28,646 nucleotides of DNA, from IMG/VR virus record IMGVR_UViG_3300021255_000007. One strand, 5' to 3'. The stretch is from a virus. The notes beneath the pieces are model-generated. The model was not told the DNA's origin. It was given only the letters and a program-made list of their open reading frames with translations, and did no database searches. The translations under genes were made by a program, and so were the position numbers. Each line of letters opens with the position of its first letter. Positions within the stretch are counted from its first letter, which is position 1. Of the stretch, positions 1 to 28,646 are shown one piece after another.

Positions 1-107
1 GACGAACAGAAGGCCCAGATGCAAACGGCCACGGGGTACGGACTCGATGAAGAGGAACGATATAGCGGTGCTGGTATCTCAGACGATGGTACTGGATCGG
101 TTTGGGG
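1..107. repeat. Left copy of a 107-bp terminal direct repeat (circular-closure overlap of the contig)
   Basis: Bases 1..107 match 28540..28646 base for base. The repeat lies inside an open reading frame, so it marks an arbitrary opening of a circular or terminally redundant assembly, not a physical end. Confidence 0.9.
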
Positions 108-129
108 TACAGTCACCCCAAGAAAATAG
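1..129 (+). CDS. Head-tail connector (gp6-like), C-terminal part; continuation of 28315..28646 across the circular junction
   Basis: The frame from ATG 28315 stays open through 28646 and, via the repeat, continues to TAG at 127..129. The joined product is 117 aa. Confidence 0.6.
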   Translation, partial: DEQKAQMQTATGYGLDEEERYSGAGISDDGTGSVWGTVTPRK

Positions 130-355
130 GAAAACGGTTTTCTGCCGCGTTCGCTCCGTCACCGTCAACGAGTTCTTCCAGTCCGGGCAACAGGGATATA
201 GGCCGGAGTACCGCATAGCCTTCCTGGCTGCGGAGTACGACGGGGAGCAGCTTATCTATTACAGAGACAAGCCTTACTCTGTGATCCGGGTCTATAACCT
301 CTCTGAGGACTATGTAGAGGTAACGGTGGAGGCGAGGGCAGGAAATGGCGCGTAA
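47..355 (+). CDS. Head closure / head-tail adaptor protein (SPP1 gp16-like class)
   Basis: 102-aa ORF sitting directly after the connector gene. The pattern 'NDIAVLV..D.FG.....KTVFCRVRSVT.NEF..' and 'Y.GE.L.YY..PYSVIRVY' resembles small neck proteins. The call rests on position and motifs only. Confidence 0.55.
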   Translation: MKRNDIAVLVSQTMVLDRFGVQSPQENRKTVFCRVRSVTVNEFFQSGQQGYRPEYRIAFLAAEYDGEQLIYYRDKPYSVIRVYNLSEDYVEVTVEARAGNGA

Positions 356-758
356 GTACAACCCCAACCGGGAAGAGATCCGCTGCGGCCTTGGTGAGTA
401 CCAAGCCGTTCTCAAAGACATCCTTGCGGAGTTTGGCGAGGAGGCGCGGGAGGCCGTGGTTGACGCGGTGGAAGAGACCGGTAAGCAACTCGTGAAGGAT
501 GTGAAAAAGGCAAGCCCCAAAAAGGGCGGACGGTATAAAGCCGGATGGCGCTGCGACGTAAAGGAGTGGCGCACGGATGCCCTTGCGACGGTCTACAACA
601 AGGACGCCTATCAGCTTACTCACCTCCTGGAGTTTGGGCACGCACTGTATATCGGTGGCCGCCATGTTGGCGAAGTGCCGCCGAAGGTGCACATGGCACC
701 GGTGCAGGACGAGGCCGGGGACGTTTTTGCGCGAAAGCTGAGGGAGATCATGACATGA
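345..758 (+). CDS. HK97 gp10-family neck / tail-attachment protein
   Basis: 137 aa with the hallmark 'THLLEFGH' motif. It lies between the head closure and tail genes and overlaps its neighbours by a few nt. Confidence 0.7.
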   Translation: MARKYNPNREEIRCGLGEYQAVLKDILAEFGEEAREAVVDAVEETGKQLVKDVKKASPKKGGRYKAGWRCDVKEWRTDALATVYNKDAYQLTHLLEFGHALYIGGRHVGEVPPKVHMAPVQDEAGDVFARKLREIMT

Positions 759-1090
759 CTTACCAGGATGTATATGAAGGCCTGAAACTTGCCGGCCTGC
801 CAATCACCTATTACCAGTGGCAGAAAGGCAGCGCACCGCCGCCGCCCTATCTGATTTACTACTATCCGCAGCGGAACGACGTATATGCGGATAACGGCAA
901 CTATCAACGAGTTGAAAGCCTTAACATAGAGCTCTACACAGCAAATAAGGACTTCGAAAAGGAGACCGCTGTGGAGGCGATCCTTGCAGGGCTCGATCTT
1001 GTTTACGAGAAAGAAGAGCAGTTTATAGAGTCGGAAGGGCTCTATGAATGCCTTTATGTAACGGAGGTTATCATCAATGCCGAAGATTAA
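755..1090 (+). CDS. Tail terminator / tail completion-like neck protein
   Basis: ATG at 755 overlaps the upstream stop (ATGA). 111 aa. The longer track ORF from 545 overlaps the gp10-like gene, so it was trimmed. The call is based on the position immediately before the major tail gene. Confidence 0.45.
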   Translation: MTYQDVYEGLKLAGLPITYYQWQKGSAPPPPYLIYYYPQRNDVYADNGNYQRVESLNIELYTANKDFEKETAVEAILAGLDLVYEKEEQFIESEGLYECLYVTEVIINAED

Positions 1091-1649
1091 GTATGGTCTT
1101 AAGAATTGCTATTACGCAAAGGCGACTATCTCCACCACCGACGGAAGCGCCACCTATGGCACTCCGAAGCCCTGGAAGGGCGCCGTGAACCTTTCCATGG
1201 ATCGGGAAGGAGATCAGGAAATCTTTTACGCGGACAATATCGCCTATTATGTGTCCGCGAACAACGGCGGCTATACGGGCTCCTTTGAGTCTGCGCTTAT
1301 CCCGGACGACTTCCGCACGGACATCCTTGGAGAGACCGCAGATACTAACGGGGTGCTCATCGAGACCGTGAACGCGGAGCCTGAGCACTTCGCTTTTCTC
1401 TTCCAGTTTGAGAACGACAACACGAACACGAAGCACGTGCTCTATAACTGTGTCGCTTCCCGTCCGTCCGTGTCCTCTCAGACCAAGGAGGCAACGGTGA
1501 CGCCTGTTACCGAGACGGTGGACATTATGGCTCTGCCGATCTATAACGCAACGCTGGATAAGGACATCGTTAAGGCCAAGACCGGCGAAACCACCAGCAC
1601 GGCGGCGGCAACGGCGTGGTTCACCACGGTCTACCAGCCGGCGGAGTAA
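1077..1649 (+). CDS. Major tail (tube) protein, phi13-like family
   Basis: 190 aa with N-terminus 'MPKIKYGLKNCYYA'. It sits directly upstream of the chaperone/tape-measure pair. The C-terminus is Thr/Ser/Ala-rich. Confidence 0.7.
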   Translation: MPKIKYGLKNCYYAKATISTTDGSATYGTPKPWKGAVNLSMDREGDQEIFYADNIAYYVSANNGGYTGSFESALIPDDFRTDILGETADTNGVLIETVNAEPEHFAFLFQFENDNTNTKHVLYNCVASRPSVSSQTKEATVTPVTETVDIMALPIYNATLDKDIVKAKTGETTSTAAATAWFTTVYQPAE

Positions 1650-1661
1650 AGGAGGAGAAGG

Positions 1662-2066
1662 TTGTACAAGGAGATAAAAGTAGGAGAGTTTGCGCTGCCG
1701 TTTAAGGCTTCCGCGCTCACTCCGGTACTCTACAAGCACGTCTTTGGTTATGACTGGCTTAAGATTTGCAGCCAGGCAGCCAAAGAGGCGGACAAGGCCG
1801 AACGGGAACGGAAGGAAGCGGAGGAACGTGGCGAAGTATGGGACGGCACAGAAGTCTCCAGCATTGCCGACCACATCCCGGAACTGGCCTATATCATGAC
1901 ACGGCAGGGCGAAGGCGCAGACGCTTCGAAGCTCTGCAAGGAAGACTATTACGCATGGCTTGACGTTCTGGAGCCGACCGACCTGCTTAAGGCCGCGCCG
2001 GATATACTGGGGCTGTACAACGCCCAGAAAACCACGTCAAGCGTGGCAAAAAAAAACAGAAGGTAA
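1662..2066 (+). CDS. Tail assembly chaperone (gpG-like, short form)
   Basis: TTG start after RBS AGGAGGAGAAGG. 134 aa, acidic, between the major tail and tape-measure genes. It ends just after an A9 run. Confidence 0.7.
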   Translation: MYKEIKVGEFALPFKASALTPVLYKHVFGYDWLKICSQAAKEADKAERERKEAEERGEVWDGTEVSSIADHIPELAYIMTRQGEGADASKLCKEDYYAWLDVLEPTDLLKAAPDILGLYNAQKTTSSVAKKNRR

Positions 2067-2242
2067 CAGAGCGGGAGTTTAACACCCAGCTCTATTTACT
2101 TCGAGCGTTGCAGGTGGGCCTTTCCCTCCGGGATCTGGACATGATAACAGAGGGAGAGGTGTACGACCTGGCAACGGAATCCAACAACGATAATTGTGAG
2201 TATTGCGAAATTGCAACGCAAGACGATTTCAATAGTTTCTAA
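1662..2242 (+). CDS. Tail assembly chaperone, -1 frameshift-extended (gpGT-like) form
   Basis: After the A9 run (2048..2056) the -1 frame is open from 2054 to TAA at 2240..2242. It encodes 'KQKVTEREFNTQLYLLRALQVGLSLRDLDMITEGEVYDL...DDFNSF'. There is no independent start or RBS in 2067..2253. Confidence 0.65.
2048..2056 (+). promoter_or_regulatory. Slippery A9 tract, putative -1 programmed ribosomal frameshift site
   Basis: 'gcAAAAAAAAAc' lies 8 nt before the zero-frame stop. This is the canonical position between the G and T parts of the tail chaperone genes. Confidence 0.6.
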
Positions 2243-2253
2243 GAGGTGACCAC

Positions 2254-4500
2254 ATGGCTACGAAGATTCGGGGCGTAACGATACAGATCAGCGCAGAGAC
2301 GACGAAGTTTACCACCGCGCTGAAAAAACTCAATAGTAGCCTGAGCGGGACACAAAAAGAGCTTAAGGACGTGGACAAGCTCCTTAAGCTGGATCCGACA
2401 AACACCGACCTCCTGAGGCAAAAGCAGGATCTCCTTAAGAAGGCAGTCCAGGACACAAAGGATAAACTCAAAGAAGAGAAGGCCCTGCTGGAACAGCTTA
2501 AGAGTGCAGACGACGGCACGACGGCAGCGCAGCAGCAGGCGCTCGAACGAGACATAGCGGAAACCGAGTCACAACTTAAGAGCCTCACAAAGGAATACCG
2601 CAATTTTGGCAGCGTGGCCGGTCAGCAAATTGCCGCCGTTGGCAAGAAGATGGAAGAAATCGGCGGCAAGATGACAGACGTAGGCATGGCCATGACCCAG
2701 AAGGTCACCGTTCCGATCGCTGCCGGATTTGGCGCTGCGGGTAAGCTCTACGCGGACTATGAGGCACAGATGGACAAGGTGCAGGCCATCTCAGGCGCAA
2801 CTGCGGAGGAAATGGAAGCACTGAGCGCCGCTACAAGAGAGTACGGTAAGAGTACAAAGTTTACGGCCACGGAGTCCGGGCAGGCCCTGGAGTACATGGC
2901 CATGGCCGGCTGGGAGCCTCAGGAGATGCTTGACGGCCTGGGCGGCGTCCTCAACCTGGCTATTGCATCCGGTGAGGATCTGGGAACAACTTCCGACATC
3001 GTTACCGATGCCTTGACCGCTCTGAAACTGGAGTCTAAGGACACAACGAAATTCGTTGATATCCTGGCGGCGGCAAGCGCAAACTCTAACACCAACGTTT
3101 CCATGCTTGGTGAGAGTTTCAAGTATGCGGCGCCGCTCATGGGTACGCTCTTCGAGGAGACCGGAACCCAGGCGGAAGATACCGCCATAGCTCTCGGCCT
3201 TATGGCCAACGCAGGTATAAAGGGAATCCAGGGCGGCACCTCCCTCCGGAGATTGCTGACCAACCTGGTTAAGCCTACCGACCAAGTGCAAAACGCCATG
3301 AATGACCTGGGCGTCACCCTCGCGGACGAGAACGGCAAGATGTACTCGTTCTACGACATCATGGTACAGCTTCGGGAAGGCTTTGACGGCCTCATGGTGC
3401 CGACGGAAGAATTTTCCGCCAGGATGGCGGAGCTGGATCAGCAATATGAAGATGGTCAGCTCACAGAATCAGAGTACGCGGCGGCACAGGACGAGCTTAT
3501 ATCAAGGACATACGGAGCGGAGGCCGCTGAGAAGGCAAGAACGGCGGCCATGCTGTCGGGCCAGACCGGCCTTTCTGGATTACTGGCCATCGTAAACGCC
3601 TCCCCCGAAGATTTTGCCGCACTGACTCAGGCGGTCTATGACTCGGAAGGCGCAGCGCAGGCAATGGCCGACACCATGGGCGACAACACACAGGGCGATG
3701 TTGCGCGGCTTATGTCCGCAATTCAGGAGCTTGGGCTTTCCATCATGGAGGGCCTTATGCCCTACGTCAGGGAGCTTATCCAGTGGGTGCAGTCGGTCGT
3801 TGACTGGTTCAATTCTCTTGACCAGGGCACCAAGGACATGATTGTAACTATTCTCCTGGCTGCGGCAGCACTAGGGCCGTTGATAGCCACAATCGGTACG
3901 GTGATCTCCGTGTGTGGCAAGGTGGCCGGGGCTATCTCCTTCCTCATGTCTCCTATCGGCATGGTCGTGGCTGCGGTAGGCGCTGCCATAGCAATAGGCA
4001 CGGCACTGGCCGCCAACTGGGACACAGTTAAGGCCAAGGCTTCGGAGCTTGGTCAGGGGATAAAGAACACTTTCGACAACATCAAGAGCACGATAAGCAA
4101 CGCGGTGGACAGGATCCGGGGACTCTTCAATTTTTCTTGGAGCTTTCCCAAGATCAAAATGCCGCACTTCTCTTGGACGTGGCAGAACCTTGGGGGTCTC
4201 GTGAGTATTCCCAAGATATCCGTGGACTGGTATGCGAAAGCCATGAAAAACGGCATGATCCTCAACTCCCCTACGATCTTCGGAGCGCAGGATGGGAAAC
4301 TCCTGGGAGCCGGTGAGGCCGGATCCGAGACAGTGGTAGGAACCAACAGCCTCATGCAGATGATAAGGAGCGCGGTAGGATCCTCCGGGCCGGTGATAAA
4401 CGTGTACGGGGCACAGGGTCAGGACGTGAGACAGCTCGCGGACATCGTGATGCAGAAAATGGAACACCGTGTACAGGTGAGAGAGGGGGCTTTGACATGA
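2254..4500 (+). CDS. Tail tape measure protein
   Basis: 748 aa. It has an N-terminal coiled coil, a TP901-type core ('KFTATESGQALEYMAMAGW') and Gly/Ala-rich hydrophobic segments ('AAAALGPLIATIGTVISV...'). Confidence 0.9.
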   Translation: MATKIRGVTIQISAETTKFTTALKKLNSSLSGTQKELKDVDKLLKLDPTNTDLLRQKQDLLKKAVQDTKDKLKEEKALLEQLKSADDGTTAAQQQALERDIAETESQLKSLTKEYRNFGSVAGQQIAAVGKKMEEIGGKMTDVGMAMTQKVTVPIAAGFGAAGKLYADYEAQMDKVQAISGATAEEMEALSAATREYGKSTKFTATESGQALEYMAMAGWEPQEMLDGLGGVLNLAIASGEDLGTTSDIVTDALTALKLESKDTTKFVDILAAASANSNTNVSMLGESFKYAAPLMGTLFEETGTQAEDTAIALGLMANAGIKGIQGGTSLRRLLTNLVKPTDQVQNAMNDLGVTLADENGKMYSFYDIMVQLREGFDGLMVPTEEFSARMAELDQQYEDGQLTESEYAAAQDELISRTYGAEAAEKARTAAMLSGQTGLSGLLAIVNASPEDFAALTQAVYDSEGAAQAMADTMGDNTQGDVARLMSAIQELGLSIMEGLMPYVRELIQWVQSVVDWFNSLDQGTKDMIVTILLAAAALGPLIATIGTVISVCGKVAGAISFLMSPIGMVVAAVGAAIAIGTALAANWDTVKAKASELGQGIKNTFDNIKSTISNAVDRIRGLFNFSWSFPKIKMPHFSWTWQNLGGLVSIPKISVDWYAKAMKNGMILNSPTIFGAQDGKLLGAGEAGSETVVGTNSLMQMIRSAVGSSGPVINVYGAQGQDVRQLADIVMQKMEHRVQVREGALT

Positions 4501-5204
4501 GGGGATCCTTTACTTTCAACGGTATAAACTCTCTGGACATGGGCCTCCAGATCGAAGGGGAACCGGAATACATCACCGGTTCCAAGATAGTAGAGCAGTA
4601 CAGCGTACCAGGACGGTCTGGTGCGCTGCTTTATGATACCGGGGCATATACCAACGCGGAGGCCGCTTATACCGTCTCGCTCGTGAAGAACGTAGAGAGC
4701 AAGCTTGCGTCCATAAGCTCATGGCTTGGCTCTCCGATAGGTTACGCACGGCTGGAGGACACCCAGGAAAGCAATTTTTTCAGGATGGCCTATTGCGACG
4801 AGCCTCTACAGTTTGAGAGAAAGTTGAAGCTCACCGGCAAGGGAATAATACACTTCAATTGCATGCCCCAGCGGTGGACAAAGAACGGCGATTTTTATAG
4901 GACGATTCCGAACGGCGGGGCACTGGTGAACGGGTACATGCCGGCGCGTCCGCTGATAGAGGTGACGGGCTCCGGTGCCGGTGTCCTCAACGTCGGCAGC
5001 ACGGTGGTAACCTTCTCCAATATACCGGACAAGCTGATTGTGGATTGTGAGAACTGCCTCGTCTACTGGGGAAATACAAACTACAGCGGCTTGGTAACGC
5101 TCTCCGGGTATGACTTCCCCGTTCTGGAGAAGGGCCAGACTAACTTTAGCTACAGCGGCGGAATCACAAAGATCAGCGTGAAACCGAGGTGGTGGACGTT
5201 ATGA
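4497..5204 (+). CDS. Distal tail protein (Dit, siphovirus tail component)
   Basis: ATGA overlap with the tape-measure stop. 235 aa with N-terminus 'MRGSFTFNGINSLDMGL', typical of phage tail family proteins after the TMP. Confidence 0.7.
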   Translation: MRGSFTFNGINSLDMGLQIEGEPEYITGSKIVEQYSVPGRSGALLYDTGAYTNAEAAYTVSLVKNVESKLASISSWLGSPIGYARLEDTQESNFFRMAYCDEPLQFERKLKLTGKGIIHFNCMPQRWTKNGDFYRTIPNGGALVNGYMPARPLIEVTGSGAGVLNVGSTVVTFSNIPDKLIVDCENCLVYWGNTNYSGLVTLSGYDFPVLEKGQTNFSYSGGITKISVKPRWWTL

Positions 5205-7483
5205 TACCTTGCTTATACGACAAAACGGCAACAGTTTTCTCCTCCCTGGGGAAGGGGATGCTGCGGAGCTGTACCAGTGCCATCGTGACCGAGGAGGTCA
5301 ACGGGATCTTCGAGCTGGAGCTTGAAATAGCAAAAGCGGATCCTCTGTATGGCGAGATCGAGGAGGGCAGCATCATCACGGCAATACCGTCCCCTTATCG
5401 AGGGCCGGAGCCTTTCCGGGTGTACAAGATCGAGAAGGCCATTGCAGGGGTTTCCACGGTATACGCCCACCATATCAGTTATGATCTGGCTGCCATCCCG
5501 GTGAAGCCTTTTATGGCTTCCAGTGCTGCGGCGGCCATGCAGGGACTCAGCGACAACGCGATGACTGATTGCCCTTTTACCTTCCTCACAACGAAGAGCA
5601 CAACGGCAAACTTCAATTTGGAGATCCCGCAGGCGATCCGCACCACGCTGGGCGGCGTAGAGGGCTCCATCCTGGACACCTATAGAGGTGAGTATGTTTT
5701 CGAGGGCCTGACCGTCACGCTGAAGCAGAACAGAGGGAGCAACCGTGGCTTCCAGGTGCGGTATAGAAAGAACCTCGTGGGCCTGACTGCGGAAGAAGAT
5801 TTTTCCGGAGTCGTTGACGGCATCCTTCCCTTTTGGACTGACGAAGAACAGGGAACGGTATACGGATCTATCCAGTGGAAGACCGGAAAGAGCTCCGGGC
5901 GTGTGGTGACGCACGACTACTCAGATGCCTACGAGGAAAAACCGACGGCGGCACAGCTCAACGCACGGGCGGCGCTCCTCGTAAACTCGTCCGGGTACGG
6001 CGAGCCGGATCTGAGCATCGAGGTGGATTTTATCAACCTGGAGCAAATGAGCGGCGGCGCCAGTCTCACCCAGTTGGAGCGGTGCGACCTTGGCGACACG
6101 GTTACCGTGATCGCGGAGCCAGTGGGCGTCACTAAGACGGCGGAAGTGGTGGCGATTGAGACAAACGTATTACTCGAAAAGTATAACAAGGTCACCATCG
6201 GAACCGTAAGAGCCGACATAGCCCAGACCATAGTAGAAAACCAGAAGGCAGCGGAGACCGGGATCAAGAACACGAAGAACTTCCTTGTCTCCGCACTGGA
6301 GGCGGCTACAGCACTGATAACCGGGGCAACGGGAGGAAACATAAAATACCTCTACAACGATGCCACGGGGCTGCCGTCCGCGATCCTTGCCATGGATACA
6401 GACGACACAGCCACGGCGCAGAACGTCCTAATTCTCAACTATCGGGGCTTTGGATTGTCCACAAATGGCATCAATGGGCCTTTTGACTATGCACTAACCG
6501 CAGAAAACGGCCTGAACGCGAGCCTCATTAAGGTGGGCATCCTCCAGGGCATCCGGGCGATCCTGGAGAGCGGCAGCGTCGGAGGCTGGGAGATCGCAAG
6601 CCGGTATATGTACAAGGACGTGGAAACGTCATCCGGAGACAAGTACCGCTTCTTCCTCCAGCCACCGGATGGCGTCCAAAATGTTTGGATGATTTCCGGA
6701 CAAATGTATAACCCGGATACTGGAAAGTATGAAGGAATTTGGCATATAAACGCAGACGGCAGCGCTTACCTGCCGGAAATCACGTCTGAGCTTATGGTTG
6801 ACCAGAAGCTCACGGCAGGCGGTGCGTTTGAAGCGATTGGAGCCGCGACCTTTGACTCCAGGGCGACTTTCAAGAACGGGCTTGATGTTACCGGCGGAAA
6901 CATGACCGTATCCAACGGGCTAGCAGCAAATCAGATTTTTTGTAACAACACTTTGTGGTTTAGGTGGGGCGGACAGGACACCGGGCGCATAGCTATGACA
7001 TCCGGGGATTATATGTATTTCGGAGGCACAGATGTAAACCGTTGGGTGTGTCTTGGGCAAGAAAGTTCCCACTGGGGTTTTTTCCCGTGGTCTGATACCT
7101 ATCTCGATCTGGGATTGTCCGGGAAGCGCTGGGACAACGTCTATGCCCAGACTGGGACGATACAGACCTCTGACAAGAGGCAGAAGAAGAGCATAAAGGC
7201 CCTGGGCCGTAAGGCTCTGGAATTCCTGGGCAATCTGAGGCCGGTGTCTTACCTCATGAAAAAAGGCACCTCAGGCCGCCGGCACTGGGGACTTATAGCG
7301 CAGGACGTCGAGATGGCAATGGCACTATCTGAGATGAACAGCATGGACTTCGCCGGCATCATCAAGGACGAAGAAGGCCGCTATGGTCTGAGATATGAGG
7401 AGTTTATAGCGCCGCTTATCCTGGCGGTGCAAGATCTCACGAAGCGCGTGGAGGCGCTGGAGGGAAAAAATGGTAATGGCTAA
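5201..7483 (+). CDS. Tail-associated lysin-like protein (Tal, prophage tail endopeptidase N-domain) with a C-terminal S74 intramolecular chaperone domain
   Basis: ATG 5201 overlaps the Dit stop (ATGA); the track's GTG start is at 5189. N-terminus 'MIPCLYDKTATVFSSLGKG...VTEEVNGIFELELE' is typical of Tal. The last ~107 aa (7160..7480), 'TSDKRQKK...GLIAQDVE...RYEEFIAPLILAVQDLTKRVEALE', match the Peptidase_S74 auto-cleaving chaperone pattern. Confidence 0.75.
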   Translation: MIPCLYDKTATVFSSLGKGMLRSCTSAIVTEEVNGIFELELEIAKADPLYGEIEEGSIITAIPSPYRGPEPFRVYKIEKAIAGVSTVYAHHISYDLAAIPVKPFMASSAAAAMQGLSDNAMTDCPFTFLTTKSTTANFNLEIPQAIRTTLGGVEGSILDTYRGEYVFEGLTVTLKQNRGSNRGFQVRYRKNLVGLTAEEDFSGVVDGILPFWTDEEQGTVYGSIQWKTGKSSGRVVTHDYSDAYEEKPTAAQLNARAALLVNSSGYGEPDLSIEVDFINLEQMSGGASLTQLERCDLGDTVTVIAEPVGVTKTAEVVAIETNVLLEKYNKVTIGTVRADIAQTIVENQKAAETGIKNTKNFLVSALEAATALITGATGGNIKYLYNDATGLPSAILAMDTDDTATAQNVLILNYRGFGLSTNGINGPFDYALTAENGLNASLIKVGILQGIRAILESGSVGGWEIASRYMYKDVETSSGDKYRFFLQPPDGVQNVWMISGQMYNPDTGKYEGIWHINADGSAYLPEITSELMVDQKLTAGGAFEAIGAATFDSRATFKNGLDVTGGNMTVSNGLAANQIFCNNTLWFRWGGQDTGRIAMTSGDYMYFGGTDVNRWVCLGQESSHWGFFPWSDTYLDLGLSGKRWDNVYAQTGTIQTSDKRQKKSIKALGRKALEFLGNLRPVSYLMKKGTSGRRHWGLIAQDVEMAMALSEMNSMDFAGIIKDEEGRYGLRYEEFIAPLILAVQDLTKRVEALEGKNGNG

Positions 7484-8117
7484 CTTTCCGGTGGGGAGCA
7501 AAAACCTCACCGTCTACGGGCTGTATCAGTACGACTATGGGCAGGTTCTGAGCGTTTACGGCCTGCCGCTCCCTGCGGTGGTGGAGTGTCAGATCAGCCT
7601 CCAGAGCGTCGGAGGTACCACCGAGAGCGTGGCCGGCGTGGTCGAGAATGACGTGCTCAGCGTGGACATACCTGACACCTATCTGGCTCAGGATGTAGAG
7701 ATGAACTACAACGTCTATGTCTTTATCTACGTCACCACGGAAGCCAGTGGCACAACGGTCTACAAGGTCACCCTGCCGGTTACTGCGAGGCCTATGCCTG
7801 AGGGCTATGTACCAGGAGAGACGTCACCTTTTGCAACCGTCATTGAAACGGTGACGGAGCTCATGGAGGAGGCCAAGGATGCGGCAACACTTTCGGAAAG
7901 TTACGCAGTTGGAGGCACCGGCACCAGAGCCGGCGAGGACTACGATAACAGTAAATACTATTCCGAGATGGCGCAACAGGCCGCCACCGGAGCAGGCTAT
8001 GTATCCTTCGAAATCGTTTACCCTGGCTATCTGCACATGTATCGCACGGATAACCTGGAAGATAGCCTTGATTTTGCCATCAATGAGGCCGGAGAGTTGG
8101 AGGTAGTAATGTCATGA
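7470..8117 (+). CDS. Tail fibre-associated structural protein (function unknown)
   Basis: RBS GGAGGG 5 nt upstream. 215 aa. It carries a 'YQYDYGQVL' N-terminal motif and a fibre-like 'SESYAVGGTGTRAGEDYDNSKYYSEMAQQAA' segment, and lies between Tal and the large fibre gene. Confidence 0.5.
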   Translation: MVMANFPVGSKNLTVYGLYQYDYGQVLSVYGLPLPAVVECQISLQSVGGTTESVAGVVENDVLSVDIPDTYLAQDVEMNYNVYVFIYVTTEASGTTVYKVTLPVTARPMPEGYVPGETSPFATVIETVTELMEEAKDAATLSESYAVGGTGTRAGEDYDNSKYYSEMAQQAATGAGYVSFEIVYPGYLHMYRTDNLEDSLDFAINEAGELEVVMS

Positions 8118-10699
8118 GAGATATCAACCTTGGAAGAGTAACAGCTTACGCGGACGCAGTAGCAGCCGGGTACACCGGAACGCGGGAACAGTTTGCGGTT
8201 GATCTGGCCAACGCGGCGACTTATGCCGGAGAAGCCGGAGCGAGCGCAGAAGCAGCGGCAGCCAGTGAGACGGCGGCGGCAAACAGCGCAGAAGCCGCAG
8301 AGGCAGCGGCGCAGGTAGCGGCAGGAGCGGAAGACAGCGTACACGCGGACGCTCTGGCGGCGCAGGAAGCCAAGGCGGCGGCGCAGGCATCTGAGGAGAC
8401 AGCAGTAAGCAAGGCCGGCGAAGCTGCCAACAGTGCCGACTCCGCGAGAAACAGCGCAAGCGCAGCGTCTTCCAGCGCGTCGGCGGCGGCTACCAGCGAG
8501 CAGAATGCTTCCGGATCCGCAACAGCGGCGGCGGGATCTGCTACGGCGGCGGCAGCCAGTGAGACGGCGGCAGCAGAATCCGCAGAGGAAGCAGCGGAAA
8601 GCCTGGGAGAGGTGCAGGCGGCTGAGACCTCCGCACTCACCAACATCGACACGGCAAAAACCACCGCCCTGTCTGAGATCCAGACCAAAGGAGAGGAAAC
8701 CCGGGCATCTATCCCGGCGGACTATACCGCCCTGAGCGATGACGTCAATGACTTAAAGAGCGATTTGGAAAAGTATGACAATCCGTTCGAAGAGACAATA
8801 CCTGGTTATACTAGTGGTATCATCGGTATCAGTATTATTGATCCTGCTGAATCTAATTACACGTCATATCGGATAAGTGCCATCAGAAAAAATTCGTCAT
8901 GGCACTGGTTTATGACATTACAAGGATATAACGGTACAGATTGGGTTAATATTGACAATATCGCAAGTCAATACAGTGCAGGCGCTGTTTATCCTATGGT
9001 TGAAACGCTTTTCTCAAATTATAACAAGTACGCTGTTGTCATAGACTGGAACTATGTACGAACAGAAGACATTTCAACATCCGGAATTACCGAGATTGTT
9101 CTGAAAAATACAGTTGTCAACAAACCGTTTGTCAATGCTCTGGTAAAAATCAACACTAACCAGACCGATATTGCGAACCTGACAACAAATGAACAGATGT
9201 ACAATAGTGTATTTTCCGTGCCTGTCAACAGTAACGCACTTGGAATTGTTGACATCAACCTTTATAATCCATCATTTACCAACTATGAGAAATACCGCAT
9301 AAACATTCTCAGGCATAACTCAAGTTATCATTTACATCTGGTATTACAGGGTTGTATCGGTGAAACATGGACGAATATTGATTCAATTCTCGTCCGTGCA
9401 GAGAACGCACCTGAACCATTGCCTGCTGTGGAAGTTCTTGATAGCACTTATCACAGATTTACTGTGACAATTATATGGGCAATGATGGGGACATTGACTT
9501 TAACTGGACTGGATTATCAGCTTAAAAACAGCATCGTCAATCGTACACAGATAGCCTTACAAACACGGGTTGAAGATATTTCTAATATTCCTTCATTCGA
9601 ACTTGCTGACCACATCAAACATGTTGTTACTGTCAAGCCTGACGGTACGGGGGACTATACGACTATTGCCGATGCCTATGCTGCAATAACAGACAGTGCA
9701 TGGGATAATCAATATGAAATCATTGTTTATCCTGGAACGTACAATGAAAACAATCTCCAGCCCCCTGCATATACTCATACGCATGGCATCTATCCTATGC
9801 AGACGATTGTTGACAGCAGTGGTTTGTTTGACCCAGAAAATCCTGATTTAAGTGTATTTGATCAGGGGCACGCACCATCTAAATTATCAAACATGGTAAT
9901 CAGATCTCAAACAAAATACTGTGTGCATCAGGATGTCGAGTTAAAGGGTGTAACGTTAGTCAACGAAAACTTGTACTGTATCAGATTGACAGGCGGCAGC
10001 AGCGAAACGTCAGTAATCGGGATCGGTGCTGATTTTGACGGTGCTAAATTTGTATGGAGAAACTGCACGTTTGTAAATGGAGCAGTGGCGGCACATACTA
10101 ATCCTAATAACTTGCCTAATGCAAATCAGCATATCATTTACGAGAACTGTATATTTGTTGACGCTTATGTGTCCCTAATGGTAGCAGGCATCGGAGGCGG
10201 CGCAAGTGGTAACACATTTGGAGAGTATGTGTGCGAAATTAAGGGATGCACAGTGAACGAGGGAAGATCTGGATTAAATTTGAAGTTTGGTTATCCTGTT
10301 AGCGGTATTGATGTCAATTTCCCCTGGCAGATTATTGGCGGAAATAATAACTTTGCGCCTGTGTTCAATAATTCGTCTGATACTAGTGCTGTTGATTTCT
10401 GGGACGCTATCAGCACAACAGATAAAACTTATGCTATTGCTGCTGAAACAATAGCAAAGGGAAGTTTTGTGGCATTTGACGGAACAAAGGCAACAAGCGC
10501 AACAGATACCAGTTTTATTGCCGGACTTGCTGTTTCTGATGGTGCGCAAAATGATAGGGTGCAAGTGTGGAAAGCGCCGTTTGTTTACACTGGAAACAAT
10601 GGCGAATACGGACTCGATGCAACAGGCAACTTAGATTCCGGAGCATCAAATAAAATAGGCAGAGTATTCAACAATATATTCTATCCGTTTTATGGCTGA
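8114..10699 (+). CDS. Tail fibre / receptor-binding protein: Ala-rich stalk, two tandem homologous domains, C-terminal parallel beta-helix (depolymerase-like) domain
   Basis: 861 aa. Residues ~40-200 form an Ala/Glu/Ser-rich stalk. Residues ~222-360 and ~361-490 are clearly homologous to each other. From 'VVTVKPDGTGDYTTIADAYAAI' onward there are periodic rungs: 'NMVIRS','NENLYCIRL','WRNCTFVNG','YENCIFVDA','IKGCTVNEG'. Confidence 0.75.
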   Translation: MRDINLGRVTAYADAVAAGYTGTREQFAVDLANAATYAGEAGASAEAAAASETAAANSAEAAEAAAQVAAGAEDSVHADALAAQEAKAAAQASEETAVSKAGEAANSADSARNSASAASSSASAAATSEQNASGSATAAAGSATAAAASETAAAESAEEAAESLGEVQAAETSALTNIDTAKTTALSEIQTKGEETRASIPADYTALSDDVNDLKSDLEKYDNPFEETIPGYTSGIIGISIIDPAESNYTSYRISAIRKNSSWHWFMTLQGYNGTDWVNIDNIASQYSAGAVYPMVETLFSNYNKYAVVIDWNYVRTEDISTSGITEIVLKNTVVNKPFVNALVKINTNQTDIANLTTNEQMYNSVFSVPVNSNALGIVDINLYNPSFTNYEKYRINILRHNSSYHLHLVLQGCIGETWTNIDSILVRAENAPEPLPAVEVLDSTYHRFTVTIIWAMMGTLTLTGLDYQLKNSIVNRTQIALQTRVEDISNIPSFELADHIKHVVTVKPDGTGDYTTIADAYAAITDSAWDNQYEIIVYPGTYNENNLQPPAYTHTHGIYPMQTIVDSSGLFDPENPDLSVFDQGHAPSKLSNMVIRSQTKYCVHQDVELKGVTLVNENLYCIRLTGGSSETSVIGIGADFDGAKFVWRNCTFVNGAVAAHTNPNNLPNANQHIIYENCIFVDAYVSLMVAGIGGGASGNTFGEYVCEIKGCTVNEGRSGLNLKFGYPVSGIDVNFPWQIIGGNNNFAPVFNNSSDTSAVDFWDAISTTDKTYAIAAETIAKGSFVAFDGTKATSATDTSFIAGLAVSDGAQNDRVQVWKAPFVYTGNNGEYGLDATGNLDSGASNKIGRVFNNIFYPFYG

Positions 10700-10789
10700 T
10701 TTTTCCAATGCTTAAAAGCACCATTTAAGAGACTTGACCATCTTGCTGGCATCAGCCAAAAGGTAGCAAGTTTGTAGCAAGTTGGTATC

Positions 10790-10817
10790 ATGTTCCCGGC
10801 AGAAATGTCGGGAACAT
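10790..10817 (+). terminator. Stem-loop downstream of the fibre gene (possible weak terminator)
   Basis: Perfect 9-bp inverted repeat ATGTTCCCG / CGGGAACAT with a 10-nt loop, followed by only TTT. Confidence 0.35.
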
Positions 10818-10960
10818 TTCACGCCCAGGCTTGCGTAAGATGCGGATCATCTACGCGAGCCCACGCAAATGATTGAGTCAACAACTTAGTCAAAAACCAT
10901 TAACTCAGTAAATGACGTGGATAATGACTTTGATAATGACTTGGATAATGAGGGGAAAAC

Positions 10961-11335
10961 ATGGAACAGATTCACTTTACGTCAGCCTATTGGCGGTTCC
11001 TGCTTCCGGCCTTTGCCGCCGGCGCGGACATCCTGACCGGACTCCTCCAGGCCGGTATAAACAACTGCTATAACAGCTCCGTCATGAGGAAGGGCCTCTA
11101 CCGCAAACTGGGAGAGCTGGCCTGCGTGGTCATGGCCTACGTGGTTTCTATCGGCGTGTCTCTGCCGGTGGACATAACCGCCTTCGTGGCCTTGTATATC
11201 GTGGTGATGGAGTTTATAAGCGTCCTGGAAAACCTCAGCGCTGCGGGGGTGCCGTTCCCGGTCTGGATCCTGCGGAAGCTTAAGAAGGCCGCCGATAAGC
11301 TGACGGAAGAGCCAAAGGAGGAGGGAACGGAATGA
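10961..11335 (+). CDS. Holin (phage_holin_4 / LL-H-like family)
   Basis: 124 aa with hydrophobic helices, an 'ADILTGLLQA' motif, 'MEFISVLENLSAAGVPFP', and a charged C-terminal tail. It sits directly upstream of the endolysin with an ATGA overlap. Confidence 0.8.
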   Translation: MEQIHFTSAYWRFLLPAFAAGADILTGLLQAGINNCYNSSVMRKGLYRKLGELACVVMAYVVSIGVSLPVDITAFVALYIVVMEFISVLENLSAAGVPFPVWILRKLKKAADKLTEEPKEEGTE

Positions 11336-12114
11336 GAGACGTGACGCAGTTACACCCGGAACTTCAGGAGAAGATTGCAAAGCTGAGACTCATGTGTGAG
11401 GCTGAGGGCCTTGCGCTGGGGATCGGGGAGTGTCTTCGGACGGTGGCGGAACAGGATCAGCTCTATGCGCAGGGGCGTACCGCTCCGGGGCCGGTCGTAA
11501 CTTATGCCAGAGGATCAACTTATGCCTCACAGCATCAATGGGGGATCGCGTTCGATATCTTCCAGAACATCCCCGGCCATGCCTATGATGACGTTGGTTT
11601 CTTCCGGAACGTGGCGACCATGGCCAAGAGCCTGGGCCTTGCGTGGGGCGGTGACTGGACGAGCCCGGTGGACATGCCTCACTTCTACCTCCCGTACTGG
11701 GGCGACACCCCTACAACCCTCAAACGTCAGTATGTTGTGCCTGAGCGATTTTTTGTCACCTGGGACAGAGGGGCGGAGAAGCTGGAGGTAGACGGATGGG
11801 CAGGGCCTAAAACCGTGCGGCGCCTACAAGAGGTCTTTGGTACTCAGGTAGACGGCGTGATTACAGACCAGTACGTTGTTTACAGGGACGACAACCCCGG
11901 CCTGTGTTCCGTGGAGTGGGTGCGGATGCCGGTATATGGCTCCGCCTTGGTGAGGGCGATTCAGGAGATGGTGGGGGCGGACATAGATGGAGTGATCGGG
12001 CCGGCGACCATCTCAGCCATGCAAGTCTACTTTGGCACTCCGGTAGACGGTTGCATTTCTGGGCCGTCTGCGCTTATCATGGCCATACAAGACTGGCTTA
12101 ACAAACACAGCTAA
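11332..12114 (+). CDS. Endolysin: M15-family (VanY / L-alanyl-D-glutamate peptidase-like) catalytic domain plus two PG_binding_1-like repeats
   Basis: Zinc-ligand motifs 'SQHQWGIAFD' and 'VDMPHFY'. The C-terminal repeats are 'VDGWAGPKTVRRLQEVFG' and 'IDGVIGPATISAMQVYFG'. Confidence 0.85.
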   Translation: MRDVTQLHPELQEKIAKLRLMCEAEGLALGIGECLRTVAEQDQLYAQGRTAPGPVVTYARGSTYASQHQWGIAFDIFQNIPGHAYDDVGFFRNVATMAKSLGLAWGGDWTSPVDMPHFYLPYWGDTPTTLKRQYVVPERFFVTWDRGAEKLEVDGWAGPKTVRRLQEVFGTQVDGVITDQYVVYRDDNPGLCSVEWVRMPVYGSALVRAIQEMVGADIDGVIGPATISAMQVYFGTPVDGCISGPSALIMAIQDWLNKHS

Positions 12115-12162
12115 TACTTCATTATAGCCTCGGCTTTTTTTATTTGCAAAGGCATAAAGATA

Positions 12163-12180
12163 GGCGGGTCTTCACCCGCC
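12163..12180. terminator. Bidirectional intrinsic terminator between the convergent endolysin and minus-strand genes
   Basis: GC-rich hairpin GGCGGGT-cttc-ACCCGCC. It is followed by 'tccttttatt' on the + strand and by 'tatctttatg' on the - strand. Confidence 0.65.
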
Positions 12181-12185
12181 TCCTT

Positions 12186-12413
12186 TTATTCCTTTTCCCA
12201 ACAGACTCCGACCTTTATGCCGGTGTTCTCGTATATCATCCGGGCAATGTCGCGGAAGGTGAGCGTTTCAAGCTCCGCCTCCTCATTGCCGTCCTCGTCT
12301 ATCGTGGTCTTCTCCACGACCACCGTGCACCTCTGGCGACCTGGCCAGAATACCGTTATAAATCCGTCTTCGGTCGAGATCCTTGCGCCTTGGGACAGTT
12401 CTACTGTGTGCAT
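12186..12413 (-). CDS. Hypothetical 75-aa protein (gene X) downstream of the integrase
   Basis: ATG at 12413..12411 is preceded by a strong RBS (AAAGGAGGAAAGA-ATG on the - strand). The track ORF extends to a GTG at 12476, but that extension covers the inverted repeat and has no RBS. No recognisable motifs. Confidence 0.55.
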   Translation of the reverse strand: MHTVELSQGARISTEDGFITVFWPGRQRCTVVVEKTTIDEDGNEEAELETLTFRDIARMIYENTGIKVGVCWEKE

Positions 12414-12434
12414 TCTTTCCTCCTTTGTCTTGCA

Positions 12435-12476
12435 GTGCTTTTTGATATCATCCATGTGGATAGGATCAAAAAACAC
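12435..12476. other. Candidate attP core for the serine integrase (imperfect 20-nt inverted arms around a central TG)
   Basis: GTGCTTTTTGATATCATCCA-TG-TGGATAGGATCAAAAAACAC. 16 of 20 arm positions are complementary and the central dinucleotide (12455..12456) is non-palindromic. It starts immediately after the int stop codon (12476..12478). Confidence 0.4.
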
Positions 12477-13792
12477 TATAAAAAAATGAGCTCAATGTGC
12501 CGGTCATCGAAGAACCGGATTTCCTTCAGGAGACCGCGCCACAGGTAACGGCGCTCCTGCATCGTGAGGGAGCTTATCAGGGTTCCGATGTCCTCAACGG
12601 CAAGGACTCCTTCCAGGGCGGAGGTGTCCGGCGGTGCCTCTTCGACATCCAGCGCCGCGAGCTCTCCCTCTAGTCCTTCTCGATCCTGGCGGTACTCCTC
12701 CAGTCCGATCAGCTCCGCAAGATATAACTCCTTCAGGCGGTCTATCTTTCTCTTGATAGCCGCCTTTTGCTTTTCCGTGTCCTTCTTCACCTCCTTTCTG
12801 GCCTGAGCCTCAACAATGACCTTTTCGGCTTCCTGCTTGACCTTGGCTATAAGGTACTCCTCTAGGACTGCCTCGCTGATTTGCTTTTTGTTTGTGCAGC
12901 GGCGCGGCGGCACGTAGTAGCACGGGCATCGGTATGTCGTGCGGTTGTGCGTAAAAACCGTGGCCATCCTGTGCCCGCATACACCGCACCGAAGGAGCCC
13001 GGTGAAAAGGTAATCCCTCTTTGCCGCTGCCGAAACGTTCATAGCGAGCTTCCGCTGTACATCCTCGAAAACGGCCTTGTCTATGATGGGCTCGCAGTAG
13101 TCTGAGTTTCCTCGATGCTCTCCGATATACTTCCGGTTCCGGAGTAGGCGCTTTAGGTTCTGCTTCTGACGCAACAGGCCAATGCGCTGACCGTACCGGG
13201 CGGCCTCGTTGAGGCTCCCACACTGGCAGTAGTAATCAAAGACCTTTCGGATGATTTCAGCCTTTTCCGGGACGACCACAAGGTGCTTGTCCTGGATCCG
13301 GTAGCCGAAGGGCACCTTGCCGGTCACGGCCTCACCCTGGGCAACTTTGTAGTCCATCACTGCGCGGATCCTGGCAGAGGTGTTTTCCGCCTCGAACTGG
13401 GCCACGCTCATCATCTGATTGACCACCAGACGCCCGGCGGGGGTGGTGGTGTCATAGATGGGCTCCCAGATTGCCAGCCATGTAACTCCGTACTTGTCAA
13501 GAACCTCCTGCGTGGCCGTGTAGTGCCGGATGGATCGAAACCAACGGTCAAGCTTTGTAAAGATTATCATGTCCACCTTGCCAGCCTTTATGTCATCGAT
13601 GAGCCTTTGCAGCTCCCCGCGCTCCTGGAACTTCCTGCCTGAAACCCCGTCGTCTATGTACTCCCCGGCGCTTATCATGTTGTCGTGCTCTTCCAGGTAC
13701 TTCCGCAGGGCGTCTCTCTGCGCTGGTACCGAGTCGCCTTCTTTTGCTTGGCGATCCGTGGAGACTCGGATATAGCAGGCTGTTTTTATCAC
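12476..13792 (-). CDS. int: Large serine recombinase (phage integrase)
   Basis: 438 aa with a GTG start. It has the N-terminal resolvase catalytic motif 'YIRVSTDRQ', a recombinase domain, the Cys cluster 'CGVCGHRM...YRCPCYY', and a C-terminal coiled coil. Confidence 0.9.
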   Translation of the reverse strand: MIKTACYIRVSTDRQAKEGDSVPAQRDALRKYLEEHDNMISAGEYIDDGVSGRKFQERGELQRLIDDIKAGKVDMIIFTKLDRWFRSIRHYTATQEVLDKYGVTWLAIWEPIYDTTTPAGRLVVNQMMSVAQFEAENTSARIRAVMDYKVAQGEAVTGKVPFGYRIQDKHLVVVPEKAEIIRKVFDYYCQCGSLNEAARYGQRIGLLRQKQNLKRLLRNRKYIGEHRGNSDYCEPIIDKAVFEDVQRKLAMNVSAAAKRDYLFTGLLRCGVCGHRMATVFTHNRTTYRCPCYYVPPRRCTNKKQISEAVLEEYLIAKVKQEAEKVIVEAQARKEVKKDTEKQKAAIKRKIDRLKELYLAELIGLEEYRQDREGLEGELAALDVEEAPPDTSALEGVLAVEDIGTLISSLTMQERRYLWRGLLKEIRFFDDRHIELIFL

Positions 13793-14256
13793 CTCTTGCC
13801 CACCTCCTTACACATGGCGTCGTAACTATTCAGCTTTCTTAGTAAGTTCACGAGAAGTATTAAGTTTTCTGAGGACGCCCTTTCCGCGAGATTTTTTAGT
13901 TTCTCAAGAAAATACTCTTTGTCCTCTTCGTTGAGTAGTTCACCATAGTCTGACGGGTCGTCTTTTCCGTCATACATCTCTGGTGGCATCGTCGAATCTG
14001 CCATCGCGTCCTTCATATCAAGATATTTGTCCCAACTCTCCGGAGACACGCCTTGGATTGGGGCGTCTTCTCCCATGATGGCCTCCAGTGGAACCTGGAA
14101 ATAGTCCGCGATAACTTGCAACTTTCCGACTTTCGGGGTGTATTTTCCCTGTTTCCAGGCCGTGAGCGTGGACGTAGTTACCCCGGTAGCTCTGGAGACT
14201 GTGCCGGGCTTAACTCCATGCTCTTCGCACAGCTTAATAAAGTTCTCGTAAAACAT
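13789..14256 (-). CDS. CI-like repressor (XRE-family HTH)
   Basis: 155 aa with N-terminal HTH 'VSRATGVTTSTLTAWKQGKYTPKVGKLQVIADYF'. It is divergent from a Cro-like gene. Its stop overlaps the int GTG (GTGA). No S24 peptidase motifs are visible in the C-terminal half. Confidence 0.75.
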   Translation of the reverse strand: MFYENFIKLCEEHGVKPGTVSRATGVTTSTLTAWKQGKYTPKVGKLQVIADYFQVPLEAIMGEDAPIQGVSPESWDKYLDMKDAMADSTMPPEMYDGKDDPSDYGELLNEEDKEYFLEKLKNLAERASSENLILLVNLLRKLNSYDAMCKEVGKR

Positions 14257-14419
14257 GCCGACCTCCTAAGAAAAACTAAGATTTATTAGTTGACAAACTA
14301 AGAAAACTGTGCTATCTTCTCAGGGAAGCGCAGGAAACTTAGTTATTGAGTTGATGAGTTTGTTTTCTGAGGTAATTATATAAGGTTTCTTAGCGTCCGT
14401 CAAGAAGGAAGGTGATACG
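14257..14419. promoter_or_regulatory. Lysis-lysogeny switch region with repeated operator-like half-sites
   Basis: CTAAGAAA occurs at 14266 and 14298 (+) and as TTTCTTAG at 14387. A variant, AAACTTAGTT, is at 14334. The region lies between divergent HTH genes. Confidence 0.6.
14290..14318 (+). promoter_or_regulatory. Sigma-A-type early rightward promoter candidate
   Basis: TTGACA (14290..14295), a 17-nt spacer containing an operator half-site, then TATCTT (14313..14318). It lies upstream of the Cro-like gene. Confidence 0.5.
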
Positions 14420-14605
14420 TTGTATAAACGTTTTGAGGAATTGATAGAAGAGAAGAACATTACGCCTTACAAGGTGGCGAAGGAAACGGGGATCAGTACA
14501 GCGACTATATCAAGCTGGAAACAAGGTAAGTACACCCCAAAGGTGGATAAGCTACTTAAGATTGCAGACTACCTCGAATGTGACGTGATGGAGCTGTTGC
14601 GATGA
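14420..14605 (+). CDS. Cro-like XRE-family HTH regulator
   Basis: 61 aa. TTG start after RBS GAAGGAAGGTG. The HTH 'VAKETGISTATISSWKQGKYTPKVDKLLKIADYL' is a close paralogue of the repressor HTH. Confidence 0.75.
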   Translation: MYKRFEELIEEKNITPYKVAKETGISTATISSWKQGKYTPKVDKLLKIADYLECDVMELLR

Positions 14606-14730
14606 ATACGAAGCTACTCTTTGAACTGCTTGGGGAGATCCTGAGCCGGAAATATCAAGCAGATGTCACTGTGAAGCCGGCGGGAGGAAATGATGAAAAG
14701 GGAAAATCTGAGGATCATCGGATCGCATGA
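14602..14730 (+). CDS. Small hypothetical ORF (42 aa)
   Basis: ATG overlaps the Cro-like stop (ATGA). It is below the track size cut-off and was translated by hand: MNTKLLFELLGEILSRKYQADVTVKPAGGNDEKGKSEDHRIA. Confidence 0.3.
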   Translation: MNTKLLFELLGEILSRKYQADVTVKPAGGNDEKGKSEDHRIA

Positions 14731-15010
14731 GGAGAAGGCCGTGCCGACGGGAAAGTACACCGTCACCAGGTACGGCAACAAGAAACCGGTCACCAAGCTA
14801 GAGACCTGGGTAAAAACCCCGTGCGGATCTATGAGGTTGTCAGTTTGGAAAACGCTCTACCGTGAGGCGCTGGAGGAAGAAGGGCAGCTTGATCTTCTGG
14901 AAAAGGTCATTGACCAGGTGAAACGGCTTCCCTTCGTAGATGATCCGGAGCTCTACGCGATGGAGTGCATTGATTGCGGCGCATACCTTTCCTGGGATGC
15001 CACCCAGTGA
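14690..15010 (+). CDS. Hypothetical protein (106 aa)
   Basis: ORF on the early-operon strand, with GGGAGGAA just upstream of tandem ATGs. No recognisable motifs apart from a C-terminal 'CIDCG'. Confidence 0.5.
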   Translation: MMKRENLRIIGSHEEKAVPTGKYTVTRYGNKKPVTKLETWVKTPCGSMRLSVWKTLYREALEEEGQLDLLEKVIDQVKRLPFVDDPELYAMECIDCGAYLSWDATQ

Positions 15011-15024
15011 GAAGGTTCCTATTT

Positions 15025-15042
15025 GCTGACTCATGTGTCAGC
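15025..15042 (+). terminator. Short hairpin after ORF 14690..15010 (weak terminator candidate)
   Basis: GCTGAC-tcatgt-GTCAGC followed by 'ctcctttc'. Confidence 0.3.
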
Positions 15043-15184
15043 CTCCTTTCGCCCTCTAGGTTTGAACCTGACTAAAGGGGTGCCCATCACACTCCGGAGG
15101 GTTTAGTGCCCCAGGCGGCACGGCGCTAGGCTGGATTGATGCGCATAACAAAAGAGACCCAGCAGGGGGAACCCACCCCCTAAA

Positions 15185-15257
15185 GGTGACGTAGCTCAGT
15201 GGTTGGAGCGGCGGCCTTATAAGCCGTGCGACGGCGGTTCGAATCCGTCCGCCACCA
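15185..15257 (+). tRNA. tRNA with anticodon UAU (predicted tRNA-Ile decoding AUA)
   Basis: Hand-folded 73-nt cloverleaf. Acceptor stem is GGTGACG/CGCCACC, with one A:C mismatch at 5:68. It has U8, D arm GCTC-AGTGGTTG-GAGC, anticodon stem GCGGC/GCCGT, loop C-U-UAU-A-A, variable loop GCGAC, T arm GGCGG-TTCGAAT-CCGTC, and discriminator A. CCA is not encoded. Confidence 0.75.
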
Positions 15258-15298
15258 TTACCGTAATAGTGCGGTGTTGCAAATGCAGGAGGAACGTT

Positions 15299-15487
15299 AT
15301 GAAAACAGAATTGTACTACATGCCCCAGGGACGGGGCAAGGCGGGACGGATCAGCGTAGAACAGCGCCAGTACGAGATGGCAATGCAGAACTTTCATGAG
15401 AGTCTGAAGACCGAACTGAAGTGCTGCGCGTGTCTCCTTGGCGGGATGTTGGTCAGTGCCGCCGCTTTTATTTTTGCCTTATGGTAA
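15299..15487 (+). CDS. Small membrane-anchored hypothetical protein (62 aa)
   Basis: ATG at 15299 is preceded by RBS GCAGGAGGAAC. The C-terminal hydrophobic segment is 'CCACLLGGMLVSAAAFIFALW'. The track's longer ORF (from 15203) runs through the tRNA and was trimmed. Confidence 0.5.
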   Translation: MKTELYYMPQGRGKAGRISVEQRQYEMAMQNFHESLKTELKCCACLLGGMLVSAAAFIFALW

Positions 15488-15666
15488 AGGCGAGGGACGT
15501 GCTGGAGCTCCTGAGTGTGCCGGCGGTGGTGGTCGCTGACCACCACCATTACAGCTATGGGGAGGCTCCTGATGAAGTGCTTGACGCAGAAGTGGAAGAG
15601 ATTTTTATACACGTGGACAAGGAGCGGAATTACCACGGCGCTTACGTCTACGTGTGGGAGGAGTAG
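15481..15666 (+). CDS. Hypothetical acidic protein (61 aa)
   Basis: ATG 15481 overlaps the upstream stop (ATGGTAA). The track ORF from 15421 overlaps the previous gene and was trimmed. Confidence 0.45.
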   Translation: MVKARDVLELLSVPAVVVADHHHYSYGEAPDEVLDAEVEEIFIHVDKERNYHGAYVYVWEE

Positions 15667-15672
15667 GAGATT

Positions 15673-16341
15673 ATGAATGATTTGAAGTTTCCGCTGCTTC
15701 GGGCAAAAGATATAGATTGCCGGGTGGCAACCGTGAAGGAGAACGGGCTGAGCCTGCTCCTTTACAAGAACGCGCGGGTGGATATGGCCCTACTGGATAA
15801 GACTGTCGGGCCTCTGAACTGGAAGCGTGAGCACTCCCGCGACAACAAGAATTGTACGGTGTCGATCTGGGACGACATCAAACAGGAGTGGGTTAGCAAG
15901 GAGGACACTGGCACCGAGTCCAACGCCGAAGCTGAGAAAGGATTGGCCTCGGACTCCTTCAAACGGGCCTGCTTCAACTGGGGGATAGGCCGGGAGCTGT
16001 ACACCGCTCCCTTCATCTGGATCCCGGCGGGAATGTGCGAGATCAAGCGGAAAAGCAACGACAGCTTTGTTTGTTATGACCGATTTGAGGTCGAAGACAT
16101 ATCCTACAACCAGGACAAAGAAATCACCTTTCTCCTCATAGTGAAAATCGACAGAGGTAACCGGAAACCGGTCTACTCCTTCGGCCAGAAGGAAAAGGAG
16201 CCGGAATACATCACGGAAAAGGAGGCCATGGTCTTGCGGAACCTTTGCGAAAAAAAGGGGTACATTCCTGAGAAGGTTTTCCCCGCGTGGCCGAAGCTGA
16301 CCGCTGAGCAGTACACCGAAGCCCTGAGGAGGCTGCAATGA
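15673..16341 (+). CDS. Rad52/Sak-family single-strand annealing protein
   Basis: 222 aa with the motif 'EKGLASDSFKRACFNWGIGRELY' and the N-terminal pattern 'DIDCRVATV...YKNARVDMALLDKTVGPLNW'. Confidence 0.8.
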   Translation: MNDLKFPLLRAKDIDCRVATVKENGLSLLLYKNARVDMALLDKTVGPLNWKREHSRDNKNCTVSIWDDIKQEWVSKEDTGTESNAEAEKGLASDSFKRACFNWGIGRELYTAPFIWIPAGMCEIKRKSNDSFVCYDRFEVEDISYNQDKEITFLLIVKIDRGNRKPVYSFGQKEKEPEYITEKEAMVLRNLCEKKGYIPEKVFPAWPKLTAEQYTEALRRLQ

Positions 16342-16883
16342 CCTTCGAAGGCCAGCTTGCCGGCATGTCGAGAGACTTTAAGACCGGCAAGCCGGTGATT
16401 CAGTTCACGGTTGCCGGGGATCCGTCCCCGCTTGATGACCTGCGGGAGAAGCCGCTGCGGATCGAGATCCGGGAGAACAAGAGCAAGCGCAGCCTTGACG
16501 CTAACTCTTACTACTGGACTCTCCTCAATAAGCTTGGCGACAAGCTGCGGACTTCCAAGGCCTACCTGCATAACCTCATGCTCAGGCGGTACGGACAGCC
16601 GGAGACGGTTGACGGCCAGACGGTCTATGTGGTCATAAAGGACACCGAGGAGGCACAGAAGAAGGTTGAGGAGGATGAATATACCCACTTGAAGCCCACA
16701 AATGAGGTGCGAGTGGGGAAAGGCGGCACTGTTTACCGCACTTATATCCTCCTCCGTGGGAGTCACAGCTACAACTCCCTGGAAATGGCGATATTGATAG
16801 ACGGGGTTGTTTCTGAGTGCAAGGAGCACAACATAGAGACACTTCCACCCGAAGAATTGGAGAGGCTGAAGAATGAGAGATGA
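16338..16883 (+). CDS. NinB/Orf-like recombination mediator (tentative)
   Basis: 181 aa. 'KSKRSLDANSYYWTLLNKLG' resembles the lambda NinB 'RSLDQNRKLWA' core. It is coupled (ATGA) to the Sak-like gene. Confidence 0.4.
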   Translation: MTFEGQLAGMSRDFKTGKPVIQFTVAGDPSPLDDLREKPLRIEIRENKSKRSLDANSYYWTLLNKLGDKLRTSKAYLHNLMLRRYGQPETVDGQTVYVVIKDTEEAQKKVEEDEYTHLKPTNEVRVGKGGTVYRTYILLRGSHSYNSLEMAILIDGVVSECKEHNIETLPPEELERLKNER

Positions 16884-17103
16884 TACCCTTGTAATTTTCA
16901 CATACCGCAGAAACGGACACCTCAACATGATCGTTGAGCCCGCGAGCACCGTGACCTTCCAGAACGACGGAAAGGATTTTGTCCTTGAGATCGGCGCGAC
17001 GTGGAAGTTTGACAGCTCCGAAGTGTTCCCGGTTTACCTGGAGGTCGCCGGCATCGTGCTGTTAGACCGCAGAGCGGAAGACCTCTGCAATGGGTTCGAA
17101 TGA
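16873..17103 (+). CDS. Hypothetical protein (76 aa)
   Basis: An ORF in the operon with short overlaps on both sides. No motifs recognised. Confidence 0.45.
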   Translation: MRDDTLVIFTYRRNGHLNMIVEPASTVTFQNDGKDFVLEIGATWKFDSSEVFPVYLEVAGIVLLDRRAEDLCNGFE

Positions 17104-17228
17104 TCGGGCGGGAAGGCGTCTGTTTCCTCTGCGGACGGTATGGCCGACTGGATACGCATCACATTTTTGGAGGCCCTAACCGAACGAGGGAGGAGTTCAT
17201 GCGCCGGTACGGAAGGAGTTGGTTGTAA
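17100..17228 (+). CDS. Small Cys/His protein (42 aa), possibly a shortened zinc-finger protein
   Basis: ATGA overlap with the upstream stop. Hand translation: MIGREGVCFLCGRYGRLDTHHIFGGPNRTREEFMRRYGRSWL. It carries a CxxC...HH motif. Confidence 0.4.
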   Translation: MIGREGVCFLCGRYGRLDTHHIFGGPNRTREEFMRRYGRSWL

Positions 17229-17539
17229 TGGAAGCATGTATTGAGTATGACCTGAACTGGATCAAAGGCCGCGACTATGTAGAGGTCACTTTTCCCTCCA
17301 GCACGAAGGAGAAGAACCTGCTGAAGGCGATGGCAGCGGAGGGCGTTCCCGGTGTCGTGATTACTGCGGAGAACCGTGACGGTTCTATCGTGGGCCACGT
17401 GCCTCTGAGCTGCGTCCTGTTCCGGAGACCTCCGAAGAAGGTGGAGGTTACCGAGGAGATGCGTGCTCGCTTGGCACGGATGACCGCGATACGGGAGGAA
17501 AAGAGGGTAAAAACGGACGAAAACGGCGAAGAGGTATAA
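17228..17539 (+). CDS. Hypothetical protein (103 aa)
   Basis: ATG 17228 lies 9 nt after RBS GGAAGGAG and overlaps the upstream TAA. The track's TTG start is at 17219. Confidence 0.5.
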   Translation: MEACIEYDLNWIKGRDYVEVTFPSSTKEKNLLKAMAAEGVPGVVITAENRDGSIVGHVPLSCVLFRRPPKKVEVTEEMRARLARMTAIREEKRVKTDENGEEV

Positions 17540-17599
17540 ATTATCGTCCGAATGAGAAAATGCCGTTTTAGACACGGCGATCAAGACGGAGGTGAAGGA

Positions 17600-17968
17600 T
17601 TGAACAAAGTTGTATTGGTGGGCCGTCTGTGCCAGGAACCGGAAGTCAGATACACGAACGACCAGAAGCCTATAGCGCGGTACACGCTGGCGGTAGATCG
17701 CAACAAGGACGAGGCGGATTTTATCCCCTGCGTTGCCTTCCAGCGCTCTGCGGAGTTCGCTCAGAAGTACCTGCACAAGGGCACTAAGATCCTTGTAGAG
17801 GGCCGGATGCACTCCGGAAGCTATACCAACCGGGAGGGCAAGAAGGTCTACACCATGGATGTTTTTATAGACCGGCATGAATTTGTCGAGAGTCGGAAGT
17901 CTGCGGAAGACGCCGACGGTTTTATGAACATCCCGGAGGGAGACGTGGAGGGGTTGCCTTTTGAGTAA
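17600..17968 (+). CDS. ssb: Single-stranded DNA-binding protein
   Basis: TTG 17600 after RBS GGAGGTGAAGGA gives the canonical N-terminus 'LNKVVLVGRL'. It has OB-fold motifs and an acidic C-terminal tip 'DVEGLPFE'. The track's ATG 17552 would add an atypical 16-aa leader. Confidence 0.85.
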   Translation: MNKVVLVGRLCQEPEVRYTNDQKPIARYTLAVDRNKDEADFIPCVAFQRSAEFAQKYLHKGTKILVEGRMHSGSYTNREGKKVYTMDVFIDRHEFVESRKSAEDADGFMNIPEGDVEGLPFE

Positions 17969-18296
17969 GATGCAGCGAGACAAGGGGGCACGTTTTGAGC
18001 GTGAGCTTGCCGAGGCCCTTAAGGGGTACGGCTACGACTGCCGGCGCACCTGCCAGAAGGACGGGAGAGTGGAGGCTGACGTGATCGGCCTCCCTGGCAT
18101 CCACATAGAGGCCAAGCATCAGGAGCAAATGAGGCTTTACGACTGGATGCACCAGGCGGAAAAGGATGCACGTCCGGGAGAGATCCCGGCGGTTTTCCAC
18201 CGGAAGAACCGGGAGGAGACTCTGGTAACCGTGCCGCTGTGGGCGTTTATGGAACTGTTTAAGAGGTGGGGGAGAGATGGAGACGGTAAGAGATAG
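17961..18296 (+). CDS. PD-(D/E)XK Holliday-junction resolvase-like nuclease
   Basis: 111 aa with 'KGARFERELAEAL..GY' and 'EADVIGLPGIHIEAKHQE' (D...ExK). An alternative ATG start is at 17970. Confidence 0.5.
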   Translation: MSKMQRDKGARFERELAEALKGYGYDCRRTCQKDGRVEADVIGLPGIHIEAKHQEQMRLYDWMHQAEKDARPGEIPAVFHRKNREETLVTVPLWAFMELFKRWGRDGDGKR

Positions 18297-18963
18297 AATA
18301 TACTTCATGGCGAGCTATTTCCGGTGCATTATCGGACTGGAGGGAGAAGTGTATGAGCGGATCAGCAAGGCGCTTCTCCGGTATATGTTCCTGGACGAGG
18401 AGCCGGAGCTTTCCCCTCTGGAAATGGCACTCTTTGAAGCGATGCGCTCGAACATCGACAAATCAAAAGAAATCATGGTGAAGCGCTGCGAAAGCGGAAG
18501 GAAAGGAGGAAAAGCAAACAGAGGACAAACCGAAGCAAACCACGAGCAAATGGAAGCAAATGGAAGCAAAACCAAAGCAAACGGAACCGACAAAGACATA
18601 GACAAAGACATAGACATAGACAAAGACAAAGACGGTGACGTAGACAAAGACGTAGACAGAGAAGAAGACAAAGACAAAAAGCAGCGCTTCCGCGCCGAGG
18701 ATGAAATAAAGGATCCCGAAGTGTTGGAAGCGTGGAAGGCCTTTGTTGAGTCCAGACGGAAGAATCGCAAGGCGATGACCAACAACGCTGAAAGATTGAT
18801 GGTCAAAAAACTCTTTAGCCTGGCGTCGGATGCCTTTGGGGAGCTTGACGCCGGGAAGGCAGTCAGGATCCTGGAGGCGGCGGTCATGAACTCGTGGACA
18901 GGTCTGTATGATCCGGACGAAAAGAAGAGCAGCAACAAGGCGATTGACTGGGATGCTGTTTAG
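18277..18963 (+). CDS. Putative replication initiation / replisome organiser protein with an internal Asp/Lys repeat
   Basis: 228 aa. The N-terminal region ends in 'SGRKGGKANRG' and the C-terminal region is 'WKAFVESRRKNRKAMT...NSWTGLY'. These resemble phage replication organiser and DnaD-like proteins from memory. The central 'DKDIDKDIDIDKDKDGDVDKDVD' is encoded by tandem DNA repeats. Confidence 0.4.
   Translation: METVRDRIYFMASYFRCIIGLEGEVYERISKALLRYMFLDEEPELSPLEMALFEAMRSNIDKSKEIMVKRCESGRKGGKANRGQTEANHEQMEANGSKTKANGTDKDIDKDIDIDKDKDGDVDKDVDREEDKDKKQRFRAEDEIKDPEVLEAWKAFVESRRKNRKAMTNNAERLMVKKLFSLASDAFGELDAGKAVRILEAAVMNSWTGLYDPDEKKSSNKAIDWDAV
18514..18678. repeat. Iteron-like tandem repeats (six phased GCAAA motifs, then about 15 GACNNN units)
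   Basis: GCAAA begins at 18514, 18535, 18546, 18556, 18566 and 18577, giving spacings of 21, 11, 10, 10 and 11 nt. From 18589 to 18678 the hexamer pattern GAC-AAA/ATA/GTA repeats. Confidence 0.6.
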
Positions 18964-18974
18964 GAGGTGGGAAA

Positions 18975-19493
18975 TTGACTAGAGAAGAAACTAAGGCACT
19001 TATCAAGGCGATGAAAACGGGGTGGTCTAACTACAGACCGGAAGACCTGACTGAAACGGTGAACCTGTGGGCGTCCGTCCTGGAACCTTACCCTTTTCCG
19101 GCGGTCTTTGCCGCGCTGAAGGCGTATATGCTGGGCAACCATGCTTTTGCGCCGGCACCGGGGCAGCTTGTGGCTCAGTTCCCGAAGCGTGAAGGTGGAT
19201 CAGAACTTGAAGCGTGGGGCAAAGTGAGAAAGGCTCTTAGAAACGGGAACTATGGAGCCGAAGAGGAATTTGCGAAGCTCCCCGAAGACATCCAGGAGGC
19301 ACTGGGAAGCCCTGAACAGCTCAGAGCCTGGGCAATGGCTCCGGAGAGTGAAACCGAGACGGTGATGCAGTCCAACTTTCTGCGGAGCTATCGGATTATC
19401 AGGGAACGCCGGGAGCGTGTCGAGTACCTTCCGGAGGACGTCATAAAAGCGTTGGAGGTGATGCGTCATGGTGTGGAAGAGCTGCCGGGATAA
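18975..19493 (+). CDS. Helicase loader-like protein (SPP1 G39P 'loader and inhibitor of G40P' family)
   Basis: TTG start after RBS AGGAGGTGGGAAA. 172 aa. The N-terminal pattern is 'W.....E....VNLWASVLEPYPF.AVFAALKAY......FAPAPGQLV'. Confidence 0.5.
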   Translation: MTREETKALIKAMKTGWSNYRPEDLTETVNLWASVLEPYPFPAVFAALKAYMLGNHAFAPAPGQLVAQFPKREGGSELEAWGKVRKALRNGNYGAEEEFAKLPEDIQEALGSPEQLRAWAMAPESETETVMQSNFLRSYRIIRERRERVEYLPEDVIKALEVMRHGVEELPG

Positions 19494-19632
19494 CCTGACA
19501 AGTGCGGTAGAGACGGCCTGCGACCAGATCACGGAAAAGCTGGAGCACCTTCTTGATCTTATCGACGACGAGGAGCAGACGCGGGCGGATCTTAAGGATT
19601 ACGTTTACCGGATCCTGGAGATTTTGGAATGA
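19468..19632 (+). CDS. Small hypothetical protein (54 aa)
   Basis: ATG is preceded by GGAGGTG. Hand translation: MVWKSCRDNLTSAVETACDQITEKLEHLLDLIDDEEQTRADLKDYVYRILEILE. It is below the track cut-off. Confidence 0.4.
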   Translation: MVWKSCRDNLTSAVETACDQITEKLEHLLDLIDDEEQTRADLKDYVYRILEILE

Positions 19633-19695
19633 TGACGATAATAGGGCTTGCCGCTCTCCTTTTGTGGGCGGCGGCCTGCTTCAATGGGTGGGAAA

Positions 19696-20037
19696 ATGGC
19701 GAACGTAAAGTATGGGATGGCCGGCAAGTTTATGACGACCAAGGAGCTCCGGGAGATGGAGGAGCGGATCCGGCAGAGAGTCATGAAGGACAGCATGAGA
19801 GAGATGCAGGCAAGGTATAAGGATTTCCTCGCAGCGTCGGCGGACGACGCCCTTTACATCGACGCCTTATGTTTCTGCACGGCGCTCATAGAGGAGGGCT
19901 ATGGATACGAGCGCCTCATGAGAGTGCTTACCAGGGTGGCCGACATCATGGACGCCGTAAACGATGAAAACACGACCTTGGAGGCCATGGAGGAGCGGCT
20001 TGCCGCCAAGGGAATAAGGCTACAGAAGGAGGGATAG
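19696..20037 (+). CDS. Hypothetical protein (113 aa)
   Basis: The frame of track ORF 19648..20037. ATG 19696 follows GGGTGGGAAA and gives 'MANVKYGMAGKF...'. The start is uncertain. Confidence 0.45.
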   Translation: MANVKYGMAGKFMTTKELREMEERIRQRVMKDSMREMQARYKDFLAASADDALYIDALCFCTALIEEGYGYERLMRVLTRVADIMDAVNDENTTLEAMEERLAAKGIRLQKEG

Positions 20038-20039
20038 CG

Positions 20040-20321
20040 TTGGTTTGGTGGACAGATAACGACTTGATTCGCATAACGGAACACTACGGAAAGGAGCACC
20101 AGAAGAAGAAGGCCATAGAGGAGCTTATGGAGCTGGCGCGTGAGCTTGTCCTTGATCTGGAAGGCCGGGGAGATGACGAGCACCTGACGGAGGAGATGGC
20201 CGACGTTCTGATTATGGTCAATCAGCTCCGGCTGATTTACGGAAATGAGGGCGACCTTTGGGAGAAGATGGGCTACAAAATAGCCAGAACACTGACGAGG
20301 ATGGAAAAGGATGACGCTTGA
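20040..20321 (+). CDS. MazG-like nucleotide pyrophosphohydrolase (small all-alpha NTP-PPase)
   Basis: 93 aa with a TTG start after GGAGGG. The paired acidic motifs are 'AIEELMELARE' and 'LTEEMADVLIMVNQL'. Confidence 0.5.
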   Translation: MVWWTDNDLIRITEHYGKEHQKKKAIEELMELARELVLDLEGRGDDEHLTEEMADVLIMVNQLRLIYGNEGDLWEKMGYKIARTLTRMEKDDA

Positions 20322-20799
20322 ACAGTTGAAGTCGTACCGTCACGAGATAGCGGAAATAAGAGAGCTGACTGAACGGCTTGACAGGCCCTTGGGGAGTGAA
20401 GAGTTTTTTGGCTCCAGTGTTATCAAGGACTACAAAACCGGGTATCCGAGGGCTCAGACTGTGAGCGGATACGACCTGACGGCGGAAACCGAGGCGCGGA
20501 TGCGCTGGCGGAAAAAGTTGGCGATCCTGAAGAAGCGAACCGCAGACGTGGAGGTTTACATAGACTCTATCCGAGACTCCAGGACTCGCAGAGTCTTCCG
20601 CCTCTACTTCGAGGATGGGAAGACGGAGAACCAGGTGGGGCGGATCATGCACATAGACCGGAGCCTTGTGAGCCGGATCATCAAGTGGAAGCTGGAAGAG
20701 AATGGGAAAATACAAGAACTTTCTGGGCCGGAAAAGACCGGATCCGGAGCTGACGCTGAAGGACGTGGCAGCGATGCGGAGCACCTTCCGCCGGGGTGA
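20311..20799 (+). CDS. Sigma-70 region-4-like late transcription activator (DUF1492/ArpU/RinA class)
   Basis: 162 aa. It has N-terminal coiled 'LEQLKSYRHEIAEIRELTERL' and a C-terminal HTH 'DSRTRRVFRLYFEDGKTENQVGRIMHIDRSLVSRIIKWKL'. It lies upstream of the packaging and structural genes. The last ~30 aa overlap the next ORF. Confidence 0.55.
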   Translation: MTLEQLKSYRHEIAEIRELTERLDRPLGSEEFFGSSVIKDYKTGYPRAQTVSGYDLTAETEARMRWRKKLAILKKRTADVEVYIDSIRDSRTRRVFRLYFEDGKTENQVGRIMHIDRSLVSRIIKWKLEENGKIQELSGPEKTGSGADAEGRGSDAEHLPPG

Positions 20800-21058
20800 C
20801 CTCCTCAGGATCCGGACGGTGGTATGGAGCACGGGCAGAGACCGGCGCAAGGTAGTGGACGCCATGATAGAAGGCGTTTACCCTCATGGCCTGCTACTGG
20901 CTTTCTGGAGTTGCGGATATAAGACGCATCGGTGGATCTCTCTGGTTGATCTCACCATCCAGCGCCGGAACGGTGCGCAGGTGATCGAAGTCGGACGCGG
21001 AGAGAATGAGGACGGAGAGCGGCGGATTTTACGGAGGTGGGAGAATGGAATGGATTGA
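20702..21058 (+). CDS. Hypothetical protein (118 aa)
   Basis: An ORF on the operon strand that overlaps the upstream gene by 98 nt. The start is uncertain; an internal ATG is at 20774. Confidence 0.4.
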   Translation: MGKYKNFLGRKRPDPELTLKDVAAMRSTFRRGDLLRIRTVVWSTGRDRRKVVDAMIEGVYPHGLLLAFWSCGYKTHRWISLVDLTIQRRNGAQVIEVGRGENEDGERRILRRWENGMD

Positions 21059-21368
21059 CCGCGCGTTGAGAGGAATAAGGATTATCGAGAAGCGCAGAGC
21101 AAGCGGATTCAACGTAGAAGAAAGGCCGATAGCTAAGTTATGCGGAATCCTAGCGAAAGACCTGGTAGTAGAGCCGAGGGAGATGAACGAAAACAATGCC
21201 GTGATTCTCTACTTGGTCTTTAAGATGGCGGAGTTTGCCATGATCGACTACATGATAAAAGAGTGCCCTGTAGGAGTGTGCGAATATGCACAGACGGATC
21301 TGTTCCCGAAAGTCATGAAGGAGAGCGAAGAGAACGGTTTTATGAGGTGGTGGAATGAAGAAATTTAG
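21045..21368 (+). CDS. Hypothetical protein (107 aa)
   Basis: ATG 21045 follows RBS GGAGGTGGGAGA. The track's start is at 21006. Confidence 0.45.
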   Translation: MEWIDRALRGIRIIEKRRASGFNVEERPIAKLCGILAKDLVVEPREMNENNAVILYLVFKMAEFAMIDYMIKECPVGVCEYAQTDLFPKVMKESEENGFMRWWNEEI

Positions 21369-21603
21369 TGTTGTAGACAAGAAGAACTTTGCCGGACGAC
21401 TGAGGCAAGCACTCGCTGAGTCGGATATAGAAACGGTGACGGAACTGGCCGCGATTGCGGTGGTGAATAGGCCTAGTCTCTATGTCTGGCTTAACGGGAG
21501 ATGCTTGCCGAGTCTTGAGATCGCCTACAGACTGGCCACCGCTCTGGGCGTGTCGGTTGACTGGCTGACGGGCAGAACGAACTGCAAGGAGGTGAGCCGG
21601 TAA
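21355..21603 (+). CDS. Small HTH DNA-binding protein (XRE-like)
   Basis: 82 aa with the HTH 'TVTELAAIAVVNRPSLYVWLNGRCLPSLEIAYRLATALGVSVDWL'. Confidence 0.6.
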   Translation: MKKFSVVDKKNFAGRLRQALAESDIETVTELAAIAVVNRPSLYVWLNGRCLPSLEIAYRLATALGVSVDWLTGRTNCKEVSR

Positions 21604-21956
21604 TGATGACGGGGGACTATATCAGCCGCAGCTACCTGAAGGAGTGGATAACATTCGAGTACAATAGACACCGAACCGGCGACGGCCTAAAGTTGGCGTG
21701 GATCGAAAAGGCGATAGACGAGGCAGGAACCGGGTGGATGCCGCTGAGTATCAGGCCTCCGGAGATAGAGTGGAGCCGGTCGGGCTGTGTCAAAGTTGGA
21801 GACCTGTGGCCGTGCCTGGTAACTGTGAAGTTGATAAATACCAGCTATCTACTTGTGGCGGCATTCGATGGGGAAAAATTCCTATCTCCGGATTATGATA
21901 TCTTGAATGACGTGGTCGCATGGATGCCATGGCCGGAGCCTTACGAGGAGGGATAG
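21603..21956 (+). CDS. DUF551-like protein, paralogue 1
   Basis: 117 aa with 'GWMPLSIRPPE...' and a C-terminal 'VVAWMPWPEPY'. RBS AAGGAGGTG lies 8 nt upstream. Confidence 0.5.
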   Translation: MMTGDYISRSYLKEWITFEYNRHRTGDGLKLAWIEKAIDEAGTGWMPLSIRPPEIEWSRSGCVKVGDLWPCLVTVKLINTSYLLVAAFDGEKFLSPDYDILNDVVAWMPWPEPYEEG

Positions 21957-21957
21957 A

Positions 21958-22173
21958 ATGTGGAAAAACGTAAAAACGGACAGGCTTCCGAGATACGGGA
22001 CTCTTCTGGTTGAGGTTGAGAGGAATGGCGAAAGTGCAATAGGACTTCTCGAAATCGTCTCATACGGTGGCGAAATGTATGCCATGGGACACACGATTAC
22101 GGGGGAGCCTATACACGAAGGCGGTTGGAAGGTCGTGAAGTGGATAGAGGTATCCGATTTATGTAACGGATAA
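21958..22173 (+). CDS. DUF551-like protein, paralogue 2 (short)
   Basis: ATG 21958 follows GGAGGG. 71 aa. 'LPRYGTLLVEVERNGESAIGLLEI...VVKWIEV' aligns with paralogue 3. Confidence 0.5.
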   Translation: MWKNVKTDRLPRYGTLLVEVERNGESAIGLLEIVSYGGEMYAMGHTITGEPIHEGGWKVVKWIEVSDLCNG

Positions 22174-22184
22174 AGGAGTGAAGA

Positions 22185-22514
22185 ATGAGAGCTGATTATA
22201 TCAAGCGCGGAGATGTGATAACCAGTCTGGAGGTTGTGCGCAGAAAGAGCGAGAGATGGGACCCAGTAAGCTGGCCGTGTCTCATGAAGGCGGTGAAAGA
22301 AGTGGAACCGGTGAGGTGGAGACATATATCCGAAGGAACTCCGCCGAATGGCACGGTGTTGGTAAAGGTTTCGATGAATGGCGAGATAGCCATGGGACTG
22401 GCCGAGTATTATATGTGGGATGGGAGCCGCCACTGCGAAGGCTTCACGGTTATGGGTGATCCTGTTGGAGATAACGGGTATGAGGTTATAGCCTGGATGG
22501 AGATACCGGAATAG
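22185..22514 (+). CDS. DUF551-like protein, paralogue 3
   Basis: 109 aa with 'RWRHISEGTPPNGTVLVKVSMNGEIAMGLAEY...VIAWMEIPE'. Confidence 0.5.
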   Translation: MRADYIKRGDVITSLEVVRRKSERWDPVSWPCLMKAVKEVEPVRWRHISEGTPPNGTVLVKVSMNGEIAMGLAEYYMWDGSRHCEGFTVMGDPVGDNGYEVIAWMEIPE

Positions 22515-22544
22515 AACAAAAAGACAAGATAAGAAAAGTCACAC

Positions 22545-22569
22545 TATTCACATTATTCACGTTTATAAT
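22545..22569 (+). promoter_or_regulatory. Candidate late promoter: consensus -10 TATAAT with two upstream TATTCAC direct repeats and no -35
   Basis: TATTCAC occurs at 22545..22551 and 22554..22560, and TATAAT at 22564..22569. The element sits in the 145-nt gap ahead of the HNH/terminase/structural operon. Confidence 0.4.
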
Positions 22570-22659
22570 GAGAGTGGGTACCGGGGCCTGAGGCCTTGGG
22601 ACAACCTACTCCCACCCAAGGACGGCCACCGACGAGGTAGCCGCCCTTTGTATTTGCTT

Positions 22660-22950
22660 ATGAAACCGTATGCAGAAAAGTTTTACAAGGGCAAGGCTTG
22701 GCAGGATTGTCGAGCTGCTTACGCCAAGAGCAAGGGCGGACTGTGTGAGCGGTGTCTTGCGAAGGGCATATATAAGGCCGGTGAGATCGTACACCATAGG
22801 GTGCACCTGAGCCCGGAGAACATAGGGGACGCAGGGGTAGCCCTGAACTGGGACAACCTTGAACTGTTATGCCGTGACTGCCATGCCGTTGAACATGGCG
22901 GGAAAAGGTATAAGGTTGACGAGTTCGGAAGAGTGACGGCGCGGGGATAA
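22660..22950 (+). CDS. HNH endonuclease (terminase-associated type)
   Basis: ATG 22660 gives 'MKPYAEKFYKGKAWQ...'. Motifs are 'CERC', 'VHHRVHL' and 'NLELLCRDCHAVEH'. The track's TTG start is at 22648. Confidence 0.85.
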   Translation: MKPYAEKFYKGKAWQDCRAAYAKSKGGLCERCLAKGIYKAGEIVHHRVHLSPENIGDAGVALNWDNLELLCRDCHAVEHGGKRYKVDEFGRVTARG

Positions 22951-22977
22951 CCCCCCTATATACCCCCTGGGGGTACC
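22951..22977. other. G/C-block palindrome between HNH and TerL (candidate cos / packaging-recognition element)
   Basis: CCCCCC-TATA-TACCCCC-T-GGGGGTA-CC. The 7+1+7 palindrome spans 22961..22975. Confidence 0.3.
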
Positions 22978-23036
22978 GAAATCACCGACCGATTGCCCCA
23001 AGGAGGAAAGAAGGTTGAGCGAGAGATGGGTGGGGA

Positions 23037-24752
23037 ATGGTGAAAAACAATTATATTTTCGACTACTACCAGAGAATTAAGACCGGGACGGTCGTAGTTG
23101 GGAAGTGGATACAACTGCTATATGGGTTTTTGATAACTGGCCTCGAAAAAGGCCGGTTTTTTTTCGACCAAAAAAAGGCGAACCACGCAATAGACTGGAT
23201 CGAAGCCCATTGCTTCCACACGGAAGGGCCGCTTGCTCCTGGGCCGCTCCTTTTGGAGCTCTGGCAAAAGTCTCTCGTCTCCATCATCTTCGGGATCGTG
23301 GACAAGGACGGCAAGAGGGTCTTCCGGGAGGTGCTTTTTGTGGTAGCCAGGAAGAACGGCAAGAGTCTCTTGTGTGCTGCCATAGCGAAATATATCTGGA
23401 TGGTTGAAGGCGGATATGGCGCAAAGGTCTTCTGCCTCGCTCCGAAGCTGGAACAGGCTGACATCATCTACATGAATACGTGGCTCATGACTACGCTGGA
23501 TCCGGAATATATAGCGCTGAAAGAGCTGTGCTCCAAGAAAGACGCGCATAACAAGAAAGTAAACGACGACTCGGAACTCCCAAAGAAAAGACAGAGCGAT
23601 CTGTATATCGCGGCGACAAACTGCGCCGTGAAGAAGATCACCTTTTCCTCGAAGAGATCCGACGGTTTTAATCCGTCTCTCTGTATCTGCGACGAAATAG
23701 CCGCGTGGGAAGGTGATCGGGGCCTGAAACAGTATGAAGTCATGAAGTCAGGTATGGGAGGCAGGCCGGAGCCGCTTCTGATTTCCTGCACTACTTCCGG
23801 GTATGTGAATGACAGCATTTTCGACGAGCTCATAAAGAGAGGGACGCGGTTCTTACTTGGCGACTCCAAGGAGAGCCGGCTGCTGCCGGTGCTCTACATG
23901 ATAGACGACGTAGATAAGTGGGACGACATCAACGAGCTTCGAAAGAGCAACCCGAACCTTGGCGTTTCCGTCACGGTGGACTATCTGGTAGAGGAGGCGG
24001 CGGTTGCCTCTGGCAGCCTGTCGAAAAAAGCGGAATTCATTACAAAATACTGCAATCTGAAACAGAACTCTTCCCTTGCCTGGCTGCCGGCGAAGGTCGT
24101 GGAGGGCGCCGTGTGCGACCACTTGAATCTGGAAGACTTCCGTGGCTGTTACTGCGTGGGCGGCATCGACCTGTCGCAAACCCGCGACCTTACGTCTGCC
24201 TGCATCGTGATACAGAAGGAGGAAAAGCTGTATGTTATCTCTCACTTCTGGCTGCCGGCGGAAAAGATTGACGAGGCGACGGAGCGGGACGGACTGCCTT
24301 ATAACGCCTATATAGCCAGGGGGTTGTTGACGCCCTGCGGGGAGAATTTCGTGGATTACGAGGCGGTCTATGAATGGTTCCGGATCATCGTGGAGAAGTA
24401 TGAGATATTGCCGCTGAAGGTAGGCTATGACCGCTACTCCAGCCAGTACCTTGTACAGAAAATGCAGGGGTACGGCTTCCACATGGATGACGTTTTCCAG
24501 GGTGAAAACCTGTGGGGCGTTCTCCAGGAGGTGCAGGGCTACCTCGAAGATGGCCGGATCTGCATCGGGGACAACGACCTCCTTAAGGTGCACCTGTTGG
24601 ACAGCGCCATAAAAATGAGCACGGAGAGAGGCAGGGGGAAACTGGTAAAACTAAGACCCTCTTCACACATAGACGGCACCGCCGCCCTTGCGGATGCCTT
24701 TACAGTCAGACAGAAATATTGGGCAGAAATCGGAGAACAACTAGCGAGGTAA
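23037..24752 (+). CDS. terL: Terminase large subunit (Terminase_1 / HK97-phi105 type)
   Basis: 571 aa. It has a Walker A-like 'VVARKNGKS', 'LCICDEIAAW' (Walker B/coupling), and a C-terminal nuclease region 'GGIDLSQTRDLTS'. Confidence 0.9.
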   Translation: MVKNNYIFDYYQRIKTGTVVVGKWIQLLYGFLITGLEKGRFFFDQKKANHAIDWIEAHCFHTEGPLAPGPLLLELWQKSLVSIIFGIVDKDGKRVFREVLFVVARKNGKSLLCAAIAKYIWMVEGGYGAKVFCLAPKLEQADIIYMNTWLMTTLDPEYIALKELCSKKDAHNKKVNDDSELPKKRQSDLYIAATNCAVKKITFSSKRSDGFNPSLCICDEIAAWEGDRGLKQYEVMKSGMGGRPEPLLISCTTSGYVNDSIFDELIKRGTRFLLGDSKESRLLPVLYMIDDVDKWDDINELRKSNPNLGVSVTVDYLVEEAAVASGSLSKKAEFITKYCNLKQNSSLAWLPAKVVEGAVCDHLNLEDFRGCYCVGGIDLSQTRDLTSACIVIQKEEKLYVISHFWLPAEKIDEATERDGLPYNAYIARGLLTPCGENFVDYEAVYEWFRIIVEKYEILPLKVGYDRYSSQYLVQKMQGYGFHMDDVFQGENLWGVLQEVQGYLEDGRICIGDNDLLKVHLLDSAIKMSTERGRGKLVKLRPSSHIDGTAALADAFTVRQKYWAEIGEQLAR

Positions 24753-24757
24753 CGAAG

Positions 24758-25915
24758 ATGGGCCTTTTTGATTTGATTTTTGGGAATCGGCCAAAGCCGG
24801 CGGGACGGTATGCCGGTACCTTCAAAATGTTGAACGGGTACGTGCCGAGGTTCACGAGTTGGCAGGGCTCCATCTATGAGGCGGAGCTGATACGGGCATC
24901 TATCAACGCGGTGGCTACGCACTGCTCTAAGCTGAGCGTAGTCACCAGAGGATCCGCAAAGAGAAAACTGCAGAACCGGCTGGCCAAAGGGCCCAACACG
25001 TTCGACACGTGGAGCCAGTTCATGTATAGACTGGCGACAATCCTCTACGTGAAAAACACTGCCTTTATAGTGCCGGTCTTTGACGACTACGGTGAGGTTT
25101 CCGGCATCTATCCGGTTCTCCCGGACTACTGTGATGTAGTGCAATATGGCGATGTGCCATATCTGCGCTATAAATTCTCCTGGGGTGACTGGGCTGCCGT
25201 TGAGTTGTCGTTGTGCGGGATCATGACGCGCTTCCGGTACCGCTCCGACTTCTTTGGCGAGAACAACGGGGCACTCCTTAACACGCTGGATCTGATTACA
25301 ATCCAAAGCCAGGGCATCCAGGAGAGCATAAAGAACGGCGCGTCCTATAAGTTCTCCGCCCGGCTGACGAACTTCTCCAGTCTGGAAGACCTGAAGAAGG
25401 AACGGCACAAGTTCACAGAGTCCAACCTGAAGGCTGACGCCAAGAACAACGGCCTCCTCCTTTTTCCGAACACCTACAGCGAAATACGGCAACTGGAGCC
25501 TAAGAACTATGTCGTGGATGCTGAACAGGTGAAGGTGATAAACGAGGGCGTCTATCAGTATTTTGGCGTCAACGAGGACGTGCTGAAGAACCGGGCCTAT
25601 GGCGATATGTGGAGCGCCTTCTATGAGGGCGCGGTGGAGCCTTTTGCGCTCCAGTTTTCGGAAGTCGTTACCAAGATGCTTTTCACCTTCCGCGAACGGT
25701 CGGAGGGATCCGAAATCATGGCTACAGCCAACCGAATCCAGTACATGAGCAACGGCGACAAAATGAAGGTCACGGAGACATTTGCGGATCGTGGCCTTGC
25801 CACCGTGAACGAGATCCGGGAGATATGGAATCTGCCGCCTCTGCCGCCTGAGATCGGGGACAAGATCCCGGCGCGTGGGGAGTATTACGACATCCGGGAG
25901 GGAAAAGATGAATAA
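24758..25915 (+). CDS. Portal protein (HK97 family)
   Basis: ATG 24758 lies 6 nt after the TerL stop. 385 aa with N-terminus 'MGLFDLIFG'. The track ORF from 24719 overlaps TerL. Confidence 0.85.
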   Translation: MGLFDLIFGNRPKPAGRYAGTFKMLNGYVPRFTSWQGSIYEAELIRASINAVATHCSKLSVVTRGSAKRKLQNRLAKGPNTFDTWSQFMYRLATILYVKNTAFIVPVFDDYGEVSGIYPVLPDYCDVVQYGDVPYLRYKFSWGDWAAVELSLCGIMTRFRYRSDFFGENNGALLNTLDLITIQSQGIQESIKNGASYKFSARLTNFSSLEDLKKERHKFTESNLKADAKNNGLLLFPNTYSEIRQLEPKNYVVDAEQVKVINEGVYQYFGVNEDVLKNRAYGDMWSAFYEGAVEPFALQFSEVVTKMLFTFRERSEGSEIMATANRIQYMSNGDKMKVTETFADRGLATVNEIREIWNLPPLPPEIGDKIPARGEYYDIREGKDE

Positions 25916-26543
25916 AACGATAGAGGAAAAACTGAACCAGGGGAGGCAGTACAGATCTGTAGTTGAAATCCGAGCCCTGGAAAACGAAGAGGAGTATACG
26001 GTTGAGGGCTATGCCACTACCTTCAACTCGCCATATACGCTTTGGTCTTGGGACGGCTATACCGTCCGGGAACAGATCGCGCCTACCGCCTTTTCTGAGT
26101 GCGACATGAGCGACGTTATCATGCAGTACGACCATGTAGGCCGTGTCTTTGCAAGAACGTCTAACACCACTTTGGAGCTTGCCGTGGACTCGCACGGCCT
26201 TAAGATCCGGGCGTACCTGGGCGGCACCGAGCTGGGCCGTCAGCTCTACAGTGAGATAAAGGGCGGCTATACCAACAAAATGAGCTTCGGCTTCCACGTG
26301 AAGGAGGATTCACGTGTAGAAACTGTGAATCATGAGAGTGGTGCTGTGGAAATCCTCCGCACCATCACCGAGATAGATAAGCTCTATGATGTGAGCGCCG
26401 TGAGCCTGCCGGCAAACGACGCCACCGAAATTTCTGCCAGAGCCACGGGCGAGGGAGTCATTGCCGAGGTCAAGGAGGAGATCCGGAAGCGTGAGGAGCG
26501 CGAGCGGCAGAGGAAAAGACTGAAATTACTTTTGGAGGTTTGA
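25908..26543 (+). CDS. Prohead protease (HK97 family, S78)
   Basis: ATG 25908 follows GGGAGGGAAAAG. The pattern is 'VEGYATTFNSPY...MQYDHVGRVFART...DSHGLKIRAYL...KMSFGFHV'. Confidence 0.85.
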   Translation: MNKTIEEKLNQGRQYRSVVEIRALENEEEYTVEGYATTFNSPYTLWSWDGYTVREQIAPTAFSECDMSDVIMQYDHVGRVFARTSNTTLELAVDSHGLKIRAYLGGTELGRQLYSEIKGGYTNKMSFGFHVKEDSRVETVNHESGAVEILRTITEIDKLYDVSAVSLPANDATEISARATGEGVIAEVKEEIRKREERERQRKRLKLLLEV

Positions 26544-26544
26544 A

Positions 26545-27684
26545 ATGGAATTAGAAAAAATGACCATTGAACAGCTTGAAGAGAAGAGAAGCGAGCTGAA
26601 GGCCAAGATTGAGGAGCCTGAGGCAGATCTTGACGCGCTCACCGAAGAGGTTCGGGCCGTGGTCGCTGAGATCGAGAAGAGAAAGGCGGAGGAAGCCAAG
26701 CGCGTAGAGCTGCGGAAGAACGTGGCCGCCGGCGCTGGCTCCGTCGTGGAGAAGATGAAAGAGGAGAACAGAAACATGCCTACCTTAGAAGAGATCCGGA
26801 AGAGTCCGGGGTATGTGAACGCTTACGCTAACTACATCAAGACCGGCGACGACAAAGAGTGCCGTGCGCTGCTTTCCACCAATGTCACCGGCGGACAGGT
26901 GCCGGTGCCTACCATGATCGAGGGCCGGGTAAAAACCGCCTGGGAGAGATCTGACCTCATGACCAGGGTGAGAAAGACCTATATCCGGGGCAACCTTCAG
27001 GTTGGCTTCGAGCTCTCCGCTGAGGGCGCTCTTATCCACACCGAGGGCGCTGCCGCCGGCAAGGAGGAGGCGCTGACCTTCGGCATCGTCTCCCTCACCC
27101 CGCAGAGCATCAAGAAATGGATCACCATTTCCGACGAGGCTATGGACATGGGCGGCGAGGAGTTCCTGAACTACATCTATGACGAGGTTACTTACCAGAT
27201 CGCCAAGAAGGCCGAGGCCGTGGTGCTTGACAAGATCAAGGCACTGACCGCCAGCGCAACCAGCACCGCCGTAAGCGTTGGCGTGGTTGCCGGTACCCCT
27301 ACCGTCGGAATTGTCGCCACTGCGCTGTCTATGCTCTCTGACGAGGCTGCCGACCCTGTTGTAGTCATCAACAAGCAGACCTACGCCGATTTCAAGGCCG
27401 CGCAGTATGCCAACAAGTTCAACGTGGATCCCTTCGAGGGGCTGCCTGTGCTCTTCAATAACAGCCTTCCAGTCTACTCCACTTCCGGAACCGCCGGCGA
27501 CACCTGGATGATCGTCGGAGACTTCGGCCAGGGTGCACAGGCCAACTTCCCGAACGGTGACGAGATCACCCTGAAGTATGACGAGCTGAGCCTTGCGGAG
27601 AAGGATCTTGTTAAGATCGTGGGCCGTGAGTATGTGGGCATCGGCATCGTTGCCGACCGTGCCTTTACCAAGGTCACTTTCTAG
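26545..27684 (+). CDS. Major capsid protein (HK97 family) with an N-terminal coiled-coil delta domain
   Basis: 379 aa. It has a Glu/Lys-rich N-terminal ~75 aa scaffold-like region followed by an HK97-like core. It sits directly after the protease. Confidence 0.85.
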   Translation: MELEKMTIEQLEEKRSELKAKIEEPEADLDALTEEVRAVVAEIEKRKAEEAKRVELRKNVAAGAGSVVEKMKEENRNMPTLEEIRKSPGYVNAYANYIKTGDDKECRALLSTNVTGGQVPVPTMIEGRVKTAWERSDLMTRVRKTYIRGNLQVGFELSAEGALIHTEGAAAGKEEALTFGIVSLTPQSIKKWITISDEAMDMGGEEFLNYIYDEVTYQIAKKAEAVVLDKIKALTASATSTAVSVGVVAGTPTVGIVATALSMLSDEAADPVVVINKQTYADFKAAQYANKFNVDPFEGLPVLFNNSLPVYSTSGTAGDTWMIVGDFGQGAQANFPNGDEITLKYDELSLAEKDLVKIVGREYVGIGIVADRAFTKVTF

Positions 27685-27704
27685 GTGATAGGTGGGAGTA
27701 GGAC

Positions 27705-28355
27705 ATGAAGATAATGGTTGCAATCCCGTGCATGGACATGATGCACACACTCTTTGTAAAGTCGCTCCTTGGGCTTAAGAGGGTCGGAGAAATGCAATTT
27801 GCATTCTCCGCCTCTTCCCTGGTGTACGACTCGCGCAACGGCTTGGCCAAGAAGGCCATAACGGAGGGCTTCGACTATATTCTCTGGCTGGACAGTGACA
27901 TGGAGTTCCCTGCCGATCTACTGGAGCGGCTTATGGAGTCCGGGAAGGACTACGTGAGTGCCCTGTACTTCAAGAGACGGCTTCCGGTGTCGCCGGTCAT
28001 CTATGAGAAGGTCGGGTATTACCACGGGGATGATGAAGTCACGCCGATAGCTGTGCCTTTTGCCTCTTATCCTGATTCACTCTTTGAGGTGGAAGGCACT
28101 GGCTTCGGGGCGGTTCTCCTCTCTGTGGAAGCCCTTAAGAAAGTGGTGGACAGGTACGGCGCTCCATTCTCCCCGATTCTGGGGTTCGGGGAAGACCTGT
28201 CTTTCTGTTTGCGCTGCAAAGAGGTGGGCGTAAAAATGTACTGCGATCCGACCATAAAGGCCGGACACGTAGGTTACAAGACATACACGGAAGAAGATTA
28301 CGAGGAGAAGCGAAATGCTGGAGAAGGTAAAGAATGCCCTGCGCATTACTACTAA
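27705..28355 (+). CDS. GT-A fold (family-2-like) glycosyltransferase embedded in the head gene module
   Basis: 216 aa. Motifs are N-terminal 'KIMVAIPCMD', DxD 'LDSDMEF' (gac agt gac at 27891..27899), 'EGTGFGAVLL' and 'GEDLSFC'. There are no TM segments. RBS is GGTGGGAG. Confidence 0.7.
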   Translation: MKIMVAIPCMDMMHTLFVKSLLGLKRVGEMQFAFSASSLVYDSRNGLAKKAITEGFDYILWLDSDMEFPADLLERLMESGKDYVSALYFKRRLPVSPVIYEKVGYYHGDDEVTPIAVPFASYPDSLFEVEGTGFGAVLLSVEALKKVVDRYGAPFSPILGFGEDLSFCLRCKEVGVKMYCDPTIKAGHVGYKTYTEEDYEEKRNAGEGKECPAHYY

Positions 28356-28646
28356 TGTGTTTGATGACGAGCTTAAGGGGCTGATTTATGCAGCCGCGTC
28401 GGATCTCAGAATCGCCGGCATTTCCGGGGCGGATCCCACAACAGAGGATCCGCTGATTATCCGGGCAATAATCACCTACTGCAAGGCCCACTTCGGGCAG
28501 GCGGAGGAAGGAGAGTATGACCGGCTTAAGGCCTCGTATGACGAACAGAAGGCCCAGATGCAAACGGCCACGGGGTACGGACTCGATGAAGAGGAACGAT
28601 ATAGCGGTGCTGGTATCTCAGACGATGGTACTGGATCGGTTTGGGG
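28315..28646 (+). CDS. Head-tail connector (gp6-like 'DNA packaging' family), N-terminal part; continues at 1..129
   Basis: ATG 28315 follows GAGGAG. 'MLEKVKNALRITTNVFDDELKGLIYAAASDLRIAGI...IIRAIITYCKAHFG' is the typical pattern of this family. The frame is open to the window end. Confidence 0.7.
   Translation, partial: MLEKVKNALRITTNVFDDELKGLIYAAASDLRIAGISGADPTTEDPLIIRAIITYCKAHFGQAEEGEYDRLKASYDEQKAQMQTATGYGLDEEERYSGAGISDDGTGSVW
28540..28646. repeat. Right copy of the 107-bp terminal direct repeat
   Basis: Identical to 1..107. Confidence 0.9.

Follow-up and report, generated by a model that had tools for sequence, protein, structure and literature searches.

Results

Organization of the fibre locus

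The window analysed here is a stretch of viral DNA of 28,646 nt (IMG/VR record IMGVR_UViG_3300021255_000007). The contig closes on itself through a 107-nt terminal repeat, and the window is the complete, circularly assembled genome, about 28.5 kb, of a temperate HK97-like siphophage. The fibre ORF encodes 861 amino acids and sits in the tail module, past the Dit/Tal baseplate genes and ahead of the lysis genes, in the order TMP, Dit, Tal, 215-aa protein, fibre, holin, and endolysin (Table 1). The gene order is identical in the related loci L005 and L010. L009 and L011 have the same tail-module order, but additional genes separate their fibre from the holin. The 215-aa protein is syntenic in L005, L009, L010, L011, and L012 and aligns in A3, and tblastn with A3 as the query found a relative encoded in 452 candidate IMG/VR stretches. 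It is kept in all phages having this type of fibre N terminus. The extent of the fibre ORF, the motif IPADYTALSDDVNDLKSDLEKY, the 261-nt gap between fibre and holin, and the holin start at 10961 are as the initial annotation described them.

Table 1. Coordinates of features at the fibre locus and of the recombination genes
Feature	Position	Strand	Remarks
TMP	2254-4500		
Dit	4497-5204		
Tal	5189-7483		Prophage_tail and Peptidase_S74 domains
215-aa tail protein	7470..8117	+	Directly upstream of the fibre gene; PHROG 16164 match
Fibre ORF	8114-10699		861 aa
N-terminal anchor and Ala-rich stalk (residues 1-212)	8114..8749	+	GC 0.65; PHROG tail-fibre matches
Hinge DLKSDL	8750..8767	+	DNA TTAAAGAGCGATTTG at 8753-8767; left boundary of the proposed cassette
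Proposed exchangeable tip cassette (residues 219-861 and stop)	8768..10699	+	GC 0.41, GC3 0.37
Two tandem β-sandwich domains (residues ~221-335 and 370-475)	8774..9538	+	AlphaFold2 model
Right-handed β-helix core (residues ~501-760)	9614..10393	+	Predicted; pLDDT mostly >85
YPGTYNE	9728-9748		Within β-helix core
CVHQD	9920-9934		Within β-helix core
C-terminal β domain (~95 residues)	10406..10693	+	Predicted; pLDDT ~95
Post-stop motif TAAAAGCACCATTTAA	10713..10728	+	Candidate right cassette boundary
AT-rich non-coding spacer	10729..10960	+	Repeats and hairpin
GTAGCAAGTT(T/G) x2 repeat	10763-10784		
Hairpin	10790-10817		-19.5 kcal/mol, z -4.9
12-nt x3 repeat	10911-10951		Just ahead of the holin ribosome-binding site
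Holin (Phage_holin_4_1)	10961..11335	+	Pfam E 9e-19; backbone GC returns here
Large serine integrase (438 aa)	12476-13792		Sole recombinase among window ORFs scanned against Pfam
Recombination gene block	15673..18296	+	
Erf/Rad52-like annealing protein	15673-16341	+	
NinB/Orf	16338-16883	+	
SSB	17552-17968	+	
RusA/PDDEXK-type resolvase	17961-18296	+	

A composition step divides the fibre gene

The GC content in 300-nt windows is 0.64–0.69 at 8100–8700, 0.37–0.44 at 8850–10950, and 0.57 from 10950 on. This low-GC stretch is unique; elsewhere in the 28.6-kb window every 1-kb window has a GC of at least 0.48. A two-break maximum-likelihood fit placed the left break at 8747 (2-lnL support, 8720–8764) and the right break at 10979 (2-lnL support, 10948–11006), with a gain of ~72 lnL units over no break. 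The segment values are 0.647 for the stalk (8114–8744), 0.406 for the tip (8745–10699), 0.425 for the spacer (10700–10960), and 0.543 for the remaining window. The stalk is 35% Ala and its GC of 0.65 exceeds that of the backbone, so the tip at 0.41 is properly compared with the backbone at 0.54. Asn, Ile, and Tyr are abundant in the tip, but its low GC is not an amino acid effect alone because GC3 falls too, from ~0.67 to 0.37; it is 0.62 in the stalk and 0.66–0.77 in neighbouring genes. The Leu codon TTA accounts for 31% of its family in the tip versus 2% in backbone genes, Asn AAT for 54% versus 20%, and Ile ATT for 44% versus 17%. These profiles bear out the abrupt AT-rich switch proposed in the initial annotation, with sliding-window GC, GC3, and codon usage stepping at 8747 and ~10979. 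Its list of enriched codons holds for TTA, AAT, and ATT but not for ATA, which makes up 28% of Ile codons in the backbone and 20% in the tip.

The two parts of the fibre have different relatives

The N-terminal part of the fibre is 50–66% identical to P0004–P0037 over about 25% of the query, and all of the carriers are syntenic siphophages. Homology to these proteins ends at residue 218, the commonest end point among alignments to N-terminal relatives, and their C-terminal parts are unrelated. More than 30 fibres have ...SIPADYTxLSNDVDDLKSDL in common and diverge from the next residue on, which places the boundary at a conserved linker, as had been proposed. The tips found on this one stalk differ in their enzyme domains, which are GDSL esterases, GDPD, metallophosphatase, polysaccharide deacetylase, M14 peptidase, and β-helix. 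The hinge codons TTA-AAG-AGC are retained in 9–12 of the 12 loci compared, and at seven tip-family loci the hinge is the sole conserved Leu column with a single codon in 7/7. Hinge conservation may be mainly for protein reasons.

The tip is 53–63% identical to P0002, P0003, and P0106–P0110 and 48% identical to P0113, all carried by unrelated phage backbones. Homology to 28 relatives of the tip begins at query residues 196–223. The six contigs of tip relatives that were fetched differ in gene content and have GC values of 0.31–0.61, and one carrier has T4-type portal and capsid genes. Searched separately, the two halves of the gene have their nearest relatives in different phage lineages, as predicted. 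The tip family comprises ~200 representative clusters and has no Pfam model, and Pfam and PHROG searches with the tip gave nothing above threshold. The best nucleotide match of the tip is ~73% over 600 nt, megablast against phage records gave no match, and no near-identical donor was found. The exact fibre protein is present on one contig only. We did not find a sister genome of the window at near-identity; the closest backbone relatives are 71–75% identical in nucleotides.

Closely related phages differ in the tip

Nucleotide homology between the window and L005, L009, and L010 ends at 8766 and resumes at 10956–10961 (L009, L011) or at 11330 (L005, L010). L005 and L010 are 96–97% identical in nucleotides on either side of the tip, yet their tips are unrelated. 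Their identity stops right past TTAAAGAGCGATTTAA and restarts at TAAAGCACCATTTAA / TAAAGCACCATTTAAC adjoining the stop codon. The pair L011 and L012, at 92% identity, also diverges at the DLKSDL hinge. Alternative cassettes at the same junction, anticipated from the window, are therefore present in related phages, including pairs that are 92–97% identical elsewhere.

Both boundary motifs are carried by the window. The post-stop motif has one match in the whole window, on the + strand, 14 nt from the stop codon and with one extra A. It lies 0–24 nt past the fibre stop in L004, L005, L009, L010, L011, L014, L016, and L141, whose tips are unrelated. The left and right copies point the same way on either side of the cassette, and in L005 and L010 they agree at 12 of 16 positions. 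Their common form is TTAAAG-N4-ATTTAA, which is partly palindromic; the left copy encodes LKSDL, the right copy follows the stop, and the centres differ (AGCG on the left versus CACC on the right). In a search that started from a variant of the right motif, 8 of 14 loci have it close to where a long ORF stops (−5 to +37 nt), and five of these eight also have an in-frame left motif. Three motif copies bracket small accessory genes in L009, and a tyrosine recombinase adjoins the fibre gene in L011. In a general viral collection the motif is not enriched behind long ORFs, and more distant lineages with the same fibre N terminus have neither motif. The cassette edges are unusually sharply marked here. 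For the post-stop motif, a role in regulation rather than crossover is conceivable.

Tip GC is independent of backbone GC

Seven distinct tips on this stalk all have a GC of 0.37–0.41 on backbones of 0.52–0.57. Across 40 related fibre genes the tip GC is 0.41 ± 0.02 over a backbone range of 0.31–0.61 (slope of tip on backbone GC −0.05, p = 0.37), and in a phage of 31% GC the tip is GC-richer than its own backbone. The tip GC is constant whatever the GC of the backbone, and so low GC marks a shared tip pool and not the age of an event. The lower-GC donor suggested in the initial annotation agrees with the tip relatives that live in phages with backbones of 0.31–0.47. The description of the tip as recently imported is not sustained. 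The closest relative is 63% identical in amino acids, no near-identical donor was found, and low GC is not a clock; with a best relative only this similar, recency cannot be claimed.

Predicted structure of the tip

The fibre was modelled with AlphaFold2 at a mean pLDDT of 85.5. The two predicted β-sandwich domains are 36% identical (E 1e-21), indicating an internal duplication, and some relatives have a single copy. The C-terminal β domain matches as a separate stretch in many relatives. The top ten PDB matches are all β-helix proteins of the CE8 type, nine pectin methylesterases and E. coli YbhC, with probability 1.0 and E values of 7e-7 to 5e-4, but with TM scores of 0.31–0.45 and rmsd values of 8–11 Å; the best match has E 7e-7 and TM 0.45. 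Phage tail, neck-passage, pectinesterase, and tailspike proteins are among the fold matches of viral origin. The pectinesterase profile PF01095 scores 16 bits against the tip, below its cut-off of 27, and aligns at profile positions 2–42 only, in the N-terminal part of the pectinesterase model. Six of 28 tip-family members have comparable hits under the cut-off, and more distant relatives are below threshold too.

CE8 enzymes use Gln-Asp (QDT), Asp (DFIFG), and Arg (GRPW) as catalytic residues. In the tip family, H605 and D607 of CVHQD are invariant, W738 of NFPWQ is nearly invariant, and the Asp of GADFDG is variable; judged from sequence order, a Phe stands where CE8 has the Arg. The tip resembles CE8 enzymes (1GQ8, 1QJV, 8TNE) in its predicted right-handed β-helix, its VxVxxDGxGDYxTIxxA...GxYxE start, and its best fold matches. 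It differs in that the profile match is weak, the DFIFG Asp and GRPW Arg are not clearly conserved, and the domain is one part of a fibre that also has β-sandwich and C-terminal domains. The predicted combination of β-sandwiches, a pectin methylesterase–like β-helix, and a C-terminal β domain suggests that the tip is probably glycan directed. Its position, fold, and analogy to other fibres suggest that it may bind a host receptor. From fold and context, its most likely target is a polysaccharide in the cell wall of a Gram-positive host, which it would recognize and perhaps de-esterify, thereby setting host range. The hosts are uncultured bacteria that are probably Gram-positive.

The spacer

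The spacer has no ORF of at least 60 aa and no Rfam family, and a spacer homologue was not detected in any fetched locus. Its likeness to the pre-holin region of L009 is loose and one of architecture only. Its GCAAGTT repeats and hairpin recall the stretch that precedes the homologous holin in L009, which suggests that part of the spacer may belong to the lysis module. The evidence assigns the ~230 nt of AT-rich DNA beyond the post-stop motif to neither module. The initial annotation had placed the whole spacer within the import, but the post-stop motif marks the right edge in relatives.

Discussion

The locus exemplifies a familiar process, in which receptor-binding proteins are exchanged in modular fashion. 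Our preferred reading, to which we assign a probability of roughly 0.8, is that the fibre combines an inherited stalk with an exchangeable tip from a low-GC pool, swapped in frame at DLKSDL and ending near the post-stop motif. With no near-identical donor or sister for this tip, we infer the swap event itself from its relatives. Residues 1–218 would be the lineage's own anchor and Ala-rich stalk, inherited along with the tail module, and residues 219–861 would be a tip drawn from a pool of ~41% GC that circulates among unrelated backbones. The cassette would be joined in frame at the hinge DNA and would most likely end past the stop codon at T(A)AAAGCACCATTTAA (10713–10728), which is similar to the hinge motif. 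Recombination may take place within or beside these two short conserved sequences, when two phages infect the same cell or when an incoming phage meets a resident prophage. The Erf/Rad52-type annealing protein, NinB/Orf, SSB, and resolvase that the phage itself encodes would probably assist, and in-frame products would then be retained by selection. Rad52-like phage recombinases carry out relaxed homologous recombination that generates mosaics (PMC3945230). The window resembles such systems in its set of recombination genes and in joints that lie at the ends of conserved stretches. It differs from Redβ-type recombination, for which a minimum of ~30 bp is quoted (PMC3945230), in that only ~16 nt are shared on each side between unrelated stalks, too short a stretch for unrelated backbones to recombine efficiently by ordinary homology.

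This short length is one argument for dedicated site-specific exchange, in which the motifs would be recombinase sites that move tips as units, as in integron cassettes or at the invertase sites of Mu, P1, and p15B. The similar, directly oriented motifs flank the cassette and coincide with the L005/L010 breakpoints, the synonymous codons of the hinge are conserved above the tip background, and the recurrence of the right-motif variant near long-ORF stops, often with a left motif, points the same way, as do the motif copies around the L009 accessory genes and the tyrosine recombinase beside the L011 fibre. The central 4–6 nt of the motifs are unlike, however, and most tyrosine and serine recombinases are intolerant of unlike crossover cores. 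The only recombinase that a Pfam scan found among the window ORFs is the serine integrase, 1.8 kb away, and there was no tyrosine recombinase among the ORFs scanned. The missing enrichment in the general viral collection and the distant lineages that share the fibre N terminus and have neither motif also argue against such a mechanism, which we regard as quite improbable. Three specific systems were also weighed. An invertible fibre segment (Gin/Cin/Min, shufflon) would have an inverted tip, inverted sites, and an adjacent invertase, but the spacer has no ORF of at least 60 aa, the motif occurs once, and the ORFs scanned include no small invertase; no ORF scanned has the reverse-transcriptase domain of a diversity-generating retroelement; and an integron-like cassette is argued against by unlike motif cores and by the lack of a tyrosine recombinase among the ORFs scanned. 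A broader proposal is that tips are portable cassettes between paired signals, with crossover by a recombinase or by microhomology-guided annealing, which would move from a pool of ~41% GC among phages of 31–61% GC too fast to equilibrate. We consider it speculative and on the unlikely side.

A different extent of transfer is conceivable, with the whole block 8745–10960 (tip, 3′ flank, and entire 261-nt spacer) imported from one low-GC donor. The spacer GC is like that of the tip, the right break falls at 10979, homology to L009 and L011 returns at 10956–10961, and the spacer is without a detectable homologue in the fetched loci. Intergenic DNA is usually AT-rich, however, and the swapped segment of L005/L010 stops at the post-stop motif, the spacer repeats and hairpin recall the L009 pre-holin region, and in L001, which carries the closest relative of the tip, GC returns to the backbone level directly past that gene's stop. 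We hold import of the whole block to be doubtful, while giving it some weight. Evolution of the gene in place, with low GC intrinsic to tips through their amino acids or through selection for AT-rich coding, would account for a tip GC of ~0.41 in every lineage examined and for the Asn/Ile/Tyr-rich composition. This reading is contradicted by GC3 and synonymous codons that shift as much as GC1 and GC2, by tip homologues in unrelated phages and stalk homologues that bear unrelated tips, and by near-identical phages that differ in the tip only; the 31% GC phage with a GC-richer tip also opposes it. It is very improbable. An assembly chimera of two phages misjoined at short shared motifs would fit an exact protein on a single contig and junction sequences common to several phages. 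The 16–18 nt shared are shorter than the usual assembly k-mers, independent assemblies show the same architecture many times over (10 contigs, each from a different sample or set of samples, carry P0008 alone), and the contig closes on itself. Both flanks come from one backbone, so a chimera would need two in-frame misjoins, and we regard this explanation as scarcely credible.

Tip swapping is a well-known route for phages to change targets. The theory of modular phage evolution proposed by Botstein includes the idea of linkers, and the work of Tétart and colleagues in 1998 reportedly described swapping of distal fibre and adhesin segments in T-even phages by recombination between conserved motifs. 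The window resembles these cases in that short conserved sequences, proposed as crossover points, border host-range segments. It differs in the motifs themselves, DLKSDL / TTAAAGAGCGATTTA, one coding and one non-coding past the stop, which are similar to each other and are known here from sequence alone. In Klebsiella, E. coli, Ackermannviridae, and Alteromonas phages the N-terminal anchor is conserved and the C-terminal domain, which binds the receptor or acts as a depolymerase, is exchanged horizontally (PMC10408124, PMC11414711, PMC10579305). The fibre is like these modular tailspikes and fibres in joining a conserved, tail-tied N terminus to an unrelated β-helix–type C terminus common to distant phages, and in the near-identical phages that differ only in the tip. 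It is unlike them in that the tips of this stalk extend beyond glycan lyases and hydrolases to esterase, phosphodiesterase, phosphatase, deacetylase, and peptidase, the edges are marked by a pair of short conserved DNA motifs, and the tip GC is constant at ~0.41. Mu, P1, P2, λ, and p15B have side tail fibre genes that are exchanged among unrelated phages, with invertase sites at the constant/variable junction (Haggård-Ljungquist 1992; Sandmeier 1992, 1994; cited in PMC3945230). The present fibre shares with them a constant N terminus, a variable C terminus, a short conserved DNA site at the junction, and tips common to unrelated phages. It differs in that its flanking motifs are in direct orientation and that no inverted tip, inverted junction site, or small invertase was found in the window. 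The paired boundary motifs are possibly the sole new feature of the locus. If crossover does occur at them, the "linker" sequences long postulated in modular phage evolution would gain concrete support.

The locus is a clear natural case of host range evolving in plug-and-play fashion among uncultured temperate animal-gut phages. The defined in-frame splice point after DLKSDL and the defined 3′ end could guide the engineering of chimeric fibres. Taken with the esterase, phosphodiesterase, and peptidase tips of the same stalk, the tip family suggests that adsorption may commonly involve enzymes that process the cell-wall polymers of Gram-positive hosts. The constant tip GC over backbones of 31–61% implies a shared, fast-moving gene pool. 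A GC drop in the fibre gene is a practical marker of the receptor-binding part in higher-GC metagenomic phages, and it is unfit as a sign of recent acquisition. The sample names of the relatives hint at the ruminant gut.

Genome organization

The two ends of the window are identical over 107 nt (1–107 = 28540–28646), so the window is a complete phage genome of ~28.5 kb from a circularly closed metagenomic assembly. The genes run in the order terminase, portal, protease, capsid, connectors, tape measure, Dit, Tal, a 215-aa protein, and fibre, followed by holin, M15 endolysin, a large serine integrase, repressor-type regulators, and a recombination and replication block. The fibre open reading frame (8114–10699; 861 aa), its linker motif, the 261-nt gap, and the holin gene are all present as the initial annotation described them. 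Megablast of 7400–11400 retrieved no DNA-level relatives among GenBank phages, and close relatives of the window's lineage are few in IMG/VR. The 80 loci fetched from IMG/VR belong mostly to a more distant low-GC lineage in which both of the boundary motifs considered below are absent. A JGI metagenome scan gave a single locus, L141. Two scans of species-representative genomes, whose patterns were derived from alignments of the tip (A1) and of the stalk (A2), ended without a confirmed locus and gave no cultured host or prophage context. These patterns were narrow, and masking of the Ala-rich stalk is probable. The sample labels SHIW14 and STEW19 recur on several of the related contigs (L001–L016), and several IMG/VR matches come from a few related datasets. 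Read from the sample labels alone, the related contigs may be of ruminant-gut origin.

A compositional step inside the fibre gene

GC content in 300-nt windows is 0.64–0.69 at 8100–8700, 0.37–0.44 at 8850–10950, and 0.57 from 10950. Elsewhere in the 28.6 kb, no 1-kb window falls below 0.48. A two-breakpoint likelihood fit placed the borders at 8747 (support 8720–8764) and 10979 (support 10948–11006). These data confirm a sharp GC step within the fibre gene, as the initial annotation had reported. The proximal fibre part is 35% alanine and its GC lies above the backbone level, so the relevant contrast is between 0.41 in the tip and 0.54 in the backbone. GC3 is 0.37 in the distal fibre part, 0.62 in the proximal part, and 0.66–0.77 in the neighbouring genes. 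The share of TTA among Leu codons is 2% in backbone genes versus 31% in the tip, and that of AAT among Asn codons rises from 20% to 54%. On the basis of GC3 and codon usage, an explanation of the drop by amino-acid composition alone was rejected. The AT-rich codons attributed to this region on inspection are enriched in the case of TTA and AAT; ATA is not. A milder second GC dip (0.48) lies at 13500–15000, in the repressor/early-regulator region adjoining the integrase.

The two halves of the fibre have different relatives

Searched at full length, the fibre protein gave two classes of matches. About 30 proteins match only about the first quarter, with 50–66% identity, and two proteins match only the last three quarters, with 59–63% identity. 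With the low-complexity filter off, the alignments of the first class stop most often at residue 218. Essentially all of these proteins carry the junction ...SIPADYTxLSNDVDDLKSDL and are unrelated from the next residue. The linker motif at which the initial annotation placed the switch is therefore a hinge (DLKSDL) that the relatives share, with divergence immediately after it; it separates a stalk (residues 1–218) from a tip (residues 219–861). The contigs of the first-class proteins show synteny with the window. Across almost all of the backbone, L005 and L010 have 71–75% nucleotide identity to it; L009, L011, and L012 are less closely related. Between the window and the syntenic phages, nucleotide homology ends at 8766. 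It picks up again at the holin start, 10956–10961, for L009 and L011, and at the endolysin, 11330, for L005 and L010, whose holin is different.

Residues 221–861 as the query gave 28 relatives, and an exhaustive profile-free search gave ~200 representative clusters. Homology in the full-length tip relatives starts at query residues 196–223, and the N-terminal parts ahead of it (24 to 242 residues) are mutually unrelated. The tip-carrying contigs are unrelated phages and include siphophages with other tape-measure and Dit genes as well as a phage of 31% GC with T4-type portal and capsid genes. The two halves thus match different phage lineages; shared nearest relatives, which the initial annotation had named as a refuting result, were not seen.

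Tip exchange in related phages

Between L005 and L010, identity is 95.9% as far as nucleotide 622 of the fibre gene and 97.2% beyond the gene on its 3' side, yet the tips are unrelated. In an explicit alignment, identity extends through ...TCGTTAAAGAGCGATTTAA and is lost at the next base; it resumes exactly at TAAAGCACCATTTAACGAACG..., abutting or overlapping two different stop codons. For L011 versus L012, a pair with 91.9% identity, the break falls at this hinge as well. These two pairs show that related phages carry alternative cassettes at the junction. The tips found on this one stalk contain β-helix/pectate-lyase, GDSL/SGNH esterase, metallophosphatase, GDPD phosphodiesterase, polysaccharide deacetylase, and M14 peptidase Pfam domains. 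The tips of the stalk-related proteins (P0004–P0037) are probably a catalogue of receptor-binding tips that process cell-wall polymers.

Low GC is a property of the tip pool

All seven distinct tips on this stalk have a GC of 0.37–0.41 on backbones of 0.52–0.57. The window's own tip family has 0.38–0.46 GC at a backbone GC of 0.31, 0.37, 0.43, 0.47, or 0.61. Distant low-GC lineages have the upstream protein and the first ~28 fibre residues in common with the window; their tips are also at ~0.40–0.45 GC, so there is no GC step in them. Across 40 fibre genes, many of them closely related to each other and hence not independent samples, tip GC is 0.41 ± 0.023 with a slope against backbone GC of -0.05 (p = 0.37). 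Because tip GC is constant across backbones, low GC is the signature of a common tip pool. It is a steady-state property and carries no timestamp. The donor of the window's tip was very probably a lower-GC phage. The closest tip relative is just 63% identical in protein and ~73% in DNA over 600 nt, and the import may be recent, as proposed, or older.

The core of the import proposal stands: the distal part, which recognises the host, was exchanged as a module at a conserved hinge, and it came from a source of lower GC. The evidence supports neither "recently" nor import of the spacer in full. Modular exchange of phage receptor-binding proteins is well known (PMC10408124, PMC10579305, PMC11414711), and the older fibre literature is cited in PMC3945230. 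The tip family described here is previously undescribed. Two features add interest: the composition of the tip pool stays constant over widely differing backbones, and paired motifs lie at the tip boundaries.

Paired motifs at the boundaries of the tip

The hinge Leu codon is TTA in 12/12 loci compared, the hinge AAG and AGC are kept in 9–11 of the 12, and GAT TTA comes next in most. A codon alignment of the tip family (7 loci) has 12 conserved Leu columns with TTA only at the hinge Leu, the one column whose codon is identical in 7/7. The hinge Lys is AAG, and the rest of the tip favours AAA. These data point to DNA-level constraint or homogenisation at the hinge beyond the protein motif.

A second motif, TTAAAG(C/G)AC(A/C)(C/A)TTTAA, lies on the coding strand 0–24 nt 3' of the fibre stop. 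This right motif is present in the window, where it has one additional A, and in L004, L005, L009, L010, L011, L014, L016, and L141; it is weaker or farther away in L012, L001, and L013. The copies follow unrelated tips in unrelated backbones of 0.43–0.57 GC, a range that the weaker L013 and L001 copies would widen to 0.31–0.61. Over the two strands, ~6 matches are expected per 197 kb; the window contains one. Three copies in L009 bracket two small accessory genes between fibre and holin. The right motif resembles the hinge-coding DNA TTAAAGAGCGATTTA, the left motif. In L005/L010, left TTAAAG-AGCG-ATTTAA and right TTAAAG-CACC-ATTTAA are identical at 12/16 positions in direct orientation. Folding of the right motif as an RNA hairpin (-2.3 kcal/mol) was no better than shuffles, and this candidate was rejected. 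Both a crossover site and a regulatory element are possible identities for the right motif.

In IMG/VR, four of eight matches to the 18-nt left motif lie at the N-terminal/distal junction of long fibre-like ORFs, and two of these four ORFs end with TAAATAGACCTTTAAATCAG at the stop. The TAAATAGACCTTTAAATCAG variant occurs within -5 to +37 nt of an ORF stop in 8/14 loci (495–868 aa, with differing C-termini), five of which have an in-frame left motif; the remaining 6/14 follow short ORFs. A 14-nt version of the right motif was at background level in IMG/VR (among the matches listed, 1/121 followed a long ORF, a share equal to that at random positions), so the right motif is no general phage signal.

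Mechanism of exchange

The two motifs are most likely the crossover points, the L005/L010 pair being the only direct support. Rad52-like phage recombinases yield mosaics via relaxed homologous recombination (PMC3945230), and the window encodes an Erf/Rad52-like annealing protein among its recombination genes (see table). Within the lineage, the left homology would be supplied by the whole stalk and the right homology by a conserved flank of ~38 nt, as in L005 and L010. Between unrelated stalks, the shared DNA would consist of the two ~16-nt motifs only, below the ~30 bp quoted for Redβ (PMC3945230). Exchange of this second kind would depend on microhomology events that are rare but become fixed under selection, or else on site-specific activity, and we keep as a rival the explanation that site-specific activity at the motifs moves fibre tips. 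The central bases, however, are unlike between the left and right motifs, the sole recombinase among the window's ORFs scanned against Pfam is the large serine integrase, and there is no inverted alternative cassette. An inversion system, a DGR, and an integron-type recombinase were not found in the window.

Coordinates of features in the window and in related phage contigs
Feature	Sequence	Coordinates	Strand	Remark
Tal	window	5189–7483		Prophage_tail + S74 chaperone domain
Left motif	window	8753–8767		hinge-coding DNA
Right motif	window	10713–10728
Right motif	L005	12251–12266
Right motif	L010	12491–12505
Right motif	L011	12285–12300
Right motif	L014	5262–5277
Right motif	L141	8646–8661
Right motif, three copies	L009	9652–9667, 10007–10019, 10288–10300
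GTAGCAAGTT(T/G) tandem doublet	window	from 10763		5' of hairpin, ahead of holin
Hairpin	window	10790–10817		-19.5 kcal/mol, z -4.9; short U run next
Three tandem 12-nt units (GATAATGAC..)	window	10911–10951		abut holin ribosome-binding site GAGGGG
Erf/Rad52-like annealing protein, NinB/Orf mediator, SSB, RusA/PDDEXK-type resolvase	window	15673–18296
RHH protein + DUF6275 protein	L009	9719–10300		between fibre and lysis genes
Tyrosine recombinase	L009	11717–12700		3' of endolysin
Tyrosine recombinase	L011	12441–13418	-	between fibre and lysis genes

Predicted structure and role of the tip

No Pfam or PHROG model scored over threshold on the tip. An AlphaFold2 model built on 28 homologues (mean pLDDT 85.5) predicts, in order, two β-sandwich domains, a short helix, a right-handed β-helix, and a C-terminal β domain of ~95 residues. 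The β-sandwich domains (~115 aa; window 8774–9538) are an internal duplication with 36% identity (E 1e-21); in some relatives (P0111 and P0112) the domain occurs once, so the tip has modules of its own. Pectin methylesterases rank first among the PDB fold matches (E 7e-7 to 5e-4; TM 0.31–0.45), and weak profile matches to the pectinesterase N-terminus come from the first part of the β-helix (VVTVKPDGTGDYTTI...YPGTYNE). Viral fold matches include tail or neck-passage proteins of Lactobacillus and Lactococcus phages as well as phage "pectinesterases" and tailspikes. Membership in carbohydrate esterase family 8 (CE8), the pectin methylesterases, was rejected at the Pfam threshold. H605 and D607 (CVHQD) are invariant across the tip family and the other CE8 catalytic positions are without clear conservation, so the domain is named a CE8-like β-helix with putative activity. 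Judged by analogy to the enzyme tips that share its stalk, the tip most likely binds a cell-wall glycopolymer and possibly de-esterifies it.

The spacer and other mosaic joints

About 230 nt of AT-rich DNA lie 3' of the right motif. The spacer contains no ORF of at least 60 aa, no Rfam match, and no homologue in any fetched locus. It may have come with the tip, be part of the lysis module, or be simply AT-rich intergenic DNA of the ordinary kind. A consensus scan gave no canonical terminator and a promoter match at chance level only. The 12-nt units ahead of the holin read AATGACGTGGAT / AATGACTTTGAT / AATGACTTGGAT, an array that could be operator-like. L009, which has the same holin type, carries AAGTTGCAAT three times (GCAAGTT-type) and a hairpin at the equivalent place (~10330–10400), although the alignment is poor. 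The doublet and hairpin ahead of the holin could be a terminator or control region that separates the late structural genes from the lysis genes.

The window, L009, and L011 encode a Phage_holin_4_1 holin of 124–132 aa; L005 and L010, otherwise the closer relatives, have an 82-aa ORF and a 63-aa r1t-type holin instead. The holin region (window 10961–11335 versus L005 12425–12861) is a second mosaic joint, with the holin at backbone GC. The fibre-to-lysis interval is an insertion hot spot in the relatives. Within the Tal gene, nucleotide homology to L005/L010 breaks at 6597–7093, just 5' of the Peptidase_S74 domain and without a GC drop, which suggests a second variable, fibre-like segment.

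Follow-up and report, generated by a model that had tools for sequence, protein, structure and literature searches.

Large serine integrases of the A118/LI, TP901-1, Bxb1 and phiC31 type are composed of catalytic resolvase, recombinase and zinc-ribbon domains. Their attP sites lie beside the int gene, are about 40–50 bp long and consist of an imperfect inverted repeat whose central dinucleotide is non-palindromic. The closest characterised system to the locus analysed here is the phiFL/Phifelvirus integrase. Through a translated search of cultured phages, we found that the integrase of the Enterococcus faecalis phages phiFL1, phiFL2 and phiFL3 is 45% identical, over its full length, to a 438-aa integrase encoded in the 28,646-nt stretch of viral DNA under study (the window).

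After joining the ends of the phiFL2A record (GQ478084), we found a dyad, TATTTGCACTAATAAATATTAACCA-GA-TGGATGATGTGACTTAGTGCAAATA, 4 nt past the int stop. In E. faecalis chromosomes that carry an identical phiFL integrase, a truncated radC was found 21 nt past int, and the RadC protein of these lysogens is 183 aa long, with its stop codon coming from the phage P arm. Occupied and empty sites were then obtained via the neighbouring HAD-hydrolase gene. The 7 fetched loci with the phiFL integrase (from 4 E. faecalis chromosomes and 2 Logan contigs) have the same junction, at which the phage sequence ends inside the dyad. In the 15 loci where the site is uninterrupted, which represent at least 12 distinct records, radC is intact and the attB is common to all. 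The attB of the phiFL type reads ...GCTCATA-ATCATCCATCTGG-CAATCCGACACC..., the attR reads ...GCTCATA-ATCATCCATCTGG-TTAATATTTATTAGTGCAAATAAAAT... followed by int, and the attP of phiFL2A reads ...GCACTAAGTCAC-ATCATCCATCTGG-TTAATATTTATT.... The 13-bp block of attP/attB identity holds the centre of the phiFL2A dyad (CCA-TC-TGG) and lies on the radC codons H-N-H-P-S-G. In phiFL2A, the sole family member whose lysogens were inspected, the dyad next to the int stop thus serves as the attachment site. Where the cut falls within the 13 bp is predicted from the established mechanism of this recombinase class, and the identity block alone does not place it at the centre.

The radC gene of E. faecalis contains two serine-integrase attB sites about 75 nt apart, one of the phiFL type and one of the phiFC1 type (empty in L162 and L171, occupied in L164, and with another prophage in L172). 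A phiFC1-type attL in radC was also seen in another E. faecalis prophage. The phiFC1-type site matches the attB/attP primers for the phiFC1 integrase (MJ1), LT94 and LT103, in the supplement of Xu et al. 2013 (PMC4015280). Like phiFL, phiFC1 is an E. faecalis serine-integrase phage with its attB in the same radC, about 75 nt from the phiFL-type core. We considered it as the closest characterised system and rejected it, since its attP, TATTTTAGGTATATGATTTTGTTTATTAGTGTATATAACACTATGTACCTAAAATTTATT, is unlike the window dyad and it belongs to a different specificity group. Tn554/Tn6674 target radC as well (PMC7371108).

The window has an exact terminal direct repeat of 107 nt (1–107 and 28540–28646), which indicates a circular assembly and thus a genome of 28,539 bp in an excised or replicative form. 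This genome is small for a temperate siphovirus-like phage, and the ORFs that seem open at the window ends run on across the circular join. Contigs 100% identical to parts of the window were found in the sheep-rumen run SRR873598 and in the JGI sample 3300002641.

The integrase gene lies on the minus strand at 12476–13792. Its product matches the Pfam domains Resolvase (6.7e-34), Recombinase (1.7e-10) and Zn_ribbon_recom (2.3e-10) and the PHROG 95 integrase family (7.5e-111), and the RVST catalytic-serine motif was found in it; from these matches it is predicted to be a complete large serine recombinase with all three domains. A gene for an HTH repressor (13789–14256) is located upstream of int on the same strand. 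The late-gene end of the genome is encoded on the plus strand and closes with a holin gene (10961–11335) and a VanY/M15 endolysin gene (11332–12114). Between the endolysin gene and the minus-strand lysogeny genes, the terminator scan found a GC-rich intrinsic terminator at 12162–12181 that is bidirectional, being listed on both strands. A 75-aa ORF (12186–12413, minus strand), which has a strong ribosome-binding site (AAGGAGG) and no family match in Pfam or PHROG, is located between this terminator and the dyad described below. Since the order is late genes, lysis genes and then int and repressor on the opposite strand, the interval from the lysis genes to int is where attP would be expected.

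In this interval, the dyad GTGCTTTTTGATATCATCCA-TG-TGGATAGGATCAAAAAACAC occupies 12435–12476, with two 20-nt arms and a 2-nt centre. The sequence-only reading had described 16 of 20 complementary positions around a non-palindromic TG at 12455–12456, and recomputation gave the same values; with longer arms, 18 of 24 positions are complementary. The weaker symmetry that it had noticed for about 10 nt beyond each arm was also recovered: 6 of the 10 added positions per side match, and the complementarity over 30-nt arms is 73%. The TG is the exact symmetry centre of the dyad and reads CA on the integrase-sense strand. The int stop codon (12476–12478, the complement of TAG) overlaps the right arm by 1 base, in agreement with the earlier description of a dyad abutting the stop. 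That description had further called it the only dyad of its kind next to int. When all 28,646 positions were scanned for dyads with 20-nt arms, at least 16 matches and a 2-nt gap, 12435–12476 alone was returned, so that the statement holds for the whole window, and 60 first-order Markov simulations gave a mean of 0.017 such dyads per window by chance. When the gap was widened to 0–6 nt, one further locus appeared, the GC-rich hairpin at 12150–12193.

The same reading had judged the dyad a poor intrinsic terminator with an AT-rich, mismatched stem, and this judgement stood in part. The dyad was absent from the terminator scan on both strands and has no U tract; the T run precedes the stem on the int strand, and the A run follows it on the plus strand. 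An intrinsic (rho-independent) terminator requires a GC-rich stem and a U run, and the dyad does not qualify as one. One point needs correcting, in that the hairpin is not a weak one: the RNA of the dyad on the int strand folds at −23.9 kcal/mol (z = −4.7 against shuffles), with a contribution from G-U pairs.

The paired half-site matrix described below and the uniqueness of the dyad support a candidate attP of about 48 bp at 12433–12480, with two half-sites of 22–24 nt and the 2-nt centre. The predicted crossover dinucleotide is the TG (plus strand) at the symmetry centre, 12455–12456, which is the same in the related loci L093, L095, L097, L098 and L144. The putative P arm, the integrase-proximal half-site, spans 12457–12476, with an inner TGGA at 12457–12460 and an outer AACAC (the complement of GTGTT) at 12472–12476; read after the int stop, P arm and centre are TGTTTTTTGATCCTATCCA-CA. 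The putative P' arm, the integrase-distal half-site, spans 12435–12454, with an outer GTGCT at 12435–12439 and an inner TCCA at 12451–12454. Its inner 8 nt, in the int sense, are TGGATGAT, identical to those of the phiFL2A P' arm.

A weak sigma-70-like pair, TTGATC-16 nt-TATCAA, was also observed on the minus strand at 12432–12462, upstream of the 75-aa ORF and across the predicted crossover. Its −35 element is in the P arm and its −10 element in the P' arm, and it scores under the threshold of the promoter scan. If this pair is real, integration would split it.

Integrases 76, 74 and 70% identical to that of the window were found on contigs with a convergent endolysin gene about 80 bp past int. 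These relatives lack the 75-aa ORF. Their spacer of about 80 bp between int and the endolysin gene contains only two elements, a GC-rich bidirectional terminator and, right after the stop, the same dyad (AGTGYTTTTTGRTNNTRTCCA-CA-TGG...). We compared the window with them and found that the P arm, taken as the first 19 nt past the stop, is identical at 15–16 of 19 positions, the centre at 2 of 2 and the P' arm at 15–19 of 24, whereas the last 60 nt of int are identical at only 40–41 of 60. The non-coding dyad is thus better conserved than the coding end of int beside it, which points to a functional site. The centre TG/CA is invariant in L093, L095, L097, L098 and L144. The terminator module (an A-rich run, the GGCATAAA motif and the GC hairpin) appears reversed relative to int when window 12148–12195 is set against L093 7105–7150. 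The reversal, seen against relatives without the 75-aa ORF, may indicate a boundary of the inserted segment.

The wider family was collected through an alignment of 40 integrases, which led to 44 loci in IMG/VR; most of them come from rumen samples, and their integrases show 43–57% identity. Together with the window and phiFL2A, 46 sites were scored, their integrases being 43–76% identical to that of the window. Symmetry was scored with 24-nt arms around a 2-nt centre over a stretch of 102 nt starting 12 nt before the end of the stop codon. At least 15 of 24 symmetric matches were found past the int stop in 26 of the 46 sites and in none of 43 controls taken 500 nt further downstream. The similar dyad of these relatives lies 0–25 nt past the int stop, and the dyad centres of the family are mostly 19–33 nt past it. 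Most family sites have TC (or GA) as central dinucleotide; CA/TG is found in the window's group and in L144. The bases that recur across the family are G[TC][AG]CT(AA) at −20 to −14 and CC at −3 to −2, that is, an outer G[TC][AG]CT at −20 to −16 and an inner TCC[AG], and the outer GTGCT and GTGTT of the window occupy the family positions −20 to −16. The middles of the arms are variable across the family, neither conserved nor well paired. This pattern of fixed bases and variable arm middles appears to fit two protein-binding half-sites better than an RNA helix.

We built a position matrix from 27 family sites, 26 of which are unverified candidates chosen for their symmetry, and left out the window, L093, L095, L097, L098 and L144. 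The results showed that the centre 12455–12456 scores 29.8 bits (16.5 for the left half and 13.4 for the right, both positive), compared with a training median of 34. The runner-up position in the 28.6 kb reaches 3.4 bits, a margin of 26 bits, and the spacers 12115–12185 and 10700–10960 gave no family-site score in the same scan. GYRCT-N32-AGYRC, the strict form of the motif pair, is not matched exactly anywhere in the window, since the P arm there carries GTGTT instead of GTGCT.

Two of the family loci, L128 and L130 (IMG/VR; 7350–7385 in each), share 87% identity across int and the P arm, and their relatedness ends exactly past the central TC. Their breakpoint suggests a past exchange of downstream modules at the presumed crossover point. 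In many family sites (L083 and L109–L144, within the first 60 nt past the stop), CCN-TCN-GGN (Pro-Ser-Gly) was observed across the centre, like the HNHPSG target of phiFL in radC.

The interpretation of the dyad as attP, which the sequence-only reading had proposed, is supported by its adjacency to the integrase gene, its conservation in relatives, its matrix score and the phiFL2A junction, the last from a relative with 45% identity. The locus combines a neighbouring integrase of the Resolvase, Recombinase and Zn_ribbon_recom type, whose stop the dyad overlaps by 1 nt, with about 40–50 bp of imperfect dyad around a non-palindromic dinucleotide and with half-site motifs that recur, at set distances from the centre, in the sites of related integrases. 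A hybrid junction, attR, was found for the 45% relative phiFL2A, whose attR, attB and attP share ATCATCCATCTGG. The support from phiFL2A arises because the integrated copies of this Enterococcus relative break inside the matching repeat; phiFL2A is a single anchor, with a 45% identical integrase and a different centre (TC/GA versus TG/CA). On this evidence, we consider it highly likely that the dyad centred at 12455/12456 is the attP of the 438-aa large serine integrase. That the cut would fall exactly at 12455/12456 is likely too, with somewhat less confidence, as this crossover position is predicted by homology and not from junctions of the window phage.

The steps of recombination at this site can be proposed by analogy with what is established for large serine recombinases. 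A dimer of the integrase would bind both half-sites of the dyad, with the recombinase domain contacting the inner TCCA/TGGA and the zinc-ribbon domain contacting the outer GTGCT-type motif about 16–20 nt from the centre. The attP-bound complex would synapse with a dimer on a bacterial attB. Staggered cuts, 2 nt apart, would be made in all four strands at the central TG/CA, and subunit rotation followed by religation would produce attL and attR. The orientation of the prophage would be set by the non-palindromic centre. After integration, int and the repressor gene would be located at one prophage end, and the 75-aa ORF, the terminator and the lysis genes at the other. We infer the binding of the integrase to the dyad, as well as the existence and identity of attB.

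Since the predicted hairpin is stable (−23.9 kcal/mol, z = −4.7) and the dyad lies between two genes on the same strand, int and the 75-aa ORF, it might act mainly as RNA: a 3' stem-loop on the repressor–int transcript that stabilises the message or tunes transcription or translation into the 75-aa ORF, with attP elsewhere. However, it has no U tract and is unlisted by the terminator scan, and a proper terminator follows at 12162–12181; because this hairpin and its equivalents in the relatives are separate from the dyad, the dyad is not needed as a terminator. What the family conserves is specific bases (G[TC][AG]CT at −20 to −16 and CC at −3 to −2), not pairs, and the dyad is kept in relatives without the downstream ORF. 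Moreover, the equivalent in phiFL2A is a recombination site, and nowhere else in the genome resembles a family att site. An explanation through RNA with attP elsewhere is therefore improbable in our view. The hairpin could still act on the 3' end of the int message, or couple it to the 75-aa ORF, alongside an attP function; as the sole function, such a role fits poorly.

Symmetric sites by lysogeny genes are often operators, and the spacers at 12115–12185 and 10700–10960 are non-coding and contain repeats. The dyad might accordingly serve as an operator for the phage repressor or for a recombination directionality factor, with integration in 12115–12185 or in the repeat-rich spacer 10700–10960. 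The dyad sequence, however, diverges along with the integrase across the family, yet it stays at the int stop. In addition, 12150–12193 is the GC-rich terminator, neither spacer scores as a family site, and the phiFL2A junction maps inside the dyad, which makes an operator with integration in a spacer very unlikely. A functionless inverted repeat, arisen by chance in AT-rich intergenic DNA, would suit the AT-rich, imperfect arms with their 4 mismatches in 20 positions, but only about 0.02 such dyads are expected per window, the conservation in relatives exceeds that of the adjacent coding sequence, and the independently trained matrix separates the site from all other positions by 26 bits. The existence of the dyad is confirmed, and the statistics and the conservation exclude a chance origin, to which we leave a negligible probability.

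We also searched for integrated copies of the window phage. No attL, attR or attB was seen for it or for its relatives with 70–76% identical integrases, and each contig found has an intact dyad. Exact look-ups of the integrase, of a near-identical variant and of the 75-aa ORF returned contigs with an intact dyad only, and the same was true of look-ups of the 70–76% and about 51% identical integrases. In species-representative genomes, the integrase search gave full-length matches of at most about 30% identity and a few short partial ones of 32–40%; no close integrase was found in 400 Clostridia and 400 Bacilli species genomes. The P-arm/half-site pattern had 0 matches in viral contigs and 2 in metagenome contigs, both chance matches in coding sequence. 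L081/L123, L082, L128, L136, L142 and L144, IMG/VR relatives whose sites looked asymmetric or whose contigs are long, were examined as lysogens or hybrids and rejected, as phage genes and the endolysin gene continue downstream of int; by their gene content, they are taken to be excised-form or moron-bearing genomes. We likewise considered, as the attB of the window phage, a radC variant that codes for HNHPCG and would suit a TG centre, and rejected it: the pattern had a single match in 401 Clostridia genomes, located outside radC and consistent with chance.

The attP reading has consequences for the 75-aa ORF, which after integration would lie at the prophage end opposite int and read inward from the host junction, a position typical of morons. 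The attP could act as a genetic switch for this ORF, which in the circular phage would be transcribed across attP as the final gene of the repressor–int operon; we regard this idea as doubtful but conceivable. If it is true, integration at 12455/12456 would sever the ORF from the operon, leaving it at the distal end of the prophage with the host DNA behind it and its reading direction inward; in the lysogen, either the host target gene or a promoter made at the junction would then govern its expression.

On an equally doubtful reading, the shift of the centre from the TC usual in the family to TG/CA in the window's group would imply retargeting away from a radC-type site. Variants of the central dinucleotide would then form a natural specificity series within one integrase family. 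For an uncultured rumen phage of 28.5 kb, the analysis pins down the lysogeny module, including a candidate attP (about 48 bp) with its predicted crossover dinucleotide. The roughly 40 related sites provide a half-site code (G[TC][AG]CT at −20 to −16 and TCC[AG] by the centre) for a serine-integrase family that has been little studied, and one member of this family is anchored to a real attB, the radC of E. faecalis. The code could be used for calling prophage boundaries in rumen and gut metagenomes, and the family adds candidates among small (438 aa) serine integrases for genome engineering.

Compared with the known systems, the site is very probably an ordinary feature of such phages: this type of attP is already known and the site itself is new, and it leaves the understanding of the serine-integrase mechanism unchanged. 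It has the same general architecture as the sites of A118/LI, TP901-1, Bxb1 and phiC31, but its half-site motifs are specific to its own family, and the sequences show little relatedness to those systems. Against solved structures (TP901-1, Bxb1 and SPbeta), only the catalytic domain of the window integrase was matched (E = 1e-16 to 1e-6). The resemblance to phiFL is closer. The phiFL integrase (gp01) has the same three domains, and phiFL2A, like the window, has an imperfect dyad of about 50 bp a few nt past the int stop, G[TC][AG]CT at −20 to −16, an inner CCA/TGG, an identical inner P' arm and int by the lysis end of a circular genome. The two differ in their centres, TC/GA in phiFL2A and TG/CA in the window. 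They also differ in their sources, phiFL2A having Enterococcus as host with attB in the radC codons HNHPSG and the window phage coming from sheep rumen. Finally, the window, unlike phiFL2A, carries an extra gene of 75 aa between attP and the terminator.

Follow-up and report, generated by a model that had tools for sequence, protein, structure and literature searches.

A temperate gut phage genome carries a single tRNA gene with an encoded UAU anticodon that may read AUA without lysidine

Isoleucine tRNAs that have a UAU anticodon encoded in the gene and read AUA without lysidine have been described in Mycoplasma mobile, as tRNA-Ile(UAU), and in Bacillus subtilis, as tRNA-Ile1(UAU), a suppressor of a tilS deletion (PMC3575796, PMC3919564). 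In B. subtilis, a UAU tRNA allows normal growth without TilS, and the IleRS of this organism, which bears Arg at the site corresponding to W905 of the E. coli enzyme, charges the UAU suppressor well (PMC3919564). Arg is also found at the W905 site of M. mobile IleRS, and E. coli IleRS favours LAU over UAU 360-fold (PMC3575796). The tRNA gene described here comes from a phage window of 28,646 nucleotides (the whole stretch of DNA that was analysed, IMG/VR record IMGVR_UViG_3300021255_000007). Its product shares with the M. mobile and B. subtilis tRNAs the encoded UAU anticodon, a predicted lysidine-free reading of AUA, the elongator type, the discriminator A73 and an A37 in t6A context. However, those systems have either no TilS or an IleRS with Arg at the wobble-contact site, whereas the candidate host clades of the phage have TilS, tRNA-Ile2(CAU) and a Trp IleRS.

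Among phages, the prophages of Latilactobacillus curvatus mostly carry an AUA-reading Ile tRNA, and ATA makes up 15.7% of their Ile codons against 4.3% in their TilS-positive hosts (PMC10688831). Like the window phage, they are temperate Firmicutes phages with a single AUA Ile tRNA, for which the same codon-compensation reading has been given; they differ in that seven of ten have the TilS-dependent CAU anticodon and one has UAU, and in that their hosts are known, whereas the host is inferred at clade level here (PMC10688831). Blautia phage Montmirail (ON453898) contains an annotated tRNA-Ile at 18649-18721 which, like the window tRNA, forms a plain cloverleaf some 73 nt long and has the anticodon arm GCGGCCUUAUAAGCCGU. 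The two tRNAs are 81% identical overall and 87.5% identical over positions 8-63, and they differ in the acceptor and T stems. Both phages are temperate gut phages and neither tRNA has an encoded CCA, but the two are otherwise unrelated at the DNA level; Montmirail also has a tRNA-Asn, and its tRNAs lie just upstream of the terminase, not in an early operon. Dulem virus 39 (PP511791) bears an unannotated copy of the UAU tRNA with the same anticodon arm. The subfamily with the anticodon stem CGGCC/GGCCG, to which the window tRNA belongs, was found in 20 IMG/VR contigs besides Montmirail and Dulem virus 39.

A narrow pattern (CTTATAA, 13-14 nt, GTTCGAATC) retrieved at least 120 IMG/VR contigs, and ARAGORN called 115 tRNA(UAU) genes among the matched loci examined. 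In 27 of 82 loci, the UAU tRNA was the lone tRNA of the examined stretch. When phage UAU tRNAs were chosen regardless of their stem, the anticodon stems were very diverse (GGC/GCC in 2 of 69), which indicates that they have several origins. Plain UAU tRNAs are common in phages, and the window tRNA is an ordinary find. An earlier note on this DNA had called encoded UAU anticodons uncommon; this is true of bacteria, with none in 401 genomes of one order, and does not hold for phages. In large phage contigs (L083 at 486-558, L214 and others), the tRNA(UAU) stands in arrays of 18-22 tRNAs alongside tRNAs with the anticodon CTA (amber suppressor type, ARAGORN 'Pyl'). The same IMG/VR loci also include a tmRNA (contig L095, 673-985) and odd anticodons such as Ser(ACT) and Tyr(ATA).

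ARAGORN found exactly one tRNA in the window and called it tRNA-Ile, with the anticodon tat at position 34 (Table 1). The same interval scored 64.7 bits against Rfam RF00005 (gathering score 29, E 4.1e-12) and aligned over model positions 1-71 of 71. This score lies inside the range of 43-78 bits given by bona fide tRNAs of seven bacterial genomes in the same search. The cloverleaf is full and has the conserved U8, A14, G18G19, U33 and G53-T54-T55-C56, with the D stem GCUC/GAGC, a variable loop of 5 nt and the T loop UUCGAAU. The only non-canonical pair flagged by the Rfam alignment is A5:C68 in the acceptor stem, and the discriminator A73 is followed by TTA, so that no CCA is encoded. The anticodon loop reads C32-U33-U34-A35-U36-A37-A38 and is able to pair with AUA only, apart from a weak pairing with AUG. 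In thermodynamic folding, the minimum free energy structure was near the cloverleaf; its stability was not above that of shuffled sequences (z = -0.22), and the support for a tRNA therefore rests on the covariance model. These results demonstrate a genuine, full-length phage-encoded tRNA with the anticodon UAU. The cloverleaf that the earlier note had folded by hand, with 73 nt, U8, a TTCGAAT T-loop, U33 and A37, was recovered at the same coordinates by both programs, with a score mid-range for genuine tRNAs. Its reading of UAU from the loop CTTATAA, its A:C mismatch at 5:68 and the missing CCA were likewise correct.

The anticodon class is that of tRNA-Ile(UAU) ('Ile3'), with U34-A35-U36 in a 7-nt loop followed by A37-A38. 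Outside the anticodon, the isoleucine identity set of E. coli consists of A73, U12-A23, C4-G69 and C29-G41. From the E. coli determinants, the window tRNA has A35, U36, A37, A38, A73 and U12-A23, while the two minor ones, C4-G69 and C29-G41, are replaced by G4-C69 and G29-C41; tRNA-Ile1 and tRNA-Ile2 of the host order both have C4-G69 and C29-G41. The lysidine-dependent tRNA-Ile2(CAU) type was rejected, since position 34 is T in the gene and there is no C34 substrate for TilS. The body of the tRNA was compared with 92 distinct bacterial tRNA sequences of at most 79 nt (144 genes from three genomes) and about 460 phage tRNAs. Among the bacterial sequences, Arg(CCU), Arg(UCU) and Thr(UGU) were the most similar (0.70-0.79, according to the method used), and Ile(GAU) and Ile2(CAU) were near 0.61-0.62; this comparison assigns no isotype, Arg(UCU/CCU) being marginally ahead with Ile(GAU) and Ile2 close behind. 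The sequence is consistent with an isoleucine tRNA, this being the sole identity that the anticodon allows. Positions 1 and 72 form a G1-C72 pair, the 11:24 pair is C-G and the anticodon stem has G29-C41, G30-C40 and C31-G39. The marks of an initiator tRNA (a 1:72 mismatch, A11-U24 and three consecutive G-C pairs at 29-31:39-41) are all missing, and judged from these positions and its place in the genome the tRNA is an elongator, neither an initiator nor an att fragment.

The window begins and ends with the same 107 bases, so that it represents a phage genome of about 28.5 kb that is complete and circularly closed. The window is the genome of a complete temperate siphophage. According to PHROG matches and the order of the ORFs, tail and fibre genes occupy 1-10.7 kb and lysis genes 10.9-12.1 kb, and the terminase gene lies at 23037 and is followed by the portal and capsid genes. 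The GC content drops from about 0.55 to 0.40-0.43 at 9001-11000, in the distal part of the fibre gene and in the spacer that precedes the holin gene. The tRNA gene lies in a rightward early operon in the order cro-like HTH gene, two small ORFs, tRNA, 62-aa ORF, Erf, NinB, SSB, replication initiator and helicase loader. Neither the 106-aa ORF upstream of the tRNA nor the 62-aa ORF downstream has a PHROG match, and among 5.8 billion proteins the former finds itself only. The distance from the early promoter to the tRNA is about 870 nt. No terminator-like site was found on the plus strand between them, and no plus-strand promoter-like site was found in 15011-15184, just upstream of the tRNA. From this arrangement, we infer that the tRNA would be co-transcribed with the earliest lytic genes from the early rightward promoter, and that it would be silent in the lysogen.

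Table 1. Features of the window that bear on the tRNA gene.
Feature	Coordinates	Strand	Basis
Direct terminal repeat, 107 bp, identical to 28540-28646	1-107		Exact match
Large serine integrase, marks the phage as temperate; not adjoining the tRNA	12476-13792	-	phrog_95 integrase, E 7.5e-111
cI-like repressor, divergent from the early operon	13789-14256	-	PHROG transcriptional regulator/repressor families; promoter-like site 14403-14375 (-)
Sigma-70-like early rightward promoter: TTGACA, 17-nt spacer, TG-TATCTT	14290-14318	+	Promoter scan, 10/12 matches, extended -10
cro-like HTH gene of 61 aa, opening the early lytic operon	14420-14605	+	ORF list, translation; HTH segment similar to the one in the divergent repressor
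Orphan ORF of 106 aa, just upstream of the tRNA	14690-15010	+	ORF list
tRNA gene, 73 nt, elongator type, UAU (Ile, AUA)	15185-15257	+	ARAGORN; Rfam RF00005; sequence
Anticodon loop CUUAUAA; U34-A35-U36 at 15218-15220; A37-A38, t6A37 sequence context	15216-15222	+	Sequence; Rfam alignment
Small ORF, 62 aa, AGGAGG ribosome-binding site, directly downstream of the tRNA	15299-15487	+	Sequence; ORF list

Relatives of the phage were searched for a counterpart of the tRNA. None was found at this position in 80 Erf relatives, 26 genomic terminase relatives and 80 viral terminase relatives, and no tRNA was found in 794 kb of relatives. The eight relatives estimated to be at least 90% complete likewise had no tRNA above threshold. 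Whole-record searches of 14 relatives gave a single sub-threshold hit, a tRNA-Lys-like 3' fragment of 24 bits (L431, G409:C1:18208-18281, minus strand) whose loop is CTTTTAA (Lys UUU) and which has a CCA end and a good T arm but lacks a D arm. It sits in a complete 26.6-kb terminase relative and is probably an attP-type tRNA fragment that does not decode AUA. In an Acutalibacteraceae MAG, one terminase relative contains, about 1.1 kb upstream of its terminase gene, a CAT-anticodon tRNA (L122, 8824-8899), which could be either a TilS-dependent Ile2-type AUA decoder or a Met tRNA. An exact pattern made of the 5' half and the anticodon arm of the window tRNA had no match in IMG/VR, and none in metagenome contigs even when any base was allowed at anticodon positions 34-35. 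Neither a near-identical copy nor a donor tRNA came to light in these scans.

The 35 curated genes of the phage use 135 ATA, 90 ATT and 237 ATC codons. ATA thus amounts to 15.9 per 1000 codons and 29% of Ile at 54% GC. ATA/ATT stands at 1.5, whereas A3/T3 in four-fold families is 0.78, showing that ATA is not avoided, which is unusual at this GC content. The frequency is 18.8 per 1000 in early genes, individual ones being as high as 20-45, and 14.5 per 1000 in late genes. ATA is absent from the major capsid gene at 26545-27684 (0 of 22 Ile codons) and from the genes at 345-758 (0 of 4) and 1077-1649 (0 of 10), both virion genes. Even with the phage tRNA, the genes of highest expression still seem to disfavour ATA. 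The examples of ATA codons quoted in the earlier note are correct, as codons 9-11 of the tape-measure gene read ACG-ATA-CAG and the fibre gene has exactly six ATA codons in frame within 8790-9560. The low-GC part of the fibre gene has 11 ATA codons, a frequency not above that of the genome overall.

In 27 TerL relatives with a GC content of 0.52-0.60, none of which had a tRNA in the stretches covered, ATA made up on average 13.6% of Ile (SD 4.3, maximum 23%). With the method used for these relatives, the window phage reached 27%, the highest value among relatives of similar GC. A complete relative without a tRNA above threshold (G409/L415) nevertheless uses 15.8 ATA per 1000, which shows that the tRNA is not needed for such ATA use. 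ATA use was also compared between 52 IMG/VR carriers of a UAU tRNA and 103 non-carriers, a comparison that mixes unrelated hosts. GC-corrected ATA was not higher in the carriers, the residual (-0.22, p 0.06) pointing in the opposite direction.

Among representatives of 185,579 species, the closest prophage terminase, 71% identical, was found in an Oscillospiraceae MAG from cattle duodenum, and the remaining matches were in ruminant or gut Clostridia MAGs and a few evidently mis-binned ones. The closest terminase relatives in IMG/VR were 72% identical. The host can be named only at clade level, as probable gut or rumen Clostridia, and the contrast between phage and host given here is one between the phage and clade representatives that carry related prophages. 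G001 (55.5% GC) has 7.0 ATA per 1000 codons (12% of Ile, ATA/ATT 0.44), the complete genome G040 (54.9% GC) has 8.3 per 1000 (14.5% of Ile) and G003 (59% GC) has 4.4 per 1000 (8% of Ile); the complete genome G014, of 43.6% GC, has 27.9 per 1000 (34.5% of Ile). Host-clade genomes of similar GC thus range overall from 4.4 to 8.3 per 1000 and from 8 to 14.5% of Ile, and ATA is roughly twice as frequent in the phage as in these clade genomes, taken to represent its probable hosts, and as in its tRNA-less relatives.

AUA decoding in the host clades is canonical, by TilS and a CAU tRNA. TilS was above the curated cut-off in all five genomes that hold related prophages. The two complete genomes, G014 and G040, which belong to the order of the closest match, have 59 tRNAs each, of which three have the anticodon CAU and three or four GAU, whereas UAU is absent; the three CAU tRNAs are of the initiator, elongator Met and Ile2 types. 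A pattern for a UAU anticodon loop at the correct distance from a canonical T loop gave 10 matches across 401 genomes from the order to which the closest host-clade genome belongs, no more than a reversed-pattern control, and none was a tRNA. With CAU in the same pattern, 53 of 61 genomes were matched, mostly by the conserved tRNA-Ile2 signature, which makes the negative result for UAU meaningful. A comparison of the phage's ATA use with the host and its TilS and tRNA complement had been proposed at the outset, and on clade representatives it was favourable at similar GC (15.9 against 4.4-8.3 per 1000) and as to TilS; the representative of 43.6% GC has 27.9 per 1000. In the Oscillospiraceae MAG G001 (L140-L158), ARAGORN calls extend three bases beyond the Rfam matches, and most tRNA genes of this MAG appear to encode the CCA end.

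The IleRS proteins of G001, G014 and G040 are of bacterial type 1 and have the motif C-x-R-C-W, the Trp of which corresponds to E. coli W905 (PMC3575796). The IleRS frames in the Shuttleworthella-labelled MAG (L347, G003) and in an Acutalibacteraceae MAG (L349, G004) are 1127 and 1053 aa long and have no C-terminal C-x-x-C-W. They may represent the type 2 enzyme, which is eukaryote-like and could respond differently to a UAU anticodon.

Taken together, these features make it fairly probable that the gene encodes a functional elongator tRNA that gives the phage extra, TilS-independent AUA decoding early in the lytic cycle. Upon infection or induction, the tRNA would be transcribed within the early rightward operon, from the promoter through the cro-like gene and the two small ORFs to the tRNA and on into the genes for recombination and replication. 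Its excision from the transcript would fall to host RNase P and an enzyme that processes the 3' end. As it has no encoded CCA, it would depend on the host CCA-adding enzyme, which would append the CCA end. The tRNA would then receive t6A37 and be charged by the host IleRS. In this form, it could supplement a small host supply of AUA decoder, namely the product of a single tRNA-Ile2(CAU) gene that is active only after TilS has converted C34 to lysidine; the phage tRNA would need no TilS step because U34 pairs directly with A. The analysis establishes the gene with its structure and position, the high ATA use of the phage and the canonical decoding system of the host-clade genomes, and from there we infer transcription from the early promoter, processing, isoleucine charging and a benefit to phage translation. 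The earlier note had suggested that the tRNA could offset a decoding limitation of the host. In support of this proposal, the tRNA is real and ATA is about twice as frequent in the phage as in host-clade genomes of similar GC; against it, carriage of a UAU tRNA has no GC-corrected link to ATA use, and the tRNA-less relative G409 has equal ATA use.

These last two points also speak for a rather unlikely alternative, in which the tRNA is a near-neutral passenger that was picked up by recombination and is perhaps transcribed, but is poorly charged by a Trp-type IleRS and has little effect on translation. The tRNA is unique to this phage among about 80 terminase and 80 Erf relatives, the ORFs that flank it are orphans, the acceptor stem has a mismatch and two minor Ile determinants are missing. 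Moreover, the Trp in the IleRS of the host clades disfavours U34 (PMC3575796). A near-neutral passenger fits less well with an Rfam score that is mid-range for genuine tRNAs and with the intact state of all universally conserved positions. The recurrence of plain UAU tRNAs in at least 120 phage contigs, often as the lone tRNA of the stretch, argues for selection on the class, and the window phage has the top ATA fraction among relatives of similar GC.

If the host IleRS is indeed of the Trp type and does reject U34, such phage tRNAs would need compensating identity elements through which a canonical IleRS could charge them. One might generalize that plain UAU tRNAs are a phage-typical means of TilS-independent AUA decoding and that the conserved stem CGGCC/GGCCG of the gut and rumen subfamily is one candidate for such an element, maybe inherited from tRNA-Arg(UCU) by a one-base shift; we consider this extended proposal distinctly doubtful.

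It is quite improbable that the tRNA serves as an insurance by which AUA decoding is kept up when host tRNA-Ile2 or its modification by TilS becomes depleted, falls victim to a nuclease of a defence system or is switched off during infection. For other isoacceptors, there are documented phage tRNAs that escape anticodon nucleases. A UAU loop would escape an activity that recognises lysidine or a CAU loop, the tRNA is TilS-free with an anticodon and a body unlike the conserved host tRNA-Ile2, and it would belong to the earliest lytic transcript. However, no defence system directed against tRNA-Ile2 or TilS is known to us, and no nuclease or counter-defence gene was recognised beside the tRNA by PHROG. 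Replacement of tRNAs has been proposed for large virulent phages, which a temperate phage of 28 kb with one tRNA does not resemble.

An origin from tRNA-Arg(UCU) by a C35A change, with maybe non-Ile charging or ambiguous decoding that includes misreading of AUG through an unmodified U34, is highly improbable as an account of what the tRNA does. The anticodon arm, CGGCCUU[C/A]UAAGCCG, differs from that of Lachnospiraceae tRNA-Arg(UCU) at position 35 only. The best bacterial body matches are tRNA-Arg(UCU) and tRNA-Arg(CCU), at 0.78-0.79 against 0.62-0.67 for tRNA-Ile(GAU), and BLAST neighbours among GenBank phages are mostly tRNA-Arg genes. Nevertheless, other classes trail only slightly (mean 0.72 against 0.70), most of the difference is due to the 5-bp anticodon stem, and the diversity of stems among phage UAU tRNAs speaks for several origins of the class. 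ArgRS relies on A20 and C35 as determinants. The window tRNA has A35 in place of C35, and its D loop, AGUGGUUG, has U20, in contrast to AGCUGGAUA in host tRNA-Arg(UCU); with both determinants missing, arginine charging is unlikely and the gene was not classed as tRNA-Arg(UCU).

Finally, an initiator-type UAU tRNA for AUA starts, or a copy of a host tRNA at an att site, for which the temperate phage with its integrase would speak, is barely credible and already contradicted by the features of the gene, as no initiator mark is present and none of the 38 plus-strand genes checked needs an ATA start (ATG 27, TTG 8, GTG 3, with a Shine-Dalgarno sequence in 27). A tRNA copy at an att site is partial, usually of the 3' part, and adjoins the integrase, whereas this tRNA is complete, the repressor separates it from the serine integrase, 1.4 kb away, and none of the bacterial genomes searched contains a near-identical counterpart.

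The gene is best annotated as tRNA-Ile(UAU), with no sign of an altered genetic code, of AUA initiation or of an integration site. It adds a clean example to the known pattern in which a phage carries a tRNA for a codon that it uses more than its host does. The case is instructive in that the phage has the UAU solution and the likely host clades all keep lysidine, with TilS and a CAU tRNA, and in that the IleRS of G001, G014 and G040 carries the residue by which the E. coli enzyme discriminates against U34. Specialists might wish to pursue how charging of a plain UAU tRNA is achieved by an IleRS whose Trp disfavours U34. If such tRNAs are charged efficiently, they could show how the identity requirements of IleRS are met without lysidine or G34, which would be useful for the reassignment of AUA codons.

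Follow-up and report, generated by a model that had tools for sequence, protein, structure and literature searches.

Virus-Encoded Glycosyltransferases and Glycosylated Virions

Demonstrated cases of phage particles being glycosylated by enzymes are limited to a few mycobacteriophages, and Freeman et al. in 2023 reportedly found little evidence for virion glycosylation in other phages. The virions of Che8, Corndog, and Myrna are glycosylated by phage-encoded glycosyltransferases (PMC12363180, PMC11600133). These enzymes (gp108 to gp110 of Che8, gp36 to gp38 of Corndog, and those of Myrna) are non-membrane proteins that O-glycosylate capsid and tail-tube subunits, and papers citing this work describe the acceptor as a Ser/Thr-rich C-terminal tail. 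In Corndog, the glycosyltransferase genes lie inside the head-gene block, directly upstream of the head protease gene; those of Che8 occupy the extreme right of its genome. A further arrangement is seen in the cluster J phage Baka, in which 8 to 10 genes, including five glycosyltransferase genes, a kinase gene, and a methyltransferase gene, are inserted, with gp11 coming directly after the major capsid gene and ahead of the connector gene (PMC3706429). That 2013 paper called the function of the cluster J genes unknown, and a search of the literature on cluster J phages turned up no report of virion glycosylation.

Outside the tailed phages, A197 of Sulfolobus turreted icosahedral virus (STIV; PDB 2c0n) is a virus-encoded glycosyltransferase; the virus infects archaea, and its capsid is of the double-jelly-roll type. 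STIV has a glycosylated capsid protein, A197 is essential, and a D151E mutation of A197 delays STIV replication; that A197 is the enzyme that glycosylates the capsid has been put forward as a proposal only (PMC10551542). Here we describe an A197-like glycosyltransferase gene, termed the GT gene (product, GT), in the head-gene region of a small rumen or gut phage.

Location and Expression Context of the GT Gene

The window, that is, the whole 28,646-nt stretch of DNA analyzed, derives from a phage that is temperate, as it encodes a serine integrase and a repressor. The GT gene (positions 27705 to 28355; all features given here are on the plus strand) starts with ATG and encodes a soluble protein of 216 amino acids (24.3 kDa; pI 5.1). 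Directly upstream is the gene for the HK97-type major capsid protein (26545 to 27684; PF05065 and phrog_10), itself preceded by a protease gene (25875 to 26543), with a gap of just 20 nt between the capsid stop codon and the GT start codon. Downstream, the GT gene overlaps by 41 nt the neck (head-tail connector, Phage_connect_2) gene (28315 to 28646; phrog_5223, E value, 4.8e−24), and the placement of the open reading frame (ORF) between these two genes on one strand was found exactly as originally predicted. The neck gene runs off the end of the window and resumes at its start, the sequence being circularly permuted, with a 107-nt terminal repeat. The full 117-amino-acid neck product, in relative L001, was matched by PF24829, and the start at 28315 is backed by the N termini of homologous neck proteins in relatives.

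The capsid-GT gap holds a ribosome-binding site, GGGAG (27694 to 27698), 6 nt before the GT start codon, in agreement with the claim that the gene has its own. No promoter-like or terminator-like sites were identified in the capsid-GT gap or 3′ of the GT gene. The GC and GC3 contents of the GT gene resemble those of neighboring genes, and the ORF is intact. A membrane segment was sought in the product and none was identified (highest 19-residue Kyte-Doolittle hydropathy, 1.37), as expected for the short, membrane-free protein that had been described. With neither promoter nor terminator of its own, the GT gene sits inside a co-oriented late head operon, and the view that it lies outside a lysogenic-conversion or DNA-modification context was borne out, base-hydroxymethylation genes being likewise absent from the genome.

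Predicted Fold and Catalytic Residues of the GT

The original prediction had recognized the GT-A class from four motifs, KIMVAIPCMD, LDSDMEF, GTGFGAVLL, and GEDLSFC. All are present in the translation, but such motifs are insufficient on their own, and the fold was instead assigned by structure prediction with a fold search and by comparison of a family profile with the PDB. The AF2 model (pLDDT, 89.7; pTM, 0.86) shows a single domain with an alternating strand-helix pattern, and the protein is predicted to form one Rossmann-like α/β/α domain around a central mixed sheet, as is characteristic of the GT-A superfamily. Foldseek returned 347 PDB matches at an E value of ≤1e−3; the best 50 of these were almost all GT-A glycosyltransferases, ranked with STIV A197 first, followed by the protein-glycosylating enzymes ColGalT1, LH3, and ppGalNAc-T and by Mnn9. 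In the fold search, structure models of viral GT-A proteins matched the GT at 1e−17.

At the sequence level, the GT matched phrog_1574 (E value, 7.5e−21; residues 2 to 194). The Pfam profiles suggested for verification, Glycos_transf_2 and its relatives, did not reach their gathering thresholds: the best match was Anp1 (PF03452; 25.7 versus 28.8 bits), Glycos_transf_2 (PF00535) scored 17.2 versus 23.3 bits, and both matches spanned only residues ∼42 to 87. Searches of NCBIfam gave nothing significant, and the PADLOC defense models gave no match. The sole match of a single-sequence search of the PDB, picornavirus VP1 (E value, 0.04), was judged spurious. The family profile (alignment A4), on the other hand, matched 2c0n (STIV A197) with an E value of 1.5e−11 over positions 1 to 166 of 207.

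A DxD motif closing the fourth strand is a mark of the GT-A superfamily; in the GT this motif is D63-S64-D65 (27891 to 27899), the predicted ligand of the metal and of the nucleotide-sugar diphosphate. It was aligned in the profile search with the DxD motifs of A197, where it reads D-E-D, Mnn9, and ColGalT1. Among homologues of 20 to 57% identity, D65 never varies and D63 shows conservation of at least 90%. In the G-E-D-L-S-F-C motif (residues 162 to 168; 28188 to 28208), whose A197 counterpart is GEDVYF, D164 is predicted to serve as the catalytic base; both it and C168 are invariant across the same homologues, and G162, E163, and F167 are nearly so. The C-terminal histidine H188 (28266 to 28268), invariant in alignments A1 and A4, is presumably the third metal ligand, a role we assign from general knowledge of GT-A enzymes. 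Overall, five residues (P8, D65, D164, C168, and H188) do not vary even among homologues of just 20% identity. Modeled structure, profile search, and residue conservation together make the GT a soluble glycosyltransferase of the GT-A class whose predicted catalytic DxD is intact.

Comparison with Described Glycosyltransferases

A197 was both the best structural match to the GT (Foldseek E value, 2e−9; TM scores, 0.61 and 0.68) and the only significant PDB sequence match to the family profile, at ∼21% identity over ∼165 positions. The two proteins are virus-encoded, minimal GT-A enzymes of ∼200 amino acids with no extra domain and with aligned DxD and GED motifs. With profile homology over most of its length and an equivalent of the GED motif, the GT thus has the features by which the A197-like family is delimited. 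From the alignment numbering and the published mutation (PMC10551542), the GEDVYF motif of A197 appears to contain D151. The two differ in that A197 comes from an archaeal virus and is essential in STIV, whereas the GT comes from a tailed phage and is accessory.

Baka gp11 is a true homologue of the GT (hhalign probability, 97%; E value, 2e−11; 22% identity) and occupies the same slot, although its DxD motif reads E-A-D rather than D-S-D and it is accompanied by the other inserted genes, in contrast to the single gene here. The proven mycobacteriophage enzymes are similar to the GT in size (∼205 to 230 amino acids for Che8 gp109 and gp110 and Corndog gp38), but these three showed no detectable homology to it (hhalign probability, 0.4 to 0.9%), and the GT was therefore not placed with them. 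Unlike the GT gene, the Che8 genes lie at the genome end, and the hosts differ, being Actinomycetota for the mycobacteriophages and rumen Clostridia for the GT phage. The capsid protein encoded in the window also lacks a Ser/Thr-rich C-terminal tail of the kind that the citing papers describe, ending in ...AFTKVTF. The mycobacteriophage precedent invoked by the original prediction therefore stands insofar as virion glycosylation is proven there, but Che8 gp109 and gp110 and Corndog gp38 are unrelated to the GT.

Several eukaryotic enzymes (ColGalT1/GT25, LH3, the GalNAc-transferases/GT27, and Mnn9/Anp1 of GT62) share with the GT the GT-A core and the DxD motif with surrounding sequence; the family profile reached Mnn9 at 1.5e−4 and ColGalT1 at ∼0.01, and Foldseek E values ranged from 6e−9 to 1e−6. 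These are larger, multidomain proteins of the eukaryotic secretory pathway, and the likeness, being at the level of the fold, has little bearing on the acceptor.

Distribution and Synteny of Homologues

The GT family is large and abundant in ruminant-gut viromes, with 1,820 close homologue clusters, at least 1,745 homologue clusters at an E value of ≤1e−10, and 7,429 representative clusters at ≤1e−3. Roughly one in two close relatives of the phage carries the gene, which is accessory: among 80 phage contigs with related capsids, it was present in 45 and absent from 30. A survey of synteny, as the original prediction had recommended, found the capsid-GT-neck order in every close homologue inspected, and the GT directly followed the capsid gene in 52 of 57 loci, as counted from the spacing between capsid and GT motifs (741 to 862 nt) and not from gene calling.

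Placement in the head module recurs even for homologues of 20 to 35% identity in unrelated phages. Examples include a Bacteroidales-binned phage (34% identity), Microcystis phage Mel-JY34, prophages of Streptomyces and Kribbella, three environmental phages of the scaffold-plus-capsid type, and one P22-like phage. The linkage to head genes extends to T7-like alphaproteobacterial loci, in which the homologue follows the portal gene and not the capsid gene. Cyanomyovirus homologues, by contrast, are not adjacent to the capsid gene, and the capsid-neck junction could be no more than a tolerated site of insertion.

Additional genes accompany the GT gene in some relatives. Companion sugar genes comprise GT8, as a separate gene or as a fusion, GT genes in tandem pairs, and a gene resembling those of rhamnosyl-O-methyltransferases. 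Some relatives have, in the interval separating the capsid gene from the GT gene, an ORF of 100 to 130 amino acids with weak head-fiber similarity (phrog_5711; E value, 4.7e−4), and others a conserved 100-amino-acid phrog_3982 ORF. The window has no extra ORF at this position, and the GT gene is flanked directly by the capsid gene on one side and the neck gene on the other.

Candidate Acceptor Segments

Two Ser/Thr-rich stretches of the capsid protein are candidate O-glycosylation sites, residues 235 to 256 (LTASATSTAVSVGVVAGTPTVG; 27247 to 27312) and, with slightly better backing, residues 306 to 320 (NSLPVYSTSGTAGDT; 27460 to 27504). In a first sample, capsids of 7 GT-positive phages were cleanly separated from those of 10 GT-negative phages (13 to 16 versus 5 to 11 Ser/Thr residues). 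A larger sample (42 GT-positive and 26 GT-negative capsids) showed the same direction, more weakly: the mean Ser/Thr number was 7.2 versus 6.1 for residues 235 to 256 (unpaired P = 0.0015) and 5.6 versus 3.6 for residues 306 to 320 (unpaired P = 3e−7). The remainder of the capsid protein showed no Ser/Thr enrichment in GT-positive relatives. Among 13 matched pairs, the Ser/Thr number of residues 306 to 320 was higher in the GT-positive member in 8, lower in 4, and equal in 1, and the two prespecified regions together gave a nonsignificant Wilcoxon P value of 0.20; residues 235 to 256 were likewise not significantly different in matched pairs. A third region (residues 166 to 177) was picked post hoc and is Ser/Thr poor in the capsid of the window, and Ser/Thr-rich capsid segments occur in GT-negative relatives too. 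As the signal weakened in the larger sample, was not significant in matched pairs, and included a post hoc region, the enrichment is only suggestive. The capsid stretch singled out in the original prediction (ASATSTAV...GTPTVG) does belong to a region in which GT-positive capsids have more Ser/Thr, a difference not significant in matched pairs. A search of the PDB with the capsid profile identified no sequence relative, and a single-sequence structure model of the capsid protein was too poor for use (pLDDT, 42).

The major tail (tube) protein (gene at 1077 to 1649; phrog_88, E value, 1.4e−49) has a Ser/Thr-rich C-terminal tail (KTGETTSTAAATAWFTTVYQPAE) that might serve as a second acceptor. 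The stretch named earlier, TGETTSTAAATAWFTT, lies near and not at the C terminus, the protein ending in ...WFTTVYQPAE. Ser/Thr numbers in the tail were 6 to 12 in 5 GT-positive phages and 2 to 7 in 12 GT-negative phages, a trend with overlapping ranges that are subject to phylogenetic confounding, with one clade dominating the GT-negative set.

Possible Roles of the GT

O-glycosylation of the virion, and of its capsid in particular, is the best explanation for the GT and in our judgment a fairly probable one, as the gene lies between the capsid and neck genes and its relatives adjoin head genes in very different viruses. Gene position and homology point to a virion protein as the likely substrate, a suggestion already made in the original prediction and now strengthened, while still indirect, by the recurrent head-module position of homologues of only 20 to 35% identity and by the sequence homology to A197. 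The most likely acceptor would be the major capsid protein. To our knowledge, no acceptor has been demonstrated for any member of the family, A197 included.

Under this explanation, the GT, a minimal, soluble, metal-dependent member of the A197-containing family, would be produced late from the transcript that carries the capsid and neck genes, under tight translational coupling. It would take a sugar from one of the common nucleotide-sugars of the host and attach it to Ser/Thr hydroxyls where the major capsid protein, and perhaps the tail tube, is exposed, and progeny virions would thereby bear O-linked glycans. D63, D65, and H188 would hold the metal and diphosphate, the nucleotide would be bound by R44 and its neighbors, and D164, within the GED motif, would act as the base in a transfer that is probably inverting. 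One enzyme alone would be expected to build a short glycan; relatives that have two copies in tandem, a GT8 (fused or not), or an O-methyltransferase for sugars may build longer or methylated ones. The benefit could be a shield against antibodies or proteases or an altered stickiness of the particle in the gut.

A wider reading, which we hold to be possible but on balance doubtful, is that A197-like minimal glycosyltransferases are an ancient capsid-glycosylation module that moves with head genes. Its range would take in HK97-fold tailed phages from four or more bacterial phyla as well as archaeal viruses with double-jelly-roll capsids, and virions with a sugar coat would then be frequent among rumen and gut phages and no peculiarity of actinobacteriophages. 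The GT belongs to a family different from that of the proven enzymes, one that is kin to an archaeal-virus enzyme and whose genes accompany head genes in numerous unrelated phages; if virion glycosylation is its role, the surfaces of gut phages could often be glycan shielded, which would affect antibody recognition, adherence to mucus, resistance to proteases, and the design of phage therapy, and a functional setting would at last be available for STIV A197. A direct test would need only two genes, those of the capsid protein and the enzyme, in a heterologous host.

Among the alternatives, the GT might decorate a host wall polymer, such as intermediates of teichoic acid or cell wall polysaccharide, and so block superinfection or the sticking of progeny to debris. 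Soluble GT-A enzymes encoded by prophages are known to modify teichoic acid, as TarP does in Staphylococcus aureus, and lysogenic-conversion glycosyltransferases share the GT-A fold and the DxD and ED motifs with the GT. The phage is temperate, and the moron-like accessory distribution of the gene, together with the label "moron, auxiliary metabolic gene" carried by its PHROG relatives, would suit such a role. The match to TarP in the profile search was insignificant, however (E value, 0.23), and neither TarP nor TarS was among the best 50 of the 347 structural matches. The GT is also a minimal GT-A core that lacks an acceptor-binding or oligomerization domain and a membrane partner. Conversion genes usually lie near att or lysis modules, whereas adjacency to head genes is kept across unrelated phages, including lytic-looking ones of the T7-like and scaffold-plus-capsid types, and here the gene is translationally coupled within a late operon that is silent in lysogens. 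We therefore consider modification of a wall polymer unlikely.

Similarly improbable is that the GT acts on another protein or on a small molecule, for example, an assembly factor, a minor head protein or fiber, a host protein, or a free glycoconjugate. The phrog_5711-like or phrog_3982 ORF next to the GT gene in some relatives could encode such an acceptor, the portal gene precedes the GT gene in T7-like loci, and the Ser/Thr signal in the capsid is weak. Against this, no extra ORF separates the GT gene from the capsid gene in the window, and the major capsid gene is by far its most frequent partner.

Glycosylation of hydroxymethylated DNA bases to evade restriction would be consistent with the residues R44, D63-x-D65, and E163-D164, which match the R...DxD...ED pattern of DNA GT-A glycosyltransferases that are common in phages (bioRxiv 10.1101/2023.12.21.572611). 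Such enzymes cluster with the genes for base hydroxymethylation (5hmC or 5hmU) and not with capsid genes (bioRxiv 10.1101/2023.12.21.572611), and a scan of every sufficiently large ORF in the complete 28.5-kb genome identified no cytosine methyltransferase, TET/5mYOX, ThyS-like hydroxymethylase, or dNMP kinase. As the genome thus has no hydroxymethyl-base pathway, and as the best-scoring structural and sequence relatives of the GT are A197 and protein glycosyltransferases rather than JGT, TarP, or the T4 enzymes, this role is very unlikely.

Least credible of all is a catalytically dead protein with a structural or regulatory role, or a decaying insertion, for while the Pfam and NCBIfam scores were below threshold and many relatives dispense with the gene, its ORF is intact with a composition like that of its neighbors, the fold is compact and confidently predicted, and the catalytic residues are invariant across homologues of 20 to 57% identity in a family with at least 1,745 clusters at an E value of ≤1e−10.

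A predicted GT-A glycosyltransferase encoded among the head genes

The first 107 nt of the window (1 to 107) were identical to the last 107 nt (28540 to 28646), so that it represents a complete phage genome of ∼28.5 kb in circularly permuted form; the sequence was also found as a 28,594-nt metagenome contig. The phage is a small temperate siphovirus encoding a serine integrase, a repressor, Erf, NinB, SSB, RusA, and a replication initiator. Its late genes run in the order HNH, TerL, portal, S78 protease, HK97-type capsid, glycosyltransferase (GT) ORF, and neck/adaptor proteins, followed by major tail protein, tape measure, Dit, Tal, and fibers, then a holin and an endolysin.

The GT ORF (27705 to 28355, plus strand; 216 aa) was located in the ORF listing precisely where the original prediction had placed it. 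It starts 20 nt past the capsid stop codon, has its own RBS (GGGAG; 6-nt spacer), and shares its last 41 nt with the neck gene, whose start at 28315 is backed by a conserved N terminus (MLEKVK.ALRI.T) in the neck proteins of relatives. No promoter-like or terminator-like sites were found flanking the gene, and its GC content (0.525; GC3, 0.65) resembled that of neighboring genes. The protein carried no hydrophobic segment (maximum 19-residue hydropathy, 1.37), as anticipated for a soluble enzyme.

Searches with curated family models did not reach significance for the proposed glycosyltransferase assignment. Pfam Anp1 (25.7 bits; cutoff, 28.8) and Glycos_transf_2 (17.2 bits; cutoff, 23.3) fell below their cutoffs and covered only residues ∼42 to 87, and an NCBIfam search returned nothing, whereas PHROG 1574, annotated “unknown function,” matched strongly (E value, 7.5e−21). 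The GT-A fold was settled by structure. AlphaFold2, run with 26 homologues, gave a confident model (pLDDT, 89.7; pTM, 0.86) that matched 347 PDB chains at an E value of ≤1e−3, the best 50 of which were nearly all GT-A glycosyltransferases. The top match among those listed was A197 of Sulfolobus turreted icosahedral virus (STIV) (PDB 2c0n; E value, 2e−9), followed by the collagen galactosyltransferase ColGalT1, LH3, mimivirus R699, Mnn9, SpsA, and polypeptide GalNAc-transferases, while phage GT-A predicted structures matched at 1e−17. A family profile of 18 members (20 to 57% identity) recovered A197 from sequence alone (E value, 1.5e−11), aligning the DxD (DSDM with DEDV) and GED (GEDLSF with GEDVYF) motifs. 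In the 18-member alignment, P8, D65, D164, C168, and H188 were invariant, and R44, D63, G133, G162, E163, F167, and G175 nearly so. The GED-motif aspartate of A197 appears to be D151; viral replication was delayed by the conservative change D151E and abolished by deletion of A197 (PMC10551542). Taken together, the fold, the A197 profile match, and the conserved motif residues predict a minimal, soluble GT-A enzyme that is active, depends on a metal, and belongs to an A197-like family; we regard it as almost certain that the enzyme is functional. The family is without a name in current curated libraries. It comprises 1,820 homologue clusters at 90% identity; of the 50%-identity representative clusters, 7,429 matched at an E value of ≤1e−3, 1,745 at ≤1e−10, and 159 at ≤1e−30.

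Recurrent proximity to head genes in unrelated modules

Viromes of the ruminant gut and MAG contigs binned as Clostridia were the main sources of close homologues (53 to 77% identity). Consistent with the predicted placement in a head operon, the order S78 protease, PF05065 capsid, GT, and Phage_connect_2 neck was present in all gene-called close homologues inspected, the stop codon of one gene usually overlapping or touching the start codon of the next. The distance between the back-translated motifs DPF[EA]GL (capsid) and GExxFC (enzyme) was 741 to 862 nt in 52 of the 57 loci carrying both (761 nt in the window; loci not de-duplicated), and the other five had space for one additional small ORF with weak head fiber similarity. 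ORFs of 100 to 130 aa with weak similarity to the head fiber family phrog_5711 lay between the capsid and GT genes of three homologous loci (L009, 1684 to 1992; L030, 4553 to 4942; L111, 3177 to 3533), and a conserved 100-aa phrog_3982 ORF occupied the same slot in Manatee Spring phages (L157, 5699 to 6001). The product of either ORF might instead be the acceptor, or else a partner protein.

Distant homologues were also linked to head genes, amid otherwise unrelated modules. The order capsid, GT, neck recurred in a Bacteroidales-binned phage (L127; 34% identity to the query), and homologues lay behind PF05065 capsid genes in Streptomyces and Kribbella prophages (27% identity each), the latter followed by a rhamnosyl-O-methyltransferase-like gene. 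Three Manatee Spring phages (28 to 36%) carried scaffold, capsid, 100-aa ORF, and GT; in a P22-like phage (24%) the GT domain was flanked by the coat protein and tail accessory factor genes; and in Microcystis phage Mel-JY34 (25%) the GT followed an SU10-type capsid gene. In T7-like alphaproteobacterial loci (26 to 27%) it came immediately behind the portal gene, and in a Methanobacteriales virus (29%) it lay amid head and tail genes. Cyanomyovirus homologues, which showed no adjacency to head genes, were the exception. In cluster J mycobacteriophage Baka, gp11 (22% identity; hhalign probability, 97%) is the first gene past the capsid gene; it opens a cassette that extends to the head-tail connector gene and encodes glycosyltransferases together with a kinase and a methyltransferase (PMC3706429).

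Several distant loci had further features. At L141 and L143 (4137 to 6666; alphaproteobacterial MAG contigs), the preceding gene was a T7-type portal gene (PF12236; E value, ∼1e−151) rather than a capsid gene. The Kribbella sp. chromosomal locus (L146, 3760 to 7337) contained capsid, small ORF, A197-like glycosyltransferase, and rhamnosyl-O-methyltransferase/CmcI-like genes, resembling the combinations of O-methyltransferase and glycosyltransferase genes in mycobacteriophages whose virions are glycosylated. An archaeal homologue (29% identity) in a Candidatus Iainarchaeum MAG (L139, 795 to 2904) lay immediately behind a HerA/FtsK-type ATPase, the kind of packaging ATPase found in STIV-like viruses, and this locus may therefore be an STIV-like provirus with an A197 relative.

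Some relatives held further sugar genes, including tandem GT copies, a GT8 gene, and a GT8 fusion. L019 had the order capsid, GT, GT, neck, and its second GT was checked against phrog_1574. Two GExxFC motifs 575 to 822 nt apart were found there (6001 to 7220) and at L005, L080/L227 (the same contig), L099, L138, and L254, the doubling outside L019 being of the motif alone. A GT8-family gene lay just 5′ of TerL in other relatives (L151/L153, 467 to 1162), and fusions of GT8 and A197-like domains exist as two-domain proteins (P0127 and P0183). The GT8 genes and fusions suggest that certain phages build a glycan in two steps.

The gene is accessory. Among 80 viral contigs with capsids 50 to 70% identical to that of the window, the enzyme motif was found downstream of the capsid gene in 45 and was absent from 30 with sufficient downstream sequence; 5 were too short to judge. 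In four enzyme-negative relatives the ORF listing showed the neck gene as the next gene past the capsid gene. In a tree built from the first 17 capsids, enzyme-positive and enzyme-negative phages were interleaved, implying that the gene has been gained or lost repeatedly.

Serine and threonine content of candidate acceptors

If the capsid were the acceptor, enzyme-positive capsids might show Ser/Thr enrichment at modified sites. In a first sample (7 positive, 10 negative), total capsid Ser/Thr was equal (46.3 versus 44.6), and an unbiased sliding-window scan singled out residues 235 to 256 and 306 to 320 (VYSTSGTAGDT). The former corresponds to the stretch originally put forward as an acceptor (ASATSTAV...GTPTVG). 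Summed Ser/Thr across both segments was 13 to 16 in positive and 5 to 11 in negative capsids, without overlap, and a capsid tree built without these segments gave at least three independent positive/negative contrasts. The effect shrank when the sample was enlarged to 42 positive and 26 negative capsids (de-replicated at 97%), with 7.2 versus 6.1 Ser/Thr in residues 235 to 256 (P = 0.0015), 5.6 versus 3.6 in residues 306 to 320 (P = 3e−7), and 28.6 versus 31.3 in the remainder. The proposed stretch was thus enriched in unpaired comparisons, but in 13 identity-matched pairs the two prespecified segments combined were not significantly different (Wilcoxon P = 0.20; 6 pairs higher, 4 lower, and 3 equal). 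A third segment, residues 166 to 177, presumably the E-loop tip of the HK97 fold, appeared post hoc and was not Ser/Thr rich in the window's own capsid. The C-terminal tail of the tail tube protein, also proposed as an acceptor, had 6 to 12 Ser/Thr in 5 positive and 2 to 7 in 12 negative phages, ranges that overlap and are phylogenetically confounded. Overall, these sequence comparisons are compatible with capsid and tail tube O-glycosylation without establishing either.

Substrate and possible mechanism

We somewhat favor a virion protein as the substrate, as originally proposed, given that physical proximity to head genes is conserved from one unrelated module to another and that the enzyme is homologous to A197, whose virus has a glycosylated capsid protein. 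Action on cell wall polymers, as in lysogenic conversion, is conceivable, given the existence of soluble prophage enzymes such as TarP. We consider it unlikely, because the GT gene lies within a late operon silent in lysogens, lacks its own promoter, and has its translation coupled to that of the neck gene; moreover, its slot is also occupied in phages of lytic-type architecture, and the similarity of TarP to the family was insignificant (E value, 0.23). Glycosylation of DNA is highly improbable, as known DNA-glycosylating GT-A enzymes cluster with base modification genes (bioRxiv 10.1101/2023.12.21.572611), and this ∼28.5-kb genome has no cytosine methyltransferase, TET-like dioxygenase, thymidylate synthase-type hydroxymethylase, or similar gene.

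The late-operon coexpression signals, the GT-A fold, and the conserved DxD, GED, and His residues are shown by the analysis. In the proposed mechanism, the 24-kDa enzyme would bind a host nucleotide-sugar via R44, the DxD motif, a metal, and H188, and D164 would deprotonate a Ser/Thr hydroxyl. Transfer would probably be inverting, although this is uncertain because inverting as well as retaining families occur among the structural neighbors. A short O-glycan could be placed on the capsid, and possibly the tail tube, before or during assembly, and might be elaborated in relatives with additional glycosyltransferases or a methyltransferase. By analogy with mycobacteriophage work, we speculate that benefits in the gut could include shielding from antibodies or proteases, or changed adhesion.

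A197 is the closest known entity, being homologous, equal in size, and sharing motifs, and the cluster J capsid-connector cassette, with its homologous first gene, is the closest genomic arrangement. A literature search of a limited library found no paper on the head-gene linkage of the A197-like family or its abundance in rumen phages. The closest function is virion glycosylation in mycobacteriophages Che8 and Corndog, which is analogous, not homologous. No kinship was detected with the proven virion enzymes Che8 gp109/gp110 and Corndog gp38; if it does the same job, the enzyme would therefore be an independent solution. Corndog gp36 to gp38 adjoin the protease gene gp39 on its upstream side, a precedent for a head-block location.

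Other features of the genome

The late operon leaves the 3′ end of the window in the neck gene (from 28315) and resumes at the 5′ end with an adaptor gene (47 to 355). Mechanical ORF starts at TTG 24719 (24719 to 25915) and GTG 25875 (25875 to 26543) gave longer ORFs than the source-contig gene calls, which correspond to a portal from 24758 (385 aa) and a protease from 25908 (211 aa). The tail fiber gene (8114 to 10699; 861 aa) had a GC content of 0.465 and GC3 of 0.43, compared with 0.535 and 0.65 to 0.75 for the rest of the genome, suggesting recent exchange of the receptor-binding module. Many independent IMG/VR contigs (L007, L011, L012, L016, L017, L023, L040, L044, L074, and others) start ∼4.7 kb upstream of the GT gene, at the TerL start; these ends may match genome termini, that is, cos or pac ends beside the HNH-TerL pair (22648 to 24752).
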